A DNA stretch of 63,663 nt, filler included, from Pseudovirgaria hyperparasitica (taxonomy: Eukaryota), in NCBI GenBank assembly GCA_010093815.1. It is 12 parts of 11 records of this genome, joined end to end, with 100 filler letters (N's around TTAATTAATTAA, not from the genome) between each part and the next. Parts side by side here need not be neighbours in the genome. Positions count along the whole stretch, not along the records: positions 1 to 9,665 come from ML996628.1; 11 more parts are not named here. The stretch is one strand, 5' to 3'. The position numbers and the translations under genes are program-made. How positions within the stretch are numbered: position 1 is the stretch's first letter; every line of letters begins with the position of its first letter. Under the pieces are notes generated by a model, which saw only the letters and a list, made by a program, of their open reading frames with translations, made no database searches and was not told where the DNA came from. This document shows positions 1-63,663 of the stretch, in pieces.

Positions 1-121
1 TTTATATATATAAGTAGATAATATTAGTAATATCGATTACTAATATTAAGCTATTCCTAATAAGGAAATACCTTATATAAACTTATTAGATATAGTAGAG
101 GTTAAGTTTATAAAATATACT

Positions 122-1369
122 ATAATAATAATAATAATAATATTGTATAACTAGGTAGAGTAGTACTCTATAGGCCTATGCCTCCTCTAGTCTAAGCCAC
201 TATATAAGAAGAAACCCCATAGGGAAAAACTTCCTTATATCTATAACTACATCTCGTTAAGCCTCTATTTCGTCTTAAATATATAGCTATAGGGTACACC
301 TATTAGCCTATAGCCTATATTACCGTTATTTTACCCTTAGGTAGCACGTATAGATGCGGAGGTTATTAGTTAAGGGCTGCCCTTAACTAATAATCGGAGT
401 TCTCCCGGGGTTCTTCCGGTATATATCGGGTTACTACCGGCGTATACCGGGTCTCTTCCGGTATATATTTCCGGGTCCACTAGAATTAGAGGAGTAGTAG
501 ATATATAATTATCCACCGGGCGACGTCCTTAGGGTACTTATTAAGCTATCGTATAATATTAGAGGTTCTTATTATATAGATAAGCTTCTACCTTTACGTG
601 TGAAGATCGGGGCATATTACGAGATAGTAGCGTATTATATCTCTCCGGCCGCACGCCTTATACCATAGAGACACGTCGGGGACGCCTCTCTTATAGAGGT
701 AGTATAGGAGTTCTATAGCGCCCGTTCGGGCTTAGAGGAGTATAGATGCCTAGGCCTTTATAAGCCCTTTATATATCTATTTACTCGGCTCCTTCCATGG
801 TCCTCGGATCTACTCTAGATATCTATTCTACTAGGAGGCCTACTAGGCCCGGAGTATCTCTTTCTACTTATCTTAGATCCACGACTATATACTTCGTCCG
901 AGCTCTTAAAGGCTCTATTAGTCTAGAAGGGTATCTAGATTATTCTTAATCTCTTATACTACTCGGTTCGAGTCTATTTCTATCGGGCACTTATACTATA
1001 GTCGAGTCCGGCCTATATATAAGAGTACTTAGTAGTATACGCTAACTCGCGCGCGTAGCGCGGCGAAGGTATATTCTACTTTTCCTACACGTTCCTATGC
1101 TTATTATTTAGTAAAGTATACCACCCTCTATATCTAGTAGAAGTTATATATACTTATAACGTCTGTCTCGCGTCGTAGTAGTACTATATTAGTAGCTTTA
1201 TATACGCCTAATATAAGACGGAGTATACGGTTCTATATGGATTCGAGCTTTATTCGCCTAGTCTATATAAGGGCCGTGTACTAGCACTTATGTCCGTACG
1301 TGAAGGCGGGTCGTGCTATAGATATATATAGTTAGCGTGCCTTATCCTAGGCGGTTCCCTACGTAGAGG
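122..1369 (-). mobile_element. RIP-degraded Tad1-like LINE, 3' part of ORF2 (post-RT region, C-terminal CCHC finger), 3' UTR and (TAT)n tail
   Basis: Minus strand reads ...STxGTAxDKARxLYISIARPAFTY...LILGVYKA...ARTGAIELL...ACGRRDIIRYYL; closely matches 37392-39294 and 54715-56526; ends in a short (TAT)n tail; TpA-rich. Confidence 0.8.
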
Positions 1370-1607
1370 TATAATGAGTAAAGACGTAGGATAGTAGTCT
1401 AACAGTTCATAGAGAGACATAGGAATGTATTTATAGAGTAGTCTCACTCTTATACGAGGTCGATTCCTAACGAGCAGGAATCGGTTTGTACGGTCCACTT
1501 ATATAGTGACCTCGCTTAACCTAGCTAACTCATCCTAGCTCTGGCCGCTACGTGGCTGCATGGATTAGAATAGTCTATATAGGTCCGTTAGGGTTCCCGT
1601 CCTAATA
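1370..1607 (-). repeat. 3' LTR of Gypsy A copy 1 (238 bp)
   Basis: Matches 9178-9415; adjacent PPT (AAAAAAGAAGAAGGATAT on the minus strand); TG..CA termini RIP-altered. Confidence 0.93.
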
Positions 1608-2086
1608 ATATCCTTCTTCTTTTTATGCTTCGCCCCGAAGTACTCAAGTATATATAATCCTAAGTCTCTATGATCTACCGTATATCTATATATCCGTGAC
1701 TAAGTTCCTATAACGTTATAACCATCCTTAATATAGGTGAACTCGAGATTCTAGTTTACTTTTACTAGTTTATACACGCGCTCATCCCTTGCTTCGTGGC
1801 TACTACCTAGGACATATAATCGCTACTTTGGTCGAGCATATATTTAGCTTCGCTCGCCTTTGATTTTATTCTCTAGTATATCTACCTCGCTCTTAAGGTA
1901 AGTCGTTAATTTATATACTATCTTCCCTAGTTTAGGTTTAGAAGGGTCTGTTATGGTCTATTCTTGTTAGAACCGGTCCTATGTAACCTATTCGCGTTAT
2001 TACGGTCACTGATTTAGCTTCGTTAACTACCGTTAAGGGTGGACGAATATTCCTTCCTTAGATCTCTAGCTAACGTATGTATATAG

Positions 2087-3402
2087 ATGTCTAATACTAG
2101 TCCTATCTCTAAGCCTGCCTCCTCCTCTTGCAAGACTCGCTCTAAAGGTATTGCCTCCTCCCCGGCCACGCCGGCCAAGAAGCCCACCCATCGCGGTGGT
2201 ATGAAGGCGCGCTCCAAGTCGGAGAAGAGAGTAGCTAGGGCTGCTACTGCTGCTTCTGCCTCTGCCACTGATGTGGCCACTGGTCGCTCTAATCCAGGTG
2301 ATCCTAGTACTGAATTTGTGGATGAAGCGGTCGTAAGTTCTCCCCTCGCTCTAACGCGCACGCCGCCTACTCTACCTCCTCTAGAGAATGAAGAAGATCT
2401 CGTTATAGATAATGATCGCGAGCCCTCGCGCTCACCCACGCCGCCGCCTCGCCGCTCTTCCTTCCGGTCTAATATAGACCGATTTAGTCGCTCTAGGTCC
2501 TTTTAGGACCTTAATATCCGCTCTAAACCCTAGCCTACTAATAATAAGGCCTAGGTCGCCGAGGATACTAAACGTGGTCGCGGTTTACGCCATAGGAAAA
2601 CGGCGAACTACGGTTTGATATACTATAAGTGTATTAAGGGCCATACGGCCGGCTCTAAATATCTCTTTCGCTCTAACTCTGGCATCAGCTACTACTCTAC
2701 TAACCGCGACGGGCCTATGCGCCCTATCTTTACTCTGCCTGCCCGCTGCCGCCGCTATGCCGTGACTGGTAAGACTTATCTATAGGTAAGTATAATGGGC
2801 TATCTTGGTCTAGTATAATCTAAAGTTATCCGCGCTGATACATTCTTAGGTTCCTATGTATATGTAAGATATATATAACGACCTTCGCGTCCGCGAGACC
2901 CTCGGGGGTTCTCGTAGCTACCTACCTACTATGTAGAGGGAGTTTAGGGAGCGCTATAAGCTCTTCCTAGAGGTTATTAAAGTATAAGTTGCGAACACGT
3001 TAATTGTTTTTAACACCTATTGATATTTCTAGCCGCCGCGAGATCCCTAGCGCCTAGGCTACCTATTCTAGGGAGTCTATCCTAGCCATAGAGGCCGTAG
3101 AGAGGATTCGCTCTATCCCCCCCTATCCGTCTCGCGCTACTAACGGATCTCGCAAGAGGTCTACTATTTCTCCCTCTAAGTCGCCTCGTAAGAGGGTATA
3201 TGTTCCCTTCTAGATTATTCTAGATCGTGTTAGCTAACTTTGGACCTAGTCGCTGCGCTCCGGCGCTTAAGGCTCTTCCCTCTAGGCTCTAACGGATCGA
3301 GTTATTACTCTAGAGGCTAAGGTCGTCGTCCTCCGCCGCTATATCGTACGGTTAGAGAGGACTATACTAGAGGTTAGGACGGATGATAAGATGGAGGAGT
3401 AG
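2087..3402 (+). pseudogene. Antisense spliced accessory gene inside Gypsy A: S/P/T/K-rich N-terminus, Zn2Cys6-like cluster, basic patch, C-terminal coiled coil (about 382 aa after de-RIP)
   Basis: Exons 2087-2785, 2850-2983, 3033-3195, 3250-3402 (1149 nt, in frame) plus a 5' UTR intron 1898-2086; GT..AG introns with CTAAC/CTGAY-like branch points (the 2984 donor is intact only in copy 2); internal stops are only TAG/TAA (RIP type). Confidence 0.75.
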
Positions 3403-3690
3403 CTCTATGGTTCTAGCTCTATGGGTTTAGCTCTATGTATTAGCTCTATGTGTTCTGGATCTGCTATAGGTGGTGCGCGCCGACTCTGTTTGCCTGGCTT
3501 TTATCCGTTTTAGTCCTTTTTAGACCGTTTAGATACCCGTCGGCTAGTTCCTAGTAATTTAATTCTTGACTTAACGATATTGTATGTGCGCTCGCTTAGC
3601 TTGTGACTATCGGTTTCTATATTCTAATTTTCCTTAAGTCACCTAAGTGTAGGCACCGTATATCAATTAGTTTGTCTCTATGAATTCCAT

Positions 3691-3789
3691 TAGAGTACCC
3701 GAACCAGTGGCCTAGTGGTTATTAGTTCGGGTACTCTAACCTTTTGTATTTCGTGTTAAGAGTTCAATTCTATGGTGGGGTACCTTTTT
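3691..3789 (+). other. tRNA/Pol III-like hairpin element within Gypsy A
   Basis: Inverted repeat TAGAGTACCCGAAC..GTTCGGGTACTCTA enclosing A-box-like GTGGCCTAGTGGTTA; B-box-like GAGTTCAATTC at about 3760; T5 run at 3785; also present in copy 2 (about 19740-19840). Confidence 0.4.
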
Positions 3790-3959
3790 GGGTTCTTGGT
3801 CCCATATTTTTCTCGTATGCAATGGTCCATGTTAGTCCATTCTAGACTCTTCTATGTTATTCTATTGTGGTATGTCGCGTCGCGTTCCTAAAATGGTTGT
3901 TTACGCTTTCTTCGCGTCTGGTAACCGTGCGACGCTTGAATTGTGGGGCTGCCATATAG

Positions 3960-6900
3960 AGTTTTCCTAGTGCGCGTCTGGATTTCCTGGTTTAGCACTT
4001 CGTTCTCTGCGGTATCCTTCTTCTTTTTACGACGACCGCGACGTCGCTATGCTTACATTAATAATGCGCTATTCTATACCTTTTACTTATACGCAGCCAT
4101 TGCCGAACTTAAGATGTATACCGCTAGTTCCTAGGTGTCCTCGTCCTCGGTACAGTCCTTCTAACAGATTCTATATTTCTAAATACCGTCTTCATCGATC
4201 CTATGTTCAATAATATAGTCCACTTCGAACACGTCTAGTCCATCTTAGGGTATAATAGAGTGTAACTATACGTTCGTGCGGCCATATACGTTAGGTCGAA
4301 ATCTTTCGAGTAGTGAGACGTGGAACACGTTATGGATTCTTATATTACTTCCTAAGTCGAGCTCGTAGACTCTTATACCGATACAACGTTTGATTCGGAA
4401 GGGACTAGCCATTTTATAATCGAGCTTCTTGTTTACTCGCGACGTTTATATGTTACGGACGTTAAGAAGGACCTCGTCGCCCTCCTCGTACGTCTAATCC
4501 TTGGCTAACCTATTATAGTACTTCGTATACGAGTCGTTTACTTGTTAGATTATAGCGCGATAGTTGCGTGCGGTTTCGAAGATTTTAATCGCCAATTCCT
4601 AAGCGTGGACGTTCACGTCTGTTATTCGATTAAATTAGACCGTCTAAGACTTAAAACCTATCCTTAGACTGCGTCCGAGGTTCGCCTAGAAAGGTATAAT
4701 ACCTATCGTGCTATAACGACTATTATTATATACGAACTCTACTATACTTAGTAGGGAGGCCTAGTCGTCCTACTCGAAATTATAGAATGCGCGTAGGTAG
4801 GCCTCGAGCATCTGGTTCTATCGCTCTGTCTAGCTATCCGTCTAAGGATGAAATACTATAGACATGTTTCTATTCATACTTACCATTTCGCAGAATGACG
4901 TCTAGAATTTAGACGTGAAGGTACTTCCTCGGTCCGTAACGATCCTTTTTAGTATACTATAGACCTTAATAATCTCGTTCTAGAACACCTGCGCTAGTTC
5001 TTTGGATATAATCGTCTTCTATACCGGGATGTACCTAGACATCTTTATAAGTCTGTCCACGATAATAAGAATAGAATTATAACTTATCCTAAGCATCTCG
5101 CTTAGAGGCAAGTTAACTATAAAGTCCATAGTAACGTCTTCCTATATAAAGAGGGGGACTAAAAGAGGCTGTAAATTCCTATATGGCTTGTGTCTAGGGG
5201 CCTTCGTTCTTTAACAAATTGGATAAGTAGCTATCCATTCTTCGACGTACTTAGGCATATCTTCCTAAAAATAGTACTAACGAATTGAGCTTAGGGTACG
5301 TACATACCTAAAGTATCCTACTAGGTTAGCGTTATAGTATCGGCTAACTACGTTAAATCGCGCGTTACCTATCGGCATATAGTACTTTCTATTATAGTGA
5401 AGTAAGCCGTCTACGAAGGTCTACTTATAGTCTACTTTAGTCCGTAATAACCTATCTTACTATATTTTACGTAACTTTAAAACTGTCGGGTCTATCTTCT
5501 ATAGATCCACGATTAACTAGGCGAGGTTAAGTAGATATTCACGCCGGGCATTGTCGTCCTTCCCGATAGCGCTAATAAACGGCCTACTAGGGACTTTGGT
5601 ACCGCGTCTTTGGTTACCGGCTTCGGTCTTAGAGATTCGATTACCGGCATTAACGTTAGCATCTCGCTAATCGCCTAATAACTTAAAATCCAACCTCGTC
5701 CTTAAGAGTTGGGCCTATAGCTACTCTAGGACCCTATGACCACTATAATCCTAGGCGCCTTCTTTATAGTTAGGTCTTCTTAATATCCCATTAGCTAGGT
5801 TTATACTTCTAGGTCGATGGTAGATCATAAAGTGAAAGTTCGTAAGCTACTTAGCCTATTGAACCTGTCGATAGTTTAAAACCGTCGTGCTCATAAACCC
5901 CTTTAAGTTATAGTAATTAGTTAGTAACTCGACGTTATGTATGGCACCTTTAAGATAATGTCGCCACTGTTTAAACGACTCTACTATTACTAGTAGCTCT
6001 TGGTCATGGATAGTGTATCTAGTCTTAATATCGACCATTTTGCGCGAGAAGAACGTAACTAGATGCCATTAGACCTTTTTAGACTTAGTTGGTCTAGGCT
6101 AGGAGAGAATGCCTAAGATTATAAATCCTAACGCGTCGGTTTCGACGCGGATAGGTTTAGTTAGGTCGAAGTACACCAGTAATAGGGTAGTTATAAATGC
6201 CTCTTTGATTTTCTCGAAGGAGGCCCTTTCGCCTTCCGATAATTCTATAGGCTGCGATTCGATATTACGCTGTTTCTATCTACCGCGGACCGTAATAGAC
6301 GAATCTATGGTAGTAGTACGCGCGTTAAGCGGTACTACTAGCCGGGAGAAGTACTTGACGAATTTTCGGTAGTAATTGGCGAATCCGATAAAGACACGTA
6401 TATCTTAAACCGATTTTGGTTTAGGCTAGTCCACGATAGCAGCGACCCTGTCCCTTTCTATGGTTATACCTTGATTAGTGATGACGAAGCCAAGGAAGTT
6501 AACGTGGTCCTAGTGGAACTCGCATTTAGATAGCTTAATATATAGCTTATGTTTTTCTAGCCTATCTAGGACTGCGCGTACGTGCTAGATATGTTCTTCT
6601 TCGTTATCCGAGAAGATAAGGATGTCGTTAAGGTATACGATGCACGTCGTGTTAAGTAGGCCTACTAGCGCGTTGTTAATGTACGCTTAGAAGGTCCCTA
6701 GCGCGTTGGTTAGTCTAAAAGGGACCACTATATACTCAAAGTGTCTATAACGGGTCCTGAACGCCGTTTTCTACTCATCGCCCTTCTTAATACGTAGGCG
6801 GTAGTAGGCGTCACGTAGATCGAGCTTAGTAAAGATCTTCGCGCGCCCTAGTCTATTAATAGACTCGGAGATAAGAGGTAGTAGGTAACGATTCTTTCGC

Positions 6901-8830
6901 GTAATGTTATTCAGGCTATGGTAGTCAACACATAGACGGAGACTTCTATCCTTCTTCTTTATAAAGAGGATTAGGGCTCCGGCTAGGGATATACTAGGCC
7001 TAATCTATCCTCGCGTAAGGTTCTTTTTGATATATTCTCGGAGGACCTATAGCTTAGGTTCTAATAGAGGGTAGATAGGTCCGTGTAGGGGTTATTAACC
7101 GTTCTCGAGGTTAATAGTAAGATCGGTAGGTTGGTATTAAGGTAATTCGGACGAGTCGATCGCTAACGCGACATGTTAGTACATTTTATACTAATATAGT
7201 AGGTTTTCGTCCACTCTAATGCTAAGCTCTCTATTTTAAGTGAGTAAGAGGACGTAGATAGTAGAGATTGCCTTTTCGTAGTCCTTCTGGAATTATTCGT
7301 CGTCGACTAGCTATACTAGGTTCTATTATGGTGGGTGCATGCGCCAGCCAGCTGTTTTCTAGATGAAGTCCAGTTTCGGGTTATATTTTTCGAGCTACGG
7401 TATACCGAGAATTATATTAAAGGGGCTATCTACCACGATAAAGGTTGAGTAGTAGGGTTTCCACTTCCCCCCGCTGTCCTAGATACTGTATTTAATGGTA
7501 TAGGTACCCTACGATTTAATAGGACTATCGATACTATGGAAGATAGCATCTATTAGTGCTTGAATGTCGACGTTAAGTTCTCGTGCTCGTTAAGTCGATA
7601 TAACGTTGGTGGCTAAACCGCTATCGAGTATTACGGTCCAATGTTATCCACGGGGGACCTCGATGGGCCTAGCCTATAGTTCGATATACTAGTTGACTAG
7701 TTATCCCTCTGTTTTGGTTGCGCCTACGAGTCGCGAGGGTTTCTCGTAGGTAGTTAGTTTTTTATGTTATATACCGGGTAGTTAGGCGCGATGTGTCCTA
7801 GCTACTAGCACTTATAGTATATGACTGACTTAGTATCTATATTAGTATTCGGTGGTTTCCTAGAGCGGCACTCGGGTACTATATGGCCTATCCTACTATA
7901 AGTGTAGTAGGTGACTTTGGGTCGTTTATACGAGTCGTTTCTCGCGTCTTAATATATTAACTAGTAGAAAGATCCGCGGTACGGGTCTCGTCTTCTCGAG
8001 TTCGTAGAGTAGTAGCGCCCACGAGGTGTTCCGCGCGATCTATTACTAAACCGGTCCTCTTTGGACGATTTCGTATCGGGTTAGATTAATAGGGATAGTC
8101 GTGCGCCTGTACGACGTTGGTTATTCATTATACGCCAATGTTATTCTACGAGATTCACGAGTGCCTAAAGGTTGGTAGAGATAGACGTTGTAAGGTCGAT
8201 GCGTTCCTTTACGCTTAGATTAAGGGACCTTTTAAAGTCGTCGCATTATTAAACCATGCGATCTTCCTTAGCTTCTCTCTAGAGAGGTCGGAGGTATTTA
8301 AGGAGTTATAACGGGGATTGTCTTTCTCGCTATTAAGTCTTAAAGATATGGCTCTAAGCCTATTCGCGTCGCTCGGCTCTATCGCCAAAGTATTAAAGGA
8401 GGAATTTAGTAAACGTGTCCTAGTTATGCGCATTCTTAGGGTGTTCGATTCGATGTGCTATCTAACGTTTAGATGGCGTTAGGTCTAGGTAGTTCTATGC
8501 GAACCTAATCTTATTACTATCGTTCGTGAATAGGTGGAAGAATCGGCTGTACTAGTGAGCCCATTTATAAAAGCTCCTCCTGGTTTTACCGTCGAAGTAA
8601 GGTGGTTTCTTAGGCTAAGGTAACTGGGATAGTAATGGACTTGGTTGGACTGTTTCGGCTTGAGTTGGTCCATATTAGTGTAGGTTAGTTGCTACTAGCA
8701 CTAAAGCGCGTAGTGCGGCTTCGAGTCTAGCGGTTCGTCCTTACGCTTCGTCGAGTTCGCGAAGTTACTATTTAAGCTACGCCTAACGCTACCTTTCCGT
8801 GTATAGTCTAGTATACACGTTATCGTAAGG
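3960..8830 (-). pseudogene. gag-pol of Gypsy A copy 1 (CA-NC / PR-RT-RNaseH-IN-chromodomain), many RIP stops; ends approximate
   Basis: Domain motifs readable on the minus strand; AAAAAAC slippery site at about 7756-7763 between gag and pol frames; chromodomain DVFEVDYIIEHR...KYRICxKDCTEDEDTxE at about 4130-4240. Confidence 0.9.
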
Positions 8831-9177
8831 CGTGGTTAACGTTAGTCGGTTCTAACGAATTAGTTCGTTAACGTTAACAGGGTCTAGTCTTATAGTAAGG
8901 ATGGGTCTAGTATAGTATGAACTAGACCGCGATGGAGTATAATAGACTTCTTCCTTATTATCTAGGTAGTCTTCCATAGTTACACGGAATGCCGTACTAG
9001 TTATTAGTGCGATAGCTTATAGGGTATACTTATTAGTGGAGGTGGTCGTAGGGAGACTATTCTCTTCGTTTAGATTTAGAGAGAGTCTCTCGTGTAAGGT
9101 AGTGCCACGGGTATTATAGCGCGTAGTAGGAGCTATCTCTATAAGCTACCGTCGTACTATATAGAGAGGAATCAAAA

Positions 9178-9415
9178 TGTAAAGAGTAAAGACGTAGGAT
9201 AGTAGTCTAATAGTTTATAGAGAGACATAGGAATGTATTTATAGAGTAATCTTACTCTTATACGAGGTTAATTCCTAACGAGTAGGAATTGGTTTATACG
9301 GTCTACTTATATAGTAACCTCGCTTAACTTAGCTAACTTAACCTAGCTCTAGCCACTACGTGGCTACATGGATTAGAATAGTCCATATAGGTCCGTTATG
9401 GTTCCCGTTCTAATA
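9178..9415 (-). repeat. 5' LTR of Gypsy A copy 1
   Basis: 238-bp direct repeat of 1370-1607; PBS region TTTTGATTCCT immediately internal. Confidence 0.93.
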
Positions 9416-9665
9416 CTTCTATACTATATCTATAAGAGAGGCGTTCCCGATACCTCCCTATAGTATAAGGCGTATAGCCGAAGAGGTATAATACGCTACT
9501 ATCTAGCTATATACCCTAACCTCTATATATAATAGTAATAGCTTATCTACGTTATAAAGACTTTAGATATTATATAATAGCTTAATAAGTACCCTAAGGA
9601 CGTCTCCCGATAGATACTTATATATCTACTACTCCTCTAGTACTAGTAGACCCGGAAATATATAC
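9416..9665 (+). mobile_element. Tad1-like LINE fragment (ORF2 C-terminus), inverted relative to 122-1369
   Basis: Matches 38706-38955 on the same strand and is the reverse complement of about 462-711. Confidence 0.85.
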
Positions 9666-9765
9666 NNNNNNNNNNNNNNNNNNNNNNNNNNNNNNNNNNN
9701 NNNNNNNNNTTAATTAATTAANNNNNNNNNNNNNNNNNNNNNNNNNNNNNNNNNNNNNNNNNNNN
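9666..9765. other. Artificial contig linker N44-TTAATTAATTAA-N44; also at 13916, 22457, 30647, 37292, 39516, 42619, 48813, 54615, 56527, 58781
   Basis: Identical 100-bp unit carrying stop codons in all six frames. Confidence 0.97.
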
Positions 9766-9949
9766 GTACCGCTACTAAAACCATCCACATTAGCAGATCA
9801 ATGCGTGCTGTGTCACTGAAGCGCATCGTGCCGAGATCCTATATTTCTAGTCATCGCGAACCATGGAAGGTATCGTCATGGACGATACCAAAGTCGCGCT
9901 GGGAAGGCTTCAAAGGCTATCTGGGCAGCCCCACGTATGGCCAATCTTT

Positions 9950-10240
9950 ATTGGCCATGTACTCGCCTGATCCTTAGGCACGTCAAGCCATTGAAAGATC
10001 ATGATGATACCCAGCTAGTTGGCTGATTCGTTGTGCAGGGATGTGATTTCGAAGCAATCCAACGAGTCCAGCATGGATATTAGGTTGGGAGGCAGGTCTC
10101 GAGCGGGAGGACTTACTTTTGATCCCGTAATTATACGACGATCAGAGTAGCCCGCTCGAGCAATGCATGAATGAAGCTACCAGTGCCGCTTTCTCGCACA
10201 CCAGCCGCCAGTCTGCGAGTCTATCAAGGGTCAAGACTAA
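9950..10240. repeat. Dispersed non-RIP mosaic repeat family R1 (other copies 13495-13915, 28025-28715, 63200-63663)
   Basis: Shared blocks GGCACGTCAAGCC, GATCATGATGATACCCAGC, CGAAGCAATCCAACGAGTCCAGCATGGAT, CGCACACCAGCCGCCAGTCTGCGAGTCTATCAAGGGTCAAGAC. Confidence 0.8.
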
Positions 10241-10684
10241 TGGATGTACCGGCGAGATACTTGGGGAAAGAAACAGTTAGATGCACTAGTGCAGGATCAT
10301 ATCGCACTACAGCGACCCTCATGTTGTTGCTCGTCGAGCAAAGCTTCCTCCTACGATAGATAGTACGACCAGCACTCTGCTTGAAGTCGTGGGTAGGTAA
10401 AGGACTCATTGATTTGTAGTCTGCCTGAGTCGTGAGGCCAATAATGTACTTTTCCGTTCTATGCGGCGATCGACTCAACTCGACAGAGGGCAGGTTCATC
10501 ATCCGTCCACAGTGGATCGAGTGTTTCGTTGTTAAGGTGGTGGCTTAGCATGAACGACAATATAACATGCGTGATTCCTTTGGAACATATCAAGTCCATC
10601 GAGGCATCTGGATGCCATCTGATGCCCGTTTAGTATGGTGCGCCGCCTGAAGTTGCTTGAGGATATGCTTACTGATCATAGTAC

Positions 10685-11284
10685 ATGACCAATCGAGGTG
10701 ACCGAGCATCTTGCTGGGACACGCTTCTTGCTATGCCTAAGAAGGTCAGAATCACTGGGAGAGCAAACTTTAGCATGACTTTTGAAGATGCTGCAGTGTT
10801 AGACCCACATCAGCTTGCACCTGCCCTTTCTAGCGAAGAAATACAGAAGTGGACTTGCCTAGGCTTCATATTGAAGTCCTGCCTTACAGTAGACGATACA
10901 CTGTATCTCGGCCCCATCTCCGACGTCTGCCTTAGATCACTCACACGATGCAGGCATTCTGCGACTCGGTACCCTCTTAGGGCGCCTCGTACTACGATTA
11001 TAGATACCTCCGGCCGGACAGAGATCTTGCGGAAATGGAGCGCATCGCAAGACGCGCACAGATTCAACACGGCTTGGCTGCAATGGCAGGCGTTCATTGA
11101 TGATGTTCGAAAAGTCAAGGTTATCACAAGTGTGTTTAAGCATTGGGTGGAAAGGACGAGTACTCGAAAGAAGATGGTAGCAGCCAAGTACCAGTTTAAT
11201 ACGAGCTACCTACAAACATTATTCCTGCTACCAGGTACCTATTTCCACCCTCCATTGCCATGGCCCACACATCCGAGTTGTTAA
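10685..11284 (+). CDS. Hypothetical 199-aa ORF
   Basis: Open frame only; no recognised motif; 3' end overlaps the dsRBD-like gene on the opposite strand. Confidence 0.2.
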   Translation: MTNRGDRASCWDTLLAMPKKVRITGRANFSMTFEDAAVLDPHQLAPALSSEEIQKWTCLGFILKSCLTVDDTLYLGPISDVCLRSLTRCRHSATRYPLRAPRTTIIDTSGRTEILRKWSASQDAHRFNTAWLQWQAFIDDVRKVKVITSVFKHWVERTSTRKKMVAAKYQFNTSYLQTLFLLPGTYFHPPLPWPTHPSC

Positions 11285-11604
11285 ACCGGCTATATTCAAG
11301 ATATTTCAGAGCGAACTCGGCGGCTTCATGCTCAGCATTTTTGATATAGTTGCCATCATACCAGAAACGACATGAGAATAAAAGTCGACCGATAATTATA
11401 TGACCCGACCAAGCTGTGCGTCTTCCTAAAAGTTGGTGCGTCAGATTGTGGATCACTATGGATTCTTTTGCAGATGAAAGGCAGCATACCGCGCTGTTCG
11501 GAGCATAGATACCAGCGTGGGCTCGATAATCTCCAATTGAGGCAAAAGTTTGTCAGCATTGCCTGGTATGAGACATGCCGTGCGGCGGCATGATCGTAGA
11601 ACAT
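11196..11604 (-). CDS. Small double-stranded RNA-binding-domain-like protein (114 aa, 2 exons)
   Basis: Exons 11604-11490 and 11425-11196, intron GTATGC..CTGAC..TTAG; spliced YQAMLTNFC...SEQRGRRTAWS...RFWYDGNYIKNAEHEAAEFAL resembles the fungal RGGRTAWS/RFWYDG/AxEDAAExAL dsRBD-like family. Confidence 0.7.
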
Positions 11605-14114
11605 TATGCGGATAGCTGCAAAGGTGAGAGGGTCTTGTACCAGGAACAAAAGTTGAGGAGTGGAAAGTGAAAAGTGGAAAGAATTCAAGTCGTGTGTTAG
11701 ATCTGTGCGGGAGCGTAAAAAGGTATGAGGAGTAAATCTTCAGCAGATTGTGAAAGATTAAGCCCTCATCAGTGACGGCAAAGCCGAATCTCGATCACTC
11801 AGCATCTAGAGCATAATTGTCTTTCCTCGCAAGTAGCGAGCCGACCAATAGTCGGCCTTCCGCTCCTTCCCCTTTCTTTTTCTTCTGGGCGCCACTCGGC
11901 CTCCTTGCGTTCCAGAGTGTGACAGGAGTACCATAACACCTCTTGGACAAGCTGTAACCACTTCCCCTTGAGACGATGGAGGAGGCAGCTTTAACCCCTG
12001 TGTTCGTCCCACGGAATGCTTGCCAAATACCGATGATGGACCATTCGACATGGAGATGGTAGGTTGGATTTTCACCAGGTCGGTGTTGCGGAGTATTCCG
12101 TTCAGATGCACATTCCTCCATTGGTCCAGTACCGATGAATCTATCAAGTCTCCTTAGAATTCGTATTAGCTATGTGCCATCTGGCTGTGACAGACCCATT
12201 GCAGAATTCCACATCCTCAATGGCCGGCCTCAGCTTTCGGAAATCCTCTAAGATTTCCCCGATCAGATCATGTTCCCATTGATCTTCTCAACGTTAGTTA
12301 TGGCTGTCCATCGAGACGTGATTGGAAGTGGCCGTACAGAGAGGCCCGCAATTGCAAATGCATGGTCGTGTAAAGAAAGGCTTTGTTGTTCGATCGTGCA
12401 GTAGGACGACGGCGCGATCCGTCGTTTTCCTAGAACCTGACGAGCTTGGCATTTTCCATTTCACGCGTGTGTTCTCACCCCAAATCTTCCATGGTTATTT
12501 TACCTTTCTACCTCTATTTAGAGGTCTATATATTATAATATCTAATTTTTAAGCTCTAAACGATTGAAGTACTTCGTTCATTAGCTCTCATAATTGCGTA
12601 AGATGCGAGCGGTCGTACGTGGTGTGATTTTTGCTTCCCCATCTCGATAAAGGCCGATGAAAGTCTACTCAGCGGACCAAAATGACAGGAGAATTGTTCC
12701 AAGTCAAATTGTGGAAGAATAAGCCCATGTCGAACGTATAGAGAAACGAATGCAGGCACATATTAACGAACTGACTACAGAGAGTTGTGGTACTCTCTCT
12801 TATCCAATGACTTGGTAAAAGAACCCACTTAACTCCATCACATCTAAGGGGAGGACGGGAGTGGGTGACTGGATGCATCAACATGGCGTACTTTGTCTCA
12901 ATGGATCCTGTAATTTGTGTATCAATGCATTGGAAAGATCAGTGGGTCCAACTCTCACTACAAGTGCTCTCCCAATAATGGCTGCTTAATTCGTATCATC
13001 CAGCCAGATATACTGCAAATCAACAATATTGACACACAGGTCTCCCAATTTCTGCACTCTGTACTTGTGCAAGATCTTCGGTCCCAAGTCGTGTATAGAG
13101 CGCACGAGTATGCACAGGCAGAATTGTGCTCGGGTCACCGTGTACCTTGTAACATGGTGGAGCACCTTGTACTTGGGAATATGGTAGATCACTATATCGC
13201 GCTAGCGACTGTGATCGTGCGCTCTGTAACACGGTGGAGCAAGTGATTCGGAACATGACGGGGTGAGCTGCATTGCGTTAGTAGCGCCGAGCGCATATCA
13301 TGACCTTTCGAACATGGTGGAGTGCACGGTGCCGTGCAAGTAACCCCCCGTTCGTGAACTCTGGAACATGGTGGAGCAAGATCTAGCCCGTCACACTGGA
13401 GATCTTGGAGTTCTGCTTTCAGGACAACATCATCCTGGGTCGTCTCATACGTCGCACCGGCTACAGAAAGGCCACACTCTCGCTTCGCCTCATTCTTAGG
13501 CACGTCAAGCCTTTGAACCCCCCAGACGAGATCATGATGATACCCAGCTATATGGTAAGCTGCTCTTGGCGGCAATCCATGCACCCATACATCGAAGCAA
13601 TCCAACGAGTCCAGCATGGATGTTAGGTTCCGATCCCCACCCACGCTGGGATTCTCTGGTCGAAAATGACATATCTTGAGTCGGAATGCCAGGTTGGGAG
13701 GCAGGAGGACTCACTTTTGATCCCGTATACGACGATCAGTAGTGCCAGTGCTGCTTCGTCGCACACCAGCCGCCAGTCTGCGAGTCTATCAAGGGTCAAG
13801 ACCACAGCGTGGTTTCAGGCATGCTCTGGCGCGGGGCGTAGCTGATGGACAGTCTACAGGATCCCTGCTCCACTGGGCAATCGGAGTGCTGGTCCGGCAA
13901 GGAGTGTCCTGGCAANNNNNNNNNNNNNNNNNNNNNNNNNNNNNNNNNNNNNNNNNNNNTTAATTAATTAANNNNNNNNNNNNNNNNNNNNNNNNNNNNN
14001 NNNNNNNNNNNNNNNTTCTACTCTACTCTATTCTATTCTAAGGAAACTACTAGAGCTATAGAACGTATACGTACGTCTAGAGGTCTAGAAGATTCCTATT
14101 ATTAATTAAGAGAA

Positions 14115-14352
14115 TGTTAGGACGGGAACCCTAACGGACCTATATAGACCATTCTAATCTATGCAGCCACGTAGCGGCCAGAGCTAGGATGAGTCAGCTA
14201 GGTTAAGCGAGGTCACTATATAAGTGGACCGTATAAACCGATTCCTACTCGTTAGGAATCAACCTCATATGAGAGTAAGACTATTCTACTAATACATTCC
14301 TATGTCTCTCTATAAACTATTAGACTACTATCCCACGTCTTCACTTATTATA
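14115..14352 (+). repeat. 5' LTR of Gypsy A copy 2
   Basis: Begins TGTTAGG, 238 bp, matches 21905-22142. Confidence 0.94.
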
Positions 14353-14699
14353 TTTTAATTCCTCCCTATATAGCACGACGGTAGCTTATAGAGATAGCTC
14401 CTACTACACGCTATAATACCCGTGGTATAACCTCCTACGAGAGACTCTCCCCAAATCTAAACGAGGAAAATAGTCTCCCTACGACCACCTCCACTAATAA
14501 GTATACTCTATAAGCTATCGTACTAATAACTAGTACGGTATTCCGTATAACCGTGGAAGACTACCTAGATAATAAGGAAGGAGTCCATTATACTCCATCG
14601 CGGTCTAGTTCATACTATACTAGATCTATCCTTACTATAAGACTAGACCCTATTAACGTTAACGAACTAATTCGTTAGAACTAACTAACGTTAACCACG

Positions 14700-17600
14700 C
14701 CTCACGATAACGTATATACTAGGCTACACGCGGAGAGATAGCGTTAGGCTTAGCTCGAATAGTAACTTCGCAAACTCGATAAAGCGTAAGAATGAACCGC
14801 TAGACTCGAAGCCGTACTACGCGCTTTAGTACTAGTAGTAACTAACCTATACTAATATGGACTAACTTAAGCCGAAACAGTCTAACTAAGTCTATTACTA
14901 TCCTAGTTACCTTAGCCTAAGAAACCACCTTACTTCGACGGTAAAACTAGAAAGAGCTTTTATAAATAGGCTTACTAGTATAGCCGATTCTTCTACCTAT
15001 TCACGAACGATAGTAATAAGATTAGGTTCATATAGAACTACCTAGACCTAACGCCATCTAAACGTTAGATGGCATATCGGATCGAACACCCTAAGGATGC
15101 GTATAACTAGGACACGTTCACCGAATTCCTTCTTTAATACTTTGGCGATAGAGCCGAGCGACGCGAATAGGCTTAGAGCTATATCTTTAAGACTTAATAG
15201 CGAGAAAGACAATCCCCGTTATAACTCCTCGAATACCTCCGACCTCTCTAGAGAGAAGCTAAGGAAGATTATATGGTTCGATAATATAACGACTTTAAAA
15301 GGTCCCTTAATCTAAGCGTAAAAGAACGTATCGACCTTATAATATCTATCTCTACCGACCTTTAGGCACTCGCGAATCTCGTAGAACGATACTAGCGTAT
15401 AATAAATAACTAACGCCGTATAGGCGCACGACTATCTCTACTAATCCAATCCGATACGAAATCGTCTAAAGAGGACCGGTTTAGTAATAGATCGCACGGA
15501 ATACCTCATAGGTACTACTACTCTACGAACTCGAGAGGACGAGGCCCGTACCGCGGATCTTCCTACCGGTTAATATATTAAGACGCGAGAAATGACTCGC
15601 ATAAACGATCTAAAGTCACCTACTATACTTATAGTAGGATAGACTACATAGTACCCGAGTACCGCTCTAGGAAACCACCGAATACTAATATAGATACTAA
15701 GTTAGTTATATACTATAAGTGCTAGTAGCTAGGACATATCGCGCCTAACTACCCGGTATATAATATAAAAAACTAACTACCTATAAGAAACCCTCGCGAC
15801 TTATAGGCGTAACTAAAATAGAGGGATAACTAGCTAACTAGTACATCGAACTATAGGCTAGGCCTATCGAGGTCCCCCGTGGATAATATTAGACCGCAAT
15901 GCTCGATAGCGGTTCAGCTACTAACGTTATATCGACTTAATGAGCACGAGAACTTAACGTCGATATTTAAGTACTAATAGATGCTACCTTCTATGGCATC
16001 GATAGTCCCATTAAATTATAGAGTACCTATACTATTAAATACGGTATCTAGGATAGCGGGGGGAAGTGGAAACCCTACTACTTAACCTTTATCATGGTAG
16101 ATAGCCCCTTTAATATAATCCTCGGTATACCGTAGCTCGAAAAATATAACCCGAAACTAGACTTCATCTAGAAAATAGCTAGCTGGCGCATGCACCCACT
16201 ATAATAGAACCTAGTATAGCTAGTCGACGACGAATAATTCTAGAAGAACTATAAAAAGGTAATCTCTACTATCTACGTCCTCTTACTTACTTAAAATAGA
16301 GAACTTAGTATTAAAGTAGACGAAAACCTACTACATTAGTATAAAATATACTAATATATCGTGTTAGCGATCGACTCGTCCGAATTACCTTAATACTAAT
16401 CTACTAATCTTACTATTAACCTCGAGGATAGTTAACAACCCCTACACGGACCCATCTACCCTCTATTAGAACCTAAGCTATAGGTTCTCCGAGAATATAT
16501 CGAAAAGAACCTTACATGAGGATAGATTAGGCCTAGTATATCTCTAGCCGGAGCTCTAATCCTCTTTATAAAGAAGAAGGATAGAAGTCTCCGTCTATAT
16601 ATTAACTACCGTAGCCTAAATAACATTACACGAAAGAATCGTTACCCACTACCTCTTATCTCCGAGTCTATTAATAGACTAGGGCGCGCGAAGATCTTTA
16701 CTAAGCTCGATCTACGCGACGCCTACTACCGCCTATATATTAAGAAGGGCGATAAGTAGAAAACGGCGTTCCGGACCCGTTATAGATACTTTAAGTATAT
16801 AGTAGTCCCTTTTGGACTAACTAACGCGCTAGGGACCTTCTAAGCGTACATTAATAACGCGCTAGTAGGCCTACTTAACACGACGTGCATCGTATACCTC
16901 GATAATATTCTTATCTTCTCTAATAACGAAGAAGAATACATCTAGCACGTACGCGTAGTCCTAGATAGGCTAGAAAAACATAAGCTATATATTAAGCTAT
17001 CTAAATGCGAGTTCCACTAGGACCACGTTAACTTCCTTGGCTTCGTTATTACTAATTAAGGTGTAACCATAGAAAGGGATAGGGTCGCTACTATCGTGGA
17101 CTAGCCTAAACTAAAATCGGTTCGAGATATACGTGTCTTTATTAGATTTACTAATTACTACCAAAAATTCGTTAAGCACTTCTCCCGGCTAGTAGCACCG
17201 CTTAACGCGCGTACTACTACTATAGATTCGTCTATTACGGTCCGCGGTAGATAGAAATAGCGTAATATTAAATTATAGCCTATAGAATTATTAGAAGACG
17301 AAAGGGCCTCCTTCGAGAAAATCAAAGAGGCATTTACTACTGCCCCATTACTAGTATACTTCGACCTAACTAAACCTATCCGCGTCGAAACCGACGCGTT
17401 AGAATTTATAATCTTAGGTATTCTCTCCTAGCCTAGACTAACTAAGTCTAAAAAGGTCTAATAGTATCTAGTTACGTTCTTCTCGCGTAAAATAGTCGAT
17501 ATTAAGACTAGATACACTATCTATAACTAAGAGCTACTAGTAATAGTAGAGTCGTTTAAATAGTAGTAATATTATCTTAAAGGTGCCATACACGATATTA

Positions 17601-19570
17601 AGTTACTAACTAATTACCATAACTTAAAGGGGTTTATAAGTATAACGGTTTTAAACCGTCGATAGGTTTAATAGGCTAAGTAGCTTACGAACTTTCACTT
17701 TATAATCTACCATCGACCTAGAAGTATAAACCTAGCTAATAGGATATTAAGAAGACCTAACTATAAAGAAGGCGCCTAGGATCATAGTAGCCATAGGGTC
17801 CTAGAGTAGCTATAGGCCCAACTCTCGAGGACGAGGTTAGATTTTAAGTTATTAGGCGATTAGCGAGATACTAACGTCAATGCCAGTAATCGAATCTCTA
17901 AGACCAAAGCCGGTAACTAAAGACGTGGTACTAAAGTCCCTAGTAGGCCGTTTATTAGCGCTGTCGGGAAGGGCGATAATACCTAGCGTGAATATCTAAT
18001 TAACCTCGCCTAGTTAATCGTGGATCTATAGAAGATAGACCCGATAGTTTTAAAGTTACGTAAAATATAGTAAGATAGGTTATTACAGACTAAAGTGGAC
18101 TATAAGTAGACCTTCGTAGACGGCTTACTTTACTATAATAGAAAGTACTATATACCGACGGGTAACGCGCGATTTAACGTAGTTAGCCGATACTATAACG
18201 CTAACCTAGTAGGATACTTTGGGTATATACGTACCCTAAGCTTAATTCATTAGTACTATTNNNNNNNNNNNNNNNNNNNNNNNNNNNNNNNNNNNNNNNN
18301 NNNNNNNNNNNNNNNNNNNNNNNNNNNNNNNNNNNNNNNNNNNNNNNNNNNNNNNNNNNNNNNNNNNNNNNNNNNNNNNNNNNNNNNNNNNNNNNNNNNN
18401 NNNNNNNNNNNNNNNNNNNNNNNNNNNNNNNNNNNNNNNNNNNNNNNNNNNNNNNNNNNNNNNNNNNNNNNNNNNNNNNNNNNNNNNNNNNNNNNNNNNN
18501 NNNNNNNNNNNNNNNNNNNNNNNNNNNNNNNNNNNNNNNNNNNNNNNNNNNNNNNNNNNNNNNNNNNNNNNNNNNNNNNNNNNNNNNNNNNNNNNNNNNN
18601 NNNNNNNNNNNNNNNNNNNNNNNNNNNNNNNNNNNNNNNNNNNNNNNNNNNNNNNNNNNNNNNNNNNNNNNNNNNNNNNNNNNNNNNNNNNNNNNNNNNN
18701 NNNNNNNNNNNNNNNNNNNNNNNNNNNNNNNNNNNNNNNNNNNNNNNNNNNNNNNNNNNNNNNNNNNNNNNNNNNNNNNNNNNNNNNNNNNNNNNNNNNN
18801 NNNNNNNNNNNNNNNNNNNNNNNNNNNNNNNNNNNGTATTATACCTTTCTAGGCGAACCTCGGACGTAGTCTAAGGATAGGTTTTAAGCCTTATACGGTC
18901 TAATTTAATCGAATAATAGACGTGAACGTCCACGCTTAGGAATTAGCGATTAAAATCTTTGAAACCGCACGCAACTATCGCGCTATAATCTAATAAGTAA
19001 ACGACTCGTATATAAAGTACTATAATAGATTAGCTAAGGATTAGACGTACGAGGAGGGCGACGAGGTCCTTCTTAACGTCCGTAACATACGAACGTCGCG
19101 AGTAAACAAGAAGCTCGATTATAAAATAGCTGGTCCCTTCCGAATCAAACGTCGTATTAGTATAAGAGCCTATAAGCTCGACTTAGAAAGCGATATAAGA
19201 ATCCATAACGTATTCCACGTCTCACTACTCGAAAGATTTCGACCTAACGTGTATAACCGCACGAACGTATAGTTATACTCTATTATACCCTAAGATAGAC
19301 TAGACGTGTTCGAAGTAGACTATATTATTAAACATAGGATCGATAAAGACGGTATTTAGAAATATAGAATCCGTTGGAAGGACTATACTAAGGATAAGGA
19401 CACCTAGGAACCAGCGGTATATATCTTAAGTTCTATAATAGCTACGTATAAGTAAAAGATATAGAATAGCGCATTATTAATATAAATATAGCGACGTCGC
19501 GGTCGTCGTAAAAAGAAGAAGAATGCCGTAGAAGACGAAGTACTTAATTAGAAAATCTAGACGCGCACTA
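14700..19570 (+). pseudogene. gag-pol of Gypsy A copy 2 (RIP stops; ends approximate)
   Basis: Same motifs as copy 1 on the plus strand, e.g. [39 protein letters not shown]. Confidence 0.9.
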
Positions 19571-20112
19571 GGAAAACTCTATAAGGCAGCCCTATAATTT
19601 AAGTATCATATAGTTACTAGACGCGAAGAAAGCGTAAGTAACTATTTTAGAAACGCGACGCGATATACTATAATAGAAGAGTCTAGAATGGACTAATATA
19701 GACCATTATACACGAGAAAAATATAGGACTAAGAACCTAAAAAAGGTACCCTACTATAGAATTAAACTCTTAATATAAAACACAAAAGGTTAGAGTACCC
19801 GAACCGATAACTACTAGGCTACTAGTTCGGGTGCTCTAATAGAATTTATAGAGATAAACTAATTTATATACGGTGCCCACACTTAGGTGACTTAAGGAAA
19901 ATCAGAATATAGAAACCGATAGTTATAAGCGAAGCGAGCGCATACACAATATCGTTAAGTTAAGAATTAAATTACTAGAAACCGGCCGACGGGTATCTAA
20001 ACGGTCTAGAAAGGACTAAAACGGATAAAAGCTAGGTAAATAGAGCCGGCGCGCACCACCTATAGTAGATCTAGAATACATAGAGCTAATACATAGAGCC
20101 AGAACCATAGAG

Positions 20113-21425
20113 CTACTCCTCCATCTTATTATCCGTTATAACCTCTAGTATAGTCCTCTCTAACCGCACGATATAGCGGTAGAGGGTAATAACCTTAGCC
20201 TCTAGAGTAATAACCCGATCCGTTAGAGCCTAGAGGGAAGAGCCTTAAGCGCCGGAGCGTAGCGACTGGGTCTAAAGTTAGCTAACACGATCTAGAATAA
20301 TCTAGAAGGGAATATATACCCTCTTACGAGGCGACTTAGAGGGAGAAATAGTAGACCTCTTACGAGATCCGTTAGTAGCGCGAGACGGACGAGAGGGGAT
20401 AGAGCGAATCCTCTCTACGGCCTCTATAGCTAGGATAGACTCCCTAGAATAGGTAGCCTAGGCGCTAGGGATCTCACGGCGGCTAGAAAAATCAACAGGT
20501 GTTAAAAACAATTAACGTGCTCACAACTTACACTTTAATAACCTCTAGGAAGAGCTTATAGCGCTCCCTAAACTCCCTCTATATAGTAGGTAGATAGCTA
20601 TAAGGACCCCTAAGGGTCTCACGGACGCGAAGGTCGTTATATGTATCTTATATACGCATAGGAACCTAAGAATGTATTAGCGTGGACTACTTTAGATCAT
20701 ACTAGATCAAGACGGCCCATTATACTTACCTATAGATAAGTCTTACTAGTCACGGTATAGCGGCGGTAGCGGGTAGGTAGAGTAAAGATAGGGCGTATAG
20801 GCCCGTCGCGGTTAGTAGAGTAGTAGCTAATACTAGAGTTAGAGCGAAAGAGATATTTAGAGCCGGCCGTATAGCCCTTAATGCACTTATAGTATATTAA
20901 ACCGTAGTTCGCTGTTTTCCTATGGCGTAAACCGCGACTACGTTTAGTATCCTCGGCGACCTAGGCCTTATTATTAGTAGGCTAGGGTTTAGAGCGAATG
21001 TTAAGGTCCTAAAAGGACCTAGAGTAACTAAATCAGTCTATATTAGACCGGAAGGGAGAGCGGCGAGGCGGCGGCGTGGATAAGCGCGAGGGCTCGCGAT
21101 TATCGTCTATAACGAGATCTTCTTCATCCTCTAGAGGAGGTAGAGTAGACGGCGTATACTTTAGAGCGAGAGGAGAACCTACGACCACTTTATCCATAAG
21201 TTTAGTACTAGGATTACCTAGATTAGAGCGACTAGTGGCCATATTAGTAGTAGAGGTAGTAGTAGTAGTAGCCCTAGCTACCCTCTTCTCCGACTTAGAG
21301 CGCGCCTTTATACCACCGCGATGGGTAGACTTCTTAGCCGGCGTGGCCGGGGAGGAGATAATACCTTTAGAGCGAGTCTTACGAGAGGAGGAGGCAGGCT
21401 TAGAGATAGGACTAGTATTAGACAT
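20113..21425 (-). pseudogene. Antisense spliced accessory gene of Gypsy A copy 2
   Basis: Homologue of 2087-3402 (MSNTSPISKPASSSRKTRSKG...); retains the GTAAGT donor lost in copy 1. Confidence 0.75.
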
Positions 21426-21904
21426 CTATATATACATGTTAGCTAGAGATCTAAGAAAGGAATATTCGTCTACCCTTAACGGTAGTTAACGAAGCTAAAT
21501 CAGTAACCGTAATAACGCGAATGGGTCATATAGGACCGGTTCTAACAAGAATAGACCATAATAGACCCTTCTAAACCTAAACTAGGGAAGATAGTATATG
21601 AATTAACGACTTACCTTAAGAGCGAGGTGGATATACTAGAGAATAAAATCAAAGGCGAGCGAAGCTAAATATATGCTCGACTAAAGTAGCGATTACGTGT
21701 CCTAGGTAGTAGCTATAAAGTAAGGGATAAGCGCGTGTATAAACTGGTAAAAGTGAACTAGAATCTCGAGTTTACCTATATTAAGGATAGTTATAATATT
21801 ATAGAAACTTAGTCACGGATATAAAGATATACGGTAGATTATAGAGACTTAGGATTATATATACTTAAGTGCTTCGGGGCGAAGTATAAAAAGAAGAAGG
21901 ATAT

Positions 21905-22142
21905 TATTAGGACGGGAACCCTAACGGACCTATATGGACCATTCTAATCCATGTAGCCACGTAGCGGCTAGAGCTAGGATAAGTTAGCTGGGTTAAGTAA
22001 GGTCACTATATAAGTGGACCGCATAAACCGATTCCTACTCGTTAGGAATCAACCTCGTATGAGAGTGAGACTACTCTACTAATACATTCCTATGTCTCTC
22101 TATGAACTGTTAGACTACTATCCTACGTCTTCACTCATTATA
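21905..22142 (+). repeat. 3' LTR of Gypsy A copy 2
   Basis: Preceded by PPT AAAAAGAAGAAGGATAT and followed by TSD GAGAA. Confidence 0.94.
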
Positions 22143-22556
22143 GAGAAGGATCTAGAATATATAAGGAGGAATATATAAGGAATAGTCTCTCTATGTATTT
22201 AGTTCTCTCTCTATCTAGTCTTTACTTTAAGAATTATACTATATTCTTATTATCTTTAAGCTATACTCCGCCGATCCGTTTATTATATAATAGTCTATTA
22301 CGGCTAGATCCTATTATATAACTCTATTTAGATATATATTCCTTATATAAGGAATATTATATATCTATTTATACCTGCCCTTTTCATACTACTAGACTTA
22401 GTAGTCTTATTCTTCTTATTCTTTTTTAATTCAGGATGCTTTTTAAAACAGGTATTNNNNNNNNNNNNNNNNNNNNNNNNNNNNNNNNNNNNNNNNNNNN
22501 TTAATTAATTAANNNNNNNNNNNNNNNNNNNNNNNNNNNNNNNNNNNNNNNNNNNN

Positions 22557-23095
22557 TAGTCTTGTGGCTATGGTGAGGAGTCCGAACTGTGCTATCAGAT
22601 GCAATGCAGAGGTTTCTCGTGGGTATTCCTGGCTGTGGCCACGAATGCGAAAGCTTGGGATCCATAGAACTTGAGCAGCAGACCGTACAGCGGCTGAGCT
22701 CTGCAGGAAATCACATACTTTGTCGGTAATCTTTTCTTCAACTTCTGCAACATGGCTCCCACAGTGTTTCGCGGCATAGTCCAGAAACAAGTATCTGTTC
22801 TGCCTGGCTTCGAAGCGCGCGTCGTCCGCGCTGCTGCCACTTCTAAAGCTTGGAAAAGACAGATCCGATACGTTGTACAGGTTGTGGCTATGTCCACTCG
22901 CGCGCCAGGTAGCCATCGTTCTCGCATCCACGAAAAATACTCTTGTGTTGTGTAATGTATAAGACGAACGATGCCGCTTTCCGCGTCGATTGCGACAAGG
23001 CTAGCACACATAGAGACAACGTCCTCGATATCGGAAAGATTCTTCATGTCTAGATCAGTATCGCCAGGCAACACGGCAAGGGCTTGCATGAGTAA
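22557..23095 (-). pseudogene. NACHT-ankyrin (NLR-like) gene fragment: winged-helix region and start of the ankyrin region, frameshifted
   Basis: ALAVLPGDTDLD..NLSDIEDVVSMCASLVAID..SGIVRLIHYTTQEYF..IATTCTTY, then a frameshift to FLDYAAKHCGSH...TSALHLIAQFGL. Confidence 0.8.
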
Positions 23096-23947
23096 TCCAG
23101 CCCAAAACATCCGGCGTCGGTTCTCTCGGTCTACTTGCATTCGACTTCTTTTCTCTTCTTTTCGAATGGTGAGCAACTGGAGAATTGATGTACAACAATT
23201 TTGAATACATAGGCTTGCTTTGGAAAGCTCTACGCTGGCTCGAGTAATGGCCTCGTCGGGGTGCTCTCTTATCGACATCCTAGAGAACCACTTAAGCACT
23301 GTCGTATGGGTGATTCTGCGCGACTCACACTTCTCTGCTGTATTGATGCTGTAAATCTGTATCTAGAAACTGTGGATGACCGGAAAGGCAGACTAATCAT
23401 CTGCTGGTGAATCTGGGGGAGTGCCCGCTTTCTTGATCCCGAAACGAAGCCCTCACGGCACTTGCCATCCATGAACTGGAAACCAGGGCTGGCCTACTAA
23501 ATATAGAATCTAGTGCCACGCCATATTGCATGCACAGCGGACAGCTTTCGACATGCCTCCTGTTTTTGGCAACACATCATCGGCACAGCCCAGACGACGT
23601 TGAACAGACCGCGTGAACATGGCCATGCCTAGTCAGACAAGTATAACATAGATCATTGGCTTCAAGGAATGCGTTCAGCTGTTTCCCAATAGGTCCCTAC
23701 TATCTGATAGTACTTGCACAGCAACGAGTCTAAGCTGCGGGGATTCCTGACGCAGGGGGTTTTCCCGCCTCATTAATGAATCGTTAGCTAGTATTGGATT
23801 GTCGGAGACTAGCTGAAAGTCAACGCCCTTAGGAGGGCGCAGGGAGTTTATGCAAAATTTATCTTTGGCACCACGCATAATCCTGTAGACCTTTCAAGCA
23901 AGGAGGAGGTGAGTACGATTACTTGGCACACTGCGACGTAGAGTCAG

Positions 23948-24586
23948 ACGATAGAACCGCTGGAAAAGGCGGATGAGTCGAGGACGTATAGAAATCAAGC
24001 ACAAAGAACGCATGATGAGAATCACGATACCAAACTCTTTCCAATATCTAGACTTATCCAGCCGGGACTGTCTACCAGTAGCTCTACAAACCATGCTGCC
24101 AGAATCAGAGGTGACAGACATGGTAAGCTAAAGATTGTGAAGAACGCTATGGAACTGATAACAGTGCAGCTCCCTAATGCATTCATTCATATCGATCGCG
24201 ATATTCAAGAGAGATGTCTTTCGGTTCGTACAACTTTGCAACACTTTTACAGCCAGCTTCGCGATGCCACGGGTGAATTAGTTTCTCAAGTAGCACAGCT
24301 TCGCGAGGCCAATGCTGCGCTCGCCAGGAACAATGAGAGTTTGCTTAGGGAGATAGAAACGCTCCATCTCACGATCGACCCGGACTATCTTGCACAGGCT
24401 TCCGAGACTCAATCGTCGCCTACATCAACTGCGGGGTTGCAGAGGGTGGGACCTACCCTGCGTCCTCGAAACGGACGAAATCGCCCCCGCCAAGTTTTAC
24501 CAAAAATTCCGGAAGGCGGGCCGGAAGAGCCAGTAAAAGCTACTGAAAGCCTTGAGCAGAGTCATGTTAGTCTTAGAAGACCATGA
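23948..24586 (+). CDS. Hypothetical coiled-coil protein, multi-exon (5' end unresolved); paralogue at 50658-51295
   Basis: Intron 24123-24163 (GTAAGC..ACAG) joins ...RGDRH to VQLPNAF...; heptad stretch LVSQVAQLREANAALARNNESLLREIETL; frame open in both copies. Confidence 0.45.
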   Translation, partial: TIEPLEKADESRTYRNQAQRTHDENHDTKLFPISRLIQPGLSTSSSTNHAARIRGDRHGKLKIVKNAMELITVQLPNAFIHIDRDIQERCLSVRTTLQHFYSQLRDATGELVSQVAQLREANAALARNNESLLREIETLHLTIDPDYLAQASETQSSPTSTAGLQRVGPTLRPRNGRNRPRQVLPKIPEGGPEEPVKATESLEQSHVSLRRP

Positions 24587-24889
24587 AGCATGAGACTTGA
24601 CGAACTAGAAACACATGGGATAGGGACAAGACGACAGGGACGCAGCGTCATCTATTTAGTTTGCCGTCGTGGGAAATACTACTAAGAGACGCTTTTCTCG
24701 TCAAACTTAGCCCTTATACAAACAGCTGTCGATGGAGAAAGGGATTCTACTGTAGTAACTAGTTCCAACGGCGTTGTAAATTGTACATCTGAAAGCACCT
24801 GGACTTTTTTATAAAAAAGACTATTAGGCGAAGAATACAACAGCTTAGACTAGAGGAGGCACAGCCTGTAGAGTAAAAAATAACTCTAC

Positions 24890-25374
24890 TATAACTTGAT
24901 GAGATGGCTAGATGGGTATACGAAGAGTCCAACCTCACTGTATCCAAACAGCTTCTATCTAAAGAGTTGTCTGAGCGAGGCTGGGATCGTAAGCTATTGA
25001 AACGTATTAGTAGTGCGCGCTCAGAGACAGCACCCACTCCATACCAGCAGACTCTTACGTGTTCTTGGATGATGGATGGAGGCGTCGAGCAAGAGCACCG
25101 AAAGGACAGACTCCGACCATACCTACTGCCTGCCCTTGAGGTAAAACCCCGGGCGTGCGAGGACAATCATTATGGATAGTCTCGCGCTTCATACGAATCA
25201 ACAGATTCAGCCATATTGTACGATATACGCCACTGTGCTCGTCACCAACCTCGAACTTTAGAGGACTTCCTCCACATCGCCTTTACACATAGCCACGCCG
25301 ACCATTGAGCTCTACGCTTCTTTACACATGCCGCAGATGGGTATTCCATTGATGAGACGCTCCGGCAGAGGGTA
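24890..25374 (+). mobile_element. Degenerate Tc1/IS630-like DDE transposase remnant (inverted copy about 49795-50220)
   Basis: LDEMARWVYEESNLTVSKQLLSKELSERGWDRK resembles the Tc1/IS630 HTH segment; frameshifted PGRARTIIMDSLALH resembles the xPGxxSVIVMDNxxxH catalytic segment. Confidence 0.5.
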
Positions 25375-25824
25375 GTAGCGATTACTCCAAGATACACCAT
25401 ATAATCCCTATCTAAACACCAGCTGTGCTAAGCATCTCCTCAATATAGCAGTACTTCAGAGCAAGCCGCTGAGGAGCTGGGGTTGCTGATAGATGCTGGG
25501 AGGCAAGCCAGTTTCTCTTGCACGGCAGCCGCTTGGGCCTTATAATCCATTTGTTTTTGACCACTACCAGGCCTGCATAGATGCTCTATGTATAGAGTAA
25601 GAGTATATATAGAAGTATATATATTTATAGTTAAAGAAGTCCCCAGTCTCTATTCTAGAGTTATATCGCTATCTGGTCCCATTTAGCGGCAGGGCGGGAC
25701 CGGTATGTCTCTATTATGGGCCCTCGAACGATAAACTTGCACAGGACCTCTTTAGTGCCCACCGTCCAGAGAATATAAAAGGTCTTTGGCGAAGGCACTG
25801 GACGCTCAACACATCACAGCAGTC

Positions 25825-27645
25825 ATGAGCACCAGTATGAACACCAGCAAGGAGCATTCCACCGACACGGCTTCAACGCTGCTGCAGGCCTCGCAGCCTC
25901 CACTTGATACTCAAGAACACAAACCCAAGGCGCAGGCTGCTGAGTCTGGCAGCGATCTCCTCATCCCTGATAAGAACATCGAGCCACGTCAGCAGCGGAC
26001 CCCGTCTCTAACACCAGAACCAGCGTCAAGACCCAGCGAAGAGCAAAGCAATATCTCAACGAGCACAGCGCCGCCGCCGCTGCAGGCTCTGCAGCCTCCA
26101 CTTGACACGCACAATGACCAACTCAGGGCGCGCGGTGCTGAGTCTGACAGTCCTCTTTTCGTCACTGATAGTGAGACAAAGCCACGCCAGCAGCTAGCCA
26201 CGTCTCAGGCGCCCGAACCATCGTCAGGACCCAGCAAGTCGGATGAGACCATTAGCCAACCTGTAGCACCGATGACTCAAGCATCGCAGGCTTCTCATAA
26301 GAGTGCTAACTTGAAAGTTGATGACAGCATAAAAAGAAAGCGCATGAAAAAGGCCGAGCGCAGGCGCAAGCTGGCCGCAAGGACCTCGGACGACCTTGAC
26401 GATGGAGAGGCAATGGAAGTTGATGTGGATCTCCCACCAGTCCCCGAGTCCAGCGAGCATCGGGAACATTATAGAAGCATGCATACCCAGGCTTATGGAT
26501 ATGTCCTTGCATTCGTGCGGGATGAAGAAGCGGGCGCAAGATTGCAGATTGACAAAATCAACCAAGATATTCTCGACTACAACAACAGAGCACAGCTACC
26601 CAAAGAGCACCTGACCGATGGAATCATCGGCCACGANNNNNNNNNNNNNNNNNNNNNNNNNNNNNNNNNNNNNNNNNNNNNNNNNNNNNNNNNNNNNNNN
26701 NNNNNNNNNNNNNNNNNNNNNNNNNNNNNNNNNNNNNNNNNNNNNNNNNNNNNNNNNNNNNNNNNNNNNNNNNNNNNNNNNNNNNNNNNNNNNNNNNNNN
26801 NNNNNNNNNNNNNNNNNNNNNNNNNNNNNNNNNNNNNNNNNNNNNNNNNNNNNNNNNNNNNNNNNNNNNNNNNNNNNNNNNNNNNNNNNNNNNNNNNNNN
26901 NNNNNNNNNNNNNNNNNNNNNNNNNNNNNNNNNNNNNNNNNNNNNNNNNNNNNNNNNNNNNNNNNNNNNNNNNNNNNNNNNNNNNNNNNNNNNNNNNNNN
27001 NNNNNNNNNNNNNNNNNNNNNNNNNNNNNNNNNNNNNNNNNNNNNNNNNNNNNNNNNNNNNNNNNNNNNNNNNNNNNNNNNNNNNNNNNNNNNNNNNNNN
27101 NNNNNNCAAATAGTCCCAGGACTCCAGAGACACACTGCTGGATTATATGGAGCAACGAACTGCACCATCTGACTAGATCAGATCTGTGTAGGGTGCTGGG
27201 GAAGGAAAGTGCGAACAACGACATTAACACTCTGTGCAAGAAACATGGAAAGCCGACGCTGCACGAGAATGAGCCACAGACATCTCTCAGCCCTGGGGTT
27301 GACTCGTCCCAGCTCAAGATTGCAAAACCAGATTCGAGATCGATCGAAGATAGATTCCTTAGGTTGGAACAGAAGATACAAGAGCAGGATTCAATACTTG
27401 AGCGGATCATGAACGAGGACACTCTGTGCAAGAAACATGGAAAGCTGACGCCGCACGAGATTCAGCCACAGACATCTCCCAGCCCGGAGAGTGAATCTTC
27501 TACCAGTTCTCAACTATCAAAGGCCCTGGCCGGTAATGGGGTTGACTCGTCCCAGCTCAAGATTGCAAAATCAGATTCGAAATCGATCGAAGATAGATAC
27601 ATCACGTTACCGATAAGTCACTTTGATCAATTCTTAGAAACCTGA
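25825..27645 (+). CDS. Hypothetical low-complexity protein with internal repeats (spans N gap 26637-27107)
   Basis: Open on both sides of the gap; duplicated LQAxQPPLDT..AESxS..PRQQ units and LCKKHGK..PQTS..GVDSSQLKIAKxDSxSIEDR units; TATA-like TATAAAA at 25774. Confidence 0.5.
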   Translation: MSTSMNTSKEHSTDTASTLLQASQPPLDTQEHKPKAQAAESGSDLLIPDKNIEPRQQRTPSLTPEPASRPSEEQSNISTSTAPPPLQALQPPLDTHNDQLRARGAESDSPLFVTDSETKPRQQLATSQAPEPSSGPSKSDETISQPVAPMTQASQASHKSANLKVDDSIKRKRMKKAERRRKLAARTSDDLDDGEAMEVDVDLPPVPESSEHREHYRSMHTQAYGYVLAFVRDEEAGARLQIDKINQDILDYNNRAQLPKEHLTDGIIGHXXXXXXXXXXXXXXXXXXXXXXXXXXXXXXXXXXXXXXXXXXXXXXXXXXXXXXXXXXXXXXXXXXXXXXXXXXXXXXXXXXXXXXXXXXXXXXXXXXXXXXXXXXXXXXXXXXXXXXXXXXXXXXXXXXXXXXXXXXXXXXXXXXXXXXXXXXXXXXNSPRTPETHCWIIWSNELHHLTRSDLCRVLGKESANNDINTLCKKHGKPTLHENEPQTSLSPGVDSSQLKIAKPDSRSIEDRFLRLEQKIQEQDSILERIMNEDTLCKKHGKLTPHEIQPQTSPSPESESSTSSQLSKALAGNGVDSSQLKIAKSDSKSIEDRYITLPISHFDQFLET

Positions 27646-27780
27646 GGTCGGTCTATCCCATGACGCCAATCTAAATACAGCTCCGGCGTGAACCCATTCA
27701 GTCGAATCTAAGGGTTGGTCGTCCCGCTATACTGACTCAGTGCCTTACTTCATTAGCCGATCCGTATATTCTTAGTTACA

Positions 27781-28024
27781 CAGTGATGGGGGATTATGAG
27801 TTATACTCCGGAGTGGCGGAGTAACACTCCGGTGACATTCCTTTTACTCCGGAGTTAAATTTTAGAATTAGCTAAGATTTTACAAATAAATTATGAAGAA
27901 AAAGAATTTCTTACAGACAAAAAACGATAACTAGTTTTTTAACTTAATATCTTTTATTACTTCACTCCAGAGCGAGTCACTCCACTCTGGAGCGATCGCT
28001 CCTGTCGCTCCTCCCCCAACACTG
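27781..28024. mobile_element. hAT-like non-autonomous MITE (244 bp)
   Basis: TIRs CAGTGATGGGGGA / TCCCCCAACACTG (12 of 13 match); subterminal ACTCCGGAGT-type palindromes at both ends; AT-rich core; no TSD visible. Confidence 0.65.
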
Positions 28025-30243
28025 CTTTGTCGCACACCAGCCGTTAGCATGCTGCGTGCGCCCTGTGAGGGGTGGTGGAGGAAGAGTCTGCAAGTCCATC
28101 AAGGTTCAAGACTTGGCAACGCTTTAGTATTTCTTTACTGTGATAAATTTAACCGAAGGGAGTGTTCCTGTGACGAAGACACTCCTTCCGGTTTGCCCTC
28201 TTTCCCAGCTTCCTAGGCACTGGTAGGGGCGGACTTGCCTAACATGTGGGTCGAAAAGGATTATCAAATCAAATTACTGGCCATCACAGGGCGGCGTTCG
28301 TCTCATTCCATGTCGCCTGCCTCGACCAACCAAGCACGACTTGGTAGCTGCAGGGGTCAAACGTATCGTCACAATGGACGTGTCCACGTGGACCGTCGGA
28401 CGGCTTGACCTAATAGAAAGCGGGTTGAAATAAAAGAGGCACCGATCGAGACACCATTCGAGGTAGCCCCACGAATGGCCAATCTTTATTGGCCGTGCAA
28501 TCGCCTCATCCTTGGGCACGTCAAGCCATTGAACCCCCCAGACGAGATCATGATGATACCCAGCCAGTTGGCTGGAATTCCAATTCGTTGTGCAGGGATA
28601 TCCTGCATGGTGTGATTTGGCAGGACAAAGCTGCTCTTGGCGGCAATCCATGCGCCCATACATCGAAGCAATCTCATGCGGGATGACTTACTTTTGATCC
28701 CGCATACGGCGATCAGGGCTGGAACTCCATTTCGTTGATTAATCGCCCACTAGAATGGACACAAAAACTCCGTATAGGTGCAACCATTGGGTTGACCACT
28801 GCTTTGGCCCAGTAATTGGTGGAAGTCCTTTGATGCTTTCGCCATGACTACTATTCAACATCAACTTCCTACATCTTTTGTTTCGGTAGACTAAATACGT
28901 CTGCAACTATGTGGTATAAAACTATCCTCTCACAACGGCCTTACAAACCCCTCAACTTGGCGGAATGGTATCCGGATGCCTTGGGCTTTATGTCTATGAC
29001 GGACTGTGCGAAACCTCTCGGAGATCTTGCTGCTCATACATCTGTTTCCCAAATTCGTGGTGATGCGGACCTCGAATGGTATGTCATGTACGTCACGCGG
29101 ACTACTCGCGTACTGTTCGTGGAATGGTCTGTATTGTACATAGCCTATCATCCCTCTGTCGCAATCACATCATCGGCTACCCTATCTCTTCTCTGAACCA
29201 ATTTCAACTTCTTTGAACGGGGGCAAGTCTTGAATAGTTTTGGCGTTACGCGAATCGGAATGGGGTAATTCTGGTCCTGTTGGCCTTGTTAGTACATTCT
29301 CCCAGATGATCAGCGCCTTCATCTTACTAGCATCTTCAGATCTGTCAGCCAAGAGACACCGTCCTCGGAGTCACATATGTAAATCCTTTGACCGCGCCTT
29401 TCTTGAAAAGCACGCCTTTCCGAAGAAAATTGCCTTTAGCGTTGCGGAACTTTTCATTGACCAATCTTTGGTCCATGCTTACGAGTCAGGTAGGGCTATT
29501 TTGCATAAAGTGTTAAGTTGCGTAGTATACCCCAGGTAAAGAGCTCATACGGAGTGACTTACGTTAATGTATGCTCAGTCACTAAGGCTTTACTGAGCCG
29601 TCACACCTTACTGCGCCGTCACACTTTACTGAGCCACTACACTATTCAGCGCTAATATCGTTACGATTGAAACTGAGCCGTGAGAGATTCTGTACTGGTG
29701 ACTAGTCGCCAGCTGATCATGAAACCATATCGGCTTCCACCTGCTCTTTCCAGCGAAGAATTTCAGAAGTTCCCACGTTGAAAGGGCGCAGGCCCAACGC
29801 TGTGTGCCATTCACCTGTTAAACTGCAGTGATGAGGGCGCACAGGAAGCTCTCTGCGTGCCCACGTACTGTGGTAGGAGGCTCAGTGGGTTCTTGGCAGC
29901 GTCAATTCCGTAGCGGCTTAGTCGTTGGTAGCCAACCCAGCGGGGAGGAGATGGATAGCATGCTTTAATTTATAAGCGTCACCCCTCAGGCATGTTAAGA
30001 ATAAATGAAATAGACACAATAGCATCTAGCATCAAATACACCTGTGCGAAGACACAAAAGTTCAGTAATAGTCCCATAATGTACACAAGTCAGATTAGTA
30101 CCAGTCGTATGTCTTGGTCGAGCTCTGAAGCATGCAGTGAAAAGGCCCCGTAAGTCGTTCGGTATGTTCTGTTGATTCACACTTACAACCCACAGATCTA
30201 GCACCACGTGTGAACCATACAATAGAGCTTGGAACGAACCGGC

Positions 30244-30601
30244 AGAAATACTAAGCTATGATGGCAGAGCGTATCGAGTTCGATTCAAGCAGAGAATACT
30301 GCGTGGCAAGGAGCTTAGTCGCGTTTTACCCTTGATTCACCAGCTGCGTCTTAGAGATGGCTTCCCATGGAAGAAGCCAAGACATGTAGAGATACAGAAT
30401 AACCTATTGTATCGGGTTCGCTTGAAAGACCGAAGGACGGACCCAGGCAATCTGCACACGCAGGGGTACTTGCTGCACGACTTCTGGAGCGCCAAGCACG
30501 TCGAGGATCAGTTCCGTTATCAGCAAGGCATACTACGCTCCAACACGGCAGAACAGTCCCTTGAGACAGCACGATCGGAATGGCAAGTCGGATGCATCTG
30601 A
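30244..30601 (+). pseudogene. Possible chromodomain-like ORF remnant
   Basis: EILSYDGRAYRVRFKQRILRGKELSRVLPLIHQ and VEIQNNLLYRVRLKDR loosely resemble chromo folds; no ATG start. Confidence 0.25.
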
Positions 30602-30746
30602 CTTATCTACATTGAGGTCGAATGTTCGTGAGCAGTCGCTAAGTCGNNNNNNNNNNNNNNNNNNNNNNNNNNNNNNNNNNNNNNNNNNNNTTAATTAATT
30701 AANNNNNNNNNNNNNNNNNNNNNNNNNNNNNNNNNNNNNNNNNNNN

Positions 30747-30843
<97 letters not shown>
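30747..30843. repeat. (TAT)n microsatellite at contig start
   Basis: About 31 perfect TAT units. Confidence 0.95.
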
Positions 30844-30992
30844 TAGTTAAATATAGTAAAGTTTCTATATCGGTTTAGGGCTTATGTTACGTATTACCAT
30901 TATTAACGGTCATGGACTAGTCAAGTTTGATTTAGGTGTCAGTATATGCCTGGTACACATTACAGGGTCGAAATCTCGCACACAACGCCATT

Positions 30993-31647
30993 ATGGTTAC
31001 AATCGCGACCATTCAACCAGCGCCAACGCTCCCTTCACGTCTCCTCCGCTTCTTCGCGAAATACCCACCCGTCCCAATCGCTCGCAAGCTCGCTGAGACC
31101 GGCGCTTATGAGAGCGCAGACTTGGACTTGGATAAATCAACAGTCTCGACAGAAACCACTTCTTTGGCATTCGATACAACAGCCCTTACGGCAACATCCT
31201 CCTGTAAGCATTCTCGTAAAGAGTGTGATGGCTCTCTTCCGTACCGCTCGCCCTTCGCACCGCAAAAAAACTTCGTGACAGGCAAATGGCGCGGTCCGAT
31301 ATATGGTCTCCGTCAACAGGCCGACATCTGCAAGCTAGCGCGGGCATATGAAGTGGAAGACTGGTTACCATGGAGTATTAAGAAACAGGGCGAGCGCGAG
31401 AAGCGGCGTATTGAGAGAGGGCTACAGGTACGAGGTACTGGTGTGGGTCAGAAGCCAAAAGGAAAGAAATGGGAGAGACAGTTGGGACCGAAGCTGGAGA
31501 AGAGGAGACAGGCAATGCTAGAGATGCCACAATTAATCAAGGAGTGGAGACTAGTAAGCTTCTTATTACTCGAGGATTTGTGCGAAGGTGTGCTAATAAC
31601 AGTCGCAGGCTGGACGATCCAGAGGTTGGAAGAAGTGGCCGAAATAA
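30993..31647 (+). CDS. MRPL25: Mitochondrial ribosomal protein mL59 / MRPL25 (2 exons)
   Basis: LPSRLLRFFAKYPP, KNFVTGKWRGPIYGLRQQADICKLAR, GTGVGQKPKGKKWER; intron 31554-31608; exon 2 AGRSRGWKKWPK*. Confidence 0.92.
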
Positions 31648-31885
31648 CCGTCGCATTTGTATCGCTCTTCCGACTGTAGTTTTATGCTGCGTCGTTGGCA
31701 TTAGCACTGTAATGAGGTTTTTAGCACCATCGATGCGGTTTGATCAAGTGCGGCAACTGTGTTTATATAAGATCTACATATCCATTAAGAGCGGTATCAC
31801 TGGGTGACACAACGAGTCATGAATTTTTAATAACCATAAGCAAACATGGTACTAAGAACAAGTCGATTATTACAAGCCACGATGT

Positions 31886-34229
<2,344 letters not shown>

Positions 34230-34410
34230 TCATTCCATAGCCTCGGCGGTGGATGAGTCTTTTTCAGGTGCGACGTCGGCGAAGGCCTAGGTTATTATGC
34301 TTCTGAGAGTGTTAGACGCGGAGTTACGGAGGTGACTGAGAGGTGATCCGTCCTTTTTCTTACAACCTGAAGAGCTTGGCACTTGTGCGTGTACTTACCT
34401 CTGTTTCCAT

Positions 34411-36362
34411 TCTAGAGCTATTTAATTATTAGAATTCTATTACTCTATATATATTATTTATAATAAACTATATAAAAAAACTTTTTATACTCTAAGGGAC
34501 TAAAACTAGTTAATTTAGAGTAATATAGTAATCTATATATATTAATTAATAGAGTATACTAAGTATAATAACTTTTAATATATATATATAGTATATAATA
34601 TATAATAGTACTAATATATAGAGATACTATATATATACTTAAAAACTCTTTAGAGTAGTAAGTATAGACTACTACTAATAAATACTAATATACTAACTTT
34701 CTTTTATTAGTTAAGAGTAGTTCTTAAATAATAATTATAGTAGCCTTATATAATAAACCTTCTCTAATAAGGATGCGACTTATCCCTAAAGTAGTCCGTT
34801 CTATAGAGTATCCCGGCTTTTCTAAAGGTAAAGATACTTAGAAGGCTTAGAGAAGTATAAGTAGGTTTATAGTAAGTATTAATAGAGTATAAATAGTAAC
34901 TAGCTAGTAGGCGAGTAAAGTAGTAATTATATTAGTATAAGTTTAAATTAATTACTATAGAACTATCTCTAGAGATTAGGTCTAAAGGGTCTATATAGTT
35001 CTACTAAGGTCCTCTAATTAGAATACTTATTCTAAGTATTTAGTATATTACTTAGAATACTAATATTCTATTTCTAATTATCTAGTAGACTACTTAGAAT
35101 ACCTATTCTAAGTATATATAATTAGCTCTCCCTATAGATATCTATCTTAGCCTTAGATTACTATCTAAGGCTACCTATTATATTATAGGTACCTCTTCTA
35201 TATACTATACTATTTCTTATACTACTTATACTAGAGTCTATATATCCCCCTATAGCTCTAGCTAGTAATTTATTATATAATACCCCTTCTAAGGTACTTT
35301 ATTCTAAAGTACTTCCGTAGCTACTTATAAGTAAAGGGTTATTCTAACTTCCTTTAGTAGAGAGCCCTTCTTTCTTTTCTTCTATTATATCTAGAATTAT
35401 AAAATTAGTTAAGTCTTCTAAATCTAATCCGGTGAAATAGAGAGTTACTTTATCTATTTTAATTAATTATGAAGGGGATAAAATACCTTTTCCTTACTTA
35501 TTTTATAAGAAATATAGCTTAATCTATAGGGCGGTATTCGTAAAGTCCGATAAGTATTTAGAGTATATTTATTAGAGTTATTTAGTAAGCGAGTATAGAA
35601 TTAAGACTTTAAGTAAGTTATCTTATAAGTTCTCTTTCTTTTAGTTAGAACTAGTAAGTAATATTTCTAGATAAGAAGGTTTATTCTAAAAAGACTTATC
35701 TTAAGCTAGAGAAAGAATATACGGCCGCTACTTAGTAAAAAGCTTAGTAGAATACTTAGACCGCCTTTACGCGTCTAGAGTATCTAGAGAAATAGTAGAA
35801 GCTATTAGAGTATTATTAAAATAATATACTTTATTAGAATCTATTAGTAATAGACCTTAAGAAGGAGAAGAAGTAACTTAAATAATAATAGAGAGTTACC
35901 GTTAAGGAGGTTCCGAATCCTCCCTTAGATTTTAATAATTCTTAGCTTAGTATAGAGGACTAGACGAATCTAGATTTATTTAATAGAACTTCTATAATAG
36001 TTACTAGTACTTCGTTAAATATTCCCTAGGTTTCTAAGTATTTAATTTATATCTATAGCCCTTCTACTTAATTAGGTACTCTAATATTTTATTACTAATT
36101 CTAGATTCTAGAATCTTTTTAACTTTAAATTCTTTATCTATAGCTTTAATATTAGTTTTAACTTTTATATTACGTAGTACTAGTTCTAGTAATAAGATAT
36201 AAAATACTAGGTATATCCTTATATTCTAAGGTAAAGATAGTTTATAATTAACTTCTAAAATTTTTTATTTTATTTAGAAAGGTCTAATCTCTTAAAGTCT
36301 AGTTTACTATTTAGTTATTATATCTTAATATTTTTCTATATAAGAAATACTAGGTCTCCCCC
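34411..36362 (-). mobile_element. 3' end of a second Gypsy chromovirus (family B), heavily RIPed: integrase C-terminus, chromodomain, extra region, 3' LTR (about 34411-34755)
   Basis: Minus strand GDLVFL..KL..RPF..NYKLSLP..IYLVFYILLLE and KEFKVKKILESR; purine tract AGAGAAGG at about 34758-34765; interrupted at 36363 by a family A-like LTR; left boundary approximate. Confidence 0.75.
35492..35877 (+). pseudogene. Antisense Zn2Cys6-like plus coiled-coil gene inside Gypsy B (spliced; ends unresolved)
   Basis: PYLFYKKYSLIYRAVFVKSDKYLEYF = C-x2-C-x6-C-x9-C-x2-C if TAY codons were TGY; intron 35613-35670 (GTAAGT..TAG) joins in frame to KLEKEYTAAT..AFTRLEYLEKxxKLLE. Confidence 0.55.
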
Positions 36363-37291
36363 TATAAGGATTATAGACGTAGAATAGTAGTCTAATAGGT
36401 TATAGAAGGATTTAGGAATATATTTAAAAGGGTAGTCTACTCTCTTAACGAGGTTAATTTCTAAAGAGTAGGAATTAAGTATATGCGGCCTACTTATATA
36501 GTGGTCTCGCTTATTCTAGCTAGCTTACCCTAGGTCCATCTATTACGGACTATACTAGACTATAGTATTCTAGTTAAGTCTATTCTAGTATTAGCCCTAA
36601 TAATATTCTTCTTCTTTTTATGCTTCGCTCCGAAGTACTTAGCTATATATAAATCTATAATTCTATAAGCGTTATATTTATATACGCATCTAATTAAATC
36701 TATATAACGTTATTAATAGTCTTTATATTAGTAAACTTAAGCTCTAGTTTACTTTTATTTATATACGCGCTTATCCCTTACTTTATAGCTACTACCTTAG
36801 AGATAGCTCCGCGGGTTATATAACCGCTATATTAACTAAGCTTATATTTAGTTCTCTTATTCTAAATTTTCTTCTCTAGTATATCTACCTTACTCTTAAG
36901 GTAAGTCGTTAATTCATATACTATCTCCTTTAGTTTAGATCCGTTCAGATCTAGAGTAGGCTATTTTTATTAGAGCTAGTCCTATATAATCTATTCGCGT
37001 TATTATAGTTACTAATTTAGCTTCTTTAATTATCTTTAAGGCTAAATAAGTATTCTACTCTTAGATCTCTAGCTAACGTATATATATAGATATCTAATAC
37101 TAGTTCTATTTCTAAGTCTACCTCCTCCTCTCATAAGACTCGCTCTAAAGAGATTACCTCTACCCCGGCTATACTAGCTAAAAAATCCACTTATTATAGT
37201 AGTATAAAGGCGCGCTCTAAGTTAGAGAAGAAGGTAGCTAAGGCTACTACTACTATTACTACTAACGTAGCTACTAGTCACTCTAATCTAG
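36363..37291 (-). mobile_element. Partial Gypsy A-related element: divergent 3' LTR (36363-36602) and start of the antisense gene (37090-37291, + strand), nested in Gypsy B
   Basis: LTR similar to 1370-1607 in its first part and divergent towards the PPT; PPT; 5' UTR intron from 36901; (M)SNTSSISKSTSSSHKTRSK. Confidence 0.85.
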
Positions 37292-37391
37292 NNNNNNNNN
37301 NNNNNNNNNNNNNNNNNNNNNNNNNNNNNNNNNNNTTAATTAATTAANNNNNNNNNNNNNNNNNNNNNNNNNNNNNNNNNNNNNNNNNNNN

Positions 37392-39294
37392 AAAGTCGTC
37401 TAGGCCGTATAGAAGTAGGGACGGGTAGTATCGCTCCTCTCCCTTAATATAGCCGGAGCGTTTAATAAGGTAAACTATATAAGACTTATTTATAACCTCC
37501 GGATAAGACAAATACCGGAATAGATTATACGCTTTATATAGTTATTCCTTATAGGAAGAATAACTTAGATATATATCCCTAGATACTAGAGCGAATATAA
37601 AGAGACGGTATACGGCATCCTATAAGGGAGTACTATCTCTCTAATCCTATTCCTCTTCTTTATAGTAGACCTTCTTTAAGGAATAAAGTATATAGAGGTA
37701 GTTAGATACGTTAATAATATATACCTTCTAGCTATTAATAATAATACTAACCGAACGTGTAGAAGACTAGAATAGAACTACGAGAGGTGCCTCTAGTAGG
37801 TAAAACGCTATAGAGTAAAGTTCGCCCTAGAGAAATACTAGCTTATACACTTTATTAATTATTAAGGGAAATAGGTAACTAGGGAAGGCGAATAATACCC
37901 CCGAATCGACGTATTTAACGAACTACTAGTATAAAGCATACGCGCGCTCGGAGTTATACTAGATAGTAAGCTTAAATGGGGACCATAAGTAGTATACGCC
38001 GTCTCTAGGGCCCTCTAGATAGAAGCCGCTATATAACGGATTATAGCCTCCACGTGGGGAACCGCCTAGGATAAGGCACGCTAGCTATATATATCTATAG
38101 CACGACCCGCCTTTACGTATAGACACGAGTACTAGTATACGGCCCTTATATAGACTAGGCGAATAAAGCTCGAATCTATATAGAACCGTATACTCCGTCT
38201 TATATTAGGCGTATATAAAGCTACTAACACGGTACTACTACGACGCGAGATAGACATTATAAGTATATATAACTTCTACTAGACATAGAGGGTAGTATAC
38301 TTTACTAAATAATAAGTATAGAAACGTATAGAAAACGTAGAATATACTTTTACCGCGCTACGTGTATGAATTAGTATATATTACCGCGTACTCCTATATA
38401 TAGGCCGGAATTAAATACGGTATAGGTGCTTAATAGAAGCCGACTCTAGCTAAGTAGTATAAGAAGTCCGAGATAACCCGGACGCTCTCCTAGACTAGTA
38501 GAGCCTTTAAGAACTTATAAAAAATATACGGTCGTGGACTTAAGATAAGTAGAAAGAGACACTCCGTACCCACTAGACCTTCTAGTAGAATAGATACCTA
38601 GAGTAGATTCCAGGGCTATAGAAGGAACTAAGTAAATAGATATATAAAGGGCTAACGAAAGCCTAAGTATCTATACTTATCTAAGCCCGAACGGGCGCTA
38701 TAGAACTTCTATACTACCTCTATAAGAGAGACGTCCCCGATGTATCTCTATAGTATAAGGCGTGCGGCCGGAGAGGTATAATACGCTACTATCTAGCTAT
38801 ATACCCTAACCTCTATATATAATAGTAATAGCTTATCTACGTTATGAAGACTTTAGATATTATACGATAGCTTAATAAGTACTCTAAGGATATCTCCTAA
38901 TAGATACTTATATATCTACTACTCCTCTAGTACTAGTAGACCCGGAAATATATACCGGAAGAGACCTAGTATACGCCGGTAGTAACCCGATATATACCGG
39001 AAGAACCCCGGGAGAACCCCGATTATTAGTTAAGGGCAGCCCTTAACTAATAACCTCCGCACCTACACGTGCTATCTAAGGGTAAAATAACGGTAATATA
39101 GGCTATAGGCTAATAGGCGTACCCTATAGCTATATACTTAAGACGAAATAGAGGTTTAACGAGATGTAGTTATAGATATAAGGAAGTTTTTCCCTATAGG
39201 GTTTCTTCTTATATAGTAGCTTAGACTAGAGGAGGCATAGGCCTATAGAGTACTACTCTACCTAGTTATACAATATTATTATTATTATTATTAT
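37392..39294 (+). mobile_element. Tad1-like LINE 3' half: RT, C-terminal CCHC finger, 3' UTR, (TAT)n tail
   Basis: DIAGAFN, GILxGSTISLILFLFF, VRYVNN (YADD equivalent), FALEKYxLIHF, RALGVILDSKLKW; no RNase H seen. Confidence 0.88.
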
Positions 39295-39825
39295 ATATTC
39301 TATTATATAAGACTTCTAGAGTAAAGGGAAACTCTAGAAGAACTCTATAAAAAGTATTCTAGAGAAGATAGATCTATTAAATAGACGAACGAGTATCTAT
39401 TATATTCTAGAGGATATTATACCTCTATTCTAGATGTTATTATACCTCTAATATAGAGGTTATATATCTATAGACGTTACTTTACCTCTACTCTAGAGCT
39501 AGTTCTACTCTAGAGNNNNNNNNNNNNNNNNNNNNNNNNNNNNNNNNNNNNNNNNNNNNTTAATTAATTAANNNNNNNNNNNNNNNNNNNNNNNNNNNNN
39601 NNNNNNNNNNNNNNNCTGTCGCGTATAGAGCATATTAGAGACTCTAAACTGAGAGTCTCGGAGGGCGAGAACCCTGCTGCTAATTCACTTACTCCCCTGT
39701 GTGGTGAGTGAGGTGTTTTGAATGTCACCTCATTGAGACGGCGTGTTGCTTCAAGAATTCGTGCCTCTGTAGTCATGTTGTCTAGAAGGTGGCGATAAGC
39801 TCCTGGGTGGTACAAGAGTTTCTCA

Positions 39826-41073
39826 AATTCGCCGATACGCACGTACGTTGTTATGGTCTATACAACGAACGAGAAGCTATTCTTCATTCCTTTATACGCT
39901 GAAATAAATCACTTATACGAATTTTTCAACGTTCTCCGGTAAGATATACCCAGTGCGAAACTAATGACTCGAGACCGAGAAATTTTCAATTACAATGACC
40001 GATACAGGTTTGAAGAACTGCTCCGGATGCACCAGTACTTATTTATAGGCAACACGGCATCTCTGACTCTATTCAAGGAGAACGAGCGCATTTATGACAG
40101 ACCTGATACTATGCACCTGGAACTTCCATCTAAATCTAGTCTGCTTAAGCTGCCAAGAAAATCATTGACAAGACACGCTCCAGAATCAAACAACCAACAG
40201 GCGTCAAGGGATCAACACGTCATCTTGCCAACTTATTAGAGCCTCCATCAACTTCTGCGCCAAACTTGCCCACGGTAACAATTAATCAAGAGTCGTGACC
40301 TAAACGTCGTCGCTTGTGCAGGTAGCCATGCGGGGATCTCGCTGGAATTGGTCGCCTTTTTGGAGGCCGTAGGACGTCGATTCCATGATTGTGGTCACTG
40401 AGTGTCTGCATAGGGAGGGATGTAAAGTAGGAATAGAAGTCCATCATTGTCGCTACAGTTTTGCAAACTGAAGTCCAGCTCGCTCTGTTGAATGGTGCGA
40501 TTTTCATCAGCGCCCAGACCCTCAATGGATGCGACTGGAGAAGAGTGTTTCCCACTTGGCGAAGCGTACGGATCATACAAAAGATCAGGTGTGGCTTCAA
40601 GAGATCGATCGTTGAGGCTTGATCGATTGGCAGGGTCAAAACCACCGATGACACCTACTGATTGTGATTCTCTCACCGTTTGGAAATCGCAGGGTAGATA
40701 CACTCGCGTGGGATTTTTATCCTTTTGTAAGAGTGAGTGCGCTGTTCGATAAACTCGCAACTTCAAAAACTCACTTGAGTAGGCCAAGAAGCCTCTTTGT
40801 CATGACGATATACATGGATCTCACCATTGTACGCAACTCTACAGTCTATTTCCATACCAGGAAACTGAGCTTGAAGTTGGTAGCATTTCCTAAACAGGGT
40901 AAGACGATGGCCATCTAGGACTTTGGCCGACATGGTGTGGGTCGGTCGTTTGCAGTATACAAAGTGGAAACTGATATCTGGGGAGAACAGATAAAACAGA
41001 GAAACACAATTATAAGAAGTCGATAGTCCAGATAGTCTTGTTCTGGAGAGGCGGATAACGGATTTTAAATACT
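39826..41073. repeat. Segmental duplication; inverted copy at 58881-60275
   Basis: Matching ORF translations (39964/59748, 40395/59167, 40664/58928); this copy has three deletions. Confidence 0.92.
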
Positions 41074-41479
41074 AGTAATTACATCTATCTATAATTAAGC
41101 CCATCTCTTCATTGGCTAAGTATTTTTGGCATCTATGGTAGTATTTTTAGTGAGTGGGTAGCGGACCGACCCGACACTACCAGCCTTAAACCGGGTTCCA
41201 GAAAATACGAATTTAGGCGAAGTATAAGTACGTCAAGGCAACCGCAGGTAACAGAGGAAGAATTTTCCTCTGGAATTTCGTAATCAAGTTACTATGTACC
41301 CCCCGGAAATCTACGCGATTTGTCTTGCGTCGTGCTTTACCCTTGTGCTTGCATGGCAAACTTGGCGACATGTCTTCGCTACCATGGGACATTCTAGTCT
41401 CATACGCGCTGGCAAGGTCTTTCGATACATGCTTCTATTACACGTCGAAGAGGATCCTCTCATCTTACCTTAATTCATG

Positions 41480-42082
41480 GCATATTTTTATGTCTTTATG
41501 CCGCCGCAAACATAGTCGGTGTCGATGTTCCCGATGTTGCCGCCTCTCGTCTCTTGTTCGTTTTCTTTCCTGCTCTTGCTCATGGGTTTGCAACTTTCCG
41601 TATGCTCTACACTCTGCAAAAAATGGATCAGAGTGATAAGCGATTATCTCATCGCTTGCCTTGACCTTATCGGTAGGAAATACTGAAGAGCGTTCGTGCT
41701 CGACACTGAAGAACTTGAACTAGACGCATATTAGGCCTGAACGATATAGTCGTGATCAACTATGCGCGTATGTACCTACCACCTTCAGTGCATACTTCTT
41801 CTTACCTATGCGAACTTTGAAGACATAGCTGTGGCTTCCTTCGGCTCCTTCAGATCCGTCCAAGCGCGGCGACGAACTGAGAAGCTTTATGAAGTGGATA
41901 GCAAGCCCCCCTCTCTTGAACGCTGACAGGTTTGGTCCTTCGCAGGGTGGCAATGGTCTTCTAAGGCTATGTGGAAGTTGCGAGCGCGCCAACAACATAT
42001 CGTAGCGAATTTTGAGGTCTTCTCGTTTTGAGGTTCTGGAATACAAACAAGCATAGGCGGCAGCACCTAGGCCAACAGGCAT
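41480..42082 (-). pseudogene. FTA2-family (kinase-like) gene, probably truncated
   Basis: PLPPCEGPNL..GSHSYVFKVRIGKKKYALKV, intron, FKFF...AYHSDPFFAECRAYGKL; downstream frame degenerates. Confidence 0.65.
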
Positions 42083-42842
42083 GAGGCGTTTCCAGGGATA
42101 TCTACCACTATAGGACCCCTGTTTTAGTGCATTACTCCAAGGGATGTGCTAAATCCGCCCCAAAAATTCGCCTTGCTCGTGGATAAGATCAGCATCAGCT
42201 AGGCGGCAATGTTACCTAGTCATTCTCTCCGTGTGGGGTGCCGACGAACGTACCTTGCATTGTTAGTCTTGACCTAGGACACGATCAGGACAGTATCTTT
42301 ATAAGACCAGGTGTGAAATTGAATACCGGTCTGGACGAAAGAAAACAAAGAATGGGAACTTGAAAACGGACGTTCCCGCGTCAGTCTCGCATTAGCATTG
42401 CACCAAGATGAGAGATTCTCAAGCATGAATTTCATAATTTAATAGGCATATCTCATTTCGTTAGCCGAACACGCAGTCCGAAATTTCACGTGTCTGAGTG
42501 TTAAGCAAAGCAAACGTTCCAGCTGCCCTGCAGACTCATGCTGAGGAACTGACAGCCCTGTTCAGATATACCGCGAGGTAAACTAAAGTGCTTCAGGAAC
42601 TGAACTGTTTGTTTTATANNNNNNNNNNNNNNNNNNNNNNNNNNNNNNNNNNNNNNNNNNNNTTAATTAATTAANNNNNNNNNNNNNNNNNNNNNNNNNN
42701 NNNNNNNNNNNNNNNNNNGGAGGGACGTAGAGGGCTTTATGTCATACATGAAAAGCTAGATTTTTCAAGGACTGTTATAGGCGAGGAGCATGCAGAAGCT
42801 GGCAGTATGGCAATCTCAGGCACGTAATTACTTCTCATGCAT

Positions 42843-43454
42843 TTACCATACTAATTGAATAGTCTGTGGCTCACCCGGTTTCGAGAACGCTCTTCGAAAA
42901 GCGGTCATCAAAAGCAAAGACGAAATATATTTCACAAACGTTGGGATCCACGCTAGTGATACCGATTTAAGTACGCAGTCGTAATTAAGGGAAGAAACTC
43001 TAGTTAGAAAGACAAGTAAACAATGGATATGCGGAAAGACATTCTTATCTTCAACACGCTGAAGAGTTAAGCTAAAAGTAGAGAATGTAATGTGTAGAGC
43101 ATGAGCGAACGTCGGTTGTGTAAGAAGATCAAGCTGACGAGTAAGGTCTTCCTCTGACGGTAGCGTGATAAGTCCGATTTTATCATCATTGGGGCCGTCT
43201 TGCGGTTGGGTAAGAGCCTCGATTTCTCTTCTAAACTTGATGTCGAAATGCTTGCGAAGGACTGCACTATCTTCTCCGTGACTAAAAAGACTCGAGATGT
43301 TTATTACAGCAATATATATGCCTTGATATCCCCATTTTGCAGAGACCCGACTGATATGAGGGTCCAACTGGCGGAGATAATCGTTAGTAGTAGCATCAAA
43401 TGTCTCAAGAGATTCTTTGGTAATGAGTATGCCGTGAGCCTTGATGTAAATCAT
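42843..43454 (-). pseudogene. Est1/SMG6-like DNA/RNA-binding domain fragment
   Basis: IKAHGILI..DPHISRVSAKWGYQGIYIAVINI..ITFSTFSLTLQRVEDKNVFPHIHCLLVFL; N- and C-terminal parts not found. Confidence 0.65.
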
Positions 43455-44289
43455 GTCAATATCGGCTGCATATCATGTCCGAGTAGAACTAGAGCCTAGG
43501 TGGATAGAGATCCGTAGACTTTTCGGTCTTCCCTTCGTGGGGCGACGAAAGAATCAGAGATGGGGCTATCGCTATGTACTTGCAGGGATGGACATTCGCA
43601 GTCTTCAGTTACCGAATGCGGGAATTGTTTAATGGCTTCCCTGACGCCGATACAGGCGGTCTCAGTCTGTCGCATTCCTAGTAACATGTCATGTGTCCCT
43701 ATTGGCACACAAGCAAGGCAGGGTCGAGACCCGATTCCGGGCCATTGAGGGCGCACTGCTATTTTCAATTCTAAGACTAAATTTGGGTCAGCGCAAGATG
43801 TACATGACGAGAATCATATAAGCTTCATAGACAAAGTAACAATACTTTATACGCCAGATACCAAAACCACCTCAACTACAACCCTCGTAGTCATTTGGTC
43901 ACTCCTGCGATTTGACATGTCTATGCAGGCGGAAACGAAACGAGACACTGTCTGGCCTGGAAGCAGCTCCAGCTCGTCTATTAATTATGCGACAAAATAC
44001 CAGAATTTGTCCATCTCACGTAAATTTGGGTGGGGGAGACATCGTGCGACATGCGAATGCCAAGCTCGTTAGGTTCTAGGAAAACGACGGATTACTTCGG
44101 CTAAACTATTGATACATGATTACTCAGTAAATCTTTGTTCAGAACGCTTAGAGCACTGAAATATACTGTACGCTTGAGAAACCCTCCTTGCCGAGGGGAA
44201 TCAGTGGCAACTCGTTCTGTGACAGAATACGCCTTACCATTCTACCTGACTATTATCGACATTGAAAGAAGTCTAAACTTACCGTCATC

Positions 44290-45279
44290 ATGTCCGCTAA
44301 CAATGCTCTGACACCCCGTGTATTCCTTTTTCGCCATGGTTAGTCCACTATCAGGTTGTATAATAAACTAATCGTTGACGATGAGTGCCTGGTAGGAGAA
44401 ACCGAATGGGCCAAATTGGGCCGTTTCACCAGCACTACTGATATCGCCTTGAACCCAACTGGCTCTGCTCAAGTTTCCGGAATGGCTATGATGCTCGTGG
44501 GACCGGGAAAACTCCTCGACCCGTGTCGCCTTGAGCGCATCTTTGTCAGTCCAAGGAGAAGAACCAAACAGACCTTTGAGTTATTGCTGGGACCTAAATC
44601 AGATTTCGCCGAAGGAAAATATACCTACACCGAGGACATCACGGAGTGGGATTATGGCGATTATGAAGGGCTTAAGGACCACGAAATCAGAATCCTCAGG
44701 CAAGAGAGGGGTCACGACAAAGAAAAGAAGTGGGATATCTGGACAAATGGATGTGAGGGTGGAGAGTATGTTAAGCACTACTCTAGATGATGACCTGCTT
44801 CTCATTCTATAAAGATCGAGACACCAAGTTGAGGAACGGCTGGACAGGATTATCGTACAAATCAAAGAGATTCAGCAGCCTCATATGCATGGGGAGAAAC
44901 CTGCTGATGTCCTTGTTGTATGTTCTCACGCCATCATTCCACCATCTGTTCAGTATGCCTGGATTCGTCCATTGCGACTAACAAATGATCACTACAGGTT
45001 GCACATGGCCTCATCCTTCGCTGTTTTACGAAGCGGTGGATCGGCTTATCGATTAATAATCCGCTGCCCATCATGCTCGAACCTGGGGCGATCTCTGTTT
45101 TGAGGTACGTCTATTAATTAGACTTTTGGTGTCATGGTGTTAACGGTAATCCACTACTTAATTATAGTTACAAAAATAATAACGTTAATGAGCCGGCCTT
45201 GCACGTCGGCCTAGCGTTTCCGTTTGAAGGAGATGCAATACCAGCGGGGCATATGGAAAAGATTCCAGCTCTAGATTAA
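44290..45279 (+). CDS. Histidine phosphatase / phosphoglycerate mutase family, sedoheptulose-1,7-bisphosphatase (SHB17)-like, 5 exons
   Basis: TPRVFLFRHG|ETEW, EWDYGDYEG, WDIWTNGCEGGE, VAHGLILR, EPA; introns 44339-44395, 44766-44814, 44918-44997 and about 45104-45167 give an intact frame. Confidence 0.9.
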
Positions 45280-46185
45280 ACACCGTGCTGCGTGTCTGCA
45301 TAGATCTAAGGATGGGGCCGTTATGACAATAGTCTCACGAGACCACTTCTCTGTCTATCAGGGTGCTCAAGAAAACATGCGAATTGGTATGTACATGTTG
45401 AACCAAAGTCGACCTCCTTGGATATACCGCATTACCTATGGAATGGAATACAATATATAGATTAAGTGAGGATAGTAGCTGTTGTAATTACAATGAGCCC
45501 TGTGTCACTCATTATAGCAATCTCATCACCAATCTTTAAATGCCATAGTGCGGCTTTAGTGTCTAGGGGCCGTGCCTGGGGGTGCGTGTTTCAATGGAGG
45601 CTATACCAAGTTCAAGGATATAAATATTGGGCTCATGCTTGCCTGCCAGGCATGGCTTTATATTCGCCAGAGAATTCGACGTGAGGCGATCCACGTCTTC
45701 AAAGCGTACATTCGATGTTGTAGGGTCCATCGATCGACATCGATCCCCCATCCCATGTTGGTCGCTGTCAGGACATCAGTGTGGAATTCGCTTCCATCCA
45801 CAGAGCAGGCGGCTTACCTAGCGACTCGACATTCGTAATCACACCCCTGCGCGCCTGTTTCAGCCATTAGTCTACTACACCATCATCATGCTCTCGCCCA
45901 GCTTGACTCAAAAAATAGCACGTGCGTTCTCGAGTCATTAGAATGCAGAGAGACATAGACCATACCTGGAAGATACCAAACTTTGGCGCTGAGACCTGAG
46001 ATCTCTTCCACTGTGTGAAGACATTCGCTTGACCACTGGCGGAAGAGAGGAAGATAGGAGCCCTCTGTGATCGTAGGTCATGAATGTAGTGTCTCCCGGT
46101 AGTCCTGGGTTTAGGCACAACTCTATCAGCTCCGCTCAGTTCCAAAGGACAAGATAAAGCCAGTGCCGGATCACATTGTAGCCTT

Positions 46186-46290
46186 TCCTGGCATGAAATA
46201 TGCGATGCGGCGGCATGACCGTAGAACATCATGCGGATAGCCACAGAGAGGGTAGTACCTTGCAACACGAGAAAAAGTTGAGGAGCGTCG
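46186..46290 (-). pseudogene. 5' fragment paralogous to the dsRBD-like gene at 11196-11604
   Basis: MMFYGHAAASHISCQ versus MFYDHAAARHVSYQ, with shared upstream sequence. Confidence 0.55.
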
Positions 46291-49200
46291 TGTGTTAAGA
46301 GCTAGCAGCTCTGATGCGAAGCTCCAAGCCGCATCATATCTTGTAGTAGTGCCGTATATATCTGTCGCAACTGCAGATTACGCTTGCCAAGACATTACAT
46401 AGATCAGCCCGGTCAACCCGGCCGCGGACTTAGACATCTACAACAACCAACTCGTTACACACATTTAACCTTATCGTGCATCAGAAGACAAAGACCAGAT
46501 CTCGTCACTCTTCTCCACTAGGTCCATGTAATTGAACGGAAGACAGGGAATGGTAAATCAGACATTGACTGCGATGATTATGTCCCCACAACTACGCGCT
46601 ACCGGATTTTGATAGGATTTGGAAAATAGTTTCGTTAGACGTCAAACTTAAAGAAACTCTCTCGATGAATCTGGAGAAGAATTCTTAATTCGAAGGAGTC
46701 CCATAATCAGCCTGTGCATAGACTGTCACGATCAAATGAGGCAGGCTTTGCATAACACAAAGGCGGTTGCGGTTCTTTGTGGATCCGGTCTGAGATCATG
46801 CTCTTGAATAGCAGAAAGGCGGAAGTTGTACAAGCTCGGACAAATACGACGATGCATTGCGTCTCTTGTACACAAAAAATATGAATAATCCAAATGTTCC
46901 CATGCAAGGCTCGTGCTCGTGTTATTAGGACATCATTGAGTCCGCCGCACCATCGTGAGCAGGGCATATGGCTCCAAGATTTTTTAAACACAAACAAAAC
47001 AAGAGAGAGGACCAAACTTGGCATGACGTGGCTAGCTTTTTTTGACTGATTCGAGTCGAGCGTGACTTCATTGCTTGCCTTTCGCTTTAATATTGGTTGG
47101 CCTTTTAGGCCGTCATCTGTCGATGTTGTTGAGGGAGTATAATGTGATTGCTGGGGTCCGCTGGCTGAGGTGAGTACATAGTCACATTAAGATCAATGAT
47201 TGCCTGCTGAAGAGTGGCATACTAGATATAAAGTCAACACCAAGGAGCTATCAGGAGACTATATATTATCAGAGCTATCTATGGATTATAAATGTATTCG
47301 GGACATACTGCAAGCTGCCAGGCTCACTTCGGACTGAACGCGACATGCATGCAGGCCTTGCATGTAGCGGAAAGATGAATGAGGGTAACCTAGAACAAGT
47401 CACGTGTAGAGAGTATAACGAGAATAAGGAAATGTACACGACGATAGCAGGCAAGTCTCTGCAACATATGTCTAAGGAAGAAACGCTGGCCATTCTGTCC
47501 GGTCGTGTGTGATTGAGCTATAATCAAGCTGTGTTCGCGACGATCTAGTGCTTTTGCCGTCTCCAGATGAACTGTTAAACCCCTTGAACTGCATTGGTGA
47601 TTTTGCTTCTAGAGCCTCGGCTTCGGATCTCTTTAGCCTCATCCACTTCCCTCGGACAGTGTCATCGCTTGCAACATCGCAGGAAATGGTTTTCGCATCA
47701 TTAATCATCTCTTTGAACAAGACAGGACAAATACCCGCGGACTGGTACCGAGAATAGTGTGATTGTATGCTCCACCTACTTCAAAGCTCAGCACGACGAT
47801 TGCTTAGATTCAATCACGCAATCTAAAAGTAGCATCATTACAACCGAAAGCGAGGATTCGAAATAGACCGAACAGGCTGGATAGAGACTGGTCATGGCTC
47901 AGTAAGGGCATGGATCTCGAATCAGTGATACCGACTCAGTACGGTCATGGCTCAGCATATTAGTTTGGATACTTTAAGGTATGTTTTCTATACTACAAGT
48001 TTCATTCCGTAAGGGATTATCTTTTAGTCAATCTTTTAGTAATATTCGATCCATTTCGGGGGTTCACCGCTTGGACTCCTGAGTCCATTGGCATGGAAAG
48101 AATGCTCAACTTCTTATCATCATGTTCTAGGCATACCGACAGTGAAAGCCCCTTAAGTATAGTAGAAAAGCAGCTATAAATAGGAGAGGCACGGAGTGAA
48201 AGCGACAAGATCCGGTCCGAGGTCCGAACCGGGCCGTCATGTTAGCCTCTAGATATAGCATTGAGAAGACTTTTGTGCGTGTGCGAGATAGACAGATCAT
48301 CCGACGTCTGAGATTCCGTTACCGGTCGTGCGAAGGAAGTCCTCAGCCGTCTGCTTGATCCAAGTATACGCCTGGGTCCCCGAAATTGTAGGAGCCACAG
48401 ACCTCGTTCGAAGTCCTAGAAGACAACCCGGAATAATTGAGCTGCTGGGGTATGTAGACAGCATAGGGGTCATCTGAGAGGACTTCACACTCTGTTTCTG
48501 CTCCTAGGGAAGTCGCTGACAATGGTTCGAGGGGCGTTTGCGACTGCATCTTGCTGTCAAGGCGGACGCTAGAAAGTCAGTATCCTCCAGAATTCTGCCG
48601 GGCGTAAGTACAACTAAGAGTGCTTTAAATACTAAGTTTCGAAAAGACTGATGTCCGGAAGAGGCAGTCTGAAAAGGCGCAGGCCCCACATGCCGACGCT
48701 GTGTGCCATTTCGCTGTTGTATCGTACTAGGTATAAGTTGATTGATCCCTGCAGTGATGAGAGCTACAGGGCGCGCAGGAAGCGTCTCTGTAAGGCTCAG
48801 TAAGTAGGCAACNNNNNNNNNNNNNNNNNNNNNNNNNNNNNNNNNNNNNNNNNNNNTTAATTAATTAANNNNNNNNNNNNNNNNNNNNNNNNNNNNNNNN
48901 NNNNNNNNNNNNGCAAGTTCTGTCCATGGGATGCATACTTTGAACCTGAGCCAGCCAAAGGCACAGAGAACCCGTATCAGCCTGTACGCCAATGCGCAGC
49001 CGGATCGATCGATGCTGACATCCATTTTGTTTTGTGCTCCGGCACCACATCCGACGGCGGTGATCCGGCCATCCCCGGCTACCGAGCACCTTCACCGGAT
49101 GACGGACCGAACGCTACGCCGCAGCATTTCTCTGCTTCATCTCCCTCTCCCTCTCCGCCACTTGCCAGCTTGGTGCACCAGGGCACATCGCCTCTGTACA

Positions 49201-50657
49201 GCCCGGTAGACGATGGCGTCACGACACGTTATGCGGCTGCTCCAGCTATAGTGACGATTGAGGTCACCGGGACTGCCCTACTCTCTGAGAATAATGTTGC
49301 TAAGATAAAAGAGCATCTTGACTGGGTTGTTAGTTAGTGTTCTTGAATCCAGGAGCCGGAAGCTACTAGTTGATGTCCTATTATAGATGTTCTAGTAACA
49401 CTACTCGTGTTCCTGTGGTCATGTGCAATGAGCACTGTGTGATACAACTGTGAGCTTTGACTTGGTCACACGTCGTCGTATAGAGCTGGGCCAATCCAGG
49501 GCCAGGCACCCAAGTGTCCCGCGAAATCCACTAAGTCGCCGCCTGGTATCGGCTAAACTGGTAGGCCATGGATACTGAGCCATGGAATTGCAAGGACCTT
49601 ACGCACAACGCGCAGACTATCCTTGCTCAACGGTTCACGCAGCGGCTCGCAGACCCATATCTGAAGAGCTTCCTGCGCGCCCTCATCACTGCAAGGTATA
49701 ATGCAGTTTATCAGCGAAATGCCACGCAGCGTTAGGCACGTGGAGCCTGCGCCCTCTCAATGTGGGAACTTCGGTAGAGTAAAGCGTGATAAAGTACCCT
49801 CTGCCGGAGCGTCTCATAAATGTAATACCCAAGTCCTCAAAAGTTCGAGATGAGTGGTCCAATCTGTTGGTCCGTATGAAGCGCGAGATTGTCATCGCAC
49901 GCCCGGGGTATTTCACCTCAAGGGAGGCAGTAGGTATACCTCTACCCAGGTATAGAACTCTCGATCAAGAGTACCAAGCTTAGTCGGAGTCTGTCCTTTC
50001 GGTGCTCTGGCTCGACGCCACCATCCATCATCCAAGAACACGTAAGAGTCTCCGCTATGCCCTCAAGGTATGGAGGGGTGCTGTCTCTGAGCGCGCACTA
50101 CTAATACGTTTCAATAGCTTACGATCCCAGCCTCGCTCAGAAAACTCTTTAGATAGAAACTGTTTGGATACAGTGAGGTTGAACTCTTCGTATACCCATC
50201 TAGCCATCTCATCAAGTTATAACCAGTCCTCGCGAAGTAGTCTCTCAAGCAGTTGTCGGATCATACAATCGCTCAGTCGACGAGGTGACCACCCGTCAGG
50301 AGCATTGAAACCAGCTGTTAAAATTGGCCGCGGGTTGCGAGCATACTAGGTAGAGTTATTTTTTACTCTACAGGCTGTGCCTCCTCTAGTCTAAGCTGGT
50401 ATATTCTTCGCCCAATAGTCTTTTTTACAAAAGAGTCCAGGTACTTTCTGATGTACAATTCACAACGCCTTTGGAACCGGTTCGTACAGTAGAATCCCTT
50501 TCTCCATCGAGCAGCTATTTGTATAGGTGTTAAGTTTGACGAGAAAAGCGTCTCTTAGTAGTATTTCTCACGACGGCAAGCTAAATAGATGACGCTGCGT
50601 CCCTGTCGTCCTGGCCCTACCTATCCCATGTGTTTCTAGCTCGTCAAGTCCCATGCT

Positions 50658-51295
50658 TCATGGTCTTCTAAGACTAACATTACTCTGCTCAAGGCTTTCG
50701 GTAGCTTTTACAGGCTCTCCCGGCCCGCCTTCCGGAATTTTTGGTAAAACTTGGCGGGGGCGGTTTCGTCCGTTTCGAGGACGCAGGGTAGGTCCCACCC
50801 TCTGCAACCCCGCAGTTGATGTAGGCGACGATTGAATCTCGGAAGCCTGTGCAAGATTGTCCGGGTCGATCGTGAGATGGAGCGTTTCTATCTCCCTAAG
50901 CAAACTCTCATTGTTCCTGGCCAGCGCAGCATTGGCCTCTTGAAGCTGCGCCACTTGAGAAACTAGTTCACCCGTGGCATCGCGAAGCTGGCTGTAAAAG
51001 TGTTGCAAAGTTGTACGAACCGGAAGCCAGCTCTGCTGAACCTCGCGATCGATACGAATGAATGCATTATGGAGCTGCACTGTTATCAGTTCCATAGCGT
51101 TCTTCACAATCTTTAGCTTACCATGTCTGTCACCTCTGATTCTGGCAGCATGGTTTGTAGAGTACTGGTAGACAGTCCCGCCTGGATAAGTCTAGATATT
51201 GGTAAGAGTTTGGTATCGTGAATCTCATCACGTGTTCTTTGTGCTTCATTTATATACGTCCTCGACTCATCCACCTTTTCCAGCGGTTCTATCGT
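50658..51295 (-). CDS. Hypothetical coiled-coil protein, paralogue of 23948-24586
   Basis: Highly similar translation and the same intron signals. Confidence 0.45.
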
Positions 51296-51635
51296 CTGAC
51301 TCTACGTCACAGCGTGCCAAGTAGTCGTACTCACCTCCTCCTTGCTTGAAAAGTCTACAGGATTATGCGTGGTGCCAAAGATCATCTTTGCATAAACTCC
51401 CTGCGCCCTCCTAAGGGCGTTGACTTTCAGCTATTTAGTAGGCCGGCCCTGGTTTCCAGTTCATGGATAGCAAGTGCCGTGAGGGCTTCGTTTCGGGTTC
51501 AAGAAAGCGGGCACTCCCACAGATCCACCAGCAGAAGACTAGCCTGCCTGTCCGGGCATTCACGGTTTCTAGATACGGATTTACAGCATCAATACAGCAG
51601 AGAAGTGTGAGTCGCGCAGAATCACCCATACGACA

Positions 51636-52136
51636 GTGCTTAAGTCGTTCTCTAGGATGTCGATAAGAGAGCACCCCGACGAGGCCATTACTCGAGCCAG
51701 CGTAGAGCTTTACAAAGCAAGCCTATGTATTCAAAATTGTCGTACATCCATTCTCCAGTTGCTCACCATTCGAAAAGAAGAGAAAAGAAGTCGAATGCAA
51801 GTAGACCGAGAGAACCGACGCCTTCACGTCCTTTACCAGGAGGCTGTGCACGACCGCAACGAGATCGCCAGCAAATGCCAAAGCCTATACCGCGAGCTAG
51901 GAGATGCCTATACGGAGATTCTCTCTCACTACGCCTTGTCTGAGAATTCGGATCAAGCATCGATGACCGTGAAGGATGGGACGCGGATGACACAACTTGA
52001 ACGAGAAAACGACAAGTTGCAACGACAGAACAGTGAGCTCCAGCGGGCATTGGGAATGGCGGGCGATATGATCCGCGCTGTGAGAATCCAGGATCCAGCT
52101 TCAGAGACACATGGTGACATCCAAGTGCAGCTATAG
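51636..52136 (+). CDS. Hypothetical coiled-coil protein
   Basis: 166-aa ORF with heptads MTQLERENDKLQRQNSELQRAL; ATG probably at 51657 or in an upstream exon. Confidence 0.4.
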   Translation: MLKSFSRMSIREHPDEAITRASVELYKASLCIQNCRTSILQLLTIRKEEKRSRMQVDRENRRLHVLYQEAVHDRNEIASKCQSLYRELGDAYTEILSHYALSENSDQASMTVKDGTRMTQLERENDKLQRQNSELQRALGMAGDMIRAVRIQDPASETHGDIQVQL

Positions 52137-52287
52137 CAATGCCTTGATTCGGTCCACGGTCCCGATTTTGTGCATTCCATTTTCAAACGTTTCCATTCGA
52201 GTCATCATACCTGTTATATGTAGGACTCGTGCTACATCTCTATGCCATAAATTTCATCTCTAGCATTAGCTGTTCGCTTCACCCGAT

Positions 52288-52683
52288 ATGGGATTGTTCA
52301 GGTCCAAGAAGCCACCCACTTTCCCGCCTATCTCTTACCCCAAGCCGGCTGATCCTCCGTCCGTAGAAACAACAACAAAGCAGCCTAGAAAGCGTAGGCT
52401 AGACACAAACAAGAATTTGCCGGTACCAAGACTTGCACAGATGATTGAGAGGAAGATGTCTGAGAACTTCCAGCTAAGAGAAGAGTTGCAGTGGGAGCGA
52501 GACCGCTTCTGGTCAAGCTGCCAGGCAAAATCATTCCTTGCAGCAGAGGTTCAAGCCGTGGTAGAGAACCTTCGTCAGATCCTAGCCGACTTCGACCGGC
52601 TTGTTACACCAGAAGATTCTCTGAGCCAGCCTAGAGACTTGCCTCGGAGCGAGAGCGATGGATGGGAACCCGGACTAAATTAA
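52288..52683 (+). CDS. Hypothetical protein with coiled coil
   Basis: ATG-initiated 131-aa ORF; Pro-rich N-terminus; ENFQLREELQWER. Confidence 0.4.
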   Translation: MGLFRSKKPPTFPPISYPKPADPPSVETTTKQPRKRRLDTNKNLPVPRLAQMIERKMSENFQLREELQWERDRFWSSCQAKSFLAAEVQAVVENLRQILADFDRLVTPEDSLSQPRDLPRSESDGWEPGLN

Positions 52684-53372
52684 GTTGATCAGAGTACATG
52701 CGTGTTGCTCAGGTCTTACTTAGCTAGACTAGACAGGACCGTCAAATCAACTTTGTCATGCTTTACTCTACAGACGTTCCCACATTGAAAGGGCGCAGGC
52801 TCCACGTGCCCAACGCTGCGTGGCATTTCGCTGACAAACTGCATTATACCTTGCAGTGATGACGGCGCACAGCAAGCTCTTCACTCTCCTGCCTAGTAAG
52901 ATATGGGTCTGCGAGCCGCTGCGTGAACCGTTGAGCAAGGATAACCTGCGCTTTGTGCGGAAAGTTACTTGCGTATTCGTTTCCATTGGTCTACATAAGT
53001 CCGTCATGGTTAAGTAGCATAATGTACGTGTCGTCGTATTGTTAGTATAGCCAAGGCGACTGACATGGTTTGGCTCAGATATAGATTCCGAGATAGCTTA
53101 TCAGAATCTATGCCTCAGCATGGCTTAGACGATTGGAGAGCGGCGATGACTTGGTGGATCTCATGGCTCAGTATCGTGGGTCCAACGGCTCAGTATCTAG
53201 ACGGCTCCACTAACCCTGTAAATCCTGGAGCCTAGTATATCCTACTACGGTGTAGATACAGCATCGCATAGTGGTGTTCTTTCATGGTTGATAGACGTCA
53301 TGTCAACATTTCACTTCTCTGTTTCAGGTACGTGGTGGACGAGACCGGAGGCGGATTCATACTCTACTGACT

Positions 53373-54266
53373 ATGTATCTAGGTGAGCAGTTTGGCAGCT
53401 CACCCTGCCAGTGGCCCGAGAATCAAACCTCCAGTCCGTATACTGTCAGCTACCGAAACTCGCAGCTTAATCTTGATGGCTGTTCTATTTGTCCATCGCC
53501 ACATGTTATAGACGACATATGTACGGAGGGACTGGGGATTGCTGTTGGCAGATCGCATTGCCAGTCTGGTGCGACTTTGCACAGGATTGAATGCAGTCTT
53601 ACTCAGAGTGCAGCCAATACGAACTCATCGGCATCTTCTACCTCTGGGGCCTGTAAAAGTCAAGAAGTATACAACGTAGAAACGATGTGGGAGCACTACT
53701 CGTGCAATCTTGATATGTTTTCCAAAATGAAGGTGCAGAAACAAAAATGCTCAGGCGTCATAACTGTTCAGCCCCGGAGACAGTTCATCTGTTCTAAGAG
53801 GGTAAAAGGAGTCCATTGTGGTCGAAAATTTAGCAAATTAGAGCATCTAAAGCGTCACCAGGAGACACACGACCAGGAACGCACATTTACTTGTGATATC
53901 ATGCTAAGAAGCTCTGATATTGGCCACCATCGAAAAGAAGGACCATGTCGTCAGACTTTCTTGCGACACGACAATTATCTAGCACATTTCCGCACCCATC
54001 TCGTTCAAGATACACGGGGACTGTTCTTCCCACAACTGAACAATACGGGCCTCTACGCAGACCTGATAGCCCTGATGCCGGTCTTAAGGTCTGGGGTTGA
54101 CACGGGAAACATGCACAGGTACCACCGAAACACGCGAGTGTCATGGGAGAATCTAGTGGAGCGTGTCAGAGAAGCAAAGGGTGCCCTAGTGGCTGATCAG
54201 ATACTTGTTACCATCTTGCGAGCTTGCTTGAGACATGATGCTCGTGTAGCGCGGTCGTTTTGCTAG
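53373..54266 (+). CDS. C2H2 zinc-finger transcription factor (two fingers, BrlA-like finger pair)
   Basis: FICSKRVKGVHCGRKFSKLEHLKRHQETH and FTCD...PCRQTFLRHDNYLAHFRTH, followed by HRNTRV. Confidence 0.75.
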   Translation: MYLGEQFGSSPCQWPENQTSSPYTVSYRNSQLNLDGCSICPSPHVIDDICTEGLGIAVGRSHCQSGATLHRIECSLTQSAANTNSSASSTSGACKSQEVYNVETMWEHYSCNLDMFSKMKVQKQKCSGVITVQPRRQFICSKRVKGVHCGRKFSKLEHLKRHQETHDQERTFTCDIMLRSSDIGHHRKEGPCRQTFLRHDNYLAHFRTHLVQDTRGLFFPQLNNTGLYADLIALMPVLRSGVDTGNMHRYHRNTRVSWENLVERVREAKGALVADQILVTILRACLRHDARVARSFC

Positions 54267-54714
54267 GTATGAATGATGCTGAATGGTCTGCATTCCAAAA
54301 TCCAATACACCGTGAGCTGTGACATCACTTGTAGCATATGACTAGATTCTATTTGCAGTCCGTCGTAGTTGAAGTTAATGTGGCGACGTGGACGAGTGCC
54401 ATATGTGTCAATCTTATGATCAGGGAATGTCTCGCGGGAGATGTTGTAAGGATAAGATCCCAGCTCTAGTCAAGCCCTATCAGAAGCGTTGCAATCTAGC
54501 ATTACCAAATCCTACGCGCACTGCCACCATTTATCTTAACCCGCTATTGCAAGTCTAGGCTTTGTAGTTATGTCGTCTTTGTCTTCTTCCAGAACAACCT
54601 CTAATAGTCCATCTNNNNNNNNNNNNNNNNNNNNNNNNNNNNNNNNNNNNNNNNNNNNTTAATTAATTAANNNNNNNNNNNNNNNNNNNNNNNNNNNNNN
54701 NNNNNNNNNNNNNN

Positions 54715-56526
54715 CTCTAGTCTAAGCCACTATATAAGAAGAAACCCCATAGGGAAAAACTTCCTTATGTCTATAACTACATCTCGTTAAACCTCTATTT
54801 CGTCTTAAGTATATAGCTATAGGGTACGCCTATTAGCCTATAGCCTATATTACCGTTATTTTACCCTTAGGTAGCACGTGTAGATGCGGAGGTTATTAGT
54901 TAAGGGCTGCCCTTAACTAATAATCGGGGTTCTTCCGGGGTTCTTCCGGTATATATCGGGTTACTACCGGCGTATACCGGGTCTCTTCCGGCATATATTT
55001 CTAGATCCACTAGTACTAGAGGAGTAGTAGATATATAAGCATCTATCGGGAGACGTCCTTAGAGTACTTATTAAGCCATTATATAATATCTAAAGTCTTC
55101 GTAACGTAGATAAGCCATTACCGTTATATATAGAGGTTAGGGCATATAGCTAGATAGTGGCGTATTATACCTCTCCGGCCGCACGCCTTATACCATAGAG
55201 ACACGTCGGGGACGCCTCTCTTATAGAGGTAGTATAGAAGTCCTATAGCGCCCGTTCGGGCTTAGATAAGTATAGATACTTAGGCTTTCGTTAGCCCTTT
55301 ATATATCTATTTACTCGGTTCCTTCTATGGCCCTCGAATCCACTCTAGGTACCTATCCTACTAGGAGGTCTAGTGGGTACGGAGTGCCTCTTTCTACTTA
55401 TCTTAAGTCCACGACCGTATATTTTTCATGAGTTCTTAAAGGCTCTACTAGTCTAGGAGAGCGTCCGGGTTATCTCGGACTTCTTATACTACTTGGCTAG
55501 AGTCGGCTTCTATTAAGCACCTATACCGTATTCGATTCCGGCCTATATATAGGAGTGCGCGGTAATGTATACTAATTCATACACGTAGCGCGGCGAAAGT
55601 ATATTCTATGTTTCCTATACGTTCCTATGCTTATTATTTAGTAAAGTATACCACCCTCTATATCTAGTAGAAGTTATATATACTTATAATGTCTATCTCG
55701 CGTCGTAGTAGCACCGTGTTAGTAGCTTTATATACGCCTAATATAAGACGGAGTATACGGTTCTATATAGATTCGAGCTTTATTCGCCTAGTCTATATAA
55801 GGGCCGTATACTAGCACTCGTGTCCGTACGTAAAGGCGGGTCGTGCTATAGATATATATAGCTGGCGTGCCTTATCCCGGGCGGTTCCCTATATGGAGGC
55901 TATAATCCGTCGTATGGCGGCTTCTACCCGGAGGGCCCTAGAGACGGCGTATGCCACTTATGGTCCCCATTTAAGCTTACTATCTAGTATGACTCCGAGC
56001 GCGCGCATGCTTTATACTAGTAGTTCGTTAAATGCGTCGATTCGGGGGCGTTATTCGCCTTCCCTAGTTATCTATTTCCCTTAACGATTAATGAAGTGCA
56101 TGAGCTAGTATTTCTCTAGGGCGAACTTTACTCCATAGCGTTTTACCCACTAGAGGTATCTCTCGTGGTCCTATTCTAGTCTTCTACACGTTCGGTTAGT
56201 ATTATTATTAATAGCTAGGAGGTATATATTATCGGCGTATCCGACTACCTCTATATACTTTATTCCTTAAAGAAGGTCTACCGTAAAGAAGAGGAATAGG
56301 ATCGGAGAGATAGTACTCCCTTATAGGATGCCGTATACCGTCTCTTTATATTCGCTTTAGTATCTAGGGATATATATCTAAGTTATTCTTCCTATAAGGA
56401 ATAACTATATAAAGCGTATAATCCATTCTAGTATTCGTCTTATCCGGAGGTTATAAATAAGTCTTATATAGTTTACCTTATTAAACGCTCCGGCCATATC
56501 AAGGGAGAGGAGCAATACTACCCGTC
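54715..56526 (-). mobile_element. Tad1-like LINE 3' half (RT to 3' UTR)
   Basis: Reverse complement of most of 37392-39294; VGYADN (YADD) at about 56228-56245. Confidence 0.88.
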
Positions 56527-56626
56527 NNNNNNNNNNNNNNNNNNNNNNNNNNNNNNNNNNNNNNNNNNNNTTAATTAATTAANNNNNNNNNNNNNNNNNN
56601 NNNNNNNNNNNNNNNNNNNNNNNNNN

Positions 56627-58700
56627 TATTAGTTATATATATTATGTATATGTAGGGGGCCTATATCTATTTATAGGTGTAGTATTATCCTAAGGTTATC
56701 GCGCTCGGTATACGACCATAATAAGAGTGGTATTAATCTATGAATGTGGAAGAGGACTTGTCTTTCTAGTTCTAGAGGGTGTATAGTATGGTATCCGGGG
56801 TGTGTGGTTGGTTTACTCGTCTAGTAGTGTTTATAGGGTTCCTAGATAGCGAGTATTATAGCCCCGGTCTCTTCGAGGAGCGTCGCCTAGTTCTCTCTTT
56901 TATATTATATATTTACCTATATAATTCGGAGTATATTCTGGTCCCTCATTAGGTACTAGGGAGTATATATATCTATATGCTTATTCCTCGGAGGCGCGAC
57001 TATCCTCACGCGGTAGCGGCTTTAACTATGCCTTTTAGTCGTCCCATTATCTTCGGGATAATCTACTATCCTACCTAACTACCTTCCGGAGGGGAGGTTA
57101 GGGGTGTTATAAAGGAAGGGCCCGAGGTAGATGTTATATTCTATAACTATCTCGCGCCTCTCGCTTTTATCGTGCGAATGTATTCTATAACCTATTTACA
57201 TTTTATACACGTTAACGACCACGATAGGTGTTTCCCGTCGTAGTTTAAACACTATACTATGTCCCTATTTCTTAGCCCTTCTCCTCGCGGTTTATAAGGG
57301 TACTTCTAGATGGCGTGGTCCCCACGGTACTATCCGCACTTAGTCTTCTATAAGCACCTTTATGTAGTATATCCATACCCTTAGTAGTTAAAGTACTATG
57401 TTATTACCTATGCTCTATCCTATAGCTCGGCCATAAGGAGCTCTCCTTCTACTAGGAATCCCTTCTATATAATATGTTATGCGAGGGCGGGGTCTCGGAG
57501 CTCCATAATTATAGTAGAGTGTTTTTTCGCCGTCGTCTTAATCGTCTATGGGTTCTTCTACCACGCTTTCACGATCTTAATCCCTAGGTATTTTCGTACG
57601 TTGGATTGTTCTATACGCGTAATATCCTCCGCTCTAATAGCCTGTTCCCGCACGGGTACTAAGTGTACCTATATTAGGTATATGGCCGCCCTAATGGAGA
57701 CGCCTAGGAAGATACTACTAATCGCGTTCGGATCGCGCGAGATAGTCTACTACGCGATATTCGTTATCGTGGTAAGTACTACTCCTTCTAGCGTGAGTTT
57801 GGCGGCGACGATATTTAACTATATTCCCTTTTATTCATTAATCTTACTTACTATGTCCTTTAGGGATACTCGCTGGACCTATGCTAGGGTGTCCTTATCC
57901 TAGATTATAACGCGTATACTATACGCCGCGTCGCTGGTCCGGGGGGCCCGTGGTATAGCTTCCGGTATTACTACTATTTATACCTATATACTAGGGCGCT
58001 TACCTTAAGTGAGTTCCTCCTAGATTCTATATAGGCTAGCCTCTATTTAGTCGAGTCTACCCTCTAGTCCTCCTAGTTATATCTTCTTCTCCTCCTCCGT
58101 AATTCCCCTTAGGTTCTAGATAAGGTCCTAGAATATATATAGGAGGGTCTTCTAGCCCTCTCCGGCTTCCTTCTCTACACGTGCTACCTAGTAGTTAATG
58201 CGATCTAGGAGGGTTTCCCCTCTCGGGGTCCCCTTTATTCCGCCTATCTATAGCGGCGTGCGCCTTTAGGTATGTTCTACGTTTTAGATAGGTGTATAGC
58301 TACCCTTAGTAATATCGCTATATGGCCTTTTCTATCGTACCGGTGGGGGTATATCCGGTATATACCGGGGTATGTCGGTGCCTAAGGCCGCCATATTTAT
58401 TAGTTAAGGGCTGCCCTTAACTAATAAAAGGGGGTCGGCATGTCGGCGTTCTAGTAGCGTGGTCCGTGCCTCTATCTCCGTAAGGATTTTAAGAGGGTAT
58501 ATATATATCTTTACACGGTGATAACGTCTTGGTTTCGACGCTACACGTACGTACGTGTAGTAGTAGTTAGTGTACTTAGTATACTCTATCGATTAAGGTG
58601 TGTATCTCGCTGTATTACCCCGAATGGACCAAGTTGGCCTCTTAGGGATGTAAAAGAAGTTTTTCGTCCCTATAGTATAAAGTATTAGGGTCTTTAATAT
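56627..58700 (-). mobile_element. Tad1-like LINE 5' half: 5' UTR, ORF1 (three CCHC knuckles), start of the APE endonuclease; 5' boundary approximate
   Basis: ORF1 ATG at 58394; de-RIP QCFNCQGYGHT..C..KCGxCRGDH...C and C..CxGKH....C at about 57210-57410; LRIIxVNI...LAIxEPY. Confidence 0.8.
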
Positions 58701-59166
58701 ATATATCTATATTTACTAGACCTGACTTAGTCTATTCTATAAACTATTTTGCTAGATTTATGTCTAATCCTAGTCTAGAANNNNNNNNNNNNNNNNNNNN
58801 NNNNNNNNNNNNNNNNNNNNNNNNTTAATTAATTAANNNNNNNNNNNNNNNNNNNNNNNNNNNNNNNNNNNNNNNNNNNNAGTATTTAAAATGCGTTATC
58901 CGCCTCTCCAGAACAAGACTATCTGGACTATCGACTTCCTATAATTGTGTTTCTCTGTTTTATCTGTTCTCCCCAGATATCACTTTCCACTTTGTATACT
59001 GCAAACGACCGACCCACACCATGTCGGCCAAAGTCCTGGATGGCCGTCGTCTTACCCTGTTTAGGAAATGCTACCAACTTCAAGCTCAGTTTCCTGGTAT
59101 GGAAATAGATTGTAGAGTTGCGTACAATGATGTGATCCATGTATATCGTCATGACAAAGAGGCTTC

Positions 59167-59760
59167 TTGGCCTACTCAAGTGAGTTTTTGAAGTTGCGAG
59201 TTTATCGAACAGCGCACTCACTTTTACAAAAGGATGAAAACCCCACGCGAGTGTATCTACCCTGCGATTTCCAAACGGTGAGAGAATCACAATCAGTAGG
59301 TGTCATCGGCGGTTTTGACCCTGCCAATCGATCAAGCCTCAACGATCGATCTCTTGAAGCCACACCTGATCTTGTGTATGATCCGTACGCTTCGCCAAGT
59401 GGGAAACAATCTTCTCCAGTCGCATCCATCGAGGGTCTGGGCGCTGATGAAAATCGCACTATTCAACAGAGCGGGTCGAACTTCAGTTTGCAGAATCGTG
59501 GCGACAATGATGGACTTTTATTCCCACTCAGCTCCCTAAACAACAATAGTCCAGATATCGACTACTTTATATCCCTCCCCATGCAGACACTCAGTGACCA
59601 GGATTTTCTCGCAGAATGCAGGCATCAGACTGCAGAGAACGCCTATGTTGCCCACAATCATGGAATCGACGTCCTACGGCCTCCCAAAAGGCGACCAATT
59701 CCAGTGAGATCTCCGCATGGCTACCTGCACAAGCGACGACGTTTAGGTCACGACTCTTGA
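59167..59760 (+). CDS. Hypothetical ORF (deleted paralogue at 40286-40787)
   Basis: 197-aa open frame, no motif; basic C-terminus KRRRL. Confidence 0.25.
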   Translation: MAYSSEFLKLRVYRTAHSLLQKDENPTRVYLPCDFQTVRESQSVGVIGGFDPANRSSLNDRSLEATPDLVYDPYASPSGKQSSPVASIEGLGADENRTIQQSGSNFSLQNRGDNDGLLFPLSSLNNNSPDIDYFISLPMQTLSDQDFLAECRHQTAENAYVAHNHGIDVLRPPKRRPIPVRSPHGYLHKRRRLGHDS

Positions 59761-61597
59761 TTAATTGTTACGGTGGGCAAGTTTGGCGCAGAAGTTGATG
59801 GAGGCTCTAATAACTTGGCAAGATGACGTGTTGATCCCTTGACGCCTGTTGGTTGTTTGATTCTGGAGCGTGTATTGTCAATGGTTTTCTTGTCGTTCCT
59901 GGATGAGACACGTTTCTCGCTTTTTTGGGGGTTTCTCTCTGTCTTTGGCAACTTAAGCAGACTAGATTTAGATGGAAGTTCCAGGTGCATAGTATCAGGT
60001 CTGTCATAAACGCGCTCGTTCTCCTTGAATAGAGTCAGAGATGCCGTGTTGCCTATAAATAAGTACTGGTGCATCCGGAGCAGTTCTTCAAACCTGTATT
60101 GGTCATTGTAATTGAAAATTTCTCGGTCTCGTGTCATTAGTTTCACAGTGGGTATATCTAGCCGGAGAACGTTGAAGAATTCGTATAAGTGATTTATTTC
60201 AGCGTATAAAGGAATGAAGAATAGCTTCTCGTTCGTTGTATAGACCATAACAACGTACGTGCGTATCGGCGAATTCTCTGGTAATCTAAATTCTGCGCCG
60301 ACATGGGTCCCTCGAGTAGAAGTTGGTTTCGGTGCTGTGAATCTTCTATTGCCTTCTGGCGCTGCTCTGTCATCGTCGAAATAGTCGCACGGAGGTCATG
60401 CATGGCCTTTTCGTGTATTTTGTAATCTTGTTCCACTTCTCCTTTGAATTGTTTCATCCTTTCGTCTCTCAACAAGATCTCGTGATTGAGGCTAGCCATT
60501 CTAGCCTCCATCATCGCCTAAGTCGAAGCTTGCGCTGCAGACTGTTGCTGCAAAATCTCGATGTCACTGTTCAAAGCTGCCTTCTCTAATTTCTCATTCT
60601 GCAATTTATTATGGTGTGCTTGCTCCATATCTTGGATTTTCTGAGTCAGCGCAAGGCATTTACTTTGCTCTTCACGTAGGGACGTGGCAAATCGGGCTTC
60701 AAGGTCGTTCTGCAGTTCGGTGAGATCACCTGAATCTACCTGCATGTTCTCCGTTTGATCTAGGAATTTGACGTTTATCTAAATAGGTTAGAATGAAAAA
60801 TATATTCATAATGAATAACTCACATCAAGGCCGTCGAAAAACGTCTTCAAGAAATCAAGTTTAACATATAGAGATGTGATATTCTCGCCATCGCTGATCG
60901 CGTGATGCTTTCTCATTTGTGCCATAAGCGGAGGTAAATATAGAGAAGTTTTTTCGGCCTCGTAGTCTCTTTCAAATGGACGACCACAGCGTCTTTCTGA
61001 CCCCAATCGCCCCTGATCGGTAAATATCGGCGCGTCTGGCACAGAGCCTGTCCCGGCACCCGACTTTCTCAAGATAGCAGCAATATTTCGCCACTCGTTT
61101 TCTGGGATTTTGAGACGTAAAATTTCAGAGCCTTCGACAAGATGACAGGCAAGTAGGTCCATGGGGTCTTCTGTAATGGCTTCCTCAATAAATTCAATAC
61201 GAAATCCAAGATCAAAAGCCATCCTGGCTAACTTGCATATGACAGCTTGGTTCGATCGGCTAAGAGGAGGTTTCGGGTGCCCTAGCTCTTTCCTAGGAGT
61301 GAAATTCGTCACATCAGTGAATCGCCGTAAGCAGAATGTCCACAGTTGGAGATATGCGAGTTGTTTCTCATCATGAGGATTCTCGGTCATGGCCTCAACA
61401 TTATTACCCTCCCCCCACTCGATGGTGAAGCGCGTTGGTCTGAAATAGGCTGCCGAGAACGCATCCCATATACTATTCTTTGAGGTTCCCGCAAGTGTAC
61501 GAAGTATACTACTGGCGGGTTCGAGAAGCTTTAGATTTTCGAAGAATGTCCTAATACTAGGTATCAGGCAGTCAATCGATAACAATTGGTCGTGCAC
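59748..61597 (-). pseudogene. DUF3723 (Starship-associated) gene, 5'-truncated, with coiled-coil C-terminal extension
   Basis: IPSIRTFFENLKLLEP, LAYLQLWTFCLRRF, LARMAFDLGF, RRCGRPF; intron 60823-60779 joins to a coiled-coil exon; in-frame TAG at 60518-60520; frameshift near 60280 into the 59748 ORF. Confidence 0.8.
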
Positions 61598-62271
61598 CGT
61601 TTGACATCAAATTTATTCGGGCTTTTCCGCCTTTGATTGGGCCTCGACTTGACGTCTGTATAGAAAATATTCCAACTACACGAGTTCCTCTTGCTGTTGC
61701 AGTACGTCAGACTGCTTCAAATACTGATCAACGAGATTTTTTGTTTTATATCATTTTGGCCCCCCTATACTTGCAGGGCCGAAGTGTGCCATGAGGTATA
61801 TTTTACTCTCTAGGTTGGGTATCTGCACTGTAGATGCCTCCACGTTCGAACGTCAGGAATATACACTTCTAGAACCTACATAGGCAGGGACTTTTTGAAT
61901 GTATCATCCACCCCGCCCACAAAACAGCAGCCAACCTTCGAACGCGATAATTCACAACCAGCCGAAATATTGAAGTGGTCTAAGTAATATTCTGGTACAA
62001 ATTGCGATTATCCCGAAAGGATTGACGCACAAGGGCTATGCCCGAGCGTCGCCGGAATCCGCGTCTATTGTGAGACTCTCGTGCAAGCTCGACCGTCTTT
62101 TCGGTGGTAGAGGTGGAGGCGTCGGTGTCCCCGTAGTGTCGTATGCACCACGTCTCCAACCATAGCACTCAGTGTACACGTGCATTTGTGCCCTGATTAT
62201 GTGGCATAGTTAGCAAGGAATATCAAACGATGAAAGAGCATCTTACCTAGTAGAAATACGAAAGGGGAAGT

Positions 62272-62377
62272 TCAACAGTCGAGGCGCCGTAGAAACAAAG
62301 ACGTTGATGTACAAGGAAATGAAATCAACAGTCGAGACGCCGTAGAACCAAAGACGTCGATGTACAAGGAAATGAAA
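62272..62377. repeat. Tandem duplication, 2 x 53 bp
   Basis: TCAACAGTCGAGRCGCCGTAGAAMCAAAGACGTYGATGTACAAGGAAATGAAA twice, 3 mismatches. Confidence 0.9.
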
Positions 62378-63663
62378 GTAGGGGAGTAGAGGATATTATA
62401 TGGTCACGGCGGCGTTCAGTCTTGCGCTTAGGTCCCATCGATTCAAGTAGCACGTACCAGGTTACGGCATGAACCTCGTATCATTGACTATATAGGAAAT
62501 GTCGCCACATTTGACCAGGGTGGTACAGTAAGGGGAGTGAAAAAGATCTCATGCTTCTCACTCGACGGAGTCACGGCTTGAGATGTCATCGACGAGATAC
62601 TCGAGACCGTTGATGTACCATTATGAGGTCTAGCACATGAGAGTTGTTCATATATCGTCACCTCCCAACGCGCCACGCGGTGAAGTTTACGACCAAGCTG
62701 CAATTGGTCCGCAAGGTCACGGTCATCTCGCATCAGCTTTGAGACGTGGACAGAATTACAGGACACATCATGGCCCCCGGGTGCGGCAAGTGGATGGAAT
62801 CGTACGGCGTACATGATTTTCAAGTCAACGTATCCTTCTTCCAGCTCGAGAATTCCACTATGAGAGTATACTAGGCTTGGTAGCGTAACAATACACAGAT
62901 CACGCTCTCTACAAAGAGAGCAGCTAAGACAGGCTCGGAGATCAGGAGCCATTAGAAGAACTTGAAATGTCGATAATATACATAGCGTATATCAAGGCAG
63001 ACTTGAAAGTCTACCGGACCACGACCATCCCCTGAGTTTCGCGCGGTAGACGACAGCTGCATCGAGCATCCCACGGATCATCAAGTTCTCCTGGCATCAT
63101 TAGAGACCCCAGAATGGTTCAGCTAGCCTGGGTCACAAACGCCATGTCGACCTCCTATTCAGATTTCCAGAATGGTTCGATCTGTAACGCCGGTGCATTA
63201 GTCTTGACCCCTGATAGACTTTCTCACAGGGCGCACGCAGCATATTATTGCCCGCTGGTATGCGACAACGCGGCACGTGCAGGCTACTGATCTGCTCGAG
63301 GAGGGTCCCTGAGAGTCGATGTATTCATACATGTTCTGCTTCTAAGGCGCGGTCATGCTCCCTCTGACTAACATGTGGGTCGAAAAGGATTATCTAAGCT
63401 ATATATGGTGTAGTGCGATATGATCCTGCACTGGTACAGACATGCTAGCCCGGGGTAAAGCCGCTCTTGGCAGCATGCTGTTGCCAAGAGCGGCTTTACA
63501 AACAAGGGAACCGGAAGGAGTGTCTTCCTCACAGTATTGTTGCCAGGACACTCCTTGCCGGACCAGCACTCCGATTGCCCAGTGGAGCAGGGATCCTGTA
63601 GACTGTCCATCAGCTACGCCCCGCGCCAGAGCATGCCTGAAACCACGCTGTGGTCTTGACCCT

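Follow-up and report, generated by a model that had tools for sequence, protein, structure and literature searches.

A spliced gene antisense to gag-pol in a RIP-mutated fungal chromovirus

In a window of 63,663 nucleotides (the whole stretch of DNA that was analysed) from the genome of Pseudovirgaria hyperparasitica, we found a genuine, multi-intron gene that runs antisense to the gag-pol of a Ty3/Gypsy retrotransposon. Our preferred reading, to which we give a probability of roughly three in four, is that the element is a RIP-inactivated chromovirus belonging to a family that carries its own accessory antisense gene between pol and the polypurine tract (PPT) and 3' LTR. The analysis shows that a chromovirus lineage holds this gene as an integral component under selection. 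The architecture, meaning the number of introns, their phases and a probable cysteine motif at intron 1, recurs in elements with about 40% pol identity while the sequence has diverged beyond recognition. To our knowledge, LTR retrotransposons seldom carry accessory genes, whose functions are largely uncharacterised, and in fungi brtn of Boty is the only named case that we found. For the source genome the finding is a modest one: the copies seen are all mutated beyond function, and the gene here is a fossil of RIP.

Results

The window is assembled from 12 small contigs with N44-TTAATTAATTAA-N44 linkers, and three contigs hold element copies 1, 2 and 3. Copy 1 is a RIP-mutated Ty3/Gypsy chromovirus of 8,046 bp (1370-9415) with gag-pol on the minus strand. 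Its 3' LTR (1370-1607, minus strand, 238 bp) is a direct repeat of the 5' LTR with which it pairs (9178-9415, minus strand), at 91% identity. The CA terminus of the LTR is visible in a relative contig, and a target-site duplication sought at copy 1 was not found. A PPT (1609-1625, minus strand) adjoins the 3' LTR, and all 17 nt of it are duplicated exactly at 4013-4029. Two metagenomic relatives, L002 and L001, likewise have one PPT-like run at the end of pol and a second at the LTR.

Gag-pol of copy 1 (4050-9179, minus strand) reads in one frame from 9179 and is RIP-mutated, with 114 TAA or TAG codons, and no TGA, among its 1,710 codons. Pfam recognised RVT_1 (E = 3e-26; residues 740-900), RT_RNaseH_2, RT_RNaseH (1005-1115), Integrase_H2C2 (1274-1327) and SH3_Tf2-1 (1567-1627). 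The order of reverse transcriptase, RNase H and integrase is of the Gypsy type, and all domains lie in the single minus-strand frame. Gag has two CCHC-like knuckles, one at 7868-7912 and one from 7822 downward. The C-terminus of pol has a probable chromodomain (about 4110-4229, minus strand), which Pfam Chromo matches over profile positions 1-40 of 53 but below threshold, with E = 0.0057 and 17 bits where 25.1 are required. Trp codons in this stretch are mutated to stops, its location is as expected for Chromo, and PF00385 is present in most of the 120 pol relatives listed. Judged by these features of its sequence, the element belongs to the chromovirus type of Ty3/Gypsy elements.

The extra DNA that the first-pass annotation had placed between the chromodomain and the 3' LTR is indeed there; we measured about 2.4 kb from chromodomain to PPT, against its estimate of 2.3 kb. 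The antisense gene occupies the part nearer the LTR. The remaining spacer (3403-4012), presumably the 3' UTR of that gene, has no codon periodicity. Four units of a 14-nt tandem repeat lie at 3400-3456, and a 13-bp hairpin (3692-3704 with 3725-3737) can be read from the sequence. The stretch at 3690-3790 has a tRNA-like look, a candidate that was dropped when Rfam and tRNA scans of contig 1 returned no match.

The antisense gene lies on the plus strand. Its presumed promoter and 5' non-coding exon (1626-1897) hold TATATATAA at 1649-1657, which may serve as a promoter element, and copy 3, though divergent, keeps sequence blocks that surround the TATA-like run as well as the donor. The 5' UTR intron that follows (1898-2086; 189 nt; GTAAGT...GCTAAC...TAG; 37.6% GC) directly abuts the ATG at 2087, as had been claimed, and both of its splice-site blocks are kept in copy 3. 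Exon 1 (2087-2785; 233 codons) encodes a Ser/Pro/Ala-rich N-terminus and then a Cys/Tyr-rich region closing in C-R-R-Y-x6-Y-L-stop. Coding intron 1 (2786-2849; 64 nt; phase 0; GTAAGT...CTGAT...TAG; 35.9% GC) separates it from exon 2 (2850-2983; 134 nt; phase 2 at its end). Coding intron 2 (2984-3032; 49 nt; 28.6% GC) starts with GTAAGT in copy 2, a donor that mutation has turned into ATAAGT in copy 1. Exon 3 (3033-3195; 163 nt; phase 0 at its end) closes with the basic patch SRKRSTISPSKSPRKR and is followed by coding intron 3 (3196-3249; 54 nt; GTATAT...GCTAAC...TAG; 37.0% GC). Exon 4 (3250-3402) encodes a four-heptad leucine zipper from 3289 (L-x6-L-x6-L-x6-L), an acidic tail and the terminal TAG. 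The first-pass annotation had described an RKR...PRKR patch and a zipper, and both are present; the patch ends 13 Gly/Ser-rich residues ahead of the first zipper Leu.

One intron interrupts the 5' UTR, and the three in the coding part are in phases 0, 2 and 0. With exons of 699, 134, 163 and 153 nt, the spliced frame comes to 1,149 nt or 383 codons, among them 8 TAG (the terminal one counted), 2 TAA and no TGA. The earlier statement that this frame is broken by TAG and TAA only holds for copy 1 but not for copy 2, where codon 132, CGA in copy 1, reads TGA.

The gene starts at 2087, 21425 (minus strand) and 37090, and all three copies announced for these positions do contain it, the third only in part and with ATA in place of its ATG. 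In copy 2 (element 14110-22142, flanked by the 5-bp duplication GAGAA) the UTR intron and four exons span 20113-21614 on the minus strand. Copy 3 (36363-37291, plus strand) represents a divergent subfamily; it runs from the LTR through the upstream region and the UTR intron into exon 1, which the end of the contig cuts off after 205 nt. Since the gene is carried by three of three copies, including the divergent subfamily, it belongs to the element and not to one locus. Short contigs from two DNA runs of one sample cover 30 of 30 bins across 1370-4300, while runs X3 and X4 contributed none. A joint of 1605 to 3539 in one of these contigs could have marked a copy without the module; we rejected this because the reciprocal joint, 3540 to 1370, points to an LTR inserted into another copy. 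The module and the gag knuckle have an IYYKC..GH motif in common. The module as a rearranged piece of gag was nevertheless rejected, since the only tblastx matches of the module elsewhere in the window were its own copies.

Base composition, codon usage and conservation all follow the proposed exons, and they bear out the multi-intron antisense gene of the first-pass annotation. The exons have 52.4% GC and the introns 36.0% (Fisher 6e-8); the four exons range from 45.5 to 55.8% and the four introns from 28.6 to 37.6%, with a GC step at eight of eight exon-intron boundaries. A is depleted at codon position 3 in the predicted phase throughout exons 1-4 (0.10, 0.11, 0.07 and 0.16). Periodicity reaches p = 3e-11 in exon 1 and 0.01 in exon 3, against 0.14-0.5 in three non-coding controls. 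GTAAGT occurs three times on the plus strand of the copy 1 module and never on the minus strand, with a window background of 0.21 per kb per strand; the one at 2333 lies within exon 1 and, judged from copy 2, arose by mutation of GTAGGT. Relative to copy 3, the LTR has 29/238 transversions, the flank 21/283, the UTR intron 10/189 and exon 1 2/196, the last differing significantly from flank plus intron (31/472; Fisher p = 0.0014). In the same comparison the only exon indels are of 3 and 9 nt, both within a GCT repeat. Copies 1 and 2 have 10 of 10 stops in common in the antisense gene and 95 of 103 in gag-pol, so that this degree of sharing is no surprise. Stops number 10 in the proposed spliced frame and 13-49 in the other five frames; by themselves these counts separate frames poorly, two of the others having 13 and 17.

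The cysteines of the encoded protein were expected to be hidden under RIP-derived Tyr codons. This expectation failed for most positions: the two full copies allow eight Tyr codons to be traced back, six to Arg (CGY), one to His and one to Cys. Nine internal stops read as stops in both full copies. Two visible Cys had been reported, and two are genuine (codons 182 and 221); the apparent Cys at codon 15 arose by mutation from Arg. In the motif before intron 1, codon 221 is the genuine Cys and the other two positions, codons 224 and 231, are Tyr in copies 1 and 2, yet these two Tyr of C-R-R-Y-x6-Y-L-stop fall at places occupied by Cys in L001, L002, L021 and L033. Read in this light, the window protein would have had a Cys-rich domain that probably bound zinc, with C-x2-C-x6-C as its last part, two codons before intron 1.

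The canonical Zn2Cys6 pattern is compact (C-x2-C-x6-C-x5-12-C-x2-C-x6-8-C). Only the last triad of its six Cys is inferable in the window gene, and the inferable Cys here, like those of L001 and L002, spread across 50-65 residues, which does not match the pattern. Pfam Zn_clus gave no match at E up to 10 in 2507-2785 or at E up to 1 in the three plus-strand frames. The Zn2Cys6 label is not supported for the window gene. Nor did Pfam match bZIP in the unspliced plus-strand frames, or TRP28 (PF04195) in the window gene.

Protein searches found no relative of the window gene. A word-index search with the protein returned none, phmmer with exon 1 found no match among 1.84 billion cluster representatives, a metagenome scan with exon 1 gave 264 pattern matches of which 0 were confirmed, and two ESM Atlas searches (best 0.82 and 0.77) gave no relative. 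The tblastn check proposed for homologues, run with the spliced protein on 78 loci, likewise came back without a relative (best E = 1.3). Against the L002 protein the window protein scored a local z of 2.4, with 16 of 500 shuffles equally good, which is not significant; exon by exon, matched pairs stayed at z of at most 2.4, and the top value, 4.2, fell on a mismatched pair. The intact proteins of L001 and L002 are not significantly alike either (z = 0.75). A word search with intact L002 exon 1 returned itself only, and AlphaFold2 modelled that exon, without an alignment, at a pLDDT of 42.8. Pfam found nothing meaningful in the antisense ORFs of L021, L033, L001, L002, L051, L069, L038, L015, L034, L043 and L022. 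Because protein similarity is non-significant, the case for kinship with the L001 and L002 genes depends on shared position and orientation, on the count and phases of the introns, and on the short Cys motif.

Among the 78 loci fetched for comparison, L002 is the nearest by pol (39.6% over 1,020 aa). It has an intact 266-aa antisense gene whose ORF runs uninterrupted through four exons of 294, 164, 142 and 201 nt. The UTR intron measures 196 nt, and the coding introns, 44, 47 and 51 nt long, fall in phases 0, 2 and 0. L001 has an intact 286-aa antisense gene with exons of 267, 197, 211 and 186 nt, the same phases 0, 2 and 0, and a UTR intron of 134 nt; its exon 3 closes in ...SPAKR ahead of a phase-0 intron. 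In both, exon 2 ends in phase 2, as in the window gene. Intron 1 lies two codons past C-x2-C-x5-7-C in L001, L002, L021 and L033. A search of the 78 loci for C-x2-C-x5-7-C-[LIVM]-x with GT after it gave seven antisense matches and one sense match; four of the seven, those in the same four loci, fall between pol and the LTR and have a good donor. A dN/dS check, also proposed earlier, found the gene of the L021/L033 lineage to be under selection, at 0.089 compared with 0.15 for pol of the same pair.

The gene is patchy in its distribution: among the five loci nearest by pol, it was seen in L002 alone. In L005 a purine run follows pol at about 490 nt, L010 has no antisense frame of at least 70 aa within 1,249 nt, and L007 and L016 have too little downstream DNA for presence of the gene to be judged. 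An apparent antisense ORF of L009 was discarded as a Tc1-type transposase HTH, part of the flanking DNA. In a crude survey of LTR pairs and spacers, 21 of 52 loci yielded pairs, including several contig-end artefacts. A spliced-ORF finder served as a lead only, because it strays beyond the elements and did not recover the L021 model; of 36 loci, 15 had an ORF of at least 200 aa in the antisense direction and 8 had one in the sense direction.

Other lineages have Zn2Cys6-like antisense ORFs at the equivalent site. The exact Zn2Cys6 spacing occurs in the antisense ORFs of L024, L028, L043 and L077, and these are four of four matches in 633 kb, all antisense and just past pol, with 0 on the sense strand. 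Pfam Zn_clus matched three of the four weakly (E = 0.0045, 0.036 and 0.48, all under the 21-bit cut-off) and did not match L043. A profile of the four sequences searched against the PDB had LAC9, GAL4 and CYP1/HAP1 at the top, at E values of 0.056-8.6, none of them significant. By entry names, 11 of 18 rows were zinc-cluster proteins, a count that includes PUT3 and RSC3, which we take to be such. Judged by eye, L028 and L077 have a coiled-coil-like stretch after the cluster.

Discussion

Antisense accessory genes in elements of this kind are already known, and intact relatives of the window element keep similar genes under selection. How could such a gene keep its introns in an element that moves through RNA? 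The gene is antisense to the genomic RNA, which would bear only the complements of its splice signals; the introns would for that reason survive reverse transcription and be copied through every round, as established retrotransposon biology suggests. Before mutation, the protein of about 382 residues would have had a disordered Ser/Pro/Ala-rich N-terminus, a Cys-rich domain, basic NLS-like patches and a C-terminal zipper. Its most likely function, we infer, is that of a nuclear, dimerising nucleic-acid-binding protein, which would be expressed from an internal antisense promoter adjoining the 3' LTR. Such a protein would work to the element's benefit, for instance by controlling transcription from the LTR or the way in which the host responds. 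The regulator or anti-silencing factor suggested in the first-pass annotation is likewise conjectural.

A broader proposal is tentative, and we regard it as possible but far from probable. It holds that fungal chromoviruses of many deep lineages may carry an antisense, fast-evolving, spliced gene for a zinc-binding, dimerising DNA-binding regulator, in some cases with a Zn2Cys6-like cluster, which would be expressed from the element's 3' end and would control LTR transcription or blunt silencing by the host. If these proteins do bind DNA and dimerise, they would be transposon-encoded regulators that annotation and Pfam overlook. The intact genes of L001, L002 and L021 are material for direct tests.

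The strongest rival to a new family, although we rate it as the less probable option by some distance, is that the gene is a counterpart of brtn and so a further member of a named family. The original description of brtn in Boty is reportedly that of Zhao et al. (2011, Virology 417:248). In the available text of later papers, brtn is an antisense gene of Boty-like chromoviruses in Botrytis cinerea and Sclerotinia sclerotiorum (PMC7264820, PMC8365987, PMC4227169). As these papers describe it, the likeness is considerable: a fungal Gypsy element with a chromodomain bears an extra gene on the opposite strand, in the same position between pol and the 3' LTR. A public BRTN protein exists, to judge by a BLAST match reported in the accessible part of PMC5987419. 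No sequence similarity appeared in our searches, however; phmmer with exon 1 brought up nothing among its 1.84 billion representatives, and L002 exon 1 found only itself. These nulls weigh little against kinship with brtn, because such genes diverge so fast.

The proposal that the window gene encodes a canonical Zn2Cys6 transcription factor with a dimerising coiled coil and HBZ-like action is unlikely, more so than kinship with brtn. What speaks for it comes from L024, L028, L043 and L077, which have exactly the Cys spacing of GAL4, LAC9 and HAP1/CYP1 (PF00172) in an antisense-only position just past pol, together with the coiled-coil-like stretch of L028 and L077 and the weak, non-significant Pfam and PDB matches. 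The window gene itself, like L001 and L002, does not fit this spacing, with its Cys across 50-65 residues; it has no Pfam match at E up to 10, and six of its eight resolvable Tyr codons were formerly Arg. Its basic patch stands 13 Gly/Ser-rich residues from the zipper, and it matches no bZIP family. Genes of the L001/L002 type and those of the L028/L077 type share a position, and any kinship between them is conjectural. Our literature search found no report of LTR retrotransposons with Zn2Cys6 antisense genes.

Could the gene instead be a passenger, a host gene captured once and carried without use? Capture by LTR elements is documented (PMC11963269, in the text available), the protein has no retroelement domain in Pfam, and the gene is missing from some close relatives. 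We nevertheless consider this very improbable, in view of the lack of a host homologue in any protein search, the contrast between two subfamilies of 12% transversions in the LTR and 1% in exon 1, the same architecture in elements whose pol identity is only about 40%, and the dN/dS of 0.089 for L021/L033, below that of pol. That there is no gene at all, only a chance frame and splice-like motifs in AT-rich mutated DNA, is scarcely credible: stop counts of 10 against 13 and 17 discriminate poorly, and TAG/TAA-only stops are expected in a RIP-mutated frame of any kind, but a chance frame is contradicted by phase-correct periodicity in four of four exons with none in the flanks, by GC steps at eight boundaries, by exon-specific conservation, and by intact L001 and L002 genes of identical architecture that stay open through four exons.

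An accessory gene owned by the element, our preferred reading, has close parallels outside fungi. HTLV-1 HBZ is a spliced minus-strand gene near the 3' LTR with a short first exon, and its product is a bZIP protein. The "HBZ-like" label of the first-pass annotation survives as an analogy of layout: the window gene, too, is antisense near the 3' LTR and spliced with a presumably short first exon, and it encodes basic patches and a zipper. It does not survive as homology. The window gene has no bZIP signature and has an extra Cys-rich domain, and its element is a retrotransposon, whereas HTLV-1 is an infectious retrovirus.

In plants, the Ty3/Gypsy elements Grande, RIRE2 and Retand carry an antisense gene known as aORF-3R, which in Retand has a TRP28 domain (PMC7264820, PMC11963269; both as far as their available text goes), and the available part of PMC11963269 mentions HBZ beside these plant antisense ORFs. 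From the same descriptions, aORF-3R occupies the same position and orientation, is present in most copies of a family, and is predicted to encode nuclear or DNA-binding proteins. Its elements have a long region from pol to the LTR, sometimes with tandem repeats, as the window element has its 14-nt repeat in four units. The window gene agrees with aORF-3R in position and orientation, at 1898-3402 on the plus strand with pol on the minus strand. It is also element-like by the standard applied to aORF-3R, being present in three of three copies and more conserved in exon 1 (2/196) than in the LTR (29/238). The plant elements, so far as described, are mostly not chromoviruses and their proteins are unrelated to that of the window gene; the accessible text of the Retand paper (PMC11963269) mentions no introns, whereas the window gene has four. 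If the tentative proposal of a regulator in many fungal chromoviruses holds, it would be a counterpart of HTLV-1 HBZ and plant aORF-3R, with a link to the zinc-cluster transcription-factor repertoire of fungi.

The element, its copies and RIP damage

The window comprises 12 small contigs rather than a single chromosome stretch, separated by 100-base linkers (N44-TTAATTAATTAA-N44; 9666-9765, 13916-14015, 22457-22556 and nine more); its longer N runs (18261-18835 and 26637-27106) are gaps within contigs. Contig 1 (1-9665) is nearly filled by copy 1 of an LTR retrotransposon (1370-9415; 8,046 bp), whose LTRs (1370-1607 and 9178-9415) are 91% alike. Copy 2 (14110-22142), which is inverted, fills contig 3, contains the first of the two gaps and has a 5-bp duplication, GAGAA, on both sides (14105-14109, 22143-22147). 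The flanks of copy 1 are unmatched, AGAGG (1365-1369) versus CTTCT (9416-9420), without target duplication, a pattern resembling that seen after recombination between two copies. Copy 3 (36363-37291) is far more diverged and ends at the contig end. Several other repeat families, 87-97% alike, recur among contigs of the window (109-1369, 37420-39307, 54715-56526, 39826-41073, 58881-60275, 23113-24889 and 50350-51822), and one of them surrounds copy 1.

A single minus-strand frame of copy 1, from 9179, matches the Pfam families RVT_1 (E 3e-26), RT_RNaseH_2, RT_RNaseH, Integrase_H2C2 and SH3_Tf2-1. A chromodomain match at about 4110-4229 is sub-threshold (Pfam Chromo, E 0.0057, 17 bits versus a cut-off of 25.1), and PF00385 is found in most pol relatives among the matches listed. 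These relatives share about 50-59% identity in RT-RNase H in the protein collection, with a few amphibian, alga-like and other rows lower.

The DNA of the element is heavily RIP-mutated. The gag-pol frame of copy 1 holds 114 TAA/TAG in 1,710 codons and no TGA, and differences specific to one of the first two copies comprise 568 transitions versus 26 transversions, the transitions falling in CpA (308), CpG (165), CpC (65) and CpT (30) contexts. CpG is often mutated on both strands between these copies (CG to TA), turning Arg CGY into Tyr. Two DNA runs of one sample gave 7,194 and 2,849 short contigs on 1370-4300, in 30 of 30 bins, contig counts not being copy numbers. They differ from this stretch mostly by G>A and C>T and represent many diverged, RIP-mutated family copies, including the module between pol and the 3' LTR. 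In some of them 3540 abuts the start of the LTR and 3539 abuts its end; another family copy appears to have an LTR or an entire element inserted in the module at 3539-3540.

Structure of the antisense gene

About 2.4 kb separate the chromodomain from the polypurine tract (PPT, 1609-1625) beside the 3' LTR. The first-pass annotation had proposed that this DNA carries a spliced gene opposite gag-pol, with a 5'UTR intron, three coding introns and a 383-codon frame, and we re-derived this structure from the sequence. The plus-strand UTR intron begins with the donor GTAAGT (1898), contains a branch-like GCTAAC and closes with the acceptor TAG (2084-2086), immediately before an ATG at 2087. On the same strand, exons 1 to 4 (2087-2785, 2850-2983, 3033-3195 and 3250-3402) are separated by intron 1 (2786-2849; GTAAGT, CTGAT, TAG), intron 2 (2984-3032; donor ATAAGT in copy 1, GTAAGT in copy 2) and intron 3 (3196-3249; GTATAT, GCTAAC, TAG). 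Judged by these signals, the introns appear to be of canonical fungal type. The predicted spliced frame (1,149 nt) is broken by 8 TAG and 2 TAA, with no TGA. The annotated copy starts (2087, 21425 and 37090) are correct; copy 3 is partial, breaking off 205 nt into exon 1, and has ATA in place of ATG. The claimed basic patch and leucine zipper were likewise found by reading the sequence: the patch, SRKRSTISPSKSPRKR, closes exon 3, and the zipper, from 3289, has Leu at four successive heptad positions, then Val.

The very end of pol (4013-4029) carries an exact 17-nt second copy of the PPT, 2.4 kb from the first, and such a PPT pair also surrounds the antisense gene in two related loci, L002 and L001. 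It could be a second primer site resembling a central PPT, or a scar of module acquisition. Four units of a 14-nt tandem repeat (TAGCTCTATGGTTC-like; 3400-3456) begin at the stop codon of the gene; copy 2 is one unit shorter. A 13-bp inverted repeat in the spacer (3692-3704 / 3725-3737) has perfectly matching arms around a 20-nt loop; it looks tRNA-like but has no ARAGORN or Rfam match.

Evidence for a constrained, element-borne gene

Stops number 10 in the proposed frame of the spliced sequence and 13, 17, 17, 44 and 49 in its remaining five frames. Such counts by themselves are weak evidence in RIP-mutated DNA, but composition, codon periodicity, donor motifs and constraint provide four stronger and independent signals. 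Exons are richer in GC than introns (52.4% versus 36.0%; Fisher 6e-8). Since every exon (45.5-55.8%) lies above every intron (28.6-37.6%), composition steps at all eight boundaries. At third codon positions, in the phase that splicing predicts for each exon, A has a frequency of 0.10 (exon 1), 0.11 (exon 2), 0.07 (exon 3) and 0.16 (exon 4). Tested singly, exons 1 and 3 show clear periodicity (p 3e-11 and 0.01) and exons 2 and 4 give p 0.09 and 0.23; there is none in the upstream flank (p 0.14), UTR intron (0.32) and downstream spacer (0.5). In copy 1, the 2.44-kb module has three GTAAGT on the plus strand and none on the minus strand, against a window rate of 0.21 per kb per strand. Copy 2 has GTAGGT in place of the one at 2333 (exon 1), which is therefore probably a RIP product.

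RIP cannot produce transversions. Relative to copy 3, these number 29/238 in the LTR, 21/283 in the upstream flank and 10/189 in the UTR intron but 2/196 in exon 1, a deficit with Fisher p 0.0014 versus flank plus intron and 4e-5 versus all non-coding DNA. The blocks at the UTR-intron donor and branch/acceptor are almost unaltered in copy 3. All 10 stops of the gene are common to copies 1 and 2, which is expected because 95 of 103 gag-pol stops of copy 1 are also in copy 2, and gag-pol was once necessarily open. The antisense gene belongs to the element and was constrained during subfamily divergence. We put the probability that it is a genuine accessory gene at about 0.75.

Genes of the same build in related elements

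No protein relatives were found by word-index search, phmmer (1.84 billion cluster representatives), metagenome scan or ESM Atlas. With an alignment of nine of the closest pol relatives, we retrieved 78 chromovirus loci from metagenome contigs, 633 kb in total. No match to the spliced protein emerged from these loci by tblastn (best E 1.3). Closest by pol is L002 (39.6% identity over 1,020 aligned residues), which has an intact antisense gene of 266 aa between pol and PPT/LTR, with a UTR intron of 196 nt, exons of 294, 164, 142 and 201 nt and coding introns of 44, 47 and 51 nt (donors GTAGGT, GTATGT or GTACGT; branch CTGAC or CTAAT). L001 has the same layout (UTR intron 134 nt; exons 267, 197, 211 and 186 nt; 286 aa).

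The coding introns of the window gene, L002 and L001 are alike in phase (0, 2, 0). Intron 1 lies two codons past C-x2-C-x5/6-C (C-E-S-C-x5-C-L-E in L002, C-G-R-C-x6-C-L-A in L001), where the window gene reads C-R-R-Y-x6-Y-L-stop. Exon 3 ends in SPRKR in the window gene and SPAKR in L001, and SRATSGKKRR in L002 corresponds to SRATNGSRKR in the window gene. By eye, each protein ends in an amphipathic helix followed by a short tail, acidic or basic, and the three elements have PPT/LTR-end sequence in common. At the protein level, similarity is not significant: window versus L002 gave a local z of 2.4 (16/500 shuffles equally good), matched exon pairs z <=2.4 with the top z (4.2) between non-matching exons, and L001 versus L002 z 0.75. 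The argument for kinship is therefore one of position, strand, the number and phase of introns, and short motifs.

A scan of the 78 loci for the Cys motif followed by GT gave seven antisense-strand matches and one on the sense strand. Four of the seven (L001, L002, L021, L033) fall within the spacer and have good donors; three are off-target. Another lineage is represented by two intact copies, L021 and L033, with a 280-aa, two-intron antisense gene in which intron 1 directly follows C-x2-C-x7-C-V-E. Between them, dN/dS is 0.089 for this gene (0.036 for exons 1 and 2) and 0.15 for pol. Genes of this build thus survive intact, and those of one lineage are under strong purifying selection. The gene is not universal among relatives: of the five pol-closest loci it was seen in L002 alone. 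L007 and L016 have too little downstream DNA, in L005 a purine run comes about 490 nt past pol, and the 1,249 nt of L010 have no antisense open frame of at least 70 aa.

Cysteines and domain identity

The Zn2Cys6 spacing is C-x2-C-x6-C-x5-12-C-x2-C-x6-8-C. Six frames of the 633 kb hold four exact matches, all on the antisense strand just past pol (minus strands: L024 3650-4228, L028 5719-6156, L043 5837-6166, L077 5240-5836). By eye, L028 and L077 have EEEW/EKEW after the cluster, then a long coiled coil. Pfam Zn_clus is weak in three of these ORFs (E 0.0045, 0.036 and 0.48, all below the 21-bit cut-off) and unmatched in L043. Against PDB, a profile of the four ranked LAC9, GAL4 and CYP1/HAP1 top (E 0.056-0.6, none significant); 11 of 18 rows, counting PUT3 and RSC3 as zinc-cluster proteins, belong to this class by entry name. 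ORFs in L015 and L034 resemble these four. L009 has the N-terminus of a Tc1/mariner-type transposase beside its chromovirus (5171-6031, minus strand; HTH_Tnp_Tc3_2, E 1e-10), probably an adjoining transposon outside the element.

The Zn-cluster/coiled-coil architecture guessed in the first-pass annotation thus exists in antisense genes of related elements, but the window gene could not be placed with these genes. Pfam matched no Zn_clus, bZIP or other family in it. Nor does the idea that its Tyr codons were once Cys hold as a general rule. Comparison of copies 1 and 2 resolves eight Tyr codons: codon 221 was Cys, one other was His and six were Arg (CGY mutated on both strands). A further 13 are TAY in both copies. 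The genuine visible domain Cys are codons 182 and 221, and the Cys at codon 15 was formerly Arg. In gag (minus strand), two CCHC-type knuckles (7868-7912 and 7808-7822) have Cys mutated to Tyr. The second, IYYKC..LGH.A, has a short motif in common with the antisense protein, IYYKCIKGH.A (2618-2644, plus strand); tblastx found no similarity between gag and the gene beyond this motif.

Proposed function and comparison with known systems

How might such a gene work? Given established retroelement biology, its introns would persist through the element cycle because the genomic RNA is their complement. A putative promoter may lie in the 270 nt from the PPT to the first donor; the TATATATAA run at 1649-1657 is also kept in copy 3. 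From its features, the protein would be nuclear (basic patches), dimeric (zipper), zinc-binding (Cys-rich) and nucleic-acid-binding, and may act on the element's behalf. That it is specifically a DNA-binding regulator is a tentative suggestion, which we hold at somewhat less than even odds.

A literature search for LTR retrotransposon, Zn2Cys6 and antisense together found no paper, and the best 10 of 36 matches for a zinc cluster or antisense ORF in fungal retrotransposons held nothing on the subject. As PMC7264820 and PMC11963269 describe, the plant elements Grande, RIRE2 and Retand/TRP28 carry genes in this position, between pol and the 3' LTR and antisense to pol, so the window gene is of a kind already known. 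Fungi have brtn of Boty, reportedly described by Zhao et al. 2011 and cited in PMC8365987, PMC7264820, PMC4227169 and PMC5987419. The window gene and brtn might be one family. New here are a Cys-rich, zipper-bearing protein without database relatives, the four-intron structure of its gene, and the retention of that structure across elements about 40% identical in pol.
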